The notes below the pieces were generated by a model. The model was not told the DNA's origin and made no database searches. It saw only the letters and a list, made by a program, of their open reading frames with translations. The position numbers and the translations under genes are program-made. Below are positions 1 to 64,000 of a DNA stretch of 64,000 nucleotides, piece after piece. Positions within the stretch are counted from its first letter, which is position 1, and each line of letters begins with the position of its first letter. Origin of the DNA: a virus. The DNA lies in IMG/VR virus record IMGVR_UViG_3300035698_019895, positions 1 to 64,000 of that record, one strand, 5' to 3'.

Positions 1-2
1 AT

Positions 3-557
3 AAAAAATTTACTACTATTGATGAAGAAAAATTAAATGAAATTGAAGCTCCTAGAGAATCTTATCAAAAAGATTCATTTTTAGAAACTGCTTTCATGAT
101 ATGCACTAAGGAAGAATATGAATTATTGCATGATATATTTGTTAAATCAAAAACATTTGAAGAAGCAGCCAAAAAAAGAAAACTCACTAAACAACGAATC
201 GAACAATTATATTCAGAAATTATGAATAAACTTAGAAAAAAATTATATATATCTGTTTTAAAGAAGACAAGCGAAAAATGGAATAAACAAGAAAAATTTG
301 ATATTACTATACCATCGGGATGGCATAGAAACAAACTTGAAAATTTATCTGATGAATGGTTTAAAGAAAAAATTACAAAATATGAATTTTATGATAGAAT
401 AGGTGAATCTTCTCGTAATCTAACTACAAAACAATTATTATCATGGAGAATGAAAGATAAACTAACAAAAAAAGAAAGAAAAGAAAAAATAGAAATATTG
501 AAAGAAATAAATAAGAAAAAGGAGAAAAAAGATGAAAGACTTAAATACTCTCTATAG
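3..557 (+). CDS. 5'-truncated protein with a sigma-70 region-4-like HTH (putative phage sigma factor/regulator)
   Basis: Frame is open from the window edge. EEYELLHDIF..KTFEEAAKKRKLTKQRIEQL..IMNKLRKKL resembles a sigma region 4 HTH. Confidence 0.45.
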   Translation, partial: KKFTTIDEEKLNEIEAPRESYQKDSFLETAFMICTKEEYELLHDIFVKSKTFEEAAKKRKLTKQRIEQLYSEIMNKLRKKLYISVLKKTSEKWNKQEKFDITIPSGWHRNKLENLSDEWFKEKITKYEFYDRIGESSRNLTTKQLLSWRMKDKLTKKERKEKIEILKEINKKKEKKDERLKYSL

Positions 558-1581
558 ACCAAAAAAATGGGGAGATGTAAAAGGACAAGATAAAACTATT
601 TCTATGTTGCAAAAACAAGTTATTTCTAAAACAGGATTATCAAACTCTTATATTTTAGCAGGAAAAAGTGGTATTGGTAAAACTACATTGGCTAGATTGT
701 TCTTTATGGCTATGAACTGTCAAAATCTATCCAAAATAGGTAATCCTTGCCTAAAATGTCCATCTTGTACAAATATGATGTTTGAGTTAAGAGAAGTAAA
801 TGCTAGTGATTCAAGAGGTATTGATGATATGAGAGACTTGATTAGAGATATGCATTTAATGCCCGCTACAGGCAAATTTAGAGGGGTATTACTAGATGAA
901 GTACATATGCTCTCAAAACCTGCTTGGAACTGCTTGTTAAAGCCAATAGAAGAGTCAAAACATGCAATATGGCTCTTCTGTACTACTGAAATACATAAAA
1001 TCCCAAAAACAATACAAACACGCTGTCAAATATATAAATTAACTCCTCTTAGATGGACTGATATACATAATAGACTTAAAACAATAGTAGATGACATTAA
1101 AATGTCTATATCTGATGAAGAATTGTGGACTATCGCTAGAAATTCAGATAATAATCTTCGCCAAGCTACTCATCTATTAGAACAGTATAGTGTTTTAGGA
1201 GACCTGAAAAAAGTATTAGATGATGAGGTAGATATTAACTTTCTTAATGCTTTAGCCTCTACCGAAAAAAGCGATTACAAAACCATATGGAAAGTCTTTC
1301 TTGATTGGGAGAAAAAATATGGAGATATTGATGCTTTTTTAAATAACTTAAAGTATGATTTGAATGTTTGTGTAAGAATAAAAATGGAACTAAATACAAA
1401 TGATGTAAATCCTTATAGATTAAAGAAATACAAAGAAATTATAGATAGTATTCCAGAGCAAAAATTAGTAAAAATGCTTCAATTATTATTAGGAATTCAA
1501 GAAAAAATTAGTGGTGTGTGGGATTACAATTCATTGTTTTTAGATTGTTTAGTAAATCTGAAAAATTATAAGGAATTTTAA
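532..1581 (+). CDS. dnaX: DNA polymerase III gamma/tau-like clamp loader AAA+ subunit
   Basis: YRPKKW..V.GQ, Walker A GKSGIGKTT, Zn cluster C..PCLKCPSC, NASDSRGID, Walker B LDEVHML, TIQTRC. Confidence 0.9.
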   Translation: MKDLNTLYRPKKWGDVKGQDKTISMLQKQVISKTGLSNSYILAGKSGIGKTTLARLFFMAMNCQNLSKIGNPCLKCPSCTNMMFELREVNASDSRGIDDMRDLIRDMHLMPATGKFRGVLLDEVHMLSKPAWNCLLKPIEESKHAIWLFCTTEIHKIPKTIQTRCQIYKLTPLRWTDIHNRLKTIVDDIKMSISDEELWTIARNSDNNLRQATHLLEQYSVLGDLKKVLDDEVDINFLNALASTEKSDYKTIWKVFLDWEKKYGDIDAFLNNLKYDLNVCVRIKMELNTNDVNPYRLKKYKEIIDSIPEQKLVKMLQLLLGIQEKISGVWDYNSLFLDCLVNLKNYKEF

Positions 1582-1589
1582 AATAATGC

Positions 1590-1618
1590 TTGACAAACCA
1601 CCCCCCTTGGGCTATATT
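1590..1618 (+). promoter_or_regulatory. sigma-70-type promoter (copy 1 of a duplicated promoter)
   Basis: TTGACA-17 nt-TATATT; shares CTTGACAAACC..CCTTGGGCTATATTGT with 1734-1762. Confidence 0.75.
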
Positions 1619-1643
1619 GTTAATGTATACTCATACAGTATTA

Positions 1644-1668
1644 CCCCCTGCGAGGGGGCTTTCTTTTT
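1644..1668 (+). terminator. intrinsic terminator-like hairpin
   Basis: CCCCCT-GCG-AGGGGG followed by CTTTCTTTTT. Confidence 0.55.
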
Positions 1669-1733
1669 CAGTATCCCTCTTAATTAAACAATACTGGGTA
1701 TTTTTAAGAAGGCCAACTATTTTAAAATATCAC

Positions 1734-1762
1734 TTGACAAACCGGTGGCCTTGGGCTATATT
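1734..1762 (+). promoter_or_regulatory. sigma-70-type promoter (copy 2), likely driving the ORF, ncRNA array and Ro60
   Basis: TTGACA-17 nt-TATATT. Confidence 0.75.
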
Positions 1763-2095
1763 GTATATGTGGGCATTGAAAGAGATAGTATGAAAATTTG
1801 TAACTTCTGTTATATTAGACAATCACAATATACTCTATATAAGATAATACTACATACTGATAAAGGAATCTATGAAATGGGTATAGTAACGACGCTTAAT
1901 AAAATGGAAGATTGGATATTTAAAAAGATGTATCATCTAAGTGCTTCACAAATACTTTTGTTAAGACCAGACTTAGTGCGTGAGTTTTTTGTAGATTATA
2001 AATTAGGTGAAGAAATAAAAAGTTGGTTCTTTGAAGAACACTTCATCTGTATCGAATGTTATAAAGATTATAAAAGTCAAGTTCCAACGAAATAA
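1745..2095 (+). CDS. hypothetical protein with two CxxC pairs (probable start ATG at about 1790)
   Basis: ORF track; CNFC and CIEC. Confidence 0.6.
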   Translation: MALGYIVYVGIERDSMKICNFCYIRQSQYTLYKIILHTDKGIYEMGIVTTLNKMEDWIFKKMYHLSASQILLLRPDLVREFFVDYKLGEEIKSWFFEEHFICIECYKDYKSQVPTK

Positions 2096-2097
2096 AA

Positions 2098-2109
2098 GTT
2101 CTTTGAAAA
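2098..2109 (+). promoter_or_regulatory. boxA-like antitermination element
   Basis: GTTCTTTGAAAA immediately before the ncRNA array; resembles rRNA-leader boxA. Confidence 0.55.
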
Positions 2110-2111
2110 AT

Positions 2112-2254
2112 TTGGTAGTAGCGAGAAAAGGGTTACTTCAATACGAGAAAAAAGCTCGATTTCATATCGAGCATTGTATAAAATGCCGAAAGGCAGGCTA
2201 ATTAAAAAGGAGTGCTCAACTCTTTATCACTCTCTTTTCAACTTCCTCTACCAA
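2112..2254 (+). ncRNA. Y RNA-like element 1 (Ro-binding handle plus multi-hairpin module)
   Basis: Terminal stem TTGGTAG/CTACCAA; TAGCGA-GAAAAGG-GTTACTTC pairing with CTCTTTTC; internal hairpins GCTCGAT/ATCGAGC and TGCC-GAAA-GGCA; upstream of Ro60. Confidence 0.7.
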
Positions 2255-2269
2255 TTAAAAAAATATATT

Positions 2270-2336
2270 TTGAGGCAGTGATACAAGCGTTACTTCTATA
2301 ATCAGGAAAATACACGCTTATAACTTTTCTCCTCAA
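2270..2336 (+). ncRNA. Y RNA-like element 2 (minimal)
   Basis: TTGAGG/CCTCAA stem; CAGTGA-TACAAGC-GTTACTTC ... ACGCTTATA-ACTTTTCT. Confidence 0.65.
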
Positions 2337-2343
2337 TTAAAAA

Positions 2344-2460
2344 TGAGTTAGATACTAAGTTTTCTTAATTGTACTCCCTATATCTCTATAGTTGTACGCT
2401 ATATATCTGTACTTAACAACTAAGTGGTAAGCGGTAGTGTGTATATAAGTGTCTAACTCA
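2344..2460 (+). ncRNA. unclassified structured RNA within the array
   Basis: 12-bp closing stem TGAGTTAGATAC/GTGTCTAACTCA; internal TACGCTAT/GTAGTGTG pairing. Confidence 0.45.
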
Positions 2461-2466
2461 ATCCAT

Positions 2467-2592
2467 TAGAGTAGTGAGATGAGAGTTACTTCGACTTGTA
2501 ATCGAGTGATGTGGGTTCGAATCCCACAAATGTCTTCGGACATGATAGCTTAATGGCAAAGCACTAAATCTCTCTCATCGGTTTTCTCTCTA
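2467..2592 (+). ncRNA. yrlA: YrlA-type Y RNA with permuted tRNA-like domain
   Basis: Handle TAGAG-TAGTGA-GATGAGAG-TTACTTC ... CTCTCATC-GGTTTTCT-CTCTA. Inside: TCGA-CTTGTAA-TCGA, T-arm GTGGG-TTCGAAT-CCCAC, UUCG-capped stem TGTC-TTCG-GACA, then D-arm-like TAGCTTAATGGCAAAGCA (T before D, as in YrlA). Confidence 0.85.
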
Positions 2593-2657
2593 TTATTGAA
2601 ACCCCTCGTTTGTTTCCTTATACGGGAAGAACAAAGCAAACGAGTATATAAATTAAA

Positions 2658-2724
2658 TAGAGTAAGTGGCGAAAAAGGGGCTGATGACAACAGGTAACGC
2701 TGTTGACAACCTACATTTACTCTA
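2658..2724 (+). ncRNA. unclassified structured RNA (possible divergent Y-like RNA)
   Basis: 11-bp closing stem TAGAGTAAGTG/CATTTACTCTA, GGCGAA motif, internal hairpin CAACAG-GTAACG-CTGTTG. Confidence 0.45.
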
Positions 2725-2728
2725 ACCA

Positions 2729-2809
2729 TAGAGTAGTGAGGAAAGAGATACTTCAGGAACCGACCTGTCAAAAGGTTGATAAAAAGCACTCTTTCTAGTT
2801 TTCTCTCTT
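2729..2809 (+). ncRNA. Y RNA-like element 4
   Basis: TAGAG-TAGTGA-GGAAAGA-GATACTTC ... ACTCTTTCT-AGTTTTCT-CTCTT; same handle as the other three. Confidence 0.7.
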
Positions 2810-2875
2810 TATTTAGATTGAATATTTGGGGAAGCGTAAAAAATAAAATTCTCTTCAAAACAAAAGGAGCTTATT

Positions 2876-4414
2876 ATGTCAAGATTTAACACAAGAAACA
2901 CAGAAAAGAATCAAGCAGAAAATTTTGCTGGAGGTGAAGCTTTTAAAGAAACACCCGCCTTAGAATTTATATCCATCCTTTTAACATCCTTTGTACAAGA
3001 CCAGTACTATCGTTCTTCTGACGATACTCTTAAACGATTAAGAGCATTAATTAAGAAAATAAATGACAAGAAATTTGTTGCCAAGGGAGCAATTTATGCC
3101 CGTAATGAATTTGGAATGCGTTCTATAACTCATGTTGTAGGGGGAGAATTAGCTTCTATAGTTAAAGGTGAACCTTGGATGAAAAATTTCTTTGATAAAG
3201 TAGTTCGTAGACCAGATGATATGACAGAAATATTGGCTTATTATCTTAAAGACAGCAAAGAAGACAGCAAAAAGCCTATTCCTAATTCAATGAAAAAAGG
3301 TCTTGCTAAAGCTTTTGACAAATTCAACGAATATCAACTTGCTAAATATAGAAGTGGTAATAAAGATGTATCTCTTATAGATTTAGTTAATTTAGTACAT
3401 CCAACACCTACAAAAGACAATAAAGAAGCATTAGAAAAGTTAGTAAAAGGGGAATTAAAGTCCAAAGACACCTGGGAAGTAAGACAAACACAAGCAGGGC
3501 AAAAGGCAAAGACAGAAGAAGAAAAAACAGAATTAAAGAAGCAAGAATGGATAGATTTAGTTAAAACTAAAAAGATAGGTTATTTTGCATTGCTTCGTAA
3601 TCTAAGAAATATTCTAACTCAAGCACCAGAGGTTCTTGATGAAGCTATAGAAATGTTAAAAGATGAAAAACTTATAAAAAAGTCTTTAGTGTTACCTTTC
3701 AGATTTTATGCAGCCTATAAAGAAATTAAGAGTGTACCTAGCACAAAATCTACTAAGGTTTTAGATGCTCTTTCTCAAGCATTAGATGTCTCTTGTAAGC
3801 ATATTCCAGGATTGAACGGAGATGTAATGATAGGTATAGATAACTCTCATTCTATGAAAAGTAATCAAATGTCAGATAAGAGTAAGATGACTAGATGTGA
3901 TGTTGCTTGTATATTAGCTTGTATGTTACACAAAAGGTCTCCTAACACTATCACTTCAGTGTTTGCAGACGAATTCAAAGTAACAAATTTATCTCCATCT
4001 GCTACAGCATTACAAAATATGCAATCTTTAGAACATGCAGATGTAGGATTGGGATATCAAACTAATGGTTTTAAAGTTGTAGAATATGCAACTAAAAATA
4101 AAATTAAACTAGATTACTTCGTTATATTTACTGATTTACAAATGTATGATGCTGAAGGAGTTAGATATGACAGAACTCCTCCTGCTGACGGTAGAAGTTT
4201 CAAGAAAGAATTAGCTAAATATAAGAAAGAAGTTAATTCTAAAGTAAAAGTATATTCCTTTGATTGTGCTGGTTACGGTACTTTACAAATTCCTCAAGGA
4301 GACTCAAACTCTTATTTAATACCTGGGTTTTCTGATAAGATTTTTGATATAATGGAAGTTTTAGAACAAGACCGAGAAGCTCTTATAAACAAAATAAATG
4401 CAATAGAATTATAA
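2876..4414 (+). CDS. rsr: Ro60/TROVE-domain RNA-binding protein (Rsr) with C-terminal vWA
   Basis: N-terminal NFAGGEAF, YARNEFGMRS, RRPDDMTE, FNEYQLAKY, LVHPTP, TWE, ALLRNLRN, LPFRFY; vWA MIDAS-like IDNSHSM and IFTD; RBS AGGAG. Confidence 0.93.
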   Translation: MSRFNTRNTEKNQAENFAGGEAFKETPALEFISILLTSFVQDQYYRSSDDTLKRLRALIKKINDKKFVAKGAIYARNEFGMRSITHVVGGELASIVKGEPWMKNFFDKVVRRPDDMTEILAYYLKDSKEDSKKPIPNSMKKGLAKAFDKFNEYQLAKYRSGNKDVSLIDLVNLVHPTPTKDNKEALEKLVKGELKSKDTWEVRQTQAGQKAKTEEEKTELKKQEWIDLVKTKKIGYFALLRNLRNILTQAPEVLDEAIEMLKDEKLIKKSLVLPFRFYAAYKEIKSVPSTKSTKVLDALSQALDVSCKHIPGLNGDVMIGIDNSHSMKSNQMSDKSKMTRCDVACILACMLHKRSPNTITSVFADEFKVTNLSPSATALQNMQSLEHADVGLGYQTNGFKVVEYATKNKIKLDYFVIFTDLQMYDAEGVRYDRTPPADGRSFKKELAKYKKEVNSKVKVYSFDCAGYGTLQIPQGDSNSYLIPGFSDKIFDIMEVLEQDREALINKINAIEL

Positions 4415-4425
4415 TAAAAAAAGAC

Positions 4426-4454
4426 TTGACAAATGAAGAAAAATGGGTTATAAT
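4426..4454 (+). promoter_or_regulatory. consensus sigma-70 promoter upstream of the DNA-modification/replication operon
   Basis: TTGACA-17 nt-TATAAT. Confidence 0.8.
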
Positions 4455-4502
4455 GTTTAAGAAATTAAAAAGAATTATAACAAGAAAAAAGATTGTAATA
4501 AA

Positions 4503-5150
4503 ATGAATTTAACACATACTTGTCCGATATGTAATAAAGAACATGAAATGGATTGTACTCCTGAACCTTCTCAACCATGTTCACAATGTAATGTAGGTTT
4601 AGATAAAATTATTGAATTAGTTAGAGACCAATTTCAATATGGTGGAAAGAAGTATGCTCTTAATAAAGAAAGAGAAAGTACTGATGTATTATTTGACAAA
4701 CATGGTAAGAATTGGTTGTTCGGAACTATTGATAAATATACTTTCCGATTCAATAATCTTGCTAGAGAACGAGATTTATTAAAAATATCTTGTTACATGT
4801 ATATATTGTGGTTAAAACGGGGATTTCATATTGATAATAAGAGAGTAATACCTATAGATACTAATATTGAAACTAAGGAGAAACAGTTCCCTGTCTTTAT
4901 AAAAAAATATAAAGAGTTTCATAGAATTAAAATTAAAAATATCTTAATTTCTCCAATTGATGTTATTACTATAGCTATGGGGAATTTTAGTAAAGACACA
5001 TGGGAAGAAATTACTGAAAATGATTTATTTTATGTTTTTTATTGTGCTTATTTAATATGGAATGAAAAATTTGTGGAGGTAACTAATCATGATACAGATA
5101 CTAATAATGAAAAAAAAGAAAACAACTATGGAAAATCAAGAAATAAATAA
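4503..5150 (+). CDS. hypothetical protein; N-terminal Zn finger, possible all-alpha dNTP pyrophosphohydrolase-like domain
   Basis: CPIC..CSQC; QFQYGGKKY ... DLLKISCYMYILW loosely resembles nucleotide-modification-associated domains. Confidence 0.4.
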   Translation: MNLTHTCPICNKEHEMDCTPEPSQPCSQCNVGLDKIIELVRDQFQYGGKKYALNKERESTDVLFDKHGKNWLFGTIDKYTFRFNNLARERDLLKISCYMYILWLKRGFHIDNKRVIPIDTNIETKEKQFPVFIKKYKEFHRIKIKNILISPIDVITIAMGNFSKDTWEEITENDLFYVFYCAYLIWNEKFVEVTNHDTDTNNEKKENNYGKSRNK

Positions 5151-5304
5151 AAGTTCCGACAATACAATTTTAGGCTGGTGCAGTTATTGTAAAGATGCTG
5201 TATATACTGAAAACGACTATATAAAGAAAGATGGACAGCTTTATCATGTAGATTGTTGGAAACAGAAAAATAATTTTGTAGAAGAATTAGAATTTGACGA
5301 GTAA
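5126..5304 (+). CDS. small Zn-binding hypothetical protein
   Basis: ORF track 5089..5304, probable ATG near 5128; CSYC..YHVDC. Confidence 0.5.
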
Positions 5305-5315
5305 AAACAAAGGAG

Positions 5316-5981
5316 TTGAAGATGAAAAATTTTGATTTCAATACTATTCATGATTTTGATGCACATATTTTACAGTCCATTCCTAATTATAATGTTTTAT
5401 TTAATTCTATATTGCGTATAAGCGACTATTTCAAAGATTCCAAAAAAAATATCTATGACATAGGTTGTTCTACTGGTAAACTGTTAAAATATATTAACGA
5501 AGTAGAAAAATATACTGGTAATATGATAGGATTAGATAACAGCAGAAATTTATTACCAGAGAATGCTAGAGAATTTGAAAATATTAAATTTTTAGAGTGG
5601 GATTTAAACAAGCCGTTCTCATTTGAGAATGCTTGTTTAATTTTTTGTATATTTACATTACAATTTTTAAGAAAAGAATCAAGACAAGCAGTTCTAGATA
5701 ATGTATATAAAGGGCTTAATAAAGGTGGAGCGTTCATCATAGCAGAAAAAACTTATGTATCTGATGGGCAATTTCAAGATATATTTACTTTTTCTTACTA
5801 TGATTATAAGAAAGCATCCTTTTCCAACGAAGCTATATTAAACAAAGAAAAAGATTTGAGAACAATACTAAAACCTAACTATTCTCATGAAAATCTAGAA
5901 ATATTGTATAATGCAGGTTTTAGAAAAATCCAAATGTTCTACAAATTCTTCCAATTTGAAGCTTATTTATGTGTAAAATAA
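5316..5981 (+). CDS. cmoA: CmoA-like carboxy-S-adenosylmethionine synthase
   Basis: FDF...FDAHILQSIPNY, DIGCSTG, GLDNS, FTLQFL..R, GGAFIIAEK, K..DLR.IL.P: CmoA signature blocks. Confidence 0.8.
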   Translation: MKMKNFDFNTIHDFDAHILQSIPNYNVLFNSILRISDYFKDSKKNIYDIGCSTGKLLKYINEVEKYTGNMIGLDNSRNLLPENAREFENIKFLEWDLNKPFSFENACLIFCIFTLQFLRKESRQAVLDNVYKGLNKGGAFIIAEKTYVSDGQFQDIFTFSYYDYKKASFSNEAILNKEKDLRTILKPNYSHENLEILYNAGFRKIQMFYKFFQFEAYLCVK

Positions 5982-5990
5982 TGATTATTA

Positions 5991-6079
5991 TACCTTAACG
6001 GGTATAATATAGAGAATGTTAGTGTTACAACGTACCCGAACGGGTATAAAAAAATAAAAAGTGTACCCTAAAGGGTATA
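5991..6079. repeat. three imperfect palindromic 16-mers TACCYnAAnGGGTATA
   Basis: TACCTTAACGGGTATA (5991), TACCCGAACGGGTATA (6033), TACCCTAAAGGGTATA (6064). Confidence 0.85.
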
Positions 6080-6095
6080 AAAAAAGAGTAAAAAT

Positions 6096-6950
6096 ATGGT
6101 TATTTCTAAAAAGTTAAGACAAGATTTAGATAAAATTGTAAAAAGAGAAGTTGCTGGTAAAAAAGTTTGTAGCATGTTATCTGGTGGTATAGATTCATTT
6201 GCAATAACTTATTTAGCTAGTAAATATGCTTCAAAACTAAAATCAGTAGTTGTTACTAATGGTGTAGATGGACAAGATGCAATTTTTGCAGCATTGTGTG
6301 CGAAAGCGATTTGTGCAAAAGGAATAAATGTCTATTTAGATATACTAAAATTTGATGCACAAGATGCTTATAATGTAACTAGAGATTTCTTAAAGAAATT
6401 TCCATGCAAAACTATTGTTAGATTGCAATGTGGTTTAATTACAGAAGTATGTGCAAAATATGCACAAAGTAATGGTTTTGACTCTCTATTATGTGGTGAT
6501 GGTGCTGATGCTGTATTTGGTAGCACTGGTCATATGCGTAGAAAGAGCATAAGACCAGATTTCAATGCTATTAAACGAGAGACTTGCGAAAAGGGCATAT
6601 CAGAGGGTGTTGGGAGCGATTTCGTTGCTATATGTCGCTATTATAGCTTAAAACCGGTACTTCCATACCGGGATGCAGACTTTATAAACAACTATGTAGA
6701 TTTAGATGATAAGATAGTAAATAAGCCAAAAGAAAAACAGATATTACGAAGTGCTTTTGAAAAAGAGCTACCACGAGATTTAGTTTATAGAGAAAGATTA
6801 ACATTGCAAGTGGGAGTAGGAATTAAAGAAAAACATATAGAATTGTTGAGAAACGATTCACCAAAAGGTTATAAGAGTCCTAGATATCTTATAAAGGAGA
6901 TAATAAATGACTTACAAAGTCATCAGTTTGTTTTCGGGTACAGGGGGTAG
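6096..6950 (+). CDS. asparagine synthase C-terminal-like ATP-dependent amide ligase (no glutaminase domain)
   Basis: PP-loop LSGGIDS, GDGADAVFG, LPY.D, KQILR.AF...LP..LV.R. Confidence 0.8.
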   Translation: MVISKKLRQDLDKIVKREVAGKKVCSMLSGGIDSFAITYLASKYASKLKSVVVTNGVDGQDAIFAALCAKAICAKGINVYLDILKFDAQDAYNVTRDFLKKFPCKTIVRLQCGLITEVCAKYAQSNGFDSLLCGDGADAVFGSTGHMRRKSIRPDFNAIKRETCEKGISEGVGSDFVAICRYYSLKPVLPYRDADFINNYVDLDDKIVNKPKEKQILRSAFEKELPRDLVYRERLTLQVGVGIKEKHIELLRNDSPKGYKSPRYLIKEIINDLQSHQFVFGYRG

Positions 6951-8034
6951 TTCGTTAGGGTATCGATTAGCAGGACTTAAAGTTCTTCTTTCTAACGAAT
7001 TTGTTGAAGCCGCATGGAAATGTTATGAAGCTAATTTTCCAGGAACTATTTGTCTTCATGAGGATATTAGAAAGCTAACGGGAGATATCATTCTTTCTAA
7101 AGTCGGATTAAAAAAAGGTGAGCTAGATGTACTTGATGGTTCTCCGCCTTGTGCCTCATTCTCTACAGCAGGAAAAAGAGAGAAAAAATGGGGAACAGTT
7201 ACTAAATATAGTGATGTAGAACAGCGAGTAGATGACTTGCTCTTTGAATATGCCAGAATATTAGGAGAGATACAACCTAAAGTCTTTTTAGTAGAAAATG
7301 TAAAAGGACTAGTCATGGGAGAAGCTAAAAGAGTTTTTGATAAAGCCAAAGAAGAATTTGAAGCAAAAGGTTATATAGTATCTTGTAAACTTCTTAATGC
7401 AAAATATTTTCGAGTTCCACAAAATAGACCCAGAATTATTTTTATTGGTGTCAGAAAAGATTTAGGTGTTCAACCATCTCACCCCAAACCTCAATACGCA
7501 CCTATCCCAATTAAAGAAGTTCTAAAAGACATTGTAAATACACCAAAAGATATTGAAGACTCAAAATATCCAGAACACTACTCTGTTATGAAGTATCTGA
7601 AACAGATGAAGCCTGGAGAATCTGGTTCTGATTATAATGAAAAAGGTTCATATTTTGGTTTAATCAGATTACATTGGGATAAACCTGCTAACACTATCTT
7701 ACAAAGCGACGCAAAACATATCTCTTGTAGTGCAATTCATCCTGAAGAACATAGAAAACTAACAATACCTGAATTAAAGAGGATATCTTCTTTCCCCGAT
7801 GACTTTAAACTACTTGGCGACTACAAACAGAACTGGGAAAGAATAGGCAGAGCTGTGCCTCCAAACATGATGAAAGCAATCGCAGAACATATAAGGTATT
7901 GTATCTTAGATAAAATACACAATATACCAAACGATTATAAACCCTCATACTATGATGAAGAAGCAGTAAAGACTGGACAACTGGGATTTGATTTTGGAGA
8001 TGATTTTAAAAAAGGATTTAAACAATATAAATGA
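6907..8034 (+). CDS. DNA cytosine-C5 methyltransferase family enzyme, probable carboxymethyltransferase
   Basis: Motif I SLFSGTGG, catalytic GSPPC, ENV, PQNRPR; motif X reads IGRAVPP instead of GNAVPP. Confidence 0.9.
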   Translation: MTYKVISLFSGTGGSSLGYRLAGLKVLLSNEFVEAAWKCYEANFPGTICLHEDIRKLTGDIILSKVGLKKGELDVLDGSPPCASFSTAGKREKKWGTVTKYSDVEQRVDDLLFEYARILGEIQPKVFLVENVKGLVMGEAKRVFDKAKEEFEAKGYIVSCKLLNAKYFRVPQNRPRIIFIGVRKDLGVQPSHPKPQYAPIPIKEVLKDIVNTPKDIEDSKYPEHYSVMKYLKQMKPGESGSDYNEKGSYFGLIRLHWDKPANTILQSDAKHISCSAIHPEEHRKLTIPELKRISSFPDDFKLLGDYKQNWERIGRAVPPNMMKAIAEHIRYCILDKIHNIPNDYKPSYYDEEAVKTGQLGFDFGDDFKKGFKQYK

Positions 8035-8468
8035 AGCTACAAGACCAACAGGTAAGTTTAGAGTTAAGCCTACAACTTAAAGAGGCAGGTTACAAGCAAG
8101 AGGGATTATGGTGGTGGGTTGAGGAGGAACACGAAAGATTTAATGTATGTCAATTTTTAACTTGTAAAGAAAAGGTTACGGATAGTAAGTTTTGTAAAAA
8201 ACATTCTAACAAAGATGATTATATGTTACTTGATAGAGGTATGGCTGAGAATATATGTGGAGAAAATTTCGTCGCCCCAACAGTAGCGGAGTTAGGGGAA
8301 GCGTTGCCTGTCGGTGTTCAATCTTGGCGAAGATTTAATAATGAACATAAACCAAAAGAATATTATAAATGTCATTATCAACAAGGTGATTTTAGGTATG
8401 ATTGTGATGCCAACACCGAAGCCGATGCTAGAGCAAAAATGTGGTTATATTTAAAAAAAGAAAAATAA
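8031..8468 (+). CDS. repeated phage protein family, copy 1
   Basis: VSLELS.QLKEAGY.QEG.W / APTVAELGEALP / EADARAKMWL, shared with 31678 and 52437. Confidence 0.75.
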   Translation: MKLQDQQVSLELSLQLKEAGYKQEGLWWWVEEEHERFNVCQFLTCKEKVTDSKFCKKHSNKDDYMLLDRGMAENICGENFVAPTVAELGEALPVGVQSWRRFNNEHKPKEYYKCHYQQGDFRYDCDANTEADARAKMWLYLKKEK

Positions 8469-8798
8469 GTGATGATTTATAAACAAGATTTATTAAGAGA
8501 AAAAAGATTAAAAAAAAAGTTTGGTATGCGTAGAGCAGATGGTAATCCACTATTTGAACCTCAAGAATTAGGTTATCGTTGTTCAAAAGGTCACTCATAT
8601 ATAACTTGGTCAGAATTTAAAGAACATATTTGGTGTTACGAATGTAAAAAAGATTATCACTATGCTGATGATTGTGTATTGATAGCAGATAAGCATAATC
8701 CTAAAAATTTACCTAAACAACCTCGAATAATATATGAGATATATAATTACACTCCTGATGGAAATTATTTTCATAATATACCAAAAGAGATGTTATGA
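8469..8798 (+). CDS. hypothetical Zn-ribbon protein
   Basis: CSKGH..WSEF..HIWCYEC. Confidence 0.6.
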   Translation: MMIYKQDLLREKRLKKKFGMRRADGNPLFEPQELGYRCSKGHSYITWSEFKEHIWCYECKKDYHYADDCVLIADKHNPKNLPKQPRIIYEIYNYTPDGNYFHNIPKEML

Positions 8799-8967
8799 GT
8801 AAAAATGAGATAAAAAAATTGATTGAAGTATTAGGAAATATGATGAAAGAATATCCGATGGTTACTTTTCAAATAGAAGAAAATTATAGTGAAACCGAAT
8901 CGGCCGTTCCATATCTTTGTCGTATTCAGAAGATACTATCCAAACTTACGAATAAAGGATGTAAAAA

Positions 8968-9126
8968 ATGAAAGTAGAAATAAAACTTATAGACCCGAAA
9001 TATTGTAATGGATGTCCTTTAAGAGATACAGTACACAATTTGTGTAGAATAAAAATGGGTAGAATGATAGACAGTGATTTACTTTATACTCGCCCTCTAA
9101 AATGTGTAGAGGAAAATGGATTATGA
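8968..9126 (+). CDS. small Cys-rich protein (52 aa), paralog of 17635..17817
   Basis: Hand translation: MKVEIKLIDPKYCNGCP...RPLKCVEENGL. Confidence 0.6.
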   Translation: MKVEIKLIDPKYCNGCPLRDTVHNLCRIKMGRMIDSDLLYTRPLKCVEENGL

Positions 9127-9699
9127 AACTAGGATATGGTTTGATTTTCAAAGATTGTAAAAGTTATGAATATCGAGATTACGAAAAAGAACCTTCTAAA
9201 GAAGATATCATTAAAGCAGCTAACGAAATCGCACAAGAAAAGGTGAATGGATATAATTCTCGAAATAGATACTCTCCTTTCTTTCAGCCTCGTATTTTAG
9301 CAGATATTAAAAAGATTGTAGCAAAAGAATGGGATAACGAAAAGAGAGATTGGAAACGAAAAGGTTTTAAAATGGAACTCAAAAAAACAAAGTTAGTTGC
9401 TACTTATCGAGATGGTGCTAGAGACGTATTTATTAGTTTCGTAGAAAAATAAAATCGAAAGCGAAAGGAAAAAAAAGTGAGTTGGCATTGTTTATTTTGT
9501 GGTAGTTCTGAACAATGGATGCGTGGGAAAGAAAGTAATAAATCTGGTATGGTAGAATTTATTATAAAAAACGAAGGTGGTAAAAAAATAGATGAATATG
9601 TTTGTCATGCTGATTGTTTACGAAGAGTATTAAAAAATGGACAAAGTAGATATTTGATAAATGGAGACTTGTATGAGTTTGAAGAATTAGAAAAAGCAA

Positions 9700-10611
9700 G
9701 TGAAAGAGAAGAGGAGTTATGATGGAAAAACAGATGTTAATGCCAGGATTTGTTACAGAAAAAAAAGAAGAAGCTTATCAAGAAGAAATGCAACAATTAT
9801 GAGCAAAATAATATTTATAGATTGGGGAGTAATAATGTTTCGTTCTATCTTTGCTCATGTTAAAAATAGAAATATGCCTTCCACATATACAGCAATATCA
9901 ATGCTTATAGGTAACATTAAAAAAGTTGGATTAGATAAAGATGATTTAGTAATTATAGCTGCTGATAGTCCTAAAGGGTCTTGGAGAAAAGATGTTGATA
10001 GTTCTTATAAAGCAAATAGAAAAAAAGCAAGAGAACGAGTTCCTATTAATTGGAAAGAACAATTTAGCAGTTTCTGGTCACTTCTCGAAAAAATAGAGAT
10101 GTATACCCCTTTTCATACGATTTCTCTTGACAAATTAGAAGCAGATGATATAATAGCGTATGGTTGTAAGAAATTTAAAGATAAAGAATGTGTAATAGTA
10201 AGTACTGATGCTGACTATGAACAACTATTTATTTATCCTAATGTAAAAATATTTAGTCCAATGTCTAAACATTATAAAACACCAGTAGACCCATATAAAG
10301 TATTGGCTAAAAAAATACAAAAAGAAGCATCAGATAATTTGGTAGCTCCTATATTAAATGAAAAAGATTTTGAAAAAAGAAATAAAATTGTTAACTTGAT
10401 GACATTACCACAAGAAATTGAAAAGCAAATAGATGAACATTTAGTTATTTTTCCAGAAAAAGACTGGTTTCTTTCAGGATTACCTTTTAAATCGTTACAT
10501 AGTAGATTTGAAACTATATATGAAAAAAATAAAGTTGTTGATATAAATAAGAAAAAGCGTAAAAAGAAAATAGAACAACCAACTTTATTTAATATGAAAA
10601 AAATAAAGTAA
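9700..10611 (+). CDS. 5'-3' exonuclease / T4 RNase H-like flap nuclease (probable start MSKIIFID)
   Basis: IIFID, D..KGSWRK....YKANR, LEADDII, VSTDADYEQL. Confidence 0.85.
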   Translation: MKEKRSYDGKTDVNARICYRKKRRSLSRRNATIMSKIIFIDWGVIMFRSIFAHVKNRNMPSTYTAISMLIGNIKKVGLDKDDLVIIAADSPKGSWRKDVDSSYKANRKKARERVPINWKEQFSSFWSLLEKIEMYTPFHTISLDKLEADDIIAYGCKKFKDKECVIVSTDADYEQLFIYPNVKIFSPMSKHYKTPVDPYKVLAKKIQKEASDNLVAPILNEKDFEKRNKIVNLMTLPQEIEKQIDEHLVIFPEKDWFLSGLPFKSLHSRFETIYEKNKVVDINKKKRKKKIEQPTLFNMKKIK

Positions 10612-10625
10612 AACAAGGAGGAAGT

Positions 10626-10949
10626 ATGGAACTAAAGTTAAAAATGAGATTGAATGACAAACAAGAGATTGAAACAACTTTTACTGGTGCTGATTTAGGA
10701 GATGTCATCCTAAAAGCAAGCCCTTTACTAGATTTCAATGGAGAATGTGGTTTTTGTAAAGCTACTGATATTCAGTTAAGAACAAGAACTGCTGGTGAAT
10801 CTGGAGAATTTAAATATACAGAATTCATTTGTAGAGCATGTGGTGCTAGAAGACAGATGGGTAGACATAAAGCAGACAACTCATTCTTTTTAAAGCAATG
10901 GGAACCAAAGTATGAAAAACCCGCAGGAAATACTGCACCAACTGCATAG
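10626..10949 (+). CDS. Zn-ribbon protein
   Basis: CGFC...CRACGA; RBS AGGAGG. Confidence 0.65.
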   Translation: MELKLKMRLNDKQEIETTFTGADLGDVILKASPLLDFNGECGFCKATDIQLRTRTAGESGEFKYTEFICRACGARRQMGRHKADNSFFLKQWEPKYEKPAGNTAPTA

Positions 10950-10958
10950 GAGGAAAAA

Positions 10959-11444
10959 ATGAAAGTATGTGCGATTAGTGGAGATAAATTATATTTAAGA
11001 TTAGGAGTAAATTTCGAGAATTCTCGATGGTATGTTATAACTGATAAAGTAAAAGAGATTGCTAACACTCTTAAAAACGGTGATACTGTTGAAGTAAAAG
11101 CAGAGCAGAAAGATGATGGAAAGTTATATTTAAGTGAATTGAAGAAAACAGCTAGTGCTCCTGCTCTATCAACTACTACAGCTAAATATTCTTGTGAAAA
11201 ATGTGGCAAAGCTTTAAAAGATGATTCTTATTCAAGTTGTTATGCTTGTAACCAGAAAGAAAAGAATAACCCAGAAAATATTGATAGAGAAAAGACAAAA
11301 CAAGAAAACATCAGAAGACAAGCTATTGGTAATATGACTTCTAGAGCATTGATTTCTTTACAGGGAATTGTTGATATAAACAATATTACTTCTGTAGCTG
11401 AAACTCTTTATAAGAAATTTAGGTCATTAGTAGAAGAAAACTAA
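10959..11444 (+). CDS. OB-fold plus Zn-finger protein, possible ssDNA-binding protein
   Basis: LKNGDTVEV, CEKC..CYAC, IRRQA; located between the exonuclease and the primase. Confidence 0.45.
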   Translation: MKVCAISGDKLYLRLGVNFENSRWYVITDKVKEIANTLKNGDTVEVKAEQKDDGKLYLSELKKTASAPALSTTTAKYSCEKCGKALKDDSYSSCYACNQKEKNNPENIDREKTKQENIRRQAIGNMTSRALISLQGIVDINNITSVAETLYKKFRSLVEEN

Positions 11445-13295
11445 ATGAATATTTTAAGTTACACTTTAGAATATCTGGAAAAAAAGTTTGAGCAAGTTAA
11501 AATCAATAAACTTGCAAAAATGCCTCAATTTTGGTGTCCTATGTGTCATAAATCTGCTTGTCAGATAATTCCACATAGCGGACATAAACTTATTTGTCAT
11601 GCGTGTGGCCAAGGAAAGAACATGGGTACCATAATTGAAGTAATGAGTAAAAATTTTAAGATGTCAGAAGATGAAGTAATAAAAGATATGAAAGAAGTTT
11701 TAAAGTTAGACATAATTACTAATGATGACCAAAACACCGTCTTAGATTTCTATAAACAGCAAAAATTTGATATGGTTCCGATAGCGAGAAACAAAAAAAT
11801 ACCGATAGAGAAAGAATGGACTGTAAAAAATCATAGAGATAAAGAAGAATGGAAAAATTGGTTAAAAGAAGGTAGTAACATTGGTGTAAAAACAGGAAAA
11901 ATGAGTAATATCACTGTTATAGATATTGACCAACATCCAATACCTGATGAAATAAAAGCATATTTCAATATTGATACAACATTGTCTCAAAAGACAAATA
12001 AAGGTTATCATTTCTTTTATAAGTATGAAAAAGATTTACCAAAAACTTCTTTAAAAAATATTAAAAATCCAGAATTGGGATTTCCTATAGATGTAGAGAA
12101 TGATGGTGGACAAGTTGTTATATCCCCATCTACAGTTGATAATAAGATTAGAAAAATAAATATGAGACCAGTGGCAGAAATGCCAAAAGATTTAAAAGAG
12201 TTTCTGTTGTCTAAAATAAAAATTTATAAACCATTTACAGAAGAAAAACCGGTAGAAACATCTATAAATCTAGAAGAATTTAATTTAAAGAGCATACAAG
12301 AAGGTAATAGACATAATGTTTTTATGCATCTTGGTGGTATATTAAGAAAAAATCTAAATTTAGACCAAGCTAAAGATGTTCTGTCTTTGTTAAATAGACA
12401 TTTTGCTAATCCCCCATTAAGTATTAAAGAATTTAATGATATAGTGAATCAGCTAGATAAATATAGTGATTTTGACGATAAAGGAATAACTCAAAAAATA
12501 TTAGCTTATTTAAGAATAGTAGAAGAAGCTACTGCTAGAGATGTAAGAGAAGCTTTAGGATTTAAGAAAGAAAGAATTGATAAAGCGTTAAGTTATTTAA
12601 TAAAAGAACAATATCTAATTAAGAAACGCAGATTATTCCATATTATCAAGAAAGTACAATGGAAAGATACTTTCATGGATGAAGGAAAAGAAGTAGATTT
12701 TGCAATGCCATATTTCGATGACCATGCTATTTTTAGAGAAGGAGATATGCTTGTGATAGGTGCTAAACAGAAAGTTGGTAAAAGTCATATTGCATTGAAT
12801 ATGATAAAAAGATTGATAGCACAAGGAAAAAAACCTCATTATTTAAACTTAGAAAGTGGTAATCGTTTTGCAACAATTTCTAAATCTTTAAGCATAGTAG
12901 AAGGTACATTTTGGAACGCCACTCACTTTTCTCCAGAACAAGTAGATTTAGAACGAAATGCAATAACTATTATAGATTGGCTCTTGCCAGATGATTATGC
13001 AGGAACTGATAAACTGTATAAATATTTTGCTCAACAATTAGTAAAAAATGGTGGCAATCTAATCATCTTTGTACAGCTTAAAGATAACGGCGACTTTTTT
13101 GCCAAGAATATGATAGCTATGTTTCCTGCTTTTGTATGTAGATATTTTTATACTGATGAAGATAGAGGTATTGAAGGTGAATTTACTATAGATTATATGA
13201 GAGAACCAAAATTCAATGTTAAAAGAGCTAAGATACCATGTCGATATGATTGGGAATCTAAAGAGTTAAAAAGAATAGATGAGTTAAATACATAA
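11445..13295 (+). CDS. bifunctional primase-polymerase with Zn finger, PriCT and C-terminal P-loop (helicase-like) domain
   Basis: CPMC..CHAC; NIGVKTG, VIDID, KGYHFFY, GGQVVISPS; EGNRHN; Walker A GAKQKVGKS. Confidence 0.85.
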   Translation: MNILSYTLEYLEKKFEQVKINKLAKMPQFWCPMCHKSACQIIPHSGHKLICHACGQGKNMGTIIEVMSKNFKMSEDEVIKDMKEVLKLDIITNDDQNTVLDFYKQQKFDMVPIARNKKIPIEKEWTVKNHRDKEEWKNWLKEGSNIGVKTGKMSNITVIDIDQHPIPDEIKAYFNIDTTLSQKTNKGYHFFYKYEKDLPKTSLKNIKNPELGFPIDVENDGGQVVISPSTVDNKIRKINMRPVAEMPKDLKEFLLSKIKIYKPFTEEKPVETSINLEEFNLKSIQEGNRHNVFMHLGGILRKNLNLDQAKDVLSLLNRHFANPPLSIKEFNDIVNQLDKYSDFDDKGITQKILAYLRIVEEATARDVREALGFKKERIDKALSYLIKEQYLIKKRRLFHIIKKVQWKDTFMDEGKEVDFAMPYFDDHAIFREGDMLVIGAKQKVGKSHIALNMIKRLIAQGKKPHYLNLESGNRFATISKSLSIVEGTFWNATHFSPEQVDLERNAITIIDWLLPDDYAGTDKLYKYFAQQLVKNGGNLIIFVQLKDNGDFFAKNMIAMFPAFVCRYFYTDEDRGIEGEFTIDYMREPKFNVKRAKIPCRYDWESKELKRIDELNT

Positions 13296-13618
13296 AAAGT
13301 TAGTTATTTTAACTACACCTGTTTTCAATTTGGGTGGGAGGTATAATGATGAAAATGATGAAAATCGCTAAAAAAAGAGAGGGGGGCGATGAAACAAAAG
13401 ATAGAGATGTTGTTATGAAAGAAAGGAGAGAAATACAATGATACTATTTCTGTTTAAATTTGTAGCGTTTTGTGCCGAACTGTTTGTTATCCTGATAGTT
13501 GTATGGTTTCTTGCGAATGTCATACGATATTTGTTCTTTAAGAACAGTCCAGGTGGTAAGATATTCGTGTTGTCAGATAAATGGTTAGGTAAATACTAAG
13601 GAAAAAAAGGAGAAAAAG

Positions 13619-14608
13619 ATGAAGATTAGTGCAACGGTAGGGTTGATTATTGGAGTAGTGTTGGTGATTGTATTTATTATGACATGTGGAATAATAAATA
13701 TACATCCAACAGAGTGTGCAGTAGAAGTTAATAAGTTCAAAGGTAAAGTTATGGACATGCCAAAAGGTGTGGGATATCATCTTTATAATCGATGGGTAAC
13801 TGATATGGTAACATATAAAGTTTCTGCAAGAGCATATCCTGGTGATGTAAAAAGCAGTGAAAAATCATCCAAGTATAATCTCGATTTAAAGACTAATGAT
13901 GGTCAGAACATAGATGTAGATTTGACTATTATTTATGCTTTAAGAACAAACGAAGTTCCGCAATTACATGCCAAAGTAGGTAGAAATTATCAAGATGAAG
14001 TTCTGTTGCCTCAGATTCGTTCAGAAGCAAGATTAGTAGTTGGTAGTTATGAAGCTGAAGACATATATCAAGGTAAAGTGAGAGACGAGATTCAACAAGC
14101 AATTAGAACAAAATTACAGTTAGCTCTCTCAAAATTTCCTGCAATACAAATACAGGATGCTTTACTAAGAAGTTTTTCTTTCAGTAAAGATTTTGAACGA
14201 AAGATTGAGGAAAAGAAATTAGCAGCACAGCAAGTAGAAATCAACAAAAATAAGGCTTTCGCTCAAGAAGAAGAGGCTAAAAGACAGGAAGCAGAAGCTC
14301 GTGGAGAAAAGTTAAAGAAGATTCAGGCAGCAGAAGGTGAAGCTCAATCCAGAAGGATTAATGCTGATGCTGAAAGATATTCTTTAGAAGAAGAAGCGAA
14401 AGGAAAACTCGCTATCTATCAAGCTGATGCAGAAGGAAAGCGTCTTATGGCAAGTGCTTTAGGTGGTGGACATAATGTAGTAGCATTGAAGTTTGCTGAG
14501 AACATACCAGATAAATTAAGAGTATTTGGAGTTCCAATGGGCGAAAATTCTACAAACATTATGGATTTAAACGGAATGTTTAAAGGTATATTTAGTAAAG
14601 TAGAATAA
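13619..14608 (+). CDS. SPFH/prohibitin (band 7) membrane protein
   Basis: N-terminal TM; KTNDGQNIDVDLTIIY; coiled coil with AEGEA repeats. Confidence 0.88.
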   Translation: MKISATVGLIIGVVLVIVFIMTCGIINIHPTECAVEVNKFKGKVMDMPKGVGYHLYNRWVTDMVTYKVSARAYPGDVKSSEKSSKYNLDLKTNDGQNIDVDLTIIYALRTNEVPQLHAKVGRNYQDEVLLPQIRSEARLVVGSYEAEDIYQGKVRDEIQQAIRTKLQLALSKFPAIQIQDALLRSFSFSKDFERKIEEKKLAAQQVEINKNKAFAQEEEAKRQEAEARGEKLKKIQAAEGEAQSRRINADAERYSLEEEAKGKLAIYQADAEGKRLMASALGGGHNVVALKFAENIPDKLRVFGVPMGENSTNIMDLNGMFKGIFSKVE

Positions 14609-14660
14609 ATAATAAAGAGCTGGACATCTCTCTAAACTGTCCAATCCAAAGGAGAATAAG

Positions 14661-15008
14661 ATGAATAAAATGAGATGGATAATTATAATCATATTCGCAT
14701 TGTCATTAACAGGATGTGTTGTTGAAAATGAAAGTATGCAAGGATGTATAGAAAAAGCAGAGTGGCAAGGTGACTACTATTATGTATATTTTGAAGGCGG
14801 TAGACGATATAAGTTTAATGAAAATCCACCTATCCCGTTAAATCATGGAAATGAAGTTATCATTACTACGAATTCTTGTTATTCAAATAGAGGCAATAAT
14901 TTATTTGTGAAAGTGGAAAGAGTAAATAAATCTCAAAGATTGGCAACTGGAGATATAACTATTTGTCCACGATGTCAGTATACTTTAAGAAAAGGAATAG
15001 ATTACTAA
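14661..15008 (+). CDS. putative lipoprotein with C-terminal CxxC tail
   Basis: Lipobox LSLTGC; ends CPRCQYTLRKGIDY. Confidence 0.6.
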   Translation: MNKMRWIIIIIFALSLTGCVVENESMQGCIEKAEWQGDYYYVYFEGGRRYKFNENPPIPLNHGNEVIITTNSCYSNRGNNLFVKVERVNKSQRLATGDITICPRCQYTLRKGIDY

Positions 15009-15385
15009 TGTCAGATGAAGGATTTGACCCAATTGGTTGGGCAATTAAGATTGGTATTGCTATAGCTATACTTAGAAGTTGCTCTTCCACAAATATAGAA
15101 GTTAATGAAGTTAAGCAAGAAGTTAGAGAAGTTAAGCAAGATATTGAATGTTTAACATATGTTACACAAGATATGTTTGAAGTTTCAAAAGAACAAGCAG
15201 GAATAATTAAAGAGTTTGAAACCTCAAAGAAATATACACCGAGTGAACTAAGAAAAAAATTACCGAGTGAATTTGCAGTACAAGTAAGATGCCCCCGTTG
15301 CTCTAAAATGGTAGATGTGCAAAACACTTCAATGATTATATGCTCACATTGTCAATATACATTAATTAAAGATACAAATTATTAA
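14963..15385 (+). CDS. membrane-anchored coiled-coil Zn-ribbon protein
   Basis: TM segment; CPRC..CSHCQYTLIKDTNY; probable start ATG 15008. Confidence 0.6.
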   Translation: MSTMSVYFKKRNRLLMSDEGFDPIGWAIKIGIAIAILRSCSSTNIEVNEVKQEVREVKQDIECLTYVTQDMFEVSKEQAGIIKEFETSKKYTPSELRKKLPSEFAVQVRCPRCSKMVDVQNTSMIICSHCQYTLIKDTNY

Positions 15386-15400
15386 AAACAGGAGGTTTAG

Positions 15401-15874
15401 ATGAACATATATTTAGCTGGTTATATCTCAGGAAAAAAGTTAGATGAATGTTTAGCATGGCGTAAAAAAATAAGACAGTATTTCGATTTAAAACCAAAAT
15501 GGCATGGTGAAATTGCTTTTCTTGACCCATTAAACGGTAAAAAGTTTGGAGAGATAGATGCTGAAGGTTTAAAAAGTAATATTCCAGGTAAAGCTTTTGT
15601 TAAAAGAGATTATAAATGTGTTAAGATAGCAGATTTACTTATAGTAAACTTAAATACTTTTGGAGAATCTAGACCCTTAACAGGAACGATATATGAATTA
15701 GCTTGGGCATGGCTCCATAAGATTCCAGTAATAGTTATTACTACTGATGTAAATTATCTTGAGCATCCATTTATTAAAGATACTGCTTGTATTATAGTGT
15801 CTAGTGTGGAAGAAATTTTGGAAAAAGATTATATAGAATATTATTATAAAGGATTAGTAAGTGCTGAATATTAA
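15401..15874 (+). CDS. nucleoside 2-deoxyribosyltransferase family protein
   Basis: IYLAG, FLDP, RD...V..ADLLIV, GTIYELAWA...KIPVI. Confidence 0.82.
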   Translation: MNIYLAGYISGKKLDECLAWRKKIRQYFDLKPKWHGEIAFLDPLNGKKFGEIDAEGLKSNIPGKAFVKRDYKCVKIADLLIVNLNTFGESRPLTGTIYELAWAWLHKIPVIVITTDVNYLEHPFIKDTACIIVSSVEEILEKDYIEYYYKGLVSAEY

Positions 15875-16355
15875 AAAAGGAAATAATAATGGCTAAAGCT
15901 ACTAATGCTCGTCAAAAAGCTAAACATCAAAATCATTCTGCTAAATTAAAACAGAAACAAATGTTGTTCCAGAAAAAATGGGAACAAGATAGAGAACATT
16001 GGGCTAACGACAAAGAATATCAACAAAGACAACAAGAGAGAGCCCAAAAAATAGCAAGTTATAAACCGGGTTCAAAATTTCATTTAAAAGCAGAGAACGA
16101 ACAAAAAACTAAAGAAGAAAAAGAACAACTAAAGAAACGCAATAAAATCAAGAGAAGAGAAGATGCTTTCAACCAAAGACGATAAATTATATAAGTATTC
16201 TCCTAAAGAAGTTTATGCGAGATTATATGCTCTTGAAGCTATTTTAAAGCATTTAGATGAAAATGAGAATGACCCGAGAAAAAAAGAAAGAATGAGAATT
16301 AAGATAGCAAAAAGACTTATTCATAATGGCATAGAAACAGGAAGAGGGCTTTACG

Positions 16356-16628
16356 ATGCATCTCATAGAAATTAAAGAAACAGTACAAATAGAACTAAAA
16401 ACATTCATTAAATCTAAATACGATAGAGATGTCAATATTAACATGAACGATAGCTTTATAGAAACTTTAGGATTAGATTCTCTTGATATAGTAGAAATTT
16501 GGGCAACAATGGAACAAAAATTTAAAATAGATATTCCTGAAGAAGAAATTATTAAAATGAAAAATGTTTCAGATGTTATAGAAATGATTCAAAAATATTT
16601 GAAGGAAAAAAATGGAAATATTACTTAG
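16356..16628 (+). CDS. acpP: acyl carrier protein
   Basis: Phosphopantetheine site LGLDSLDIVE, EQKFKIDIPEEE, VSDV. Confidence 0.85.
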   Translation: MHLIEIKETVQIELKTFIKSKYDRDVNINMNDSFIETLGLDSLDIVEIWATMEQKFKIDIPEEEIIKMKNVSDVIEMIQKYLKEKNGNIT

Positions 16629-16920
16629 ATTTGGTGTATATCTTTTTTTTGTAGCAGGAACAATGAGCTTAGATAATCTTAATGTAGCAAAAGGAATGGC
16701 AATATTTTTTATACTTATAATAATAGTTTTAGATTTTATTAATATAAACAATGGAAGAAAATTGAGAAAAGGAAAAAAATAATGTTTAATCTATCTGTAT
16801 TTAATTTAAAAATTCTTAACGAACTTCATAAATCCGAACTAAAATTAAAAGAATACGATTTAGAAGACCCTATTCTTTTAGAAGAATTGATTAAAGAAAT
16901 AAAAAAAAGAAAAAAAGTTC

Positions 16921-16949
16921 TTGACAATAAAGATAATTTGTGATATAAT
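16921..16949 (+). promoter_or_regulatory. consensus sigma-70 promoter upstream of the NAD/TerY-P cluster
   Basis: TTGACA-17 nt-TATAAT with extended TG. Confidence 0.8.
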
Positions 16950-17634
16950 GATTTCTAAATAAGGAGACAGAAATGAAAATCGGAATATTTGGGATATTAG
17001 CAATAATATTTGTTATAGCAAAATTAATGGGAGCAATTAGTTGGTCATGGTGGATAGTATTGATACCATTATATCCTGCAATATTGATGTGGTTGTTTTT
17101 CATATTAATATTTATTCTCGCAATAATTGGTACAGCGTTAAATGCCTAGATTAGAACAAAGAATTGAAATGTTTGATGTATTTTTATTTGTAACGGCTAT
17201 TTTAATATGTTGTTATTTAGAAATTGAAGAAAAAATAAAAAATATTATAGTAAGGAGGAAAGTAAAATGAATAAAAGAATCGAAAAACATGAAATAGTAA
17301 AAGACCAAAAATGGGAAATCGGAAGATATACTATTGTTGAACTTATAGATTCATCTGGTATAAAAGGAATAGGTTTGTCCAGAAAATCTCAATTAGATAA
17401 ATTCAACAATAAAGAATTATCTCTGAAAATCGCTCAAGGAAGAGCATTAAAAGCTTTGTCTTTAAAAAAAGAAAAGAAACTTGTTCACCACCCTTTTATG
17501 GGATAAGAGGAAATCTTAAATGAATATATATTATTTCATAATGATAGTTTCAGCTTTAGTTATAATAGGATGTATTGTAAGTGGGATAAAAAAAGCTTTG
17601 AATTCAGATACATATGACGCAACTGGATTGAATA

Positions 17635-17817
17635 ATGAAGACTAATATACTACTTATAAATCCAAAAAAATGTGATGATAGATGTCCACATCTTACATTT
17701 GACGATTCATGTGGAATGATTATCTATTATTGTAAAGCTGGATATTTTGGAAGAATTTTAGCTGACTATAAAAATCTACATCGTCCTCAAAAATGTATAG
17801 AGGAAAATGGATTATGA
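17635..17817 (+). CDS. small Cys-rich protein, paralog of 8968..9126
   Basis: INPKKCDDRCP...RPQKCIEENGL. Confidence 0.6.
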   Translation: MKTNILLINPKKCDDRCPHLTFDDSCGMIIYYCKAGYFGRILADYKNLHRPQKCIEENGL

Positions 17818-17935
17818 CTAACGAACAAATATTAAAGAAAGCTATAATGGAATGTTGGGCATATCACCTACAACGAATGGTCTTAGAACCCGAACCGTTA
17901 AAATATTTAGAAAAGTTTTTAACAAAGGAGCAAAA

Positions 17936-19039
17936 ATGAGAAGTTTTAATTTACCAGATGACTATAAACCGTATATAGATAAATATTTTCTTCGAGCAAA
18001 AGAAATACTACAAAAAGAAAACTTGAATCCAATAGTAAAAGCTCAAGTATTCATTAGAAAAGGAGATTGTAAATTATATGGTATTGATGAAGCAATAGCA
18101 ATCATCATGAACTATGCTTCTAACAATAAACTTATTAAGATACATGCTCTACAAGAAGGTGACCATTTCGAACCTCGTGAAACATTAATGACTATTGAAG
18201 CTCCTATCCAAGAAATTATTGATTTAGAAACAATGTATTTAGGAGTTTTAAGTGCTGAGACAACTACTCATAATGATAATAGAGATATAGATTTTGTAGA
18301 AGTAGAAAAAAATATGAAGCAAGTAGTAGATTTAGTAGATGGAAGACCTGTATCTTACTTTGGTGCTAGACATTGGAGATATGATGCAGATTTCCAAATA
18401 GCTGCTGCTTGTTTTAGAGGAGGAGCTAAAACTTGTTCTACAGATATAGGAGGTTCAGCAAATGCAACTAAAGGTATGGGTACTATTCCTCATGCATTAC
18501 AAGTTATATATCACTGGAAATATGGATTGAAAAAAGCAGTAGTAGAATCAACTAAAGCTTTCGATAGACATATGAACAAAGAAATTCCTAGAATAGCTTT
18601 AATAGATTATGCTAATAGAGAAATAAGTGACACTATTTTAACAGTTAATGAAATACCCCATCTATCTGGAATTAGAATAGATACTTGCGGAGAAAATGTT
18701 ATGCAAGGTTGTTTTGCCAATCCAGATAATGACAATATGGAAAAATTTATATTTGATAAAGGAGTTTGTGTGTTAGGCACTACTTTATTAAGAGATGTAT
18801 TAAAAACTGAAGGTAATTATAAAATAATGCTTTCTAGTGGATTTGGCAATCCAGAAAAAGTAAAAGCATTTCTTACAGCAGAAAAAGATTTAGGATATAA
18901 AATATTCGATGGACTAGGAGTTGGCGGAGTATTTGAATCTCGTATGGCAACTATGGATATAATTTCTGTAGACGGTCAAAAGATTCACAAAGTTGGTAGA
19001 ATTCCTAGACTTAATGAAAAATTAAAGCAAGTGGTGTAA
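17936..19039 (+). CDS. pncB: nicotinate phosphoribosyltransferase (type II PRTase)
   Basis: YIDKYFL, FGARH, GTIPHAL, ALIDY, GIRIDT, LSSGF, MATMDI; AGGAG precedes ATG 17936 (ORF track starts at 17852). Confidence 0.8.
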   Translation: MRSFNLPDDYKPYIDKYFLRAKEILQKENLNPIVKAQVFIRKGDCKLYGIDEAIAIIMNYASNNKLIKIHALQEGDHFEPRETLMTIEAPIQEIIDLETMYLGVLSAETTTHNDNRDIDFVEVEKNMKQVVDLVDGRPVSYFGARHWRYDADFQIAAACFRGGAKTCSTDIGGSANATKGMGTIPHALQVIYHWKYGLKKAVVESTKAFDRHMNKEIPRIALIDYANREISDTILTVNEIPHLSGIRIDTCGENVMQGCFANPDNDNMEKFIFDKGVCVLGTTLLRDVLKTEGNYKIMLSSGFGNPEKVKAFLTAEKDLGYKIFDGLGVGGVFESRMATMDIISVDGQKIHKVGRIPRLNEKLKQVV

Positions 19040-19048
19040 GGAGATTTT

Positions 19049-19507
19049 ATGAATGGTTTAGAAGGCGAAAAATTATTAAAAAAAGCAGAAGCAATAGCCA
19101 GAAAAGCACATGATGGACAATTTCGATATGATGATAAAACTCCTTTTATAGAACATCCTAAATATGTTGCTGAATTATTCATAATAACAAAGCGACTTCC
19201 TATTGTTATTCATCATTATGACTACGAAGCAATGATAGTTGCATGGTTGCATGACGTCATAGAAGATAGTAGTATGACTTATGACGTATTGATAAATGAA
19301 GGTATTCCCATAGATTTAGTATATACTATTTCTATTTTGACAAGAAACGAAAAAGAAAGCTACTTGAATTATATATTAAGAATAAAAAGAAATGAATTAG
19401 CTAGAAAAGTAAAATTGGCGGATTTAGCTCATAATATACTTACATCTAATAATAAACATCAAGTAGATAAATATTTATTGGCTCAACATATTTTAGGAAC
19501 GATATGA
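19049..19507 (+). CDS. HD-domain small alarmone hydrolase (SpoT/Mesh1-like)
   Basis: AH.GQ.R....PFIEHP..VA, AWLHDVIED, LTR, VKLADLAHN. Confidence 0.85.
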   Translation: MNGLEGEKLLKKAEAIARKAHDGQFRYDDKTPFIEHPKYVAELFIITKRLPIVIHHYDYEAMIVAWLHDVIEDSSMTYDVLINEGIPIDLVYTISILTRNEKESYLNYILRIKRNELARKVKLADLAHNILTSNNKHQVDKYLLAQHILGTI

Positions 19508-19836
19508 TTTATATATGGATTTTAGCACTTCATTTTATAGCTGATTTTCTTTGTCAGTCTAGAGAAATGGCACTTAAAAAGTCTGTAGATAAACATATAT
19601 TGTTTAATCATTGTTTTATCATCTTTATTGTATTATCACTAGGCACATTTAATATATTGTTTGCTTTATTCAACGCAATAACACATGCTTTTATAGATTG
19701 GAATATATGGCGTGTTTATAGAATAAATAAACAACAAGATTTTGAGTTCTGGAAAGACCATTGGTTCTATGTTACAATAGGATTTGACCAATTGTTACAT
19801 ACAAGCTTACTTATGTTATCATGGAGTTTATTATAA
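19504..19836 (+). CDS. DUF3307-like membrane protein
   Basis: HFIADFLCQ, H.FID, GFDQLLH. Confidence 0.75.
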   Translation: MIYIWILALHFIADFLCQSREMALKKSVDKHILFNHCFIIFIVLSLGTFNILFALFNAITHAFIDWNIWRVYRINKQQDFEFWKDHWFYVTIGFDQLLHTSLLMLSWSLL

Positions 19837-20255
19837 TGAAATTATTATATCCCGGGACTTTTAATCCATTTCATAAAGGACATAAAGATATATTTGATAA
19901 AGCATCTAAACTTGGGACAGTTATTCTCGCTAAATATGGAGAAAATTACAAAGTAAAACATAATTGGAAAGACCTTATTGACGGAGAATATATTCTTAAT
20001 GGAGATAACCAGATAACGCTATACGGTTTTAAAAATCTGTTGGTTGATTTAGTTAAAAAAATAAAACCAGATGCTATAGTTAGAGGACTTAGAAATGGTA
20101 GTGACCTTCAGTACGAAATGAATATGCAATATTGGAATGAAGACTTAGGTATTAAAATACCAACTATATATTTTATATGTGATAGAACATTAAGTCATAT
20201 AAGTTCTTCTATAATGAGAGATATTAACTTTATAAACAAGGTGCAAAAAACATGA
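19821..20255 (+). CDS. coaD: phosphopantetheine adenylyltransferase-like nucleotidyltransferase
   Basis: YPGTFNPFHKGH, IVRGLRN.SD.QYE, HISSS. Confidence 0.75.
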   Translation: MEFIIMKLLYPGTFNPFHKGHKDIFDKASKLGTVILAKYGENYKVKHNWKDLIDGEYILNGDNQITLYGFKNLLVDLVKKIKPDAIVRGLRNGSDLQYEMNMQYWNEDLGIKIPTIYFICDRTLSHISSSIMRDINFINKVQKT

Positions 20256-20632
20256 TTATATTTCAAAAATTTATTTACAGAGAAGATTTAAAGACTAATC
20301 AAGGAGTAATGTATTTGTTTGGTGATAATGATATGAGAGTAGGAAAGGGTGGTCAGGCTAAAGAAATGAGAGGAGAACCTAATGCTATTGGTATCAGAGT
20401 TAAAAAAGCACCAAAAACTACCAACGCATATTATACTGATGAAGAATATCAAAGTAATATTGAAAAAATAAATGAAGATTTAAAGAGTGTAGAAGAACGT
20501 TTAAAATCTGGTGGGAATGTAGTAGTTCCTACTGATGGAATGGGAACTGGTTTAGCAAGATTAGAAGAGTTTGCTCCTAAAACTTTAAGATATTTACAAA
20601 ACAGATTACTAGAATTTATGGAGAAGTATTAA
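20252..20632 (+). CDS. conserved phage protein, macro-like fold (uncertain)
   Basis: YLFGDN..R.GKGGQA..MRGEPNAIGI, P.DG.GTGLA. Confidence 0.6.
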   Translation: MIIFQKFIYREDLKTNQGVMYLFGDNDMRVGKGGQAKEMRGEPNAIGIRVKKAPKTTNAYYTDEEYQSNIEKINEDLKSVEERLKSGGNVVVPTDGMGTGLARLEEFAPKTLRYLQNRLLEFMEKY

Positions 20633-20988
20633 TGAAATATGGAATAGTAGGAAACAGAAGTGGTTGGAATAGTGAATTTGTTTTTAAGACACTCAATAAG
20701 TATAATATAAGTTCTAAAGATATAATTATATCGGGAGGAGCTTTAGGAATAGATACTTATGCTCAATGGTATGCTAAACAAGTTGGTGCTCAAATGATAA
20801 TAGTATATCCAAATCCAAAAGAACCTAGTCCTCAACGATACTTTATCAGAAATAAAGATATAGCAGAAATGTGTGATATATTAATAGCTTTTGATAAAGG
20901 TAGTTCGTCAGGCTCAGGAACTTTAAATACTATAAATCATGCAAAAAGAATGAACAAAGAAGTTACTGTAATAAAGGAGATGAAATGA
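20632..20988 (+). CDS. SLOG superfamily (YspA/DprA-like) protein
   Basis: GIVGNR, IISGGALGIDT, RNKDIA..CD.LIAF...SGT.NT. Confidence 0.82.
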   Translation: MKYGIVGNRSGWNSEFVFKTLNKYNISSKDIIISGGALGIDTYAQWYAKQVGAQMIIVYPNPKEPSPQRYFIRNKDIAEMCDILIAFDKGSSSGSGTLNTINHAKRMNKEVTVIKEMK

Positions 20989-21135
20989 GTATGTTTAGCT
21001 GGGCAACCGCAAAAACAAATCAAGAAGCTGCTGATAAAGCTTTGAAAGAAATTAAGAAAGAAGTTAAAAAAAAGAAACTAAACAAAAATATAGTAACTGG
21101 TGCAAAAATAATGTATTCAAAATTAGATAAAGCAG

Positions 21136-21711
21136 GTGTTTTTGATGAATAAGATAATGAAAATAGGGATATTTGGTGGAAGTTTTGACCCGATTCATTA
21201 CGGTCATTTAATGTTAGCAAATTTTGCTAAACATGAACTTAAATTAGATAAAGTAATTTTTGTACCAAGTTATAAATCTCCAAAGAATTATAAAACAGGA
21301 ACAACTGATTATAAACACAGATTAAATATGCTAGAGTTAGCTCTGACTAATGAAAGTGGTTTTGAAATAAGTGATGTAGAAATTAAAAGACGCAAAATTT
21401 CTTATACAATAGATACAGTAAAATATTTTAAAAAGAGATATCCAAAATATAAGCTATATTTAATAATAGGTAATGATTGTCTCATAACTTTTGACTCATG
21501 GAAAAATAGTGAAAAAATTTCTAAGTTCATTAATGTAAAGTTTGGAATTAACATTCTTGGTTTTATAGACTCTAGTTTCTATTGTCCAAAAATAGATATT
21601 CATTCTACTTTAATTAGAGAGTTAATATCTAAAAATAGACCTATAAAATATTTAGTTCCTGAAAGCGTTAAAGACTATATCGAGTATTATAAAGTATATA
21701 AAAGGAGATAA
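21136..21711 (+). CDS. nadD: nicotinate-nucleotide adenylyltransferase
   Basis: GIFGGSFDPIHYGHL, R..ML.LA, E..R...SYTIDT, IIG.D, IHSTLIR, YLVPESV..YI. Confidence 0.92.
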   Translation: MFLMNKIMKIGIFGGSFDPIHYGHLMLANFAKHELKLDKVIFVPSYKSPKNYKTGTTDYKHRLNMLELALTNESGFEISDVEIKRRKISYTIDTVKYFKKRYPKYKLYLIIGNDCLITFDSWKNSEKISKFINVKFGINILGFIDSSFYCPKIDIHSTLIRELISKNRPIKYLVPESVKDYIEYYKVYKRR

Positions 21712-21958
21712 TATGATATTAAAAGTGTTGTTTGGTCGAAGAACCGGAAGCTATAAAGATGAATATGCTCCGGAAGCTTTAAATATTTCTGATGAATATA
21801 CTGATGATGAGAATCCAGATTTTATTGCAGATAAATTAAAAGAGTATCAAAAGCAAGAGATATTTGATGGTTTGGAAATAATTGAAATAGAAGTGGATGA
21901 AGACAAAATAATTTCTATTTTGAATCCTGCAAATAGAGTTGAAGGAAAAATAAAATAG

Positions 21959-22708
21959 ATGAATTATCAACATGATAATGTTTTTCTAATGGGAAAAACC
22001 CATAAAGTTTGTCAAGATTATGCTTATTCAGATTCTTCGTGTTTAATTATATCTGATGGCTGTTCTGGTTCACCAAACTCTGATATAGGTGCCAGAATAC
22101 TAACTTTATGTGCAAAAAGTATTTTACAAGATTCCAAAGAAAGAGATTATAAACAGTTTGGTTATACTGTAATAACTAAAGCTCGTACAATTATTGATGC
22201 TATGAGATTAAATAAAGAGTGTTTAGACGCTACTTTAATTGTAGCATTTCCAGAAGAAGATTCTATAAAAGTTTTTATGTATGGTGATGGCACTATTATC
22301 AATACAAAATTAGATAATTCTTTAGAAGTTAAAAGAGTGTTATATGTTAGTGGAGCACCGTATTACTTATCTTATTGGATTGACAAAGCAAGATTGAAAG
22401 GTTATCACAGAGAATTTAACGCACCTTTGTTTATAAAAGATACGATGGCAGTTTATGATTCTGAAATTTCATTTACTTTTTATACAAGTCGAATAACTAT
22501 AGCATCTGATGGTCTATCTACTTTCTTCTGTCCATCAACAGGAATTAAAACAAAAGAATCAGATGTTGCTACTTCTATGACTTCTTTTAAAACTTTAAAA
22601 GGTGAATTTTTAAAAAGAAGAGTATTAAAAGCTGTTCAAGATTATGCCAAAAGAGATATCTACCACATGGATGATATAGCTTTGGCTTCATTTAATTTGA
22701 GATATTAA
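21959..22708 (+). CDS. PP2C-like phosphatase (TerY-P triad type)
   Basis: H..CQDY, ISDGCSGS, DATL, GDG, IASDGL, DDI. Confidence 0.85.
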   Translation: MNYQHDNVFLMGKTHKVCQDYAYSDSSCLIISDGCSGSPNSDIGARILTLCAKSILQDSKERDYKQFGYTVITKARTIIDAMRLNKECLDATLIVAFPEEDSIKVFMYGDGTIINTKLDNSLEVKRVLYVSGAPYYLSYWIDKARLKGYHREFNAPLFIKDTMAVYDSEISFTFYTSRITIASDGLSTFFCPSTGIKTKESDVATSMTSFKTLKGEFLKRRVLKAVQDYAKRDIYHMDDIALASFNLRY

Positions 22709-22709
22709 T

Positions 22710-24395
22710 ATGAGAGTATATATTCAAGGAAGACAAAAAAGAGAAGAAAATCTTACTGATAGAGATTATATTACTGAAGGTGGAGAAGGTAGAATTTACG
22801 GTAAGCATGGAATAATATATAAACTATATTTTGACCCTAAAAAAGTTATTCCAAAAGCCAAAATAGATGAATTAAAAAAGATAGATAGACCAAATATATT
22901 ATGTCCTCAAGATATAATTCTTAATAAAAAATTAGCACCTATAGGGACTACGATGAAATGGATAAAAAATGTTGAACCTATCTGTAAATTGTTTAGTAAT
23001 GATTTTAAAAGCAGACTCAATATTAAACCAAACAATATAGTTATGTTAGTAGAAAGATTAGCAAAAGATATTAAATTTATTCATGATAACAATTGTTTAA
23101 TTGTAGATGGAAATGAAATGAATTATTTAGTAGATAATAAAACATTTTTAACACCTTACTTTATAGATGTAGATAGTTATCAAACTTCTCATTTTCCGGC
23201 TACAGCTATAAGTCCGGCTATAAAAGATTATCATAGCAAAAGGTTTTCTAATTTAAGTGATTGGTTTTCATTTGCGATAATAGCTACTCAACTATTTATT
23301 GGGATTCATCCATACAAAGGAACTCATCCAAAATATAAAAAATATGAGTTAGAAAAACGTATGAGAGATAATGTTTCTATATTTAATTCTAAAGTTAAAT
23401 TACCAGCATCTGTTAAAGATTTTAGTTATATACCAAAAAATTATATAGATTGGTTTATAAAACTCTTTGAAAAAGGGATAAGAACCATATCTCCATCAGT
23501 TGCTGGACAAGTAATTGTAAGTATGAAAGTGAAAACAATAAAAAGCACTAACTTGTTTACTATTCAGTTAATAAGAGAAGTAGATGATGATATTATAGAT
23601 TATAATTCTGAAGTAATATTTACAAAAGATAAAGCATATTTAAATAAATTAGAAATTCCTTGTACTGCTAACACTAATGTTTTATTTACAAAACAATCTT
23701 TAACACCATTTTTTATTGACATTAAAGATAACAAGTTGGAGCTGAAGAAGTCTAATGAAGAATCAATACCTTGTAATATACACGCAACGAATAAAACTTT
23801 TATAAATGATATGCTGTTTATTTTGATGAATGATTTGCTTTGTGAAGTAGATGTTGAAGAAATGAATTCTAAATTTATTCCAGTAATAAAATCCACATGG
23901 AATGTGTTACCTAATTCTACAAAGATTTTTAATGGTATAGTTTATCAAGATGTTTTAGGAATGCCTTGTTTAGTAATTCCTTATAAATTAGATAATGGAA
24001 AAACAGCTTGTAGAATTCAAATGGTGAATGAATTAAAGAGATATAAGATATTAGAAGCAAAGCATGATAATCAAGTTGTTATGATTATAGGATATAAGAG
24101 TAATAAATATACGAGATTTATATTTAAATTTGATAATGATTATAAAACATATAATTGTAGGAAGGAGGAAGATGAAAGATATCATATTCCAAATTTTGTA
24201 ACATTAAGTAATAACATTGTAGTATGTATTACTCCAGATGATACAATAGAAATTTTTAACAAAAGATTGGATAAGAATGATATCAAAAAAGTAGTGGATA
24301 AAGACATTAATTTCGATATGAAACTTTGTAGAAAAGGAATTGATGTTTTGTTTAGACAGAATAAAAAGTTATTTAAAATTGGTATGAATAAATAA
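22710..24395 (+). CDS. Ser/Thr kinase-like protein (YegI/TerY-P type) with large C-terminal beta domain
   Basis: GGEGRIY, YKLY, H....IVDGNEMNYLV, FIDVDS, DWFSFAII..QLFIGIHPYKG. Confidence 0.85.
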   Translation: MRVYIQGRQKREENLTDRDYITEGGEGRIYGKHGIIYKLYFDPKKVIPKAKIDELKKIDRPNILCPQDIILNKKLAPIGTTMKWIKNVEPICKLFSNDFKSRLNIKPNNIVMLVERLAKDIKFIHDNNCLIVDGNEMNYLVDNKTFLTPYFIDVDSYQTSHFPATAISPAIKDYHSKRFSNLSDWFSFAIIATQLFIGIHPYKGTHPKYKKYELEKRMRDNVSIFNSKVKLPASVKDFSYIPKNYIDWFIKLFEKGIRTISPSVAGQVIVSMKVKTIKSTNLFTIQLIREVDDDIIDYNSEVIFTKDKAYLNKLEIPCTANTNVLFTKQSLTPFFIDIKDNKLELKKSNEESIPCNIHATNKTFINDMLFILMNDLLCEVDVEEMNSKFIPVIKSTWNVLPNSTKIFNGIVYQDVLGMPCLVIPYKLDNGKTACRIQMVNELKRYKILEAKHDNQVVMIIGYKSNKYTRFIFKFDNDYKTYNCRKEEDERYHIPNFVTLSNNIVVCITPDDTIEIFNKRLDKNDIKKVVDKDINFDMKLCRKGIDVLFRQNKKLFKIGMNK

Positions 24396-24404
24396 GGAGG
24401 AAAA

Positions 24405-25211
24405 ATGGATAAGAAATTTAAAGTTCATTTGGTAATAATTGACCCACAGTATGACTTTTGTAACTCAAAAGGTGCTCTGTTTGTAGCAGGTGCTGATAAA
24501 GATATGGAAAATTTGGCGAATATGATAGATAGAATAGGTTCTAGACTTGATGATATTCATGTTACATTGGATAGCCATCATTTAGTAGATATTGCTCATC
24601 CAATTTTTTGGATAGATTCTACTGGGAAACATCCAGCTCCATTCACTATTATAACTGCAGATGATGTAACGTCTGGAAAATATACCACAACTAATCCTGC
24701 ATTTTTGTCCAGAGCAATTGATTATGTTAAAGAATTAGCTAAGAACAATCGTTATCCTTTATGTATATGGCCACCTCACTGTTTAATCGGGAGTAATGGG
24801 TATAAAATAGAAGAAATTCTATATAAATCATTGTCAACTTGGGAAGAAAAGAATTTTGCAATGATTAATTTAGTTACTAAAGGTTCAAATTTTTGGACAG
24901 AACATTATAGTGCTGTAATGGCTGATGTTCCTGACCCTAGCGACCCTCATACTATGTTAAACACCTCGTTTATAAACACTCTGAAAGAAGCAGACATTGT
25001 TGCTTTGTCAGGTGAAGCTAAATCGCATTGTCTAGCAAATACAGTTAGAGATATTGCTAACAACTTTGGAGAAGAAAATATTTCCAAATTAGTATTGTTA
25101 GATGACTGTACTTCATCAGTTACTGGGTTTGAAAAATTAGGTGATGATTTTGTTTCTGAAATGACAAAAAGAGGATTAAAAGTTTCTAATTCTAAAGATT
25201 TCTTAAAATAA
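24405..25211 (+). CDS. pncA: nicotinamidase-like isochorismatase-family cysteine hydrolase
   Basis: IIDPQYDFC, GALFVAGA, DSH..H, WPPHC, KG, GEAKSHC (D/K/C triad). Confidence 0.8.
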   Translation: MDKKFKVHLVIIDPQYDFCNSKGALFVAGADKDMENLANMIDRIGSRLDDIHVTLDSHHLVDIAHPIFWIDSTGKHPAPFTIITADDVTSGKYTTTNPAFLSRAIDYVKELAKNNRYPLCIWPPHCLIGSNGYKIEEILYKSLSTWEEKNFAMINLVTKGSNFWTEHYSAVMADVPDPSDPHTMLNTSFINTLKEADIVALSGEAKSHCLANTVRDIANNFGEENISKLVLLDDCTSSVTGFEKLGDDFVSEMTKRGLKVSNSKDFLK

Positions 25212-25229
25212 TAATAGAGGAGGATTGTC

Positions 25230-25967
25230 ATGAAATTAATGAATGAAAATATGGAAAATTTATCTATCTTAGGTGGTAAGGGAGCCTTCAATTTCTCTGC
25301 TACTAAAATAGAGGACCTAGGTTCTACAGAGTATACTCTAGTTACTATAACATTAGATAAATCCGGTAGCGTGTCTTCTTACAGCTCTGAATTGTTGAAG
25401 GCTTTGAAATCAATAATTAACGCTTGTAAGAAAGCACCAAGAGCAGAAAATCTATTATTGAGAATAGTAGAATTTAACAGCAAACTTCAGGAAGTTCATG
25501 GATTTAAATTGCTTAGTACGATAAATGCTGATGATTATGATGAACCAAGTCCTGACGGAATGACAGCTCTTTTTGATTCTGTCTATGATAGTGTAGGAGC
25601 AACAGCTACTTATGCTAAGAAATTGACAGAACAAGATTTTGGAGTTAATGGTATTTGTTTTATTATCACTGATGGAGCTGACAATGTTTCTGTTTCTACT
25701 CCGAATATGGTTTTAGAAATGATTAAAAAAATTAAAGTTGGAGAAGAAATAGAATCTTTGATAACTGTATTAGTTGGTATTAACACATCTCAATGCAAAG
25801 ATGAATTAGAAAACTTTAAGGACGAAGCAAAGCTTACTCAATTTGTAGATGTAGGGGAAGCTACTAGTGGCAAGTTAGCCAAATTAGCTGCTTTCGTTAG
25901 TCAATCAATTAGTTCTCAAAGTCAATCTTTAGGTTCTGGTGGACCAAGTCAACAGTTAAACTTTTAG
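25230..25967 (+). CDS. TerY-like vWA domain protein
   Basis: MIDAS DKSGSV, GMTALFD, ITDGADN. Confidence 0.85.
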   Translation: MKLMNENMENLSILGGKGAFNFSATKIEDLGSTEYTLVTITLDKSGSVSSYSSELLKALKSIINACKKAPRAENLLLRIVEFNSKLQEVHGFKLLSTINADDYDEPSPDGMTALFDSVYDSVGATATYAKKLTEQDFGVNGICFIITDGADNVSVSTPNMVLEMIKKIKVGEEIESLITVLVGINTSQCKDELENFKDEAKLTQFVDVGEATSGKLAKLAAFVSQSISSQSQSLGSGGPSQQLNF

Positions 25968-26768
25968 TTGCAAGAGAAGGATATCAATATGTTAAAAATA
26001 GATTGTAAAAAAGAGACGGATAAAATAGTAAAATTTATCCAAGATACTTTCAAAGAAAAAGGATTTGAAAAAGCTGTCATTGGTGTCTCTGGTGGGTTAG
26101 ATAGTGCTGTTATAGTTGCTTTATTAGTAAAAGCATTAGGCAAAGATAATGTGTGTGGTTACTATATGCCAGTAGAAACTCCTAAAGATTTTACAGGTGA
26201 TGCTTATGTTGTTACTGATAGATTTAAAATTCATATGGACACTTTTGGAATTAAATCATTTATTGAGATGTTCACAACTACTTTTCTTGACCTAGCTGCT
26301 TACAAAATTAGAACAGGAAATATTATGGCTAGAACTAGAATGATGATTTTATATGATAGGTCTGCTTTTCATAAAGCTTTAGTAGTAGGAACAAGCAACA
26401 AGACAGAATTAACTTTGGGATATTTTACATTATATGGAGACAGTGCTTGTGCTTTAGAACCAATAGGACATTTATATAAAACACAAGTGAAACAGTTAGC
26501 AGAATATCTAGAAGTTCCTAAAAAAATTATAGAAAAAGCTCCAAGTGCAGAATTGTGGGAAGGCCAAACAGATGAAAACGAATTAGGTATGTCTTATGAA
26601 GAAATGGATAAAATACTTTTTATAATTATGTCTCCTCAATTTAGATATTGTGATATAGAAACAATAGATTTATTAGGATATAAAGAATTAAGAGAAAAAA
26701 TAGAAACACTGATAGACAACAATAGATTTAAATCAGAATCATCTAGAATAATAAGAGAACAATTATGA
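25968..26768 (+). CDS. nadE: NH3-dependent NAD+ synthetase
   Basis: GVSGGLDSA, GNIMARTRM, GTSNKTE..LGYFTLYGD, LYKTQV, KAPSAELWEGQTDE.ELG. Confidence 0.95.
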   Translation: MQEKDINMLKIDCKKETDKIVKFIQDTFKEKGFEKAVIGVSGGLDSAVIVALLVKALGKDNVCGYYMPVETPKDFTGDAYVVTDRFKIHMDTFGIKSFIEMFTTTFLDLAAYKIRTGNIMARTRMMILYDRSAFHKALVVGTSNKTELTLGYFTLYGDSACALEPIGHLYKTQVKQLAEYLEVPKKIIEKAPSAELWEGQTDENELGMSYEEMDKILFIIMSPQFRYCDIETIDLLGYKELREKIETLIDNNRFKSESSRIIREQL

Positions 26769-26966
26769 AAATAGGACAGAAAGTAAAAGCATTATCACCT
26801 TGTGATGGAAAAAGTTCGATTCAATTTGAAATAGGAAAAGTAATTTATATAGGAAGGAGAGTATTAGTAGAATTTTTTAGTAATGTATGTGGACATAATG
26901 GAAATGGAATAGGTAAGAATAGATATTGTTGGATGATTGATTTTAACAAATTACAGGAGGTATGAA

Positions 26967-27235
26967 ATGAGTAATAACTCAAGAGGATTGTTTGAAATAG
27001 TAGCTGTTAGTAAAGAAAGTGATGAAATAGTGTATGGAAAAAAATAGTAGCTGAAGGAGAAAAAGAAGCTCTTTTTGAAAGCGATTTAAAAGAACAGCTT
27101 AAAGCACAGGGTTTAAAGAAAGCAGATGTTTATATAATAGTTAAAGAATTCGGTGTATTGCCTGCTAAAGAGGATGTTAAAACAGTTAAGATTATAGGAC
27201 AAGTTGGTAAAACGCTTTTAGCTAAAGAGAAATAA
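26967..27235 (+). pseudogene. 89-aa ORF split by a -1 frameshift in an A7 run (pseudogene, programmed frameshift or assembly error)
   Basis: AGGAGG RBS, ATG 26967, GGA AAA AAA TAG at 27036-27047; the -1 frame stays open to TAA 27235. Confidence 0.55.
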
Positions 27236-27254
27236 TAAAGATAAGGAGATTAAA

Positions 27255-27560
27255 ATGATTACAAATATGAAAAAAATGTGTGAAATGCGTTTGTTGGTTT
27301 CTGTAAAAGAATTAAGTTGGTTCAAAGAAAATTTTCCTAGCTTTAAATGGGAAGCAGGCGATACTACTATTAAATGGAATGCTAATGAACCAGATGAAGT
27401 AGATATGGCTAAGAAAGCATTTGAAGCATATAAGAAAAAGCATCCAAAAGCAATGGCTTTTAAAGTTAAGAGAGATGATAAAAAAGATGCTCATGAGATT
27501 AAAGAATTCGACCCAAATGCAGAAATGATATTAATGCAAGATTGGATGCATAAAGGATAA
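27255..27560 (+). CDS. conserved phage hypothetical protein
   Basis: GDT.IKW....DEV..A...F...FDPNAE. Confidence 0.65.
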   Translation: MITNMKKMCEMRLLVSVKELSWFKENFPSFKWEAGDTTIKWNANEPDEVDMAKKAFEAYKKKHPKAMAFKVKRDDKKDAHEIKEFDPNAEMILMQDWMHKG

Positions 27561-27561
27561 A

Positions 27562-28443
27562 ATGCAGTTTAACAAATATAGAAGCCCTAGTAGTCTTATG
27601 GAGACTCTTACTCTCCAATATCATTTACCTAGTGGAGAAGAAAAAATTGTAGGGTTAGATATAAGTCAAAGATTGCGTGGTTCTCAAGATACAGATTATT
27701 TTCTTCATATCGAAGAAAGAGTTAGAGAAGAATTAAAAAGAAAAGCTGATAAGGATATTAGAGAACATATAAATGAGAGAATGGGAGAAATGACTGCTAT
27801 ACAATATCAGAATCAATATTCGACTTTTGTTGAAGGAAATTTTGACTATAGTGCTAATAGTACTAGTACAACAATGACCGCTGATGCAACTACCCCTATA
27901 ACTTTTGGTCCATCACCACTACTCCATTGGATGGAGACTCCAAATACTAGAAAAATTATTATTAAGTTTGAAGATGGTCGTAGAACATTAGAAATTGAAA
28001 AAACTATTGATTCTGATGTTAGAATAACTCAAGAGGATATCAACAAAGCTAGAATTAAATGGTGGGGAAATGCTAGATTTCAAGTGTTAGAACGTAAAGC
28101 AGAGAGAAAAGCTGAAGATTTATTAAAAATGTTTATAGATGAAGTTGATTTTAGAAATTATAAAGAAAAAGGTTTCTTTATAGTTAAACAAGGGAACAGA
28201 ATATTTAGGATATGGAAAGATAATCATAAACATATAGACATGTGGGAAAAACGAGGACAGCTTTTCCAACCGAAAAATAGATTGTGCGTTCATACTCCTA
28301 CAAGAGAAGTTCCTTTAGCGGACGAAGTTCTAAGTAAGATATTACTGATACGTTCTGGTAATGTATTAGAAAAAAGTAATCATTGGAGTGCAGAAAGTTT
28401 AGAATCTATTAAAAACGAAGAAGAATTATTAGTTAAAGTATAG
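27562..28443 (+). CDS. conserved phage hypothetical protein
   Basis: ORF track; C-terminal LCVH...VPLADEVLSK. Confidence 0.65.
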   Translation: MQFNKYRSPSSLMETLTLQYHLPSGEEKIVGLDISQRLRGSQDTDYFLHIEERVREELKRKADKDIREHINERMGEMTAIQYQNQYSTFVEGNFDYSANSTSTTMTADATTPITFGPSPLLHWMETPNTRKIIIKFEDGRRTLEIEKTIDSDVRITQEDINKARIKWWGNARFQVLERKAERKAEDLLKMFIDEVDFRNYKEKGFFIVKQGNRIFRIWKDNHKHIDMWEKRGQLFQPKNRLCVHTPTREVPLADEVLSKILLIRSGNVLEKSNHWSAESLESIKNEEELLVKV

Positions 28444-28454
28444 AAAGAAATAAT

Positions 28455-28841
28455 ATGTGGAAATTTATACAGCTTTTGTTTATGTTTATAGCAGGTCATA
28501 GTATAGCAGATACCGCTTTGCAACCTGATTCTATGGGTAGAGGTAAAAGCAGACTAAGGAAAATAGATATAAGTCGTGTTCCGCCAGGACAAAAACCACT
28601 TAATCTATGGTTCATGTGGTTAAGTCATCATTCAATAATACATGGATTTATGGTTATGTTGTTAACTTTTATGTTTACACTGGATATATCGTTTGCAATT
28701 AATCTTGGAATGATAGAAACAGTATCTCATATGACTATAGATTTTTTTAAATGTGAAGGTAAATACAGTCCTTATGTTGACCAAACTTTACATTATCTTG
28801 TCAAAGTAGGGTTAGCTCTTGCAATATTATGGAGATTATGA
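28455..28841 (+). CDS. DUF3307-like membrane protein (second copy)
   Basis: GH.IAD.ALQ, H..IHG, H..ID..K, DQ.LH. Confidence 0.72.
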   Translation: MWKFIQLLFMFIAGHSIADTALQPDSMGRGKSRLRKIDISRVPPGQKPLNLWFMWLSHHSIIHGFMVMLLTFMFTLDISFAINLGMIETVSHMTIDFFKCEGKYSPYVDQTLHYLVKVGLALAILWRL

Positions 28842-28973
28842 AGAAAAGTTTAGATAAAATTATTAAAAAACTAAAGAAACTTGTAAGAACAGAACATAAA
28901 CCAATGACAAAAGCTGAGGGATTTATAGCTATAACATATTATTTTTCTACTGGGAACATAAAGGAAATATAAA

Positions 28974-29246
28974 ATGCCATACATAAAACAAGAAAAAAGG
29001 AAAGTTTTAAATAAACACGCCAGATTAGAACTGATTGGAATGGAATGTGAGAACGAAGGAGATTTAAATTATGTTCTTACTATGATATGTAAAGGATATC
29101 TAAACAAGTACGGTTTAATTAGATATGCTCGTTTAAATACTATTGTTGGTGCTTTAGAGTGTTGTAAATTAGAATTTTATCGTAGAAAAGCAGTGCCATA
29201 TGAAGATATGAAAATAAAAGAATCAGGTGGTGGAGATGTATATTAA
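28974..29246 (+). CDS. conserved phage protein (MPYI...G.LNY family)
   Basis: MPYIK, GDLNY, GALECCKLEFYRR...PYED.KI...GDVY. Confidence 0.7.
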   Translation: MPYIKQEKRKVLNKHARLELIGMECENEGDLNYVLTMICKGYLNKYGLIRYARLNTIVGALECCKLEFYRRKAVPYEDMKIKESGGGDVY

Positions 29247-29306
29247 TGAGAAAACCAAGAATCAGGGAGATGTAATAATTAGTTTTAAAAAACCCAAAAC
29301 AACTAA

Positions 29307-29642
29307 ATGATTAAATCTGTAAACAAACTTTGGGGATATGAAGACAAGCTTATAAATACTGAACTTTATTGTGCTAAAATTCTAGGACTAAAACATGGTT
29401 ATCAATGTTCTCTTCATTATCATAAGAAAAAAGACGAAACATTTTATTGTTTAGATGGTTGTATAAAATTAGAACTAGAAGATGAAGTATTTACTTTAGC
29501 AAAAGGACAACAGGTGAGAATTAGACCTAAACAGAAGCATAGATTTACAGCAATAACTAATACAGCAAAAATATTAGAAGTAAGTACATATCATTCTAAT
29601 AAAGATAGTTGTCGTATTGAAAAATCAAAAGAAATAAAATGA
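29307..29642 (+). CDS. cupin-domain protein (mannose-6-phosphate isomerase-like)
   Basis: K.WG.E, SLHYHKKKDETF, HRF, LEVST. Confidence 0.82.
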   Translation: MIKSVNKLWGYEDKLINTELYCAKILGLKHGYQCSLHYHKKKDETFYCLDGCIKLELEDEVFTLAKGQQVRIRPKQKHRFTAITNTAKILEVSTYHSNKDSCRIEKSKEIK

Positions 29643-31126
29643 AATCTATATATTTAATTAATCCAAAAATAGATTTTCCAACATATTTCGGTTCGGAAAT
29701 ATTAAAAGAATTAAATCTAGATTCAAAAGTACTTGTTTCTGATATAGTTACCCCAACTATAGCAGCATTTGTCCCAAAAGAATTTAATGTTCAAATTTGT
29801 GATGAACGAGTTACTCCGATTGATTTTAATACTAAATCAAAGTATATTGGTATTACAGGTAAAAATGCTCAATATAAACGCATGAAAGAAATTGCTCAAA
29901 AATTTCAAACAAAGGGTAAGACAGTTATTATAGGTGGTCCCTTCGCATCACTTAGTCCAGAAGCTGTTCGTCCTTATTGTGATATTTTAGTAAAAGGAGA
30001 GATAGAGGAAATAGCAGATGAATTATTTTCAGATTTATTACGTGGAGAATGGAAACAAGAATATACTGGGACTCGTCCAAATCCAATAAAATCTCCTATA
30101 CCGAGATGGGATTTATATCCTAATCAAAGAGCAACCACAGGAATGATACAAATTTCAAGAGGATGTCCATTTGATTGTGATTTTTGCGATTTAAAATTAT
30201 ATGCAGGTCGTGGACAAAGACATAAATTAATTGAAGATGTATTAGCAGAACTAGATGTAATATATAAACATGGATATCGTCATATCTTCATAGCAGATGA
30301 TAACTTAACAGCAAATCGTAAATATGTTAAAGAATTAATGCAAGCAATAAAAGAATGGAATGAAAAACTTCCATCAGGATATGTGGGATTTGTTGCTCAA
30401 TTATCTTTAGATGCAGCCAATGACGAAGAATTAGTTAAAATATGTGCTGAAGCTGGACTTACACAAATATATATTGGAATTGAAACGTTAGAACAAAACA
30501 ATTTAGCTAACATTAATAAGTCACAAATTATCAATATAAATATAAAAGAAAAAATATTATTATTTTTAAAATATGGTATTTCTGTTATGGTAGGTTTGAT
30601 TAGTGGTTTTGATTTCGACAATTTAGATGTTTTTGAACAACAATATCAGTTTGCTATGTCATTACCAGTTCCAATTTTTCTTTTTCAAGCATTAATAGCA
30701 TATCCAAATACTCGTATTTTTAATACATTACAAGAACAAAATAGACTTGTTAATAATATATCTACTGAAGATTTGCCTTGGGAAACAAATATAATACCAA
30801 AACAAATGACAAGAAAAGAACTTACTACTGGGATACGAAGATTATTTGAGAGTATATATAGTCCAGAAATGTTCGGCAAACGTTTAACTGCTTTTATTGA
30901 TATTTTAGGTGAAAATAAAAGCTTGACAAAAGTGGAAAAAGATGATAGAATGAAGGTATTAATGTTCTCTGTTATTAAATATATAAGAAAATTAGGTAAA
31001 AAAGAGCAAGAATTATGTCAGACTATTATAAAATTAATTGTTCAAAAACCAAGAACAGGATATTATCTAATACCGATATTAATTCATTATGCTCAAATCA
31101 GTTATATGTATAGAGAGGGAAAATAA
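29639..31126 (+). CDS. B12-binding radical SAM protein
   Basis: N-terminal cobalamin-binding region (IGGPFAS, GE.E), SRGCPFDCDFC, DDN, IGIET, YPNT. Confidence 0.9.
   Translation: MKSIYLINPKIDFPTYFGSEILKELNLDSKVLVSDIVTPTIAAFVPKEFNVQICDERVTPIDFNTKSKYIGITGKNAQYKRMKEIAQKFQTKGKTVIIGGPFASLSPEAVRPYCDILVKGEIEEIADELFSDLLRGEWKQEYTGTRPNPIKSPIPRWDLYPNQRATTGMIQISRGCPFDCDFCDLKLYAGRGQRHKLIEDVLAELDVIYKHGYRHIFIADDNLTANRKYVKELMQAIKEWNEKLPSGYVGFVAQLSLDAANDEELVKICAEAGLTQIYIGIETLEQNNLANINKSQIININIKEKILLFLKYGISVMVGLISGFDFDNLDVFEQQYQFAMSLPVPIFLFQALIAYPNTRIFNTLQEQNRLVNNISTEDLPWETNIIPKQMTRKELTTGIRRLFESIYSPEMFGKRLTAFIDILGENKSLTKVEKDDRMKVLMFSVIKYIRKLGKKEQELCQTIIKLIVQKPRTGYYLIPILIHYAQISYMYREGK
30923..30951 (+). promoter_or_regulatory. 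internal sigma-70-type promoter within the 3' end of the radical SAM gene
   Basis: TTGACA-17 nt-TAGAAT with extended TG. Confidence 0.55.
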
Positions 31127-31677
31127 ATGTCATTATTAACATTAAAAAAGAAGATACAAGATTGGTGGGAAATACAAACAGTTATTAGAAAAGCTTTTAA
31201 TTCAAAAGGATTTTTCATAACTGTAAGCCATAAAGTAAAAACAAAAGAGAATGAAACAGATTTAAATCATTTTTGGACGACAAGAGATTTTCCTACAAAA
31301 TCTATTCTTCCCTCTTTACAATCAATATTTAATGATTTAGATAAAAAAGAGCTATTATTTAATGACTTATTAAAGTCAAACAAGGAGCGACATAATGAAT
31401 AAAGCAATAAATATACCAGACTTTACAATTAATCAATTAATATATATTGTTGACTTTGATGATTTTATCATAGAACGAGGAGTGATAGCTAAACGTTATT
31501 GTGATGAGGATGATAATTATTTGTATATACTTAAAAACGATAGATTCGAAGTAGAATATGAAGAAGAAAATATGTTTAAAACTTTTCAAACAGCTAAAAA
31601 TTATATGGAAGATATTGTAAAAGAAACTTTACAAGATGTTAGAAAATTAAGTCAAAAAGATATAAGAGAGATATAAA

Positions 31678-32028
31678 GTGGAATTAAAACATCAAGTAGT
31701 AAGTTTAGAGTTAAGTAAGCAGTTAAAAGAGGCAGGTTACAAGCAAGAGGGGATTTGGGAATGGATAAAATATAAAGATAAACCACTCCAGCTTTTAATA
31801 ATAAAAAGAATAATGACTCAAGAGTTAAGAATTATAGATTTCCAATATGTCGCCCCTACAGTAGCAGAGTTAGGAGAAGCGTTGCCAAAGTGGAATAAGA
31901 CTTGGAAAATATCTAAAAAGTCTTGGAAGGGAAGTAATATTGAGAATACATTTTATCGAAGTGCCGACACCGAAGCAGATTGTAGAGCAAAAATGTATCT
32001 ACACTTAAATAAAAAAGGATTAATATAA
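31678..32028 (+). CDS. repeated phage protein family, copy 2
   Basis: Same three conserved blocks as 8031 and 52437. Confidence 0.75.
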   Translation: MELKHQVVSLELSKQLKEAGYKQEGIWEWIKYKDKPLQLLIIKRIMTQELRIIDFQYVAPTVAELGEALPKWNKTWKISKKSWKGSNIENTFYRSADTEADCRAKMYLHLNKKGLI

Positions 32029-32029
32029 A

Positions 32030-32584
32030 ATGCGTTATTTTTTTACAGCAGATTATCATTTAGGACATTTCAACATAATTAGATACTGTAATCGTCCATT
32101 TTCTTCATTAGAAGAAATGAACGAAATTATTATTCGTAATCATAATCAACGAGTAAAACCAGAAGATATAGTATTTTTTAATGGAGATTTTTGTTTTAGA
32201 AATAGTGCTGGAGGTAAAAAAGGAGAAGGAGAAACTTTTAAATCTGATTACTATATTAAACAACTTAATGGAAGATTTGTATTTATTAAAGGAAATCATG
32301 ATAGAAATAACTCATTAAAAACAATTATAGAAAGATTAGTTGTTAGTTATGGTGGCAAACGAGTTAACATTGTACATAATCCTATTCACGCAGATAATAA
32401 CTATACAATCAATTTGGTTGGTCATGTTCATAATAATTGGATGTTTAGAAAATTGAATCATAAATCAGATATGATTAATGTAGGAATTGATATGTGGGAT
32501 TTTAGACCAGTTACTTTTGAAGAGATAATGAAAAAATATAATCAATGGAAAAAATCTAATAATGAGCAAAAAACCACTCAGTAA
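32030..32584 (+). CDS. calcineurin-like metallophosphoesterase
   Basis: AD.H.GH.NII.YC.RPF, GD, GNHD, GHVH. Confidence 0.88.
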   Translation: MRYFFTADYHLGHFNIIRYCNRPFSSLEEMNEIIIRNHNQRVKPEDIVFFNGDFCFRNSAGGKKGEGETFKSDYYIKQLNGRFVFIKGNHDRNNSLKTIIERLVVSYGGKRVNIVHNPIHADNNYTINLVGHVHNNWMFRKLNHKSDMINVGIDMWDFRPVTFEEIMKKYNQWKKSNNEQKTTQ

Positions 32585-32935
32585 AAAAGAAATTAAAGCC
32601 AGAAAAGCAGAACAGAACAAAAACAAGCGTAAGAAGATAGATTATAGGCAGTTTGCTAATAAATTTTTTAAAAAACCTACTGACCATCTTCCATTAATCA
32701 TTGGAGGTATTGGGTTAGGTACAAAGTCTTACTGCTATAATTGTCAATCTATAGTTTCAAAGACTAAAACTATAGAAAAGGTTACAACTTGTGGTAGATG
32801 TGGAAGTACTTTCATAGAAATGAGAGAAAAAAATCCTAGTCGGTGGAAAAAGATATATTGGAAATGGAAAGAATTTCGGTATCTAAATATTAAAATTAGA
32901 AATGATTATCAGAATAATTGGATAAATAGAAAACA

Positions 32936-33568
32936 ATGAAACTGATTTGTATAGCTGACACTCATTGCAATTATAAGAATCTTGAAGTTCCTGAGGGAGA
33001 TATCTTAATTCATGCAGGTGATATTGATGCGTATCAATATTCTTCAGAACTCAAAGATTTTAATAAATGGTTAGGTAAATTACCTCACAAATATAAAATA
33101 GTTATTGGTGGCAATCACGATAAATATTTATTTGAGACAGATACTAATAAAATCAGAAGCTATCTTACTAATGCTATTTATTTAGAAAATTCTGGGTGCG
33201 AAATAGAAAAAATTAAATTTTGGGGGTCTCCAGTTACTCCTCGCTTTGGAAGATGGTTCTTTATGGCTGAAAGAGGAGCAGATATTAATGAGTATTGGAA
33301 AATGATTCCAAAAGATACTGATATACTTATTACTCACGGTCCTCCTTACAATATATTAGATGCTGTCGCTTTCAGTTATGGCAATCATCATGTAGGATGT
33401 AGTGAATTATTGAATATAATAAAAAAGATTAAACCAAAATTCCATATTTTTGGTCATATACATAGTAGTTCAGGGATTTATAAAGAAGATAATACAACTT
33501 TTGTTAATGCTTCTATTTTAGATGAAGATTATCAAGTAGCATATGAACCTATAACAATAGAAATATAA
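32936..33568 (+). CDS. metallophosphoesterase (MPPED/239FB-like)
   Basis: ADTH, IHAGD, GNHD, ITHGPP, FGHIH. Confidence 0.9.
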   Translation: MKLICIADTHCNYKNLEVPEGDILIHAGDIDAYQYSSELKDFNKWLGKLPHKYKIVIGGNHDKYLFETDTNKIRSYLTNAIYLENSGCEIEKIKFWGSPVTPRFGRWFFMAERGADINEYWKMIPKDTDILITHGPPYNILDAVAFSYGNHHVGCSELLNIIKKIKPKFHIFGHIHSSSGIYKEDNTTFVNASILDEDYQVAYEPITIEI

Positions 33569-33650
33569 TGGCAAAAGAACACAACGACACAGATATTGTA
33601 ATAATATTATCTATAATACTACTACTAGCAATATCAGTATTAGTTTTTCT

Positions 33651-34220
33651 TTGCTGGGGGATATAATGACAAAAATAAATGAACCTTCTAATTTAACATT
33701 AGAAGAAGTATTTAAAGATACAAAAAAGCCATGGAAATGGTATAATCATGTTTGGTGGTGGATAAGATATGGTATTTGGAATAAAATTACAGATTTAAAA
33801 TGGCAAATTCCTAATATTATTAGTCGTGCAAAAAGAGGATGGGGACATGCAGATACTTGGGGATTCTCTGATTATCTATCAAATGTTATATCAGATGGTA
33901 TAAAACATCTCAAAAAAATTAAACATGGATATCCTGCTACATTTAATGAAAAAATTAATGATTTAGATTATAATGAAAAACGCTGGGATGAAGTTTTAGA
34001 TAAAATGATTTGGACTTTTGATACAGCGAAAAAAATTCAATATAATTATCCAGAGAATGAGTGGTTATATTCACCTACTAAAGATTGGGATAAAGGAAAA
34101 GACTTGAGAGATAAATTTAAAGACGGAAAATTAATGAAGGTAATGACTAAAGAAGAATGTTTAAGATATGAAGAAGGATGGAAATTGTTTCAAGAATATT
34201 TCTTTAGTTTATGGGACTAA
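33651..34220 (+). CDS. conserved phage hypothetical protein
   Basis: Ends EG..LF.EYF.SLWD; W...LDKMIW.F. Confidence 0.65.
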   Translation: MLGDIMTKINEPSNLTLEEVFKDTKKPWKWYNHVWWWIRYGIWNKITDLKWQIPNIISRAKRGWGHADTWGFSDYLSNVISDGIKHLKKIKHGYPATFNEKINDLDYNEKRWDEVLDKMIWTFDTAKKIQYNYPENEWLYSPTKDWDKGKDLRDKFKDGKLMKVMTKEECLRYEEGWKLFQEYFFSLWD

Positions 34221-34703
34221 AACATGTGTAAAATAATAGCAATACTTATGTTTCTTATCCCTTACATACTTTTCTTATCTAGTATGTGGAAAGAAGCAAA
34301 AGATTATGTGTTAATAGCAATAGGAATAACTACCCTCTGTACTGTATATTGGGGATTAGCAGGATTTCTATTAGGGAAATAAGCAGAAAGGGATGGGAAA
34401 AATGTCAAGAAGAAGCAAAACAAAAGGTGTAAAAAAACATAGAAAAATTGGGCACAAACCTAAACATAACAAGAAATCTGTAATGGAAAGAAAAAGATTA
34501 AGAGAGAGCCAAAATGCAAATGCCTGATTGGATGAAATCTGGAGCGTTCATAATAATATGTATGATAGTATGGGATTTAATTAGAATTCCATTACAGGCA
34601 TGGATTACCAAGTTATTCATGAGTGACAATTTTAAAAAAATAGAAGATAGTGTGGAAGATATAGAAGAAGTTGTTGAAGAAGCTTTAGAAGAGGACCAAA
34701 TAA

Positions 34704-35219
34704 ATGAAACTAAAAACAAAACTGATAGAAAAAGCATTTAAAGGAAAAGTCATTCCATTTATAACAGTAATGGGAATTGATACAGCATCTAGAACTGGTT
34801 GGTGTAAAGCAACTACAGCTCCTGACTATGTAACTTTTGATTATAATTTTACAGATATTAAAACCAGAGACAAATATTATAAGTATAATCAATATATAGA
34901 TATTTTTACTAATCTTTTAAAATCGGAAATAGATATAATAGTTATTGAAGAAACTTACTATAGTAAAAATGTTAAGACTTTCCAATTATTATCTCGATTA
35001 GGCGGTTTCGTATATGCAGCCGCTCATACAGTAGGAATAAAAGACAAACGTTTTATACTAGCAACTTCTGCTAGAAAAAAATTAGGTTTTAAAGGAAATC
35101 TTAAAAAACAAATAATTCAGAAACAATTTATAAAAAAACTAAAGATAAAAATAGATGATGAAGACATCATCGATGCCATGGTTTTGGCAATGAACGGAAT
35201 TTTGGAGGAAAAAATATGA
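34704..35219 (+). CDS. ruvC: RuvC-like Holliday junction resolvase
   Basis: MGIDTASRTGW, IVIEE, L.RLGG, D.IDA. Confidence 0.8.
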   Translation: MKLKTKLIEKAFKGKVIPFITVMGIDTASRTGWCKATTAPDYVTFDYNFTDIKTRDKYYKYNQYIDIFTNLLKSEIDIIVIEETYYSKNVKTFQLLSRLGGFVYAAAHTVGIKDKRFILATSARKKLGFKGNLKKQIIQKQFIKKLKIKIDDEDIIDAMVLAMNGILEEKI

Positions 35220-35773
35220 TAATATATTTAATTGGATATTTATTAGTCGGAATTGTAACTGCAATAACATGTTCTTTCTTATGGGCTTTCGGGGGAGCAG
35301 AAAATACTGATAAAAATTGGAGAAGAATTGGAGTTCCAGTTGCAGTAGGAGTAGGAAGTTTTATAATAGCTTGGATTAGTTGGTCAGCTTTGTTATGGAT
35401 TGTCTTAGCTTGTCTAGCTTTATATGCAGCTACTACTATTGGATATGGAATTCCTGATGAAAATGATGAAGGTTCTCCGTTAGGAAAATTTTGGTATTTG
35501 TTTTTTAATCAAGATGCTAAACAAGCAAATATTTTAACGAGAGCAACTGTTGGATTAGCATATGGAGGTTCACTTGCATTACTTTCCTTCATTAAAGGAC
35601 ATTTGTTTTGGGGATTTGTCGTAGCTATAATATGTATGTTAAATACAATATATTGGGCTTGTTTTGATAAAGAAGGACCTTTTCCTCTAGATTTAGGATT
35701 TGTTAAATTAAATTCAGAAGAAGTATTTATTGGTATTGGAATTGGTATTTGTACAGTATTGGCTTTAATATAA
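35216..35773 (+). CDS. multi-pass membrane protein
   Basis: Several hydrophobic helices; K.WRR.G.P. Confidence 0.65.
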   Translation: MIIYLIGYLLVGIVTAITCSFLWAFGGAENTDKNWRRIGVPVAVGVGSFIIAWISWSALLWIVLACLALYAATTIGYGIPDENDEGSPLGKFWYLFFNQDAKQANILTRATVGLAYGGSLALLSFIKGHLFWGFVVAIICMLNTIYWACFDKEGPFPLDLGFVKLNSEEVFIGIGIGICTVLALI

Positions 35774-36087
35774 TGAAAAAATGGCAGAAACTTCAGTGGT
35801 ATGTTGCTCGAAAATTAAAAGAACTAGGAATAAAAGCAAGACCTACTAAAGCTTCAGGAGCAAGTACAGAGCTAGGCGATATTTTAAACGAAGTTTTTTT
35901 AGTGGAATGTAAACAAAGAAATACTAAAAGTGTAACCATAGATTTAGCTACTTGGGAAAAAAATAAAGCGAGATTACCAGTGAATAGTAAACGTATACCA
36001 ATATTAGTATTGGAAAATAAAGAAATTAAAAGATTTGTAGTTCTTGAAGCTCATGATTTTTTTGAAATGTTAGGGAAACAGGAGTAA
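35749..36087 (+). CDS. PD-(D/E)XK nuclease, archaeal-type Holliday junction resolvase-like
   Basis: SGA...GD.....VECK; probable start ATG 35773. Confidence 0.7.
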   Translation: MYSIGFNIMKKWQKLQWYVARKLKELGIKARPTKASGASTELGDILNEVFLVECKQRNTKSVTIDLATWEKNKARLPVNSKRIPILVLENKEIKRFVVLEAHDFFEMLGKQE

Positions 36088-36089
36088 AC

Positions 36090-37043
36090 ATGACAAACAA
36101 GAAAAAAGAAATAGTTTATAAGACTAAAGATGACCGTAAAACAGCTCTTAAAAATATGATGAGAGATATTAATAAAAATTTAGGAGATAATGCTATAAAG
36201 TTTGCTAAAGATGAAAAAGCCAAAGATAGAATTCCTTTTGGAATTGAAAAAATAGATGAATTTACTGGTGGTGGTGCAGTCAGAGGAAATTTCTGTATAT
36301 TATATGGAGGAGATAGTACGGGTAAAACTTCGTTAGCTTATGCACAAATAGCTAAGAGTCAAAAAGAAGGATTAAATTGTGCTCTTTTTGATTTAGAACA
36401 TAGTTTTGATGGGATAAGAGCCGTAAGTTTTGGTGTAGATTTGAATAAATTAATTCTAATAGAAAATATTAAAACAGCAGAACAAGCTATGGATATTTTG
36501 ATTAAACTTTGTAAACAAAATGTTATAGATTATGCTGTTATAGACAGTATTCAAGCAATGTCTCCAACAGGGCAACAAGAAACTAAAAAGGGAGCAGAGA
36601 AGTCAGTAGAAGATGACAATATAGCATTATTAGCTAGAAAAATGAGTCAGTTCCTTGTTATGTCTAAAGATGCAGTATACAGTGCTAATGTAGGGATATT
36701 AATGATAGGACAAGTTAGAACAGGTATTGGTCCTTTTATGTCAACTAATGTTCTAACAGGGGGATTAGCCCAGAAACATTATTCTTTAATTACTTTACTC
36801 ATAAGAAGAGGACAAAAAGCAGATGCTCCTACAGAGAAATATAAAGAATATCTTGAAGATGAAAGTGATAAACAACATTATAAAACGAAAGAAAGAATTA
36901 TAGGATTTGATTGTGTTCTAAAAATAATAAAAAAGAAAATAGGTGGTTGTCAAGTTGAAGGAAGTCAACTTCATATACCCTTTTATTTTGAAACAGGATT
37001 TTCTCAACCAGAAAAAAAAGATGAGGAAGAAAATGAGAAGTAA
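36090..37043 (+). CDS. recA: RecA/UvsX-like recombinase
   Basis: Walker A GGDSTGKT, DLEH, VIDSI, LARKMSQ, IGQVR, TGG.A.KHY. Confidence 0.92.
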   Translation: MTNKKKEIVYKTKDDRKTALKNMMRDINKNLGDNAIKFAKDEKAKDRIPFGIEKIDEFTGGGAVRGNFCILYGGDSTGKTSLAYAQIAKSQKEGLNCALFDLEHSFDGIRAVSFGVDLNKLILIENIKTAEQAMDILIKLCKQNVIDYAVIDSIQAMSPTGQQETKKGAEKSVEDDNIALLARKMSQFLVMSKDAVYSANVGILMIGQVRTGIGPFMSTNVLTGGLAQKHYSLITLLIRRGQKADAPTEKYKEYLEDESDKQHYKTKERIIGFDCVLKIIKKKIGGCQVEGSQLHIPFYFETGFSQPEKKDEEENEK

Positions 37044-37383
37044 AATAAAGAAATCACTTTATACTTATGACCCTAAAAAAAATAAAAAAGTATTAGTCGG
37101 AGTCTATACATATGGTTTCTTCTTTAAAACAGTGTCTTCTAAACATTTTATGATTAAAGAACAAGGATATGGTATTCAAGAAGATGTAATAGAGCAATTA
37201 AAAGAATTAGGGTGTGAAAGAGTTTATATAAAAACACCTACTCATATTTATAGAACTGAGTTTTCAGAATGGTTAGAACAAGATATTAAAAATTATTGTC
37301 ATGGAAATCAAAGATTTCTTTCTGTAGCTAAAACAAATCCTGTAACGTATGAACAAGAACTCAGTTTATTTTAAGGAGACTAA

Positions 37384-37836
37384 ATGAATTATCAAGAAGC
37401 ATTAGTATTATTTGAATCAGAAGATAATATTTTAGATTTATTGGAAAAATTACAACCGATTTTTGAGAGAGTTAATCATTACGGAACTTTATTTCAGAAT
37501 CATCAAATTTCAATGAATTCAGAAGAATGTAAAAAAGCATTAGATGAATTAACAGGTTTATATATGTATCTTAATCCAATTTACTCTGTTGCTTTATCTG
37601 TTAAACAGAATAAAGAAGATGAATATTATGTTCAAAAACGAAAAGAAATGATAAAAGAGTTAAAAGGAAAAAGAATTATATCAGCTCCTATTGATAGAGA
37701 AGCGTCTGCTCATGTAGGTAAACATCGAATAATTAGAAATTTATTAGAAAAATATACAGAATCATGCGATAAAGCAATTTCATCTTGTCAATCCATACTA
37801 AAATATATGGGAGAGGAAATAAAGTTAAATAAATGA
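37384..37836 (+). CDS. helical protein, possible UvsY-like recombination mediator
   Basis: Position after recA; helical composition; ISS.QS.LK ending. Confidence 0.4.
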   Translation: MNYQEALVLFESEDNILDLLEKLQPIFERVNHYGTLFQNHQISMNSEECKKALDELTGLYMYLNPIYSVALSVKQNKEDEYYVQKRKEMIKELKGKRIISAPIDREASAHVGKHRIIRNLLEKYTESCDKAISSCQSILKYMGEEIKLNK

Positions 37837-39968
37837 AGCTATTAAATATTGCTAATACTAAAAGATTAGTTCGCTTATTTTGTAGAGACGAAAACGGAAA
37901 ACAAATAATTATAAATGATAACTCGTTCTATCCGTTCTATTATGAACCATCTCCACAAGGTAAATTCATAGGATATGATGGAGTAAAATTGAGAAAAGTA
38001 TTTTGTTCTGAACCAAAAGAAATTCCTCTTCAACGAAGCAACAAAAGCTATAGTAGTGATATTATTTTTGTTAAGAATTACATGATTAGCAAAATAGATA
38101 AATTGGATAAAACTGTTGTGAAATATCTATTTATAGATATAGAAGTTCTTAATGAGGATGGTATATTTCCTGAACCAAAAGATGCATTATATCCTGTAAG
38201 TTGTATAACTATATACAATTCCTTGCATAAAAACATACAAACTTGGTGGCTTAAAGATTTTAGAAATGAAGAAGAGATGTTAGATAGTTTTATTGAATAT
38301 GTAGCATTAGAAAAACCAGACATTTTATTAGCTTGGAACATTAATTTTGATTACGATTATTTATATAATAGAGTGCCTAATTTTGCTAAAAGAATCAGTC
38401 CTATAGGAAGAGGAAGATTTCAAAGTAGAAAAGAATTATTCTATCCAACAGGTATAAGTATTGTAGATTATCTCGGTCTATTTAGAAAAGTATTTAAAGC
38501 AGAACAATCATATAAACTAGATGATATAGCTCAAAAACATCTAAAAGAGAAAGAATGGGGAGAAACTGATTTTGGGTTAAATGAGCATGTTAGAGAGAAG
38601 AATATCAATGATGTCAAGAGACTAGTCAAATTAGAAGAAAAGTATCGTCTAATGCCCTATTATGATGAAATACGCCGGTTATCTAAGTGCCAGTGGGAAG
38701 ACTTATACTATAATTCGAGAATTGTAGAATGTTTACTGTTAGAAGAAGCAAAACTTAAAAATATAGTGCTTCCTTCAAGACATGAAAGAACAACAGAAAA
38801 AGTGGCATTTAAAGGAGCAACAAGAGAAGCAGCAGAGAATGGCGTTGTTTATGAAGTCGGGAAATTCGACTTAGGTTCAGCTTATCCTTCAATGATATAC
38901 AACTTCTGTTTAGATACAATGAATAAAAACGATAACAAAGAAGGTATAGAAGTTGATGGTATGTATTATAAACAAAATGAAGATGCTTTATTACCTTCTA
39001 TAATTAAAAAAATATTAATAATAAAAGATGATTTAAAAAGAGCAAAAAAGATAGACCCTTCTCTAGATAGTCAGTATGAAGCAATAAAAGCCATTGTAAA
39101 TTCTTGTTATGGAGTAATGGGAAATGAATATTTTAGATTATATGACCCAGATATAGCCGCCTCAACTACATATTTAGTTAGAGATTTATTAATGTATTGC
39201 AAAAATAAATTAGAAGAAAAAGGTCATAAGATTATATACTGGGATACAGATAGTTTATTTTTGAAAGGTAAAGATGATATCAGCAAACATCTTAATCAAC
39301 TTATTCAAGATTGGGGTAAGAAATATGGAAAAGAAAAAATTGATTTATTTTTTGGATATGAAGGATTTTTTAAGAGTTTATTTATCTTAGGAAAATGCCA
39401 CTATTATGGTTATATAGATGGTAAGAAAGACCCTGAAATAAAAGGCGTTGAAATAAAAAGAAGCAGTTCTTCTAAATACGAAGCATATTTTCAGAGAGAA
39501 TTATTAGAAAAAGTAATTAATAGAGAAACAAAAGAAAATATATTAGATTGGGTAGATACAGAGAGAGAAAGAATCAAAACACTACCTGTAGAAGAAATAG
39601 CTTTTCCATGTAAAATATCTGGAAAGAAATATAAAACAGTTGTAACTAGAAAAGATGGAAAAACATTCAATAAGAAACCTCCAATATTTGTTAGAGCATA
39701 TGAGAATACACAAAAGATACTTTCTAATTTTAAATTAGAAATAGGAGAATTATTTTATTATATATATGTTAACGCATTAACTACTAACTGTGATGTGTTA
39801 GCATTAACCAAAACTAATAAAGATTTTATTGATTGGAAGGAAAATATTAATTGGAAAGAAATAATAAGAAGAAATATAATATCTAAAGCAAAACCAGTAT
39901 TCGAAGCAATGAACTGGGATGCTGACATTTCAGAAACTGATAACAAACAATTAACATTTAAATTTTAG
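37833..39968 (+). CDS. polB: family B DNA polymerase
   Basis: Exo DIE, WN..FD, YKLD.IA; motif A DLGSAYPS, motif B K...NS.YG, motif C YWDTDS. Confidence 0.95.
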   Translation: MKLLNIANTKRLVRLFCRDENGKQIIINDNSFYPFYYEPSPQGKFIGYDGVKLRKVFCSEPKEIPLQRSNKSYSSDIIFVKNYMISKIDKLDKTVVKYLFIDIEVLNEDGIFPEPKDALYPVSCITIYNSLHKNIQTWWLKDFRNEEEMLDSFIEYVALEKPDILLAWNINFDYDYLYNRVPNFAKRISPIGRGRFQSRKELFYPTGISIVDYLGLFRKVFKAEQSYKLDDIAQKHLKEKEWGETDFGLNEHVREKNINDVKRLVKLEEKYRLMPYYDEIRRLSKCQWEDLYYNSRIVECLLLEEAKLKNIVLPSRHERTTEKVAFKGATREAAENGVVYEVGKFDLGSAYPSMIYNFCLDTMNKNDNKEGIEVDGMYYKQNEDALLPSIIKKILIIKDDLKRAKKIDPSLDSQYEAIKAIVNSCYGVMGNEYFRLYDPDIAASTTYLVRDLLMYCKNKLEEKGHKIIYWDTDSLFLKGKDDISKHLNQLIQDWGKKYGKEKIDLFFGYEGFFKSLFILGKCHYYGYIDGKKDPEIKGVEIKRSSSSKYEAYFQRELLEKVINRETKENILDWVDTERERIKTLPVEEIAFPCKISGKKYKTVVTRKDGKTFNKKPPIFVRAYENTQKILSNFKLEIGELFYYIYVNALTTNCDVLALTKTNKDFIDWKENINWKEIIRRNIISKAKPVFEAMNWDADISETDNKQLTFKF

Positions 39969-40447
39969 AAAGGAGGAAGATATGAATTATTTAGTTTATT
40001 TGCAAAGTAAAGAAGACAAGTTAATTGATGTTACAGTTTGTAACGAAACCGAGTTTGCTAATCTATTACAACATATAGATTCAAAAAGATATGTTGTAAC
40101 TGAGGCTGTAAAACTAGCGGATAGGTTACCAATTTACAAAGAGTTTTGTAAAAAAGAAGACAGCCTGGAAACAGGGAAAAATAAATAAAAAGGAGGAAAA
40201 TTATGTTAAGTAATAGAGATTTGTACGCAGAAATTGAATCCATTGAAAAAAGAATGGAAGCTATGGAAGAAGGTCAAGCTAAAGATGCATTGAAAATAGG
40301 AACTCTTCAGTTAAAGTTATTGCACAACATCAGAGCTAACACAGTAACAGTCATGAGACATTTTAACATCGAACTATTGAAATCACAACTTGGGAAAAAA
40401 GAAGAAGAGCAGACTGACAAAGAGAAATCTAAGTCAGAAGAGAAATA

Positions 40448-40509
40448 AGTTTAGAGATAAAGTTGCCAAGACCGTAAAGAAAAATGGTCTTGGTAGCTGT
40501 CTCTGAACT
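40448..40509 (+). promoter_or_regulatory. long RNA hairpin upstream of the RNR gene
   Basis: AGTTTAGAGAT..AGTTGCCAAGACCG / TGGTCTTGGTAGCT-GTCTCTGAACT, about 25 bp, with G-U pairs on the + strand. Confidence 0.6.
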
Positions 40510-40540
40510 AAAAAAATAAGAAAAGGAAGGTAAACTATAA

Positions 40541-42805
40541 ATGGCTTTGACTAAAAACGCTAAAAATTTATTAGAACAACGCTATTGTCATTCTGATGAA
40601 ACATATAAAGATGTATATCCTAGAGTAGCAGGTGTTTTATCTTTAGGAGATACAAGATTTGAAAAAAAGTTGCGAAAAGCCATGATGGATGGTATATTTT
40701 TGCCTAATTCTCCTTGTTTACGAAATGCTGGTATTAAAAAAGGTATGCTTCATGCATGTTTTGTTCTTCCTATTGATGATGATATGGAAAGTATTACAGA
40801 TACTATTAAAAATATGATGAATATTTTTAAACATGGAGGAGGAGTTGGTATCAATTTCAGTAAACTAAGACCGAAAGATGCAGAATTATCTGGAGGAGGA
40901 ACTTCCAGTGGAGTAGTGTCTTTTATGGGCTTATTTAATACAGCTACTGAAGTAGTTAAACAAGGGGGGTTCAGACGAGGAGCTTTGATGGGAGTTTTGA
41001 ATTTTGAACACGCAGAAATAATGGAATTCATCAGAAGCAAACTTACTGGTAAACTTACTAATTTTAATATATCTGTTTTAGTTAGTAATAAATTTATGGA
41101 ACAAGTTGAAAAAGGAGAAATTATAGAACTTAAAAATCCTCAAGATGATAAAATTTGGGGAACAATTAATGCTAAAACTATTTTTGATGTTTTATGCTTT
41201 TCAGCATGGAACAGTGGTGACCCAGGATTTTTATTTTATGATAGAATAAATAAAGATAATATGTTATTTCCTAAAATCAAGATAAAGACAACTAATCCTT
41301 GTTTCACAGGAGATACTGAAATAGAAACTCCTCATGGTAAAATAGCTTTTAAAGATTTTAAAATGAAATCTGTTCCAGTATATTGTTACGATGGGAAGAA
41401 AATTAATATTAGCTGGATGAGAAACATTCGAAAAACAGGAATTCAACAAGAGGTTTGGAAATTAACTTTAGATAATAAGAAAGAAATAAAAGCTACTCCA
41501 AATCATAAATTTATGTTGAGAAGTGGAGAATATGTAGAACTTAAAGATTTAAAAATTGGCAGTAGTTTGATGCCTTTTTATAGATATAAAAGAAATTCTA
41601 AAGGATATAATCAAATAGCATTGAATAATGGGAAACATATAGGAGAAGCTCAACTAGTTTGTGAATGGTTTAATGGACGAAAAATGAAAAAAGGAGAATG
41701 TGTTCATCATAAAGATGAAGATAAGCAAAATAATAATCCTTTTAATTTAGAATTTAAAAAATCTGGTAATCATAATTCTGAACATATGAAGGGAGATAAT
41801 AATCCTTCAAGAAGATTTCCTGAAAGAAATCCTATGAAACTGTATCCTGATATGTTTAAAGGTGAAAAGAATCCAATGTTTGGTCATAAACATAGTAAGA
41901 AAACTAAAAAGAAAATAAGCGAATCACAGTTAGTAAGATTACATAATCATAAAGTTAAGAAGATAGAATTTTACGGTTATGAAGATGTTTATTGTGGAAC
42001 GGTGGATGCTTATCATAATTTTGTTTTAGAAGCCGGAGTTGTTGTTTCAAATTGTGGCGAGGTTCCTTTACCAAACTATGGAGCATGTTGTTTAGGTTCT
42101 ATAAATATTAGTAAATTAGTAAAATATAATAAGTTTGATTTTGATGCGTTTGGTAAATATGTAGAATTAGCTATAAGAGCATTAAGAAATAACAATGCTA
42201 TCTCTTGGTATCCTTTACCAGAGATAACTAAGATAATGAAAGAACTAGACCCTATAGGTGTAGGTATAATGGGATTTGCAGATTGTTTAATTAAATTGGA
42301 AATGATGTATGATAGCGAAGAGACTCTTAAATTTATAGATGAACTGGGTAAAATATATAAAGATGTAACAGATAGATTAGCAAAAAAATGTTTTTGGAAA
42401 AGAATAATCGCACCTACTGGTTCATTAAGTATATTAGCAGATTGTAGTAGTGGAATAGAACCTGTTTTCGAAGCTGCATTTGAAAGACATCTTACCGTAG
42501 GAATAATAGAAGAAAAAAGAGAATTGTATAAGTCTAAATATTTAAGAACAGCACATCAAATAAGTCCTGAATGGCATTTAAAGATTCAGGCTCAATGGCA
42601 AAAATGGTTAGACGGAAGTATAAGTAAGACTATCAATTTACCTAATAGTGCTTCTGTAGATGATATAAAGAAAATATATATAGATGCTTGGAAAATGGGA
42701 TGTAAAGGAATAACTATTTTTAGAGACGGTAGTAAAGAAGGAGTATTGAGAACAAAAACAGCTTCTGTTAGAGGAAAGTGTGAAGGAGATAGTTGTCAAC
42801 TTTAA
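40541..42805 (+). CDS. nrdJ: class II (adenosylcobalamin-dependent) ribonucleotide reductase with intein
   Basis: FLPNSP, ACFVL, GGGVG..FS.LRP, QGG.RRGA, NFNISV, TNP|CGE, APTG, SSGIEP, SKTIN, KG.TIFRDGS; no small-subunit gene in the window. Confidence 0.9.
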   Translation: MALTKNAKNLLEQRYCHSDETYKDVYPRVAGVLSLGDTRFEKKLRKAMMDGIFLPNSPCLRNAGIKKGMLHACFVLPIDDDMESITDTIKNMMNIFKHGGGVGINFSKLRPKDAELSGGGTSSGVVSFMGLFNTATEVVKQGGFRRGALMGVLNFEHAEIMEFIRSKLTGKLTNFNISVLVSNKFMEQVEKGEIIELKNPQDDKIWGTINAKTIFDVLCFSAWNSGDPGFLFYDRINKDNMLFPKIKIKTTNPCFTGDTEIETPHGKIAFKDFKMKSVPVYCYDGKKINISWMRNIRKTGIQQEVWKLTLDNKKEIKATPNHKFMLRSGEYVELKDLKIGSSLMPFYRYKRNSKGYNQIALNNGKHIGEAQLVCEWFNGRKMKKGECVHHKDEDKQNNNPFNLEFKKSGNHNSEHMKGDNNPSRRFPERNPMKLYPDMFKGEKNPMFGHKHSKKTKKKISESQLVRLHNHKVKKIEFYGYEDVYCGTVDAYHNFVLEAGVVVSNCGEVPLPNYGACCLGSINISKLVKYNKFDFDAFGKYVELAIRALRNNNAISWYPLPEITKIMKELDPIGVGIMGFADCLIKLEMMYDSEETLKFIDELGKIYKDVTDRLAKKCFWKRIIAPTGSLSILADCSSGIEPVFEAAFERHLTVGIIEEKRELYKSKYLRTAHQISPEWHLKIQAQWQKWLDGSISKTINLPNSASVDDIKKIYIDAWKMGCKGITIFRDGSKEGVLRTKTASVRGKCEGDSCQL
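41300..42052 (+). mobile_element. intein (251 aa) carrying an HNH homing endonuclease and NUMOD3-like motif
   Basis: Begins CFTGDT; block B ATPNHKF; HNH VHHKDEDKQNN...NL; NPMFGHKHS; ends HNFVLEAGVVVSN before +1 Cys; inserted at TNP|CGE. Confidence 0.92.
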
Positions 42806-43188
42806 CAAATAGGAGGGAGTCATGGGATATAGTTATTATGGAGAAGGTTATGGTAAAGAAATAGAAGTGAAAAAAGGAAGTCCTACAACTGCGAAATATG
42901 CAATATTTTATGCTATTGATGATGACCCAGTAATATTCTGTAAGAATAAAACTGAGATGAAAAAAGAATTAGCAAAAGTGAATAAAAAGAAAAATGTAGA
43001 TAAAAAAAGTATCAGGATATTTGAATTAGTTGAAGATGCAAAATAATTGTAAAGGAATGAAAATGAAATGACAAGACCAAAAGCCAGAAGAAGAAAGAAA
43101 AAAAGAGGTAATAAAAAAGCTAAAAGTTTAGAATTACATAGAAAAAAACATGGAAAAAACAGAAAAAAAGAAAGGTAGGGTTTAATGT

Positions 43189-43893
43189 ATGATAGATTTA
43201 AAATCGTTGAAAAAATCTGAGATATTAAAAAGAGCGGCTTGGAAATGTCCAGTACCTGGTCATTCTAAACATAATGGTTTAGAACATCCGAGATGTTATG
43301 ATAAATTAAATAAATTAACAGGAGAAAGAGTGGGAGTTTTGGATATTGAAACAGAAGATTTATCAGCAGAATATGGAATTATTTTTTGCTGGTGTCTTCT
43401 AGATATGGAAACAGATAAAATACATGAAGATATAATTACTGCAGAAGATGTTAAAAAATATAAATCTAATAAACGTAACAAACAGCCAAGAGAAGATACT
43501 AGAGTAATAGAAAGTTTAGTAAAACTTCTAAACAGTTATGATAGAGTAATTCTGCATTATGGTTCATATTTTGATTTAAAATTTATAAGAACTAGAGCAG
43601 TTATTTGTGATGTTGATTTTCCTACATATGGCCTACTTAATCAGTCAGATACTATAAAAATGTTATGGTCTAAATTTAAATTAAAGAGAAATAATCTAGC
43701 AAATGCTACAAGAGTACTAGTAGGCAAAACTAGAAAAGACCATTTATCTCTAGCTATTAAACATGGTTGTTTAAGAGTGGAAAAATGGGCATTAGATGAT
43801 ACTATTAAACATTGTAGAAAAGATGTATTAGATACTAGAGATTTATATAACATTATACATCCTTTTGTTAGAAAAACCAATACTAGTATTTAG
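43189..43893 (+). CDS. DEDD/RNase H-like exonuclease (YprB/RNase_H_2 type)
   Basis: LDIET, HYG..FD..FI, HC..DV. Confidence 0.8.
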   Translation: MIDLKSLKKSEILKRAAWKCPVPGHSKHNGLEHPRCYDKLNKLTGERVGVLDIETEDLSAEYGIIFCWCLLDMETDKIHEDIITAEDVKKYKSNKRNKQPREDTRVIESLVKLLNSYDRVILHYGSYFDLKFIRTRAVICDVDFPTYGLLNQSDTIKMLWSKFKLKRNNLANATRVLVGKTRKDHLSLAIKHGCLRVEKWALDDTIKHCRKDVLDTRDLYNIIHPFVRKTNTSI

Positions 43894-43907
43894 GGAGTTA
43901 AATAAAT

Positions 43908-44213
43908 ATGAAAAATATACAGAGGCTTTGTCATAAAATAGCAAAAGAAAAAGGATTTTGGGACAAAGATAGAAATGATGGTGAACTAATTGCTCTTATG
44001 CACTCAGAATTATCAGAAGCATTAGAGTGGTTAAGAAATGCACAAAAACTTAAAAAAGAAGATATGTGGAATAAAGTTGAAGAAGAAATGGCTGATTGTA
44101 TAATTAGAATTTTTGACTTTTGTGAAGCTAGAGGATTAGATTTAGAAACTGCTATCTGGCAAAAGATGGATGTAAATAAGAAAAGACCAAGGAAACATGG
44201 TAAGGTATTTTAA
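43908..44213 (+). CDS. MazG-like NTP pyrophosphohydrolase
   Basis: LMHSELSEALE, EEMADCIIRIFD, KM..N..RP..HGK. Confidence 0.85.
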   Translation: MKNIQRLCHKIAKEKGFWDKDRNDGELIALMHSELSEALEWLRNAQKLKKEDMWNKVEEEMADCIIRIFDFCEARGLDLETAIWQKMDVNKKRPRKHGKVF

Positions 44214-44732
44214 CCAAAACAAAGGAGGGAAGTATGAAGCTGTTACTAAATGTTCGAGATTCTGCCCAGTCGGTAGAAAGCAAACAGTTGAAAATGTCGA
44301 ATAAGTCTTTAAAGAAAGACTTAAAAATTCTAGCTAAAAATGTTGCAAAGATAGAAAAAATTAAAGAAAAGCAACTAAAAGATGCAGAGAGTCTTCATTG
44401 TCTAAAAACAGATAACACAGAGTTAAAAGGCAGTGTAAAAGATTTGCAAGAAAGAGCCAATCAGTTAATAAAAGAATTAGCAGTCTAAATTGATTAGAAA
44501 GAATCTATATAAATAGAGGAATTTTAATTATGAACGAAATGACTTTATCAAATAATGTTATTGATAATTATTATGGTATTTATATTAAAGCTGATACTAA
44601 AGAGATGAAAAAACTTTATGATATAAGTGATTCAAAAAAGAAAACAGAAGTATATATAGAAATAGATGGAAAAGTTAAAGAGATGACATTAAAAGAATTT
44701 ACAAATAAAATATTTAAAGAATAAAACATAAT

Positions 44733-45557
44733 ATGCAAGTAGGAATTGTAGGACGAGGGACTGTTGGAAATGCTTTAGCATATGGTCTATCTAGAGGACA
44801 TGAAGTTCTTAGTTATGATAAATATAAAACTGAATTTCAAAATATAACTGAAATAGCAAAATGTCCAATAATATTTTTCTGTGTACCTACTCCAATGACA
44901 GAAAATGGACGAATTGGGTTAGAAATTCTTGAAGATGCGGTATATGAAATTTTTAAAAGAATTGAAAAATTTTCAGGACAAATTTTTGTTATTAAATCTA
45001 CAACAGTTCCTGGTACAACCACATATTTTGAAAAAAAATATTTAGGAGTTCATTGGGCATTCTGTCCAGAATTTTTAAATGAACGTTCAGCTCAAGAAGA
45101 TTTTGTAAATACAAACAGAATTATCATTGGAACCTGTTTAGAATCAACTAAAACAATATTAACAAATCTTTTTAGAAATGCTAAATTTACATGTCCTATT
45201 TATCATACAGATAATATAGTAGCTGAATTTGTAAAATATTATTGTAATATATTGGGGGCAACAAAAGTTACACTTGCAAATGAAATGTATCAAATAGCAA
45301 AATTATTAGATATAAATTATAATAAAATAAAAAAATTAGTGATAACTAATAAATATTTTACAGACCAACATTTAGATGTTCCCGGTCAGGATGGGAAATA
45401 TGGATTTGGTGGAAAATGTTTTTCTAAAGATTTAAATGCTTTTATCTGTTTCGCTAAAGACAAAGGATATAATCCATATTTCTTAGAAGAAGTATGGAAA
45501 AACAATATTGAATTTAGAGCCAAAGGAAATAAAAATGAAATACACAAACAAATTTAA
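44733..45557 (+). CDS. UDP-glucose/GDP-mannose dehydrogenase family (lacks C-terminal domain)
   Basis: GIVGRGTVG, CVPTP, KSTTVPGT, PEFL, KY..N, GFGGKCF.KD. Confidence 0.88.
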   Translation: MQVGIVGRGTVGNALAYGLSRGHEVLSYDKYKTEFQNITEIAKCPIIFFCVPTPMTENGRIGLEILEDAVYEIFKRIEKFSGQIFVIKSTTVPGTTTYFEKKYLGVHWAFCPEFLNERSAQEDFVNTNRIIIGTCLESTKTILTNLFRNAKFTCPIYHTDNIVAEFVKYYCNILGATKVTLANEMYQIAKLLDINYNKIKKLVITNKYFTDQHLDVPGQDGKYGFGGKCFSKDLNAFICFAKDKGYNPYFLEEVWKNNIEFRAKGNKNEIHKQI

Positions 45558-46422
45558 TTTACCACTGAGTTTAGTTGATGTGATAAACAATAAGACTTAT
45601 GATTTATCTGAAGCCGACCCAAATAGGATAGGAGTTACTACATTAATCAATCCTCCTATAACTAGATTGCTTACTGTCCGTCATTGGAAAGAATTAGAAG
45701 AAGATGTTTCGGACCATCTCTGGAGAATAACGGGTAATGCCTATCACTATATTTTGGCCAAGACTAGTAGCAAAGATAGATTAATTGAAGAAAAATTGTT
45801 AGAAGTTGTAGATGGTATTACGATAGTAGGTAAATTAGATTTATATGAACAAAAACATAAGTCAATTGAAGATTACAAAGTTACTTCTGTTTGGGCTGTG
45901 AAGCTAGGAAGTAAAGAAGAATGGGAAAAACAATTAAATTGTTATGCTTGGCTATTACGAAAATCCAAACTTGAGGTTAAAGAAGCTTATATTAATGCTA
46001 TATTAAGAGATTGGAGAAAAAAAGAAAGTAAAAAATATAATGATTATCCACCAATACCTTTTTCTAGAATAAAAGTTAAGTTGTGGTCTTTTGATGAACA
46101 ACAAAAATTTGTAGAAGATAGAGTTGCATTGTACAAGTCTGTAATGAATCTTCCAGATGATGAATTACCTATATGCAGTCCAGATGAAAGATGGGCAAAA
46201 AAAGATGTATGGGCAGTATATAAACACACTAACAAAACTGCTATGAGACTATTTGATACTGAAGATGCAGCTATAGATTTTACTTATAATGTTTCTTGCA
46301 AAACTAGAATAGAAGAACGAAAAGGTGTTGATATGAAATGTCAGGATTATTGTCTCATAAACAAATTTTGTAAGTATTGGAAAGAAAATTATGAACGAAA
46401 GACAAGCAAAAAAACTTCGTAA
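45508..46422 (+). CDS. PD-(D/E)XK Cas4-like exonuclease (probable start MKYTNKF)
   Basis: G.A.H, G..D.......DYK, QLN.Y, C-terminal C..YC....FC. Confidence 0.8.
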   Translation: MNLEPKEIKMKYTNKFNLPLSLVDVINNKTYDLSEADPNRIGVTTLINPPITRLLTVRHWKELEEDVSDHLWRITGNAYHYILAKTSSKDRLIEEKLLEVVDGITIVGKLDLYEQKHKSIEDYKVTSVWAVKLGSKEEWEKQLNCYAWLLRKSKLEVKEAYINAILRDWRKKESKKYNDYPPIPFSRIKVKLWSFDEQQKFVEDRVALYKSVMNLPDDELPICSPDERWAKKDVWAVYKHTNKTAMRLFDTEDAAIDFTYNVSCKTRIEERKGVDMKCQDYCLINKFCKYWKENYERKTSKKTS

Positions 46423-46692
46423 AGAAGTATATGGTGATAAAGCTATAGTTGTAAAAACATTTAAAATAGGAGGGCAGATAATCTCTGACCCAGATAGAAG
46501 AAAGTATCAGCTTTTAAAAAAAGATTATTATAGAACTGAAGATAAAAAACCATTAGAGAAAAATGTCAAGTCAATTTGATACTTATAAACGCTGTACAAA
46601 ATGTGACAAACCATTTAAAAATTATGTAGACACAGATAGATGTCCGAAGTGTAAAAGCAAAAAATATGTTATTAATTTACTAAAGGAAAAGA

Positions 46693-47322
46693 ATGAAAAT
46701 AATAAAACCAAGCGTTGAAATACTAACAATGACTCCTGATATATTAAGAACAATAGAAAAAGCAGGTAGAACTTGTTACAAATCAGAGAGCAAAATAACA
46801 AAAGACAGTTCTAAAAAGTTCATTAGTGGTATTATTAAACGAGGACACGAGTCTGTAATAGAACATGGAGTTGTTACTGTCAAGATTATATGTGATAGAG
46901 GAATTTTAGGCGAAATAACACGCCATAGATTGGCAAGTTATTCTGTTGAATCTACTCGATATGTTAATTACAAAGAGGGACTTACAGTTGTAGAACCAAT
47001 CTTCTGGAGAAGAGAAGATGCTCATAAAAATGGAAAATTAAAATATATAACATGGAAAAATGCAATGATTCAAGCAGAAGAGAATTACAAAACTCTTATC
47101 CAAGATGGAGCAAAGCCAGAAGAAGCAAGAACTGTATTACCTGCTTCTCTAAAGACAGAGATAATAATGACATGTAATTTAAGAGAATGGAGACATTTCT
47201 TTAAAGTTCGTTCTGAAAAAGGTGCACATCCGCAAGCAAGAGAAGTTGCTTTTATGATTTTAGAAGAATTTAAAAAGAAAATCCCAGTCATATTTGATGA
47301 TTTAAAAAATGAAAAAGAATAA
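46693..47322 (+). CDS. thyX: FAD-dependent thymidylate synthase
   Basis: GRTCYKS, GHESVIEH, RHRLASYSVESTRY, EEAR.VLP, NLREW.HF..R. Confidence 0.95.
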   Translation: MKIIKPSVEILTMTPDILRTIEKAGRTCYKSESKITKDSSKKFISGIIKRGHESVIEHGVVTVKIICDRGILGEITRHRLASYSVESTRYVNYKEGLTVVEPIFWRREDAHKNGKLKYITWKNAMIQAEENYKTLIQDGAKPEEARTVLPASLKTEIIMTCNLREWRHFFKVRSEKGAHPQAREVAFMILEEFKKKIPVIFDDLKNEKE

Positions 47323-48441
47323 AAAATTAATTCCTAAAAATAAATGTTATTGTTATAACTATTTAAAACCTATGAAAAATGGAAGATATAAAGTAATGGG
47401 TTTATGTCCATATTGGTCTATTAGAAAAGGAAAACCAAAACAAAATAATGGCTATTGTGCTTATTTAGAGAAGGGAGATTGGGAAATAAATGCTGAAAAG
47501 AGATGGCGACAAATCCATAACAAAAGAGGCAAAGATACTTATGGAAAATATAGAAGTGCTTATGAAATGGGATTTCCTATGTCATTGATATGGGACCAAG
47601 TTAAAGAATGTAAAATAAATGAGGAGGAATAATAATGTATCATGCAGGGTTTATAAATGCAAAAGATTATAATGGTAGATTGTATCGAGAAAAAATAACA
47701 GGAAATTCACTTGCATATTGCTCCCATTCATATATTATAAAACCAAGATTTGAAGATAGAGATAAAACTATTGCCAATGAATTCTCTTATCCTGTAAAAA
47801 CATTTGATGGTTTCAAAGGAATATGCGAATATTGTGGAGAAGTAATTTTAATACGTTCAGAAGATGTTATAGATGATGAAACTTTTGATAAACGAATAGA
47901 TGAAAGAGTAAAAGAAATAAACGAAAAATCAAGGAGAAAAAAATGAAGATAAGAAGAAGAGTTTATGATAAAGCAAAAGGCACTACGAAAGTTAAAATAG
48001 AAACAGCTTCGCTAGTAAAAAAAAGCGATAAAACAGTATTAGTTAAACTTGGCAATAATGATGTAATTAAAAGAAAAATAAAGGATGTAGTAGAATGGGA
48101 CAAAAAGAAAAAGTGATTTTAAAAGATATACCATTAGTTATAATGTGTTTTATAGTTTTTGGTATTGGGGATTTATTAAGAAAGGTAAAACACTTATGGC
48201 GAAAATAAAGGAGGAAATATGTCAGGATTTATATCAAGAGAAGCAATGATAGAACAAATAATTTATTGTACAGCCGGAGGAGATAACTGGGATAAACATA
48301 GAAAAAACATTATAAATAATTTAAATAATTTTATTACTATGCACCACACTCCAAAAGTAGATATTGTTAGAACAGAAGATGGTGATGTATTATTTAATTG
48401 TGATAAAATAATTAGTGAAACTGTAACAAAAAAGGAATAAA

Positions 48442-48780
48442 ATGGCGAAAATAGCCTTTGATATAGATGACACCCTAGCAAAAATAGTTGCACAAGGACA
48501 AGAATATGTCCAAGTACCTGACTATGATTTAATTCAAGTGATGAGATGGTTCATCAATAATGGAGATGAAGTTTATGTTTGGTCTGCAGGAGGAGTAGAT
48601 TATGCTCAAATGTGGCTTAGAAAACTAGGACTTACTGATTCAGTAACAGTTATACCAAAAGTAGATTTGGGTGAAACACATCCTAATATGGATATTGCTT
48701 TCGATGATTGTGAAACTAAATTAGCTAAAGTAGATATTATAGTAAAAAGAAAATTAGGAATTGGACCAAAAAGAACATGA
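48442..48780 (+). CDS. HAD-like phosphatase
   Basis: FDIDDTL, VWSAGG..YA, FDD. Confidence 0.75.
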   Translation: MAKIAFDIDDTLAKIVAQGQEYVQVPDYDLIQVMRWFINNGDEVYVWSAGGVDYAQMWLRKLGLTDSVTVIPKVDLGETHPNMDIAFDDCETKLAKVDIIVKRKLGIGPKRT

Positions 48781-49463
48781 AGAAATCAGTAATATTAATA
48801 GGGGCAGGAAAAAGTGTTAGAGAAGGAATTGAAAAAGGTCTCTGGGAAAAGATTAAAGAGAAAACTATTTGGTCTTGTAACTATGCTTTTATGACTATGC
48901 CTTATCTACCAAAAAGAGAACTCTTTGTAGATAGAGAATTTTATCTAAAAAATACAAATGCTTTGCAAGCTATATCTGATGAAGGAGTAGAAATGATTGC
49001 TCGTTATCAGTCACATTATGAAGCAGTAGGTTCAATTACAGGATATCAAACAACAAGATTACCAACTGGTTATAAAGGTAAACAAGCATTAAAAACAGAT
49101 GGAACTCCTCATATTTATATAGGAGAAATGAATTTAGTAGGAACTTTTGCACTTTCATTAGCAATAGCAGAAGACTATGAAACTATTTATTTACTCGGTT
49201 ATGATTTTGGACCAACAAGTTATGAAGATAAAGATACTCATTATTATCAAGGAAAATTAGATGTATGGTCTGTAGGTGTAGGAAACCCATCAGTTTATTT
49301 AAAAACTGATGGAAAAGTTGCAGATAATGTTAGAGATTTTAAAGTTTTTACACAAGAGAAAGATATTCAGATTTTTAATGTATCTTTGAATAGTAATATT
49401 CCATATTTTACAAAACTCTCATATGAAACGTTCTTTAAAAAGATAGGAGATAATAATGTTTAA
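48777..49463 (+). CDS. DUF115/Maf-like (glycosyltransferase-like) protein
   Basis: IGAGKS, CN, AL.LA....Y.TIYLLGYD..., H.Y, NVS..S. Confidence 0.6.
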   Translation: MKKSVILIGAGKSVREGIEKGLWEKIKEKTIWSCNYAFMTMPYLPKRELFVDREFYLKNTNALQAISDEGVEMIARYQSHYEAVGSITGYQTTRLPTGYKGKQALKTDGTPHIYIGEMNLVGTFALSLAIAEDYETIYLLGYDFGPTSYEDKDTHYYQGKLDVWSVGVGNPSVYLKTDGKVADNVRDFKVFTQEKDIQIFNVSLNSNIPYFTKLSYETFFKKIGDNNV

Positions 49464-49757
49464 ATGTAATAAGTGTGGGAAAACTACACAACCAAGAGAA
49501 GGAATGAATAAGATAATGTTAAATCGTAGAGAAAAACAATATTATACTGCAACTTTTAGACATAAAAAAAATAATAATAAAATGATAAAATACGTTAAAC
49601 CTTATGATGAAGAGTTGGAAAAATTAAAAAGAGATAATTGGGAACTTATTTCTGAAAAACAGACTAAAGGATGGGAAATAGTTTCCGAATTAAATTTGTG
49701 TGAAGAATGTAATAGACAGAATATAGAGAAAATTAAAACGGAGGAAACAATTAAAAC

Positions 49758-50447
49758 ATGAAGAAAAAAATTCTAGCTTTAGTAATGATTTTGTTCTTAA
49801 TGGCAAGCCCAATAGTATTGGGTGATGCAGGAGTCGCAGGAGTTATTGGTTCAGGTTCGGCAAGTGATTCGACTTCCACTGCAACAGGCGGTGCTGGTGG
49901 CGCAGGTGGTAATGCAGTAGCTGGTGGTGGAACTGGCGTAGGGACAGGAGTAGGAACAGGCATTGGTGGAGACTCAAGTGCTATGTCAGGTTCTAACGCA
50001 CAGCAATTAGGTATAGTAGAACAAGGTAGCGAGCAAGCTACTGCTGTAGATGCAAGTAAAAAGAATAATGTATTTGCACCAGTATTTGTTGCACCGTCGC
50101 TTAACCCAACAAAGGGAATGGCAGAGGCACAACTCAATACCTTTTTTGGAGGATTAGGTTTTTCACAGACAGAAGAGTATTCAACTTGTTCAGAAAGCAT
50201 AAAGCTAACGCTTGAAGCTTTAAGAGCAGGTATTATTAATATAGATGAAGCAAAAGTAGAATATCTAGCAGCAAAAGCACAATATAAAGATGCAACAGCA
50301 CCTAAGAGACTTTGTAGCATAGGTCCAAAAACAAGAGGGAGACATCTTCTTAATGGTTTTGGTTTACTAGCTAACGATGGTTGTAAAGAGTTCAATACTG
50401 ATAATTTGTTCGGGTTGAAAAATTTATTTTCAAAGAAAAACAAGTAA
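49758..50447 (+). CDS. secreted glycine-rich protein
   Basis: Signal peptide; GGAGGAGG and GVGTGVGT repeats. Confidence 0.7.
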   Translation: MKKKILALVMILFLMASPIVLGDAGVAGVIGSGSASDSTSTATGGAGGAGGNAVAGGGTGVGTGVGTGIGGDSSAMSGSNAQQLGIVEQGSEQATAVDASKKNNVFAPVFVAPSLNPTKGMAEAQLNTFFGGLGFSQTEEYSTCSESIKLTLEALRAGIINIDEAKVEYLAAKAQYKDATAPKRLCSIGPKTRGRHLLNGFGLLANDGCKEFNTDNLFGLKNLFSKKNK

Positions 50448-50485
50448 ATTAAATATTCTGTCTATTACATTTAATTTAAAATATT

Positions 50486-50860
50486 ATGAAAGTAATTATA
50501 GCAGGAAGTAGAAATATAAATAATATTGCATTAGTAGAAGCTGCTTGCTTCAAAGCTATGCAACGTTGGAGAAAGCATGGAGTTGGATTTTACATTACTG
50601 AAGTAGTTTGTGGTGAAGCTAGAGGAGTTGATAGCTTAGGTAAAGAACTAGCTAAAAAAGCAGGAATTCCTATAAAATCATTTCCAGCTGATTGGGATAA
50701 ATATGGGAAACAAGCAGGATATATTAGAAATGCAGCTATGACTAAATATGCAGAAGCATTAATAGCAATTTGGGATGGGCAAAGTCGAGGCACTAAAATG
50801 ATGATAGATTTAGCTAAAAGAGCTAAATTAAAAGTATTTGTTTATCAAGTAGAAGGATAA
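50486..50860 (+). CDS. SLOG/YspA (DUF2493-like) protein
   Basis: IIAGSR, GEARGVD, ADWDKYGK.AG.IRN, WDG.SRGTK.MI. Confidence 0.88.
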   Translation: MKVIIAGSRNINNIALVEAACFKAMQRWRKHGVGFYITEVVCGEARGVDSLGKELAKKAGIPIKSFPADWDKYGKQAGYIRNAAMTKYAEALIAIWDGQSRGTKMMIDLAKRAKLKVFVYQVEG

Positions 50861-50863
50861 AAA

Positions 50864-51370
50864 ATGACTATAATAATTCAAGCTAAAAAAATAATAGAAT
50901 CTTTATCTCAAATGAAAGAACAGCCTGCTTCAGTTTCAGGAAAATATCATTTCGGAGAAACTTTATTAGAACATACTGAACGTTGTGTTAGTATAATGTA
51001 TAATATTTGTGATAGTTTGAATATTCAAGAAAGCGATAGAGAAATGTTAGTTGCTTCAGCTTATTTACATGATATAGGTAAAGTACTGATTACTAGAAAA
51101 GGTCATGAAGATTTATCTTGTTGGAAATATTTTTCTAAAACAGGTTATAGTAGAATAGATGCTTTTATGCATTTACATCCTATATTATCTGCTGTTATGT
51201 TAGATGATTTTGAACTAGATAGAAAAGAAGAAATAAAAAGATTAGTTTCTGTTCATATGGGACATTGGTATAAAGAATGTCCACAACCTGAAACTTTATA
51301 TGAAAAGCTAATTGTATTAGCTGATTATTTAGCTTATCAGAAAGAATTATTTAATTATAAAGAGAAATAA
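50864..51370 (+). CDS. HD-domain phosphohydrolase
   Basis: S.KYH...L.EH, LHDIGK, HP, HMG.W, LADY. Confidence 0.82.
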   Translation: MTIIIQAKKIIESLSQMKEQPASVSGKYHFGETLLEHTERCVSIMYNICDSLNIQESDREMLVASAYLHDIGKVLITRKGHEDLSCWKYFSKTGYSRIDAFMHLHPILSAVMLDDFELDRKEEIKRLVSVHMGHWYKECPQPETLYEKLIVLADYLAYQKELFNYKEK

Positions 51371-51688
51371 AAATGATAGAATATATATTATTAGGTGCAT
51401 TCTTATTCGGTGTATTTGTAGGTTATATTATACGAAGTATGGAGTAAATATGAATAAAGATAAAACAAAAAGACTGTCTAAACATAGACATGAATTGAAA
51501 GAAAAAAAGAAAAAACATAGTAATAGACATAAACATACTTGGATAAAATATCAGGATTTCAATACAGTTACAATGATGAAATGTAAAGATTGCAATAAAC
51601 TAGTTTTTCCAAATAAAAAAATAAATAAATGTGTAGTAAAAGGATGTTTTGGGAAGGCTAAATACAGACCACCGTTAGATACAAAAGC

Positions 51689-52402
51689 TTGGAAAGAAAT
51701 ATGCAAAAAATTAAAGTAGGATTACTAGGACTAGGTAGAACAGGACGAATAGTAGCTGAATCTCTATTCAAAGATGGAAGATTTGATTTAGTATTTGCTG
51801 TTAAAAAAACTCCTCCTAAAATTCAAGATTATGATTTTAGTGTAGAACCTAGAGAGATGCTTCCAAAATTAATTAGAGAATTTCAACCAAATATTATAGT
51901 AGATTTTACAACTCCAGAAGCTACTTTAGAAAATATAAAAAATCTAAGTGAAAATATAGGTATGGTTGTAGCTACTACAGGATTTACAGATAATCAGATT
52001 GATGAGTTAAAAATGCAATCTCTCAAGATACTTTATGCTCCAAATATTTCAGACGGTATAAACATCTTAATGAGTGCTTGTAAAACTATTGATAGATTAT
52101 GGCCAGATGCAGATGTTGAAATAATAGAACAACATTTTAAAGGTAAAAAAGATGCACCTTCTGGAACTGCAAAAAAGATAGCAAATGTATTTGAAAAAGA
52201 TGTTTGTATACATGCAGTTAGAGCTGGAGGAATAGTTGGAATGCATAAAGTAATATTTGCTAGACCTAATCAAAAAATTATAATAGAACATGAAAGTTTT
52301 TCTAAAGAAGTATTTGCAGAGGGAGCAAAAAGAGCTGTATTGTGGTTACATAAACAAGAACCCGGATTTTATGAAATGAATGATATTTTTAATGGAAGAT
52401 AA
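51689..52402 (+). CDS. dapB: 4-hydroxy-tetrahydrodipicolinate reductase
   Basis: GLGRTG, VDFT, VATTG, APN.S.G, EIIEQH...KKDAPSGTA, R.GGIVG.H. Confidence 0.92.
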   Translation: MERNMQKIKVGLLGLGRTGRIVAESLFKDGRFDLVFAVKKTPPKIQDYDFSVEPREMLPKLIREFQPNIIVDFTTPEATLENIKNLSENIGMVVATTGFTDNQIDELKMQSLKILYAPNISDGINILMSACKTIDRLWPDADVEIIEQHFKGKKDAPSGTAKKIANVFEKDVCIHAVRAGGIVGMHKVIFARPNQKIIIEHESFSKEVFAEGAKRAVLWLHKQEPGFYEMNDIFNGR

Positions 52403-52436
52403 AAAAGAAAAGTGATTAACCCCTTGAAAGGAAGAT

Positions 52437-52805
52437 ATGAAGCTACAAGACCAAGTCGTAAGTTTAGAGTTATCTAAGCAGTTAAAAGAGGCAGGATATA
52501 GGCAAGAAGGCTTATGGTGGTGGCAACTGACAGGTTTTCCAATAGAAGAATATTACAATGGAAAATTAACTAATAATCCTAATAATGAAACGTTAAGAGC
52601 CATTATCGCTCCCACAGTTGCAGAGTTAGGGGAAGCGTTGCCTGATACATTTGTATCAGGACAATTAGATATAAAAAGTAATAAACCACATACCTTTGCT
52701 TGTTATGGGTGGTCACAAATTCCACAACAAGAGGCCGACACCGAAGCCAATGCCAGAGCAAAAATGTGGTTATATTTAAAAAAAGAAAGGAAGAAAAGTG
52801 GCTAA
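52437..52805 (+). CDS. repeated phage protein family, copy 3
   Basis: Same three conserved blocks as 8031 and 31678. Confidence 0.75.
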   Translation: MKLQDQVVSLELSKQLKEAGYRQEGLWWWQLTGFPIEEYYNGKLTNNPNNETLRAIIAPTVAELGEALPDTFVSGQLDIKSNKPHTFACYGWSQIPQQEADTEANARAKMWLYLKKERKKSG

Positions 52806-53451
52806 AGAAAAAATAATTCTTTCAGCAATTGTAGGGTCTCATGCATATGGATTAGCTAATGAAGATAGTGATATAGATACTTTAGGAATCTATGTAGCTC
52901 CAACTCAAGAAGTACTAGGAATACGCAATATAAAAGAAACTATACACAAAACTAATCCAGATGTTACATATCATGAAGTAAAGAAATTTATTAGTTTAGC
53001 TTTGAAATGTAATCCTACTATTTTAGAATTATTGTTTGTAGATAAGTATCTCAAACAAACTCCAGAAGGATTACTATTAGTACATAATAGAAAAGCATTT
53101 TTAAGCAGAATTATATATAACTCTTATGGTGGATATGCTATATCTCAAGCTCGCAAATTAAATGCGAAAGGAACTTTTCCATCAAAAGTAAAGAATAGAT
53201 ATGCAAAACATGCCAGACATGTTTATAGATTATTAGACCAAGGTCGACAACTTCTTGAAACAGGTAATTTGAATGTTAAAGTTAAGAACAGAGATGAACT
53301 GATGAGAATAGGAGAACTACCTGTATATGAATTAATTACAAAATTTGAAAAGGATTTTAAAAAGTTTGACCAAACTGTGACTACATTACCAGATAAACCT
53401 GATTATGAAACTATCAATAAAATACTTCTGGAAATTAGGAGTTACAATTAA
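52798..53451 (+). CDS. Pol-beta-like nucleotidyltransferase (YcgL/NrdC.11-like)
   Basis: GSHAYGL....SDID..G.Y, NP.ILE.L, K...H..RL. Confidence 0.85.
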   Translation: MAKEKIILSAIVGSHAYGLANEDSDIDTLGIYVAPTQEVLGIRNIKETIHKTNPDVTYHEVKKFISLALKCNPTILELLFVDKYLKQTPEGLLLVHNRKAFLSRIIYNSYGGYAISQARKLNAKGTFPSKVKNRYAKHARHVYRLLDQGRQLLETGNLNVKVKNRDELMRIGELPVYELITKFEKDFKKFDQTVTTLPDKPDYETINKILLEIRSYN

Positions 53452-53922
53452 ATGATATTGTCTAAAATTTGTAGAGCATGTAAAAAAGAAAAATCATTAA
53501 GTGATTTTTATACTAATAACAGATGGAAAGATAAATTAGAACGTAGATGTAAAAAATGTTTATCCTCTCAAGCAAAAAAAAGATATTGGAAAAACCCAGA
53601 AAAATATTTACTCAAAAACAAAAATAGTAAATACGGCAAAAAAGGCAGTGTTTTTGCTAAAGCAAGAAGACTAAAGAAAGCTTACAATCTTCCAATTAAA
53701 ATATGGAATACTATGTTTAAACATCAAAAAGGTAAATGTGCTATTTGTGATGCTTCTGCATTAGTAGTAGACCATAATCATAATACTAAAGAAATTAGAG
53801 CTTTGTTATGTCATAAATGTAATCGTGGTTTAGGTCATTTTAATGATAATCCAGAATTATTAAGAAAAGCAGCAAGATATTTAGAAGACCCAGTTGCAGT
53901 AATATCTGAAAAACGGCCTTGA
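53452..53922 (+). CDS. endonuclease VII-family (His-Me) endonuclease, probably homing
   Basis: C..C K.EK..F, CAIC, VDH.H....IR.LLC..CN.GLG.F.DN. Confidence 0.88.
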   Translation: MILSKICRACKKEKSLSDFYTNNRWKDKLERRCKKCLSSQAKKRYWKNPEKYLLKNKNSKYGKKGSVFAKARRLKKAYNLPIKIWNTMFKHQKGKCAICDASALVVDHNHNTKEIRALLCHKCNRGLGHFNDNPELLRKAARYLEDPVAVISEKRP

Positions 53923-53947
53923 CAGATAAGCCAAATTATGATATAAT
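53919..53947 (+). promoter_or_regulatory. consensus sigma-70 promoter upstream of the CCA enzyme/tRNA region
   Basis: TTGACA-17 nt-TATAAT with extended TG. Confidence 0.8.
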
Positions 53948-54353
53948 AAACAAGATATTACTCGAAATAAGGAGCTATAATTAATGACAGAAAGAATTAG
54001 AAAAGAAAGAGTAACTTTATTAAAACTTAAAAAGGGAGCATCTGACCATCAAATAGAACAAATGAAAAAGTTTTTGGTCAAACATGATTTATTTAAAAAA
54101 TATATTCCTGAAGAAAATGCTTTTGAAGTAAAAGACCAACAGAAAGCAAAAAAAATTCTAAATGATGCTAAACAAGGATTAGATACATGAGTCAGTTTTG
54201 TAGAATTTGTGCAAAGAAAATACAAAAAGACAGAACAGGGCATGAACAAGTTTGTAACAAATGTATTGATAGTTTATCCCCTTGTCCTCATTGTTTTAGT
54301 ATGACATATACTATTAAAGATAAATGTGGAAAATGCAAAGAAAATAAATTAAA

Positions 54354-55346
54354 ATGTATAATAAAGTAAAAGAAATTATCAATCCAGTATATATTGTAGG
54401 TGGTTCTGTTAGAGACGAAATTATGGGAAAGAAACCCAAAGATTACGATTTCTGCACTCCATTACTACCTGATGAAATTGAAAAAGCTATAAAGAAAGCT
54501 GGTAAGAAAGCTTATAACATCGGTAAAAGATTCGGTACTCTTGGAATGACTTTCGATGGCCAAATGGTTGAAGTTACTACTTTCAGAACTGAACAATATA
54601 CTCCTGGAAGCAGAAAACCTCAAGTTCAATTTGTCAATGATATTACTGCAGATTTAAGCAGAAGAGATTTTAGAATCAACTCAATAGCTAAAAGAGATGG
54701 CAAATATATTGACCCCTTTGGTGGCAGATTAGATATAATGGAACGCAGTATTAAATGTGTTGGAGAACCAAAGGCTAGATTCAAAGAAGACCCCTTAAGA
54801 ATGTTAAGAGCTGCTAGATTTGCTTCTCAATTAGAATTTAGTATAGACCAGTATCTAGAACAAATGGCTAAAAAAATGTGTCATAAAATTCTAGAAGTTA
54901 GTAAAGAGAGATGGATGATGGAGATGGATAAATTACTTGTAACTGAACATCCAGAATTGGGTTTAGACTTTTTAGCTAGAACTAAATTACTGAACTTTAT
55001 GTTTCCAGAATTATCTTTACAAGTAGACTATGACCAGAACAATCCATTTCATAGTTTAAATTTGTGGGAACATACTAAATTAACTGTATATTATACTCCA
55101 AAAGATGTCAACTTACGATGGGCTTCATTATTACATGATATCGGTAAACCTTTTGTTAGAGGAGAAAAAGACAATCCTCCCAGAAGTAATTATATTAAGC
55201 ATGATTTACTCGGAAAAGAACTTGTAGAGAAATATGCACGATATTTAAAATGGTCCAACGAAAGACGAGAGAAAGTCTCTGAATTAGTTTTAAATCATTT
55301 ACTAACAGGAAGTCCTATATACGAAGCTGATAAGAAAGCTCATTAA
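54354..55346 (+). CDS. cca: CCA-adding tRNA nucleotidyltransferase with HD domain
   Basis: VGGSVRD, DYD, EVTTFR.E, DL.RRDF.IN, EDPLR.LRA.RF, LLHDIGKP. Confidence 0.92.
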   Translation: MYNKVKEIINPVYIVGGSVRDEIMGKKPKDYDFCTPLLPDEIEKAIKKAGKKAYNIGKRFGTLGMTFDGQMVEVTTFRTEQYTPGSRKPQVQFVNDITADLSRRDFRINSIAKRDGKYIDPFGGRLDIMERSIKCVGEPKARFKEDPLRMLRAARFASQLEFSIDQYLEQMAKKMCHKILEVSKERWMMEMDKLLVTEHPELGLDFLARTKLLNFMFPELSLQVDYDQNNPFHSLNLWEHTKLTVYYTPKDVNLRWASLLHDIGKPFVRGEKDNPPRSNYIKHDLLGKELVEKYARYLKWSNERREKVSELVLNHLLTGSPIYEADKKAH

Positions 55347-55557
55347 ATGAAAGTAAGGGGGTATAATGGCATTAAAAGTAGGATGTATAATGTGTGGTAA
55401 TGAACTTCAAGAACCCGGAGCAATACTTTTTGCATCACCAACAGAGATAGGGCTGTGTGCTAAATATCATATATGTATTAAATGTCAAAAAAGTGTTATT
55501 ATTTTTATAACTGAAAAAATGTTACAAAATAAGAAAACTCATTAAAAGGAGAAATAT

Positions 55558-55869
55558 ATGCCTGGATTAATACTAGAAACAGATTTATCTGAACACTATA
55601 ATTGTACCAAGTGTGGTCAATGTTGTCATTTTTTTGAAATGATAGTTAACCCACAAACACTTAAAATCGATGGTTTGTTAGTTAAAGAAGCATTTAAAAA
55701 AGAATTAAGAGTAGATTTTAAAGATGTAGGACAATGTTCAGTTAAAGTTAATGTTACATGTGAACATTTTGATAATACTAACGGATTGTGTAAGATATAT
55801 GACAGAAGACCAAAAATTTGTAGAAATCATTTTTGTCAACGTTATCCGAAAATAGATGAGGAAAAATGA
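55558..55869 (+). CDS. YkgJ-family CxxCxxCC cysteine-cluster protein
   Basis: CTKCGQCC, C..F.....C.IY..RP..CR. Confidence 0.85.
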   Translation: MPGLILETDLSEHYNCTKCGQCCHFFEMIVNPQTLKIDGLLVKEAFKKELRVDFKDVGQCSVKVNVTCEHFDNTNGLCKIYDRRPKICRNHFCQRYPKIDEEK

Positions 55870-56186
55870 AAATTATAATAGGAAACATAATAAAGAAGCT
55901 TTTACATACAGTAAAAACAAAAATATCAGTTAGTAAAAAAGAAATTAGAATAAATGGTGAGAAAATTGATATAAAAATTGATGATAAAGATGAAATTAAA
56001 ATTATTGTAGAAGGAGGAGTCGCAGATATTGATGCTAATGTTGTTATAGTGAAGGGTAATGTTAATGGTAATATAAAAACAAATAGCATTGAATGTAAAG
56101 ATGTTAATGGTGACATAGATGCGAATTCTGTTATATGTAATAAAATCAAAGGTAATATAGACTCATTGAGTATTATAAATAATTAA
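55866..56186 (+). CDS. beta-helix/bactofilin-like repeat protein
   Basis: V.GNVNG.I and V.GDIDA repeats. Confidence 0.55.
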   Translation: MKIIIGNIIKKLLHTVKTKISVSKKEIRINGEKIDIKIDDKDEIKIIVEGGVADIDANVVIVKGNVNGNIKTNSIECKDVNGDIDANSVICNKIKGNIDSLSIINN

Positions 56187-56211
56187 AAATGAAGAAGATA
56201 AATAATAAATT

Positions 56212-56298
56212 GCGTGGTTGCGATAGCGGCAATTCGACCTGCCTGTAGAGCAGGTGCTCTTCGGAGCTTCGATGGTTCGAGTCCATCACTACGCACCA
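56212..56298 (+). tRNA. tRNA-Tyr(GTA)
   Basis: GCGTGGT/ACTACGC-A-CCA; CCTGC-CTGTAGA-GCAGG; long variable arm; GGTTCGAGTCC. Confidence 0.9.
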
Positions 56299-56302
56299 TT
56301 AT

Positions 56303-56372
56303 TGGGAGGTAGTTTAATTAAAACGCCAATCGTAAGTGGAAATGTAACGTCAAATCGTTTCCCTCCCAGCCA
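56303..56372 (+). ncRNA. degenerate tRNA-like element
   Basis: Perfect acceptor TGGGAGG/CCTCCCA-G-CCA, but truncated anticodon arm and non-canonical T loop. Confidence 0.55.
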
Positions 56373-56449
56373 GCGAGTGTAACAGAATTGGTATATGTAC
56401 TCGGCTTAGACCCGAGGTTTTAGAGGTTCGACTCCTCTCACTCGTACCA
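56373..56449 (+). tRNA. tRNA-Leu(TAG), short variable loop
   Basis: GCGAGTG/CACTCGT-A-CCA; CTCGG-CTTAGAC-CCGAG. Confidence 0.9.
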
Positions 56450-56463
56450 AATGGAGAAAATAA

Positions 56464-56739
56464 ATGAGTAGAGAATATTTGCTGAAAATAGATTTTGAAA
56501 AACACTATAAGAAAAAAGAATTAAGAGACTTTTTTATTAAATGGTGTGGTAAAGACCAGATATTTAAAATAGAGCCTGACTATGTAGTTGTAGAAATGGG
56601 ATGCAGTAGTGGTTTAGATGCTGATGAATATATGCAAGAATTATATACTCAATTACAAGAACAAGGTTTTAAACTAGAAAAAGAAGATATGCTATGTTGG
56701 AGTTTACATCCTGACAGAGCAATAAGTTTGGCGGAGTAG
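56464..56739 (+). CDS. hypothetical protein; its stop codon lies inside the tRNA-Leu(TAA) gene
   Basis: ORF track; GGAG RBS. Confidence 0.6.
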   Translation: MSREYLLKIDFEKHYKKKELRDFFIKWCGKDQIFKIEPDYVVVEMGCSSGLDADEYMQELYTQLQEQGFKLEKEDMLCWSLHPDRAISLAE

Positions 56740-56806
56740 TCCAACTGGCAGAGGCAACGGTCTTAAAAGCCGTAAAGTGAGGGTTCGAATCCCTCTTCCG
56801 CTACCA
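56730..56806 (+). tRNA. tRNA-Leu(TAA), short variable loop
   Basis: GGCGGAG/TTCCGCT-A-CCA; ACGGT-CTTAAAA-GCCGT; GAGGG-TTCGAAT-CCCTC. Confidence 0.9.
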
Positions 56807-56969
56807 TTATTAAGTCTGAGAAAGAGATAAAAAAATGTTATTAATTTTGGGAATAATATTAGTTATTTTAAGTTATTTTATGGCTTATTGGTCTGCATTA
56901 AAATATATTATCGGAGCTATAGGAACTGGTTTGATAATTGGATATTTGTTAAATTTTTTATAATAATAT

Positions 56970-57045
56970 GTGCGAGTGATGCAACGGCAGACATGCTTGT
57001 TTCAAAAACAAGCTTTTATAGGTTCGAGTCCTATCTCGCATACCA
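56970..57045 (+). tRNA. tRNA-Leu(CAA), short variable loop
   Basis: GTGCGAG/CTCGCAT-A-CCA; CTTGT-TTCAAAA-ACAAG. Confidence 0.88.
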
Positions 57046-58330
57046 ATAATGTAAAAAGATTTTGAATAGTAATTTTTTAACAGGGAAGGTAAAAGATGAA
57101 AACAATAAACAGTGAAACCCTTGTCGGTGGACGTTATACAACTCATGATTGTGAAGTAAATATTTTTGAAATTCTGAAAGATGTTGATGCAAGAATATCA
57201 AAATATGGACTCGAAATTGTTCTAAAAGATTATAGTGGCATTGACTATGATAAAGATATATATGGTCATCCTTCTTTCGATTTTTGGATAGAGAAAAGTG
57301 ATAAAAAATTATGAATAAAACAGTTGTTAATTTTATAAGAACACAAATAAAAGAAGGATTGGCACAATTAGAAGATGAGAATAGATTACTTTTTAATCGC
57401 ATGTATTCTCATGACAATTTAGAAAGACCAGTAAATGAAGTTGTAGATGATATGCCAGAAGAAAAACTTAATTGGGCTTTAACTCAAGTAGAGAATAGTT
57501 TGAAGAAAAAGGAGAAATAATGATTGAAGGAAATTGTTATTATTGTGACAAACCTGTAAATAATCTTGCAGGTAATCCAAATGAATGGGGAATACCATTA
57601 TGTCATGAAGATGAACCTGGAAAAGTAAAAACTCATCATATTGGATGTGTTAGCGAAAGGTTAAGAGAGAATAAGAAAATGAAAAAAGCTCTTGCTTGGG
57701 CTGATGAAGAATTATCTCGTTTAAAGACAGGTAAAGAAAGTCAATTAGTAGAAGAAATAACCAAACTTCAAGAAGAAAAGAAAAAGTTTGACAAAATATA
57801 TGAAGAAGAAATGAAAACTGTGGGAGGAATTCTTAATGATAATGAAGAACTTCAAAAGAAAAATGAAGCATTAACGACAGAATTACATAGAGATTGTAAA
57901 CTTACTTGTTGGGAAATGCAACAACTTCGTAAAACTATAGAACCTTTTAATAATAGTATGAAACAAAATGAAGAATTGAAAGATTGTTTAAAAGAAGCAG
58001 TTGACTTAATGGAAGATATTATTAAAGGAAAATATGAACCAGACAGTTTCACTACTCAACCATGGAAAAAGATTTTAATGATAGAAGAAGAATCTAAATG
58101 AAAGAAGCTATTTTAAAAGTATTACAAGAATTTAATGAAGGAAAATGGGGATATTATATTAAACCAATTGATAATAATACAAATATGATAATGTATATCT
58201 ATGATGAAAATGGGATAAAAGAAACCAATACAAAAGAATGGATGAAAAAACAAGGATTGAATCCAGAAAAAATAGATTTTGGTAAAGTGATTGAAGAATA
58301 TAAACGAGTAGGGATAATAACGGAAATATA

Positions 58331-58822
58331 ATGAAAATAGGTTTAGACTTTCACGGAGTAATTGATAAATATCCTAATTTATTTAGAATAATAACTAGTG
58401 GATTCAATATCACTGATGGACGTTGGATAAAGAATGTTGAAGTTCATATAATTACTGGATGTAGAAAAAAAGATGTAGAACAATTCTTACAAGACCATGA
58501 TATTTATTATACTCATGTTTATTCTTTAACTGATGAATTTCTAAAACACAAAGTACCTTATAAAATAGATGAAAATGGAAATCCCTCTTTTAAAGAAGCA
58601 TTATGGAATACAGCTAAAAGTTTATATTGTGCTAGTCATGATATAGATATAATGATAGATGATTCAGAGATTTACGGTCAATATTTTGTTACTCCTTATA
58701 TATTATTTAAAGAAATAAAATCTGACTTTATTCCAAAAGAAATACAAGAAGGATTAGAAGATGCTAAAAAAGGTAAAGTAATAAGAGTAAAAAATATAAA
58801 GAAATTTTTGAGAGATTTATAA
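58331..58822 (+). CDS. HAD-like (5'-nucleotidase-type) protein
   Basis: IGLDFHGVI, IITG, K...C....ID..IDDS. Confidence 0.72.
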   Translation: MKIGLDFHGVIDKYPNLFRIITSGFNITDGRWIKNVEVHIITGCRKKDVEQFLQDHDIYYTHVYSLTDEFLKHKVPYKIDENGNPSFKEALWNTAKSLYCASHDIDIMIDDSEIYGQYFVTPYILFKEIKSDFIPKEIQEGLEDAKKGKVIRVKNIKKFLRDL

Positions 58823-59183
58823 AATGAAGAAAAGAAAAAGATTAAGAACATATGAAGTATGGTATGAACCTGACCCTATGCAGGATAGTATAGAAGTAAA
58901 AGCATTTTCTACAAGAGGTGCTAAGAAAATTGCTATGGAACAAGAAGACCTTGATGAATATCAGATAGAAAGTGTAAATTTAAAAAGGACTAGGAGAAGA
59001 TAATGGCAAGACCAATAGAACCAACTCCTATATTATATGGTGAAGATGCAAAGAGATTATTAAGAGATGTTGCAGAAGTAAATAAAAAATTAGAAGACCC
59101 TATATATAGAAAAAAAGCAAAAGCTCATTTAGACTATTGTGAACAGCTTTATTTAAAGTTTTTTAGGAAACTAAAAACTTCCA

Positions 59184-59274
59184 GGAAGGGCCATCCGATA
59201 GCTGGCGACGGATGCTGTCTTGAAAACAGTTAGCTGTAACAGGCGTATAGGTTCGACCCCTATCCCTTCCGCCA
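59184..59274 (+). tRNA. tRNA-Ser(TGA)
   Basis: GGAAGGG/CCCTTCC-G-CCA; GCTGT-CTTGAAA-ACAGT; long variable arm. Confidence 0.9.
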
Positions 59275-59351
59275 ATCCCTGTAGCCCAATCGGATAGGGC
59301 ATCAGATTTCTAATCTGAACACTATAGGTTCAAATCCTATCAGGGATGCCA
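59275..59351 (+). tRNA. tRNA-Arg(TCT)
   Basis: ATCCCTG/CAGGGAT-G-CCA; TCAGA-TTTCTAA-TCTGA. Confidence 0.92.
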
Positions 59352-59427
59352 ATGCCTATAGCTGAAATGGAACAGCATCTGACTACGAATCAGAGCAATG
59401 TAAGTTCGACTCTTACTAGGCATACCA
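59352..59427 (+). tRNA. tRNA-Arg(ACG)
   Basis: ATGCCTA/TAGGCAT-A-CCA; TCTGA-CTACGAA-TCAGA. Confidence 0.92.
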
Positions 59428-59503
59428 GGTGACTGTAGTGTAATGGTTAGCATATTTGACTGTGACTCAAATGGTATGGGTTCGAATCCCATCGTTCACC
59501 CCA
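59428..59503 (+). tRNA. tRNA-His(GTG) with encoded G-1
   Basis: G-GTGACTG/CGTTCAC-C-CCA; TTTGA-CTGTGAC-TCAAA. Confidence 0.92.
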
Positions 59504-59552
59504 TAAACAAAAGGAGAAATAATGAAATCAGGATTAACAATTACAGGATTTA

Positions 59553-60341
59553 ATGAGTAAATTAGACGGTTTGGCTATTGGTGATAGAATGAAGAGATAT
59601 GAAAAAGTATCTGAATTTGTATTATCAAGACGAATTCCAGTAATAATTCGCATAGATGGAAGAGCATTTCACACTGTTACTCGTAAACGTTTTGGTAAGA
59701 ATTGGTCTATGGAATTTGTAGAACAGATGATAGAAACAGCTAAGACAGTTATGACTGATATACAAGGATGTAACTTTTGTTACTCTCAATCTGACGAAAT
59801 AAGTTTTCTTCTGACAGATTATACTACTATACGAACAGAAGCTTGGTTTGGATATGATATTAGAAAACTTATATCTATATCTGCTTCTTTAGCAAGTTCG
59901 GTATTTTCTAGATTATACGGTAAAAATGTATGTTTTGATAGTAGAGCTTTTTCTCTTCCTCAAGATGAAGTATGTAATTACTTTATTTGGAGACAAGTAG
60001 ATGCTACTAGAAATGCGATACAAATGGCAGGAAGAGAATATTTTTCTCACAAGCAACTAAATGAAAAAAGTTGTAATGAAATACAAGAAATGCTCTTCCA
60101 AGAAAATAATATAAATTTCAATGATTATCCTGTAGTTAGAAAAAGAGGGTTTTCTATAATAAAACAATTTGAACATCAAAAAGACTTTGATGAAACTATT
60201 CAGAAGAATGATAAATTATATAAAGCTGAAAGTGGTGAAGAAGTAAAAAATAGAAAGAAACCATATGCTGATTTAGAGATTCCTATATTTACTCAAGATA
60301 GAAACTATATAAAACAGTTTGTAAACGTAAGAGAGGATTAA
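59553..60341 (+). CDS. thg1: tRNA(His) guanylyltransferase Thg1-like 3'-5' polymerase
   Basis: GDRMKRYE, IRIDGRAFH, YSQSDEIS, FDSR, NYFIWRQ.DA.RN. Confidence 0.93.
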   Translation: MSKLDGLAIGDRMKRYEKVSEFVLSRRIPVIIRIDGRAFHTVTRKRFGKNWSMEFVEQMIETAKTVMTDIQGCNFCYSQSDEISFLLTDYTTIRTEAWFGYDIRKLISISASLASSVFSRLYGKNVCFDSRAFSLPQDEVCNYFIWRQVDATRNAIQMAGREYFSHKQLNEKSCNEIQEMLFQENNINFNDYPVVRKRGFSIIKQFEHQKDFDETIQKNDKLYKAESGEEVKNRKKPYADLEIPIFTQDRNYIKQFVNVRED

Positions 60342-60456
60342 AAGATGAATAAAAACAACTTATTACCAATTTGTGGAAATTGTGGATGTAGAAGATATAC
60401 TGCTTGTAAATGTAGAAAACCTACACCTAATTCGATATCGCAAAAAAGAAAAAATT

Positions 60457-60532
60457 CCAGAGGTAGCTCAACTGACTGAGCAGCACACTCATAATGTGCC
60501 ATATGTAGGTTTGAATCCTGCCCTCTGGACCA
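60457..60532 (+). tRNA. tRNA-Met/Ile2(CAT), elongator type
   Basis: CCAGAGG/CCTCTGG-A-CCA; GCACA-CTCATAA-TGTGC; lacks the initiator GGG/CCC pairs. Confidence 0.88.
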
Positions 60533-61408
60533 AATAAAGAGATTAAAATGAAAACAAATTATCTATTTTATAAAATTATGGACAAAAAGTTTCCTTCAAT
60601 GGGAAAATGGTGGGTATTAGTTTTAAATACTGTAAAAAGATTATCTGATTATCAAGAAGTCCAATCGCAAAGAATGATAAACTCTTATGTTGATGCAAAA
60701 ACTCAATTACGAAAAGGTCAACATGTAGAATATGAAGGATATGTTTTACTTAAAACATTAGAAAATAGAGCCAATAGAAAAACAATAGCTGATGATATGA
60801 CTATTTTAAGTGAGGTTATGCAGACTCCTATGACAAACTTTTTTATAAATGGGGAAATACCTTTAATTAATTCTGTAGGTGGTTATAGATTTTTAGATAA
60901 AACAGTAGAAGTACTTGAAAAACTTGAGAAAGACGAAATGGTTTGGCCAGATGATAATGATTTAAAGATTAAAGTTTCTCGATGGCCAGAAGGTGTACAT
61001 TACTATGCCAAAGTTGGTAAATATGATGTACAAGATAAAGAAGGTAACGTAAAATGGAATACATCAAAACAAGCAAGAACAGAAGCTAAAAAATTCTTAA
61101 AGAGAATAAATAATGGGATTACTAGAAAATAAAAAATTATATAATTCATTGTCTTTAAAGAAAAAGAAAGAAGCAATAGATTTTTTAAAAACTTGGATAC
61201 ATAAAAACGATATTAAAAAAATAGATATTGCTATAAAGAAAGAACCTGAAAGTTGGTTTGCTTCTTATCATTTTAATTGGGGCATGGCGGTTAGAAATGC
61301 CTTAAGGACTGAAGGGTGTGGAGAAAAATATTTTGGTATAGATAATCTTGATGATATATATGTAGAGTTAGTAGAAGATGTCATAAAAAATAAAAAAAGG
61401 AGTAAAAT

Positions 61409-62005
61409 ATGACAAAGAAAATCGTACATCTCATGATAGCCATGTTTATGATTATTGCTATGACTTCACCTATATCTTTCGCAACAGAAAAATCATCCGA
61501 GGAAGTTATAATAGCTGACTTTAACAGTGGTATAAAGCCCAATAAGATAGGCGGTAACTTCGGAGCATGGGATAAAGACCCTGCAGATTTCTCACAAGGT
61601 TGTGAAGAAATATTTGACAGTAAGAATAGATATGGCTTACGTGGATTCTCAATCAAATTAGACTATGATGTTGATTCTGAGAAACCAGCTTATAATGGAT
61701 TTTGGATGTTCTTACAAAACTTTGATGCATCAGAGTATGAAAGCATATCTCTATGGGTAAAAGGTGATAGCGATGGATATACAACTGTATTTAAAATTGA
61801 ACTCAAGAATGCCAAGAAGGAAGTAGGTCGTTACTATATAACAGAAGCAACAGAGAATTGGGTAGAATTTGTTATACCGCTGGAAGATTTCAGAGGAATA
61901 ACAGACTTCTCAAGCATGACAGAGTTCGTCATTGTATTTGAAGATAGAGTTGTCTCAAACAAAGATGGCGCAATATATATAGATGATATTAAGTTTATAA
62001 AATAA
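61409..62005 (+). CDS. secreted carbohydrate-binding (CBM11/galactose-binding-like) protein
   Basis: Signal peptide; IADF, D.S.Y..IS.WVKG, F.IELK, W....IPL.DF, G.IYIDDI.F. Confidence 0.75.
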   Translation: MTKKIVHLMIAMFMIIAMTSPISFATEKSSEEVIIADFNSGIKPNKIGGNFGAWDKDPADFSQGCEEIFDSKNRYGLRGFSIKLDYDVDSEKPAYNGFWMFLQNFDASEYESISLWVKGDSDGYTTVFKIELKNAKKEVGRYYITEATENWVEFVIPLEDFRGITDFSSMTEFVIVFEDRVVSNKDGAIYIDDIKFIK

Positions 62006-62015
62006 AGAGAGTATT

Positions 62016-62089
62016 CGAGGGTTAGCTCAATGGTAGAGCAGTCGGATGATAACCGACCAATAGAGGTTCAATTCCTTTACTCTCGACCA
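62016..62089 (+). tRNA. tRNA-Ile(GAT)
   Basis: CGAGGGT/ACTCTCG-A-CCA; GTCGG-ATGATAA-CCGAC. Confidence 0.9.
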
Positions 62090-62165
62090 GGGCTCGTAGC
62101 GTAGTGGTTTACGCACCTGACTTTTAATCAGGCTTACGCAGGTTCGATTCCTGCCGAGCTCACCA
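62090..62165 (+). tRNA. tRNA-Lys(TTT)
   Basis: GGGCTCG/CGAGCTC-A-CCA; CCTGA-CTTTTAA-TCAGG. Confidence 0.93.
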
Positions 62166-62255
62166 GGAAGGTTGGCTGAGTGGTTTAAAGCGGTGCTCTG
62201 CTAAGGCATTGAGGATTTATCTCCTCCGCAGGTTCGAATCCCGCACCTTCCGCCA
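62166..62255 (+). tRNA. tRNA-Ser(GCT)
   Basis: GGAAGGT/ACCTTCC-G-CCA; GTGCT-CTGCTAA-GGCAT; long variable arm. Confidence 0.93.
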
Positions 62256-62429
62256 AAAAGAAAGGAGTATATCATGAGAAACAAAATTATTAGAGCAGTA
62301 CAAAAGAAAGCAGATACTTCAAAACAAAAGATAGATGCTTCTATTGTATCAAGAGTAGCTAGTTTAACTATAGATGAAGTAATGAAAATATTAAAAAGAA
62401 AAAGAAATAAATAAAAAGGAGGAATAAAA

Positions 62430-62687
62430 ATGGAAAAAACTAAAGTAGTACACTGTAAAAAAGAAGCTTATGATGTTTATATAGGTAGAAATTCTATATG
62501 GGGTAATCCTTTTAGCACAGGAACTTATGGTAGAAAAGGTGCAATAATGAAATATAAACTATGGCTTGAAAGTCAGCCTCAATTGCTTAGAAAATTAAAA
62601 GAATTGAAGGGTAAAACATTAGGTTGTTGGTGCAAACCATTAGAATGTCATGGTGATGCATTGGTGGAGTTGGCTGAAAGATTGTAA
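62430..62687 (+). CDS. DUF4326-family protein
   Basis: VVHCK...YDVYIGR.S.WGNPF, L.GK.LGCWCKP..CHGD.L. Confidence 0.9.
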   Translation: MEKTKVVHCKKEAYDVYIGRNSIWGNPFSTGTYGRKGAIMKYKLWLESQPQLLRKLKELKGKTLGCWCKPLECHGDALVELAERL

Positions 62688-62799
62688 TGAAAAAGAAAAA
62701 AAGATGTGAGCAATGTGGAAAAAGATTTGTACCTAAAAATTCTCAACAAGAATATTGTACTGGTAAATGTTGGGAGAAAGCTAATGGGATAAACAAAAA

Positions 62800-63159
62800 A
62801 TGATTATAGAAGGAATTGTTTTAAAAGGTTTGGGGAAAGCTAGTAAAGCAATGGCTCAATGTATAGAAGGATATAAAACTATATTAAATGAATCTATCTT
62901 TCCCGGAACATTTAATATTCAAGTTAAAAAAAATCTTTACTTACTAAGTCCAACTATTAGAAGTAATGGTGGAAAATTTTGGAGAGTTAAAATAACAAAA
63001 CCAAAAGCAGTTGCTGTATGGATTTATAAACAAGTTGGTTCAGAAATGCCAGATAATCAATTACAAATATTGTCTCAACATAGATTAAGGGGTTATCTAG
63101 GAATTGGAACGAACGGGACAATACATATAGACATAAATAGAAGGCATGTAAAAAACTAA
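62800..63159 (+). CDS. CTP-dependent riboflavin kinase-like protein
   Basis: G.V..GLG.AS, FPGTFNI, ILS...LR..L. Confidence 0.65.
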   Translation: MIIEGIVLKGLGKASKAMAQCIEGYKTILNESIFPGTFNIQVKKNLYLLSPTIRSNGGKFWRVKITKPKAVAVWIYKQVGSEMPDNQLQILSQHRLRGYLGIGTNGTIHIDINRRHVKN

Positions 63160-63325
63160 TGAATAAATTTCATAATCTCGTTTTTATAAGTAATAAAATA
63201 AAATATCAAAATGGTAAAGAGGTTGATAAATTTATAATAGGAGATTATGAACTTGAATTTGCTAAACATGATACTTCTAAATATATAAATGTTTTTATTA
63301 AATGTAAAAAAATTGGAAAAGAAAA

Positions 63326-63700
63326 ATGAAAGAAATTAAATTTAGAGCTTGGGATAAGAAGAAAAGAAAAGGTAGTAAGTCAGGTATGAGCAAATCTTTT
63401 TCTTTATTAGAAGCATTAGAAATGAATAACACTAACTTTGATGGTTGGAAAGACCAAATCTTCATGCAATATATAGGATTAAATGATAAATATGATATTG
63501 AAATCTATGACGGAGATATAATTCTTCACAAATGGGAAGGAGATTGTTATGGAGGTAGTTCAGGAGAAATGATATTTGAAGTTAAACAAGCAGAACAATC
63601 TCATTATATAAACTTTGATTGTTTGGCAGCTATATTTCCTTGGCAAATAGAAATAATTGGTAATATATATGAAAACCCAAAACTAATGAGAAAGATATGA
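63326..63700 (+). CDS. YopX-family protein
   Basis: EIKFRAWD, MQYIGL.D....EIY.GDI, EIIGNIYENP. Confidence 0.9.
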   Translation: MKEIKFRAWDKKKRKGSKSGMSKSFSLLEALEMNNTNFDGWKDQIFMQYIGLNDKYDIEIYDGDIILHKWEGDCYGGSSGEMIFEVKQAEQSHYINFDCLAAIFPWQIEIIGNIYENPKLMRKI

Positions 63701-64000
63701 GAGAAATTAAATTCAGGGTTTGGGATGAAAATAAAATGACATATAACTATATTCACAAAGATGCACCAACTATCTTCTTAAATGCTAAAGGTATACTTGT
63801 GAAATCAGAGAATGTTATCCTCATGCAATATGTAGGTCTAAAGGATAAAAATAATGTTGAAATCTATGAAGGTGATATATTACAATATCCTAATGAGAAT
63901 TTGCTTGTTTTAATAAAATTTGGAAAATATGATAATGAAGAATGGTATGAAGATAATATATCAGGTTATGGTTATTATTTAGAAATAGAAAATAAATCAA
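63697..64000 (+). CDS. YopX-family protein, second tandem copy (3'-truncated)
   Basis: MREIKFRVWD...MQYVGLKDKNNVEIYEGDIL; open to the window end. Confidence 0.85.
   Translation, partial: MREIKFRVWDENKMTYNYIHKDAPTIFLNAKGILVKSENVILMQYVGLKDKNNVEIYEGDILQYPNENLLVLIKFGKYDNEEWYEDNISGYGYYLEIENKS

Follow-up and report, generated by a model that had tools for sequence, protein, structure and literature searches.

Three adjacent genes of an uncultured salt-lake phage very probably form a CmoA-CmoY-CmoX module for DNA hypermodification, in which the individual steps are assigned by homology. The genes are located on the + strand within the first 64,000 nucleotides (hereafter the window) of the 86.5-kb viral record IMGVR_UViG_3300035698_019895. 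They encode a homologue of the carboxy-SAM synthase CmoA (5316-5981, 221 amino acids from the TTG at 5316), a predicted CmoY-like ATP-dependent amide ligase (6096-6950, 284 amino acids, consisting of the Asn-synthetase C-terminal domain only), and a homologue of the DNA cytosine C5-carboxymethyltransferase CmoX (6907-8034, 375 amino acids). The initial annotation had described at this locus a CmoA-like enzyme, a ligase lacking a glutaminase domain, and a C5 transferase whose motif X contains Arg, and the ORF list, profiles, and alignments confirmed that description. It had further proposed a pathway from carboxy-SAM to 5-carboxymethylcytosine followed by amidation, with the caution that such a system might already have been reported. 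The pathway is supported and the caution was justified, since the homologous cassette of Synechococcus phage S-B43, with the same gene order, has been demonstrated to make 5-carboxymethylcytosine and then its glycine amide (PMC12783734; Yang et al., Nat Commun, December 2025). The window is a further member of this known system and adds no new principle.

In the published system, SpCmoA makes Cx-SAM, SpCmoX forms 5cxmC at GC sites with Cx-SAM as the only cofactor accepted by the wild-type enzyme, and SpCmoY ligates glycine with ATP (PMC12783734). By analogy, the CmoA of the salt-lake phage would convert SAM and host prephenate to carboxy-SAM. CmoX would then flip the cytosine out of the helix, Cys82 would attack C6, and the carboxymethyl group would be moved to C5, with Arg315, which replaces the motif-X Asn, predicted to hold the cofactor carboxylate. 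The expected product is 5-carboxymethylcytosine at a short sequence. The ligase would adenylate the carboxylate of this base with ATP via its PP-loop and join an amine to give an amide, and the modified phage DNA would probably be protected against nucleases of the host. The two cassettes shared the three homologous genes in equal order with similar protein sizes, the SPPC motif and the cofactor-binding Arg of CmoX, a PP-loop ligase without glutaminase, and a location among replication genes. They differed in sequence, with identities of 35% (CmoA), 27% (CmoY), and 43% (CmoX), and in phage background, since S-B43 is a T4-like cyanophage whereas the phage of the window comes from a salt lake, has a low GC content, and encodes a beta clamp of bacterial type. 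In addition, the ligase of the window belonged to a separate subfamily of nine proteins in which other residues are conserved, its CmoX carried a 38-residue tail with the sequence QLGFDF that is missing in SpCmoX, and a 114-nt gap with three palindromes separated its cmoA and cmoY.

CmoX matched PF00145 (1.9e-64), and its top PDB match was SpCmoX (8YF3, E 2.9e-73). The catalytic Cys82 (7150-7152), in the GSPPC motif of residues 78-82, aligned with the S95-C98 segment of SpCmoX, and Arg315 (7849-7851) aligned with R350, which touches the carboxymethyl group in SpCmoX (PMC12783734). The exchange of Asn for Arg in motif X that had been read from the sequence was evident in the alignment, where ERIGRAVPP stood against ERVGRMVPP in 8yf3 and M.HaeIII had IGNAVP. 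GSPPC, E130-N-V, Q172-x-R174-x-R176, and GR-VPP, including R315, were invariant in all five aligned CmoX proteins; the active-site Glu and Arg of CmoX contact the N4 and O2 of cytosine (PMC12783734). Among the 120 relatives listed, 116 contained SPPC, and motif X held Arg in 104 and Asn in none with the first search pattern (16 unparsed) and Arg in 102 with a tighter one (18 unparsed). A basic residue in place of the motif-X Asn also allows the use of carboxy-SAM by the engineered M.MpeI N374K (cited in PMC12783734). Unlike that enzyme, CmoX of the window is natural, has Arg rather than Lys, and is encoded together with a Cx-SAM synthase and a ligase for the next step.

The CmoA homologue matched the equivalog TIGR00740 over its whole length (residues 6-221 of 221, 1.1e-34), and its best PDB matches were E. 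coli CmoA 4iwn and 4gek (3e-25). Its score of 120.2 bits was below the NCBIfam cut-off of 193.3 bits, but this shortfall need not count against its identity because the proven SpCmoA scored 115.6 bits, likewise below the cut-off; the cut-off leaves out true phage enzymes. Methyltransf_25, _31, _11, and _12 all scored above their cut-offs, indicating a class I SAM-binding core, and D48-x-G50-x-x-T53-G54 was invariant among the aligned phage homologues. In E. coli CmoA, Arg199 binds the carboxyl group of Cx-SAM (PMC4482062). In the HMMER pairwise alignment, with the position counted from the printed alignment, this residue aligned with E178 rather than with an Arg. The segment K177-E-K-x-L-R182 was common to SpCmoA, and R182 may take the role of Arg199, since K177, L181, and R182 were invariant in all seven phage CmoA homologues including SpCmoA. 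The start of cmoA is more likely the ATG at 5322 (219 amino acids) than the listed TTG at 5316, because the Shine-Dalgarno sequence AAGGAG (5310-5315) sits 6 nt upstream of the ATG and directly abuts the TTG.

It is very improbable that CmoX makes 5-methylcytosine from SAM, as an ordinary methyltransferase would, and that CmoA serves elsewhere, for example in the modification of phage tRNAs. The cellular role of CmoA is in the formation of tRNA cmo5U (PMC4482062), the window encodes 11 phage tRNAs, and the sub-threshold score of CmoA would also fit such a reading, but the latter holds for the proven SpCmoA as well, and a search of the 86.5-kb record for CmoB homologues gave 0 matches. The Arg in motif X, as in SpCmoX, which is restricted to Cx-SAM in the wild type, and the adjacent or overlapping arrangement of the three genes, with a linkage that recurs in relatives, also argue for carboxymethyl transfer. 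A second C5 methyltransferase was absent from the 86.5-kb record.

cmoA ended 926 nt upstream of cmoX with cmoY as the sole gene between them, and cmoY overlapped cmoX by 44 nt, which suggests that these two genes are translated together. In relatives L004, L005, and L006, cmoY was found beside cmoX and cmoA in the same order cmoA-cmoY-cmoX, and the 44-nt overlap was found in L004 too; cmoY adjoined cmoA in 3/3 contigs of close relatives. In the 114-nt gap between cmoA and cmoY, the palindrome TACCY-N4-GGGTATAA occurred three times on the + strand (5991-6080). These three exact matches and one minus-strand match with one mismatch at the first copy gave a total of 4 versus 0.13 expected, with an RNA fold z of -3.4. 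No further copy was present in the 86.5-kb record, and the palindrome was absent from relatives L004-L008. Upstream of orf215-orf71-cmoA, a sigma-70-like promoter, TTGACA-17-TATAAT (4426-4454, + strand), was recognized by its 12/12 consensus match only. It could possibly drive an orf215-orf71-cmoA operon, although the whole region contained 12 promoter-like sites versus a shuffle mean of 22.1, fewer than in the shuffles. Among the neighbours, orf215, orf71, orf109, and others had no match in PHROGs or Pfam, and orf145 matched a family of unknown function only. ParB is often linked to CmoX (PMC12783734); it gave 0 matches in this record, which is only about 60% complete. A megablast search with 25 kb against the named phage collection gave no match.

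The ligase matched Asn_synthase (PF00733, 2.3e-20), aligned to residues 209-458 of AsnB only, without a glutaminase domain, and contained a PP-loop, S29-G-G-I-D-S34, and an invariant K214. Its AF2 model had a pLDDT of 95.7, and the best Foldseek match was the synthetase domain of E. coli AsnB (1ct9, TM 0.80); beta-lactam synthetase (1MC1, TM 0.76) also had this fold and PP-loop, and the conserved Lys of the E-K-x-I-L-R segment was shared as well. Unlike AsnB and beta-lactam synthetase, the ligase lacked the N-terminal glutaminase domain and would presumably act on a DNA base as its acyl substrate; the residues conserved at positions 139, 144, 175, and 188 in the AsnB-like rows of the tree were replaced. 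Comparison with the SpCmoY family by hhalign gave a probability of 99.2% at 24% identity, and in a quick tree with long branches the ligase joined the glutaminase-less clade holding SpCmoY with an SH-aLRT of 97. At the threshold of about 30% used in the published study, it would probably fall outside the SpCmoY cluster.

The subfamily of this ligase comprised 9 known proteins, and its next relatives were at most 32% identical. A search of viral contigs with the single ligase protein found no related locus, and a search with the ligase alignment found one distant locus in viral contigs and five in metagenome contigs, three of which were close. Many positions conserved within each family distinguished the subfamily from the SpCmoY family, including D135 versus I/L, TIVRLQC versus KKTHFEC, R234 versus H, K244 versus D, and H247 versus F. 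Because of these differences, glycine cannot be assumed to be the amine. The initial annotation was right to leave the amine donor open, given the difference between this subfamily and that of the glycine ligase. An alpha-amino acid such as glycine is plausible but somewhat short of an even chance, another amine is slightly less probable than that, and free ammonia is less probable again.

If the ligase used free ammonia in the same pathway, the final base would be the primary amide 5-carbamoylmethylcytosine rather than a glycine amide, an outcome that the initial annotation had listed first and that we regard as unlikely. It would fit the lack of a glutaminase domain in the ligase or anywhere else in the 86.5-kb record, and it is in line with the acidic D135, which was invariant in 9/9 members of the subfamily at the position where AsnB has E348 of the G-E-G motif and the SpCmoY family has I/L. 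Outside the subfamily, 9 of the 10 best relatives checked bore glutaminase-domain matches, and ammonia has been proposed for the glutaminase-bearing ligase cluster (PMC12783734). The tree, however, grouped the subfamily with the glutaminase-less glycine-ligase clade and not with the glutaminase-bearing enzymes. In addition, residues 146-151 form a basic cluster, H/D-M-R-R-K-S (M147-S151 invariant in 9/9), in place of the S-K-K of the SpCmoY family, and this cluster would suit an amine with a carboxylate group, or the DNA backbone, as its partner. The remoteness of the subfamily from the proven SpCmoY would also agree with a ligase that acts on a small molecule or peptide rather than on DNA, leaving the DNA with 5-carboxymethylcytosine. 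This is improbable given the cmoY-cmoX overlap in the window and in L004 and the position of cmoY beside cmoA in all three close relatives. In the 41 AsnB-like tree rows, Arg was present at position 175 in 93% and at position 188 in 80%, and the subfamily had lost both conserved residues, as had the SpCmoY family, which also speaks against this reading.

In the target-recognition region of CmoX, only 25 of 86 aligned residues (29%) were identical to those of SpCmoX; because of this poor conservation, a GC target was not assumed, in keeping with the initial annotation, which had named no target. The engineered M.MpeI N374K, by comparison, targets CG. GCGC was rarer than expected in the genome (3 seen versus 18 expected), a scarcity that would not be anticipated if all GC sites were protected. 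The observed/expected ratios of GC-containing palindromes were 0.96 for AGCT, 0.82 for TGCA, 0.67 for GGCC, and 0.16 for GCGC, a mixed picture from which no target was deduced.

Through its extra C-terminal tail, CmoX may attach to the beta sliding clamp that the phage itself encodes and so modify newly made DNA at the fork, a proposal that we make tentatively and rate a little below even. The tail comprises residues 338-375 (7918-8031, + strand) and contains a candidate beta-clamp-binding motif, QLGFDF, at residues 358-363 of 375 (7978-7995). The pLDDT fell to 69 in block 351-360 and 50 in block 361-370, versus 91-98 in the neighbouring core. A family-B DNA polymerase (37833-39968, + strand) ended with a similar peptide, QLTFKF, as its last six residues (39948-39965). 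The phage also encodes a clamp-loader subunit homologue (DNA_pol3_delta2/AAA, 532-1581, + strand), a DnaN-type clamp in the same record outside the window (75811-76965, a 384-residue ORF with PF00712 and PF02768), and a FEN-like 5'-3' exonuclease (9700-10611, + strand) with QPTLF 11 residues from the C-terminus, which is a further candidate clamp client. With the motif shared between the CmoX tail and the polymerase, and a beta clamp among the phage's own genes, DNA modification could be tied to replication.

Our results showed that QLxFxF occurred 3 times in 143 ORFs versus 0.13 expected. Two of the three occurrences, those of CmoX and the DNA polymerase, were within the last 25 residues, and at least two such terminal occurrences were seen in 0/2000 shuffles. 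A Qxx-hydrophobic motif was found in 26 of 34 tailed CmoX relatives and an L-[FILM] ending in 22 of 34, but these relatives are kin, so the shuffle support for the motif is overstated. A looser form of the motif was also present in four further ORFs with no known link to DNA, and the C-terminal Q-F-V-F-G-Y of the ligase, which loosely resembles it, was not counted as a clamp motif because only 3 of the 9 subfamily members keep it and it failed the search pattern. The consensus of beta-clamp clients is QL(S/D)LF (PMC9690074). Like these clients, the CmoX tail has a Q-L-x-hydrophobic-x-hydrophobic peptide in a flexible C-terminal segment; unlike them, its motif has aromatic residues and is located 12 residues before the end rather than at the terminus. 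Dnmt1, with its PCNA-binding motif, is the comparison case given in the same source (PMC9690074), and our literature search found no report of a bacterial or phage DNA methyltransferase binding the beta clamp.

The window extends the CmoA-CmoX-CmoY system to a salt-lake phage of low GC content whose replisome is of bacterial type, and the rare ligase subfamily is a promising place to look for the "alternative amine substrates" left open by the published study (PMC12783734). From sequence alone, the proposed clamp tether suggests how every new strand could be modified in time. If the clamp link is true, it would help in understanding how post-replicative modification of phage DNA keeps pace with replication and would be relevant to the use of these enzymes as tools, and CmoX on its clamp would parallel, in a prokaryotic virus, Dnmt1 on PCNA. 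The combination in which CmoX is a sliding-clamp client writing 5-carboxymethylcytosine at the fork and the rare ligase adds a non-glycine amine, yielding an undescribed base, is regarded as rather unlikely, somewhat less probable than the clamp link by itself.

When viral contigs were scanned with the tailed-CmoX alignment, 533 of 585 matched stretches proved to be relatives; among the 80 loci kept, only L015 (61%, on a 5.3-kb contig) exceeded 50% identity, too few to inform the clamp proposal. Contigs from four salt-lake sequencing runs contained identical short pieces together with diverged relatives, with gaps in the cover.

The cassette, which lies on the + strand, is a further member of the CmoA-CmoX-CmoY system published in December 2025. 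In Synechococcus phage S-B43, SpCmoA builds carboxy-SAM (Cx-SAM) out of SAM and prephenate (Yang et al., Nat Commun 2025, PMC12783734). The C5-methyltransferase homologue SpCmoX, for which Cx-SAM is the sole accepted cofactor, produces 5-carboxymethylcytosine (5cxmC) at GC sites, and its Arg350, located where M.HhaI has Asn304, holds the carboxymethyl group (PMC12783734). SpCmoY, an Asn-synthetase homologue, ligates glycine onto the carboxyl with ATP (PMC12783734). In phage data, 5,615 CmoX, 4,257 CmoA and 2,251 ligases were counted, and the ligases were sorted into several clusters, of which some are described as having “distinct active site residues” and have unassigned amines (PMC12783734). 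The initial annotation had read the three genes as a DNA hypermodification pathway and had pointed to a comparable one in other phages; the pathway reading is supported by homology and synteny to the system proven in S-B43, which is already in the literature (PMC12783734).

The three neighbouring genes were found as annotated, encoding a class I methyltransferase closest to CmoA (cmoA, 5316-5981, 221 aa), a protein with an Asn-synthetase domain (the cmoY-like ligase, 6096-6950, 284 aa) and a C5 DNA methyltransferase (cmoX, 6907-8034, 375 aa), all by Pfam, NCBIfam and PHROGs matches. The ligase and cmoX ORFs overlap by 44 nt. The true start of cmoA is more likely to be the ATG at 5322 than the listed TTG at 5316, judging from the AAGGAG at 5310-5315, which lies 6 nt upstream of this ATG and directly abuts the TTG. 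In the S-B43 record the genes follow one another in the same way and encode proteins of 231, 271 and 372 aa, and pairwise identity to the window proteins was 35% for CmoA, 27% for the ligase (E 6e-17) and 43% for CmoX. The linkage is kept in close relatives from metagenome contigs, with the order cmoA-cmoY-cmoX in L004, TROVE-orf215-orf71-cmoA-cmoY in L005 and orf215-orf71-cmoA-cmoY in L006. The cassette of Streptomyces phage TurkishDelight (87982-93606) is of the glutaminase type and differs from that of the window in gene order, which is ParB, ParB, a CmoX-like transferase, a glutaminase-bearing Asn-synthetase-like ligase and a CmoA-like protein.

The top solved-structure match of the window transferase was SpCmoX (8yf3, E 2.9e-73), followed by M.HaeIII (4.9e-34). 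In the alignment to 8yf3, the window ERIGRAVPP fell on ERVGRMVPP and GSPPC on GSPPC, confirming the Arg that had been noticed in motif X of this C5-methyltransferase. The GSPPC, ENV, QxRxR and G-R-x-V-P-P motifs were invariant in an alignment of five CmoX proteins (the window, two metagenome relatives, S-B43 and TurkishDelight). At E <= 1e-30, 5,594 relatives were found out of 8,000 scored, and among the best 120 of these 5,594, SPPC was present in 116; in the same 120, a first pattern for motif X found Arg in 104 proteins and no Asn (16 unparsed), and a tighter one found Arg in 102 (18 unparsed). The catalytic parts of window CmoX and SpCmoX were identical at 96/185 and 34/59 positions, compared with 25/86 in the variable stretch that separates motif VIII from motif IX. 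With GC as target, 15% of all cytosines would come under modification by genome count. CGCG was absent (about 8 expected), GCGC occurred 3 times (about 18 expected), and the CpG odds were 0.47. Genome statistics pointed to no particular target sequence for CmoX.

The CmoA-like protein scored 120.2 bits on TIGR00740, below the NCBI cut-off of 193.3, but the proven SpCmoA itself scored 115.6, and the cut-off is therefore uninformative for phage enzymes. Arg199 of E. coli CmoA binds the Cx-SAM carboxyl (PMC4482062). In a HMMER pairwise alignment this residue fell on E178 of the window protein, which is a weak point of the match. Since the sequence K-E-K-x-L-R around E178 is common to all seven aligned phage CmoA homologues, including SpCmoA, R182 may take the role of Arg199.

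The window ligase is very probably a 5cxmC ligase, with an amine that is not legible from the sequence. It belongs to a small subfamily: a word-based screen of 5.8 billion proteins put 9 of 1,679 candidates at E <= 1e-5, each of them at least 48% identical. With phmmer over 1.84 billion representatives, E-value thresholds of 1e-30, 1e-10 and 1e-3 were passed by 1, 12 and 547 matches, respectively. The best phmmer matches beyond the subfamily were at most 32% identical, and glutaminase-domain matches were present in 9 of the 10 next-best outside relatives that were checked. For the SpCmoY family, in contrast, 468 or more members were found at E <= 1e-10; when the profiles of both families were compared, the probability was 99.2% at 24% identity. 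The confident AlphaFold model of the ligase (pLDDT 95.7) was closest to AsnB (TM 0.80), beta-lactam synthetase and human ASNS, in each case to the synthetase domain.

A quick tree was computed by maximum likelihood from 64 rows trimmed to the shared domain, and one row without a phmmer hit was dropped. In this tree, where branches are long and support is SH-aLRT only, the window subfamily (support 100) grouped at support 97 with the SpCmoY family and the stand-alone ligases of two related loci, L007 and L008, which adjoin cmoA and cmoX there. Separate from this clade were 41 rows of AsnB-like or glutaminase-bearing proteins, TurkishDelight gp124 among them. The window subfamily and the SpCmoY family share the PP-loop, C112, N-K-P at 209-211, K214 and L-Q at 237-238, and both have lost the Arg at 175 and 188 that most of these 41 rows keep. 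A column-by-column comparison showed that the two families differ at many positions conserved within each of them. The window subfamily has D135, where the SpCmoY family has I/L and AsnB has E348, and R234, K244 and H247 in place of H, D and F; window TIVRLQC corresponds to KKTHFEC, and T-G-H-M-R-R-K-S to S-K-K-A-V-L-H.

Window CmoX and its close relatives reach about 38 residues or more past the end of SpCmoX. Tails of at least 25 residues were present in 34 of the 102 parsed CmoX relatives (from the best 120 of 5,594). Q-x-x-[LFIMV]-x-[LFIMV] or Q-x-x-[LFIM]-[LFIM] occurred in 26/34 tails (shuffled mean 5.5, maximum 15, n=1,000) and L-[FILM] in the final two residues of 22/34 (shuffled mean 0.7, maximum 5), although these shuffles overstate independence because the tailed proteins are kin. 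Several tails end in Q-T-S-L-F; for binding to the bacterial beta clamp, a review gives the consensus QL(S/D)LF, usually C-terminal (PMC9690074). The corresponding motif of window CmoX is QLGFDF (residues 358-363 of 375), where model confidence is lowest (block means of 69 and 50 versus 91-98 nearby). A search of every + strand ORF in the record with a length of 60 aa or more (143 ORFs, 26,235 residues) gave 3 occurrences of QLxFxF (0.13 expected). Two of the three were within the last 25 residues, in CmoX and in a family-B DNA polymerase (Pfam; 37833-39968, + strand, 711 aa) whose last six residues are QLTFKF; two such occurrences were seen in 0/2,000 shuffles. A looser pattern was found in the last 30 residues of 7/143 ORFs (shuffled mean 1.1; 2/2,000 shuffles reached 7), including a 5'-3' exonuclease (QPTLF; 9700-10611) and four with no known DNA link. 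The phage encodes a DnaN-type clamp (75811-76965 of the record, outside the window) and a clamp-loader subunit (532-1581), a clamp system of bacterial type alongside a B-family polymerase. We suggest that CmoX might dock on the phage clamp, a possibility we rate at somewhat below even. In their main text, Yang et al. use none of the words “clamp”, “C-terminal” and “replication” (PMC12783734), and among the titles and abstract openings searched, no paper was found that describes beta-clamp binding by a DNA methyltransferase from a bacterium or phage.

Upstream of orf215-orf71-cmoA, a perfect consensus promoter match, TTGACA-17-TATAAT, was present at 4426-4454. The two ORFs (215 aa and 71 aa; 4503-5304) have no family matches, and each carries Cys-x-x-Cys pairs. 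Kept at the same place in L005 and L006 with 48-56% identity, they may be part of the cassette. A Ro60/TROVE protein with a vWA domain (2876-4414) lies just upstream and is also beside the cassette in L005 (55% identity). The 114-nt gap between cmoA and cmoY, which by listed ORFs is 3 nt in L004 and 46 nt in L005, contains three copies of the palindrome TACCY-N4-GGGTATAA at 5991-6080, counted as 3 exact + strand matches and 1 one-mismatch minus-strand match at the first copy (0.13 expected). The palindrome was found nowhere else in the record, nor in the cassettes of the relatives, and is specific to the window phage. The gap RNA folded better than shuffles (z -3.4), and the element might act as an operator or form a series of hairpins.

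The record is linear, with 86,490 bp, 29.3% G+C and nearly all genes on the + strand; the window is its first 64 kb. No CmoB, second C5 methyltransferase, N6/N4 methyltransferase, ParB or glutaminase domain was found in these 86.5 kb, absences that are provisional because the record is only about 60% complete (CheckV estimate, 60%). GATC was completely absent, with 0 in the window versus 162 expected from dinucleotide shuffles and 0 in the record versus about 230 expected from a Markov model, a pattern suggestive of strong selection from a host nuclease that cuts GATC and against which the cytosine modification gives no cover. Of the sequence words of the cassette, a fraction of 0.80 was present in one salt-lake metagenome run, which may be the source sample, and 0.23-0.40 in four, and identical short contigs over the cassette were present in four salt-lake runs. 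Elsewhere in the window, the ribonucleotide reductase large subunit (40541-42805) is split by an intein with HNH and NUMOD3 endonuclease motifs, and a weak, sub-cut-off match to nucleoside 2-deoxyribosyltransferase was seen at 15401-15874. The window also encodes an SPFH/Band 7 protein (13619-14608), a B12-binding radical SAM protein with DUF4070 (29639-31126) and eleven tRNA genes in three groups (56212-62255).
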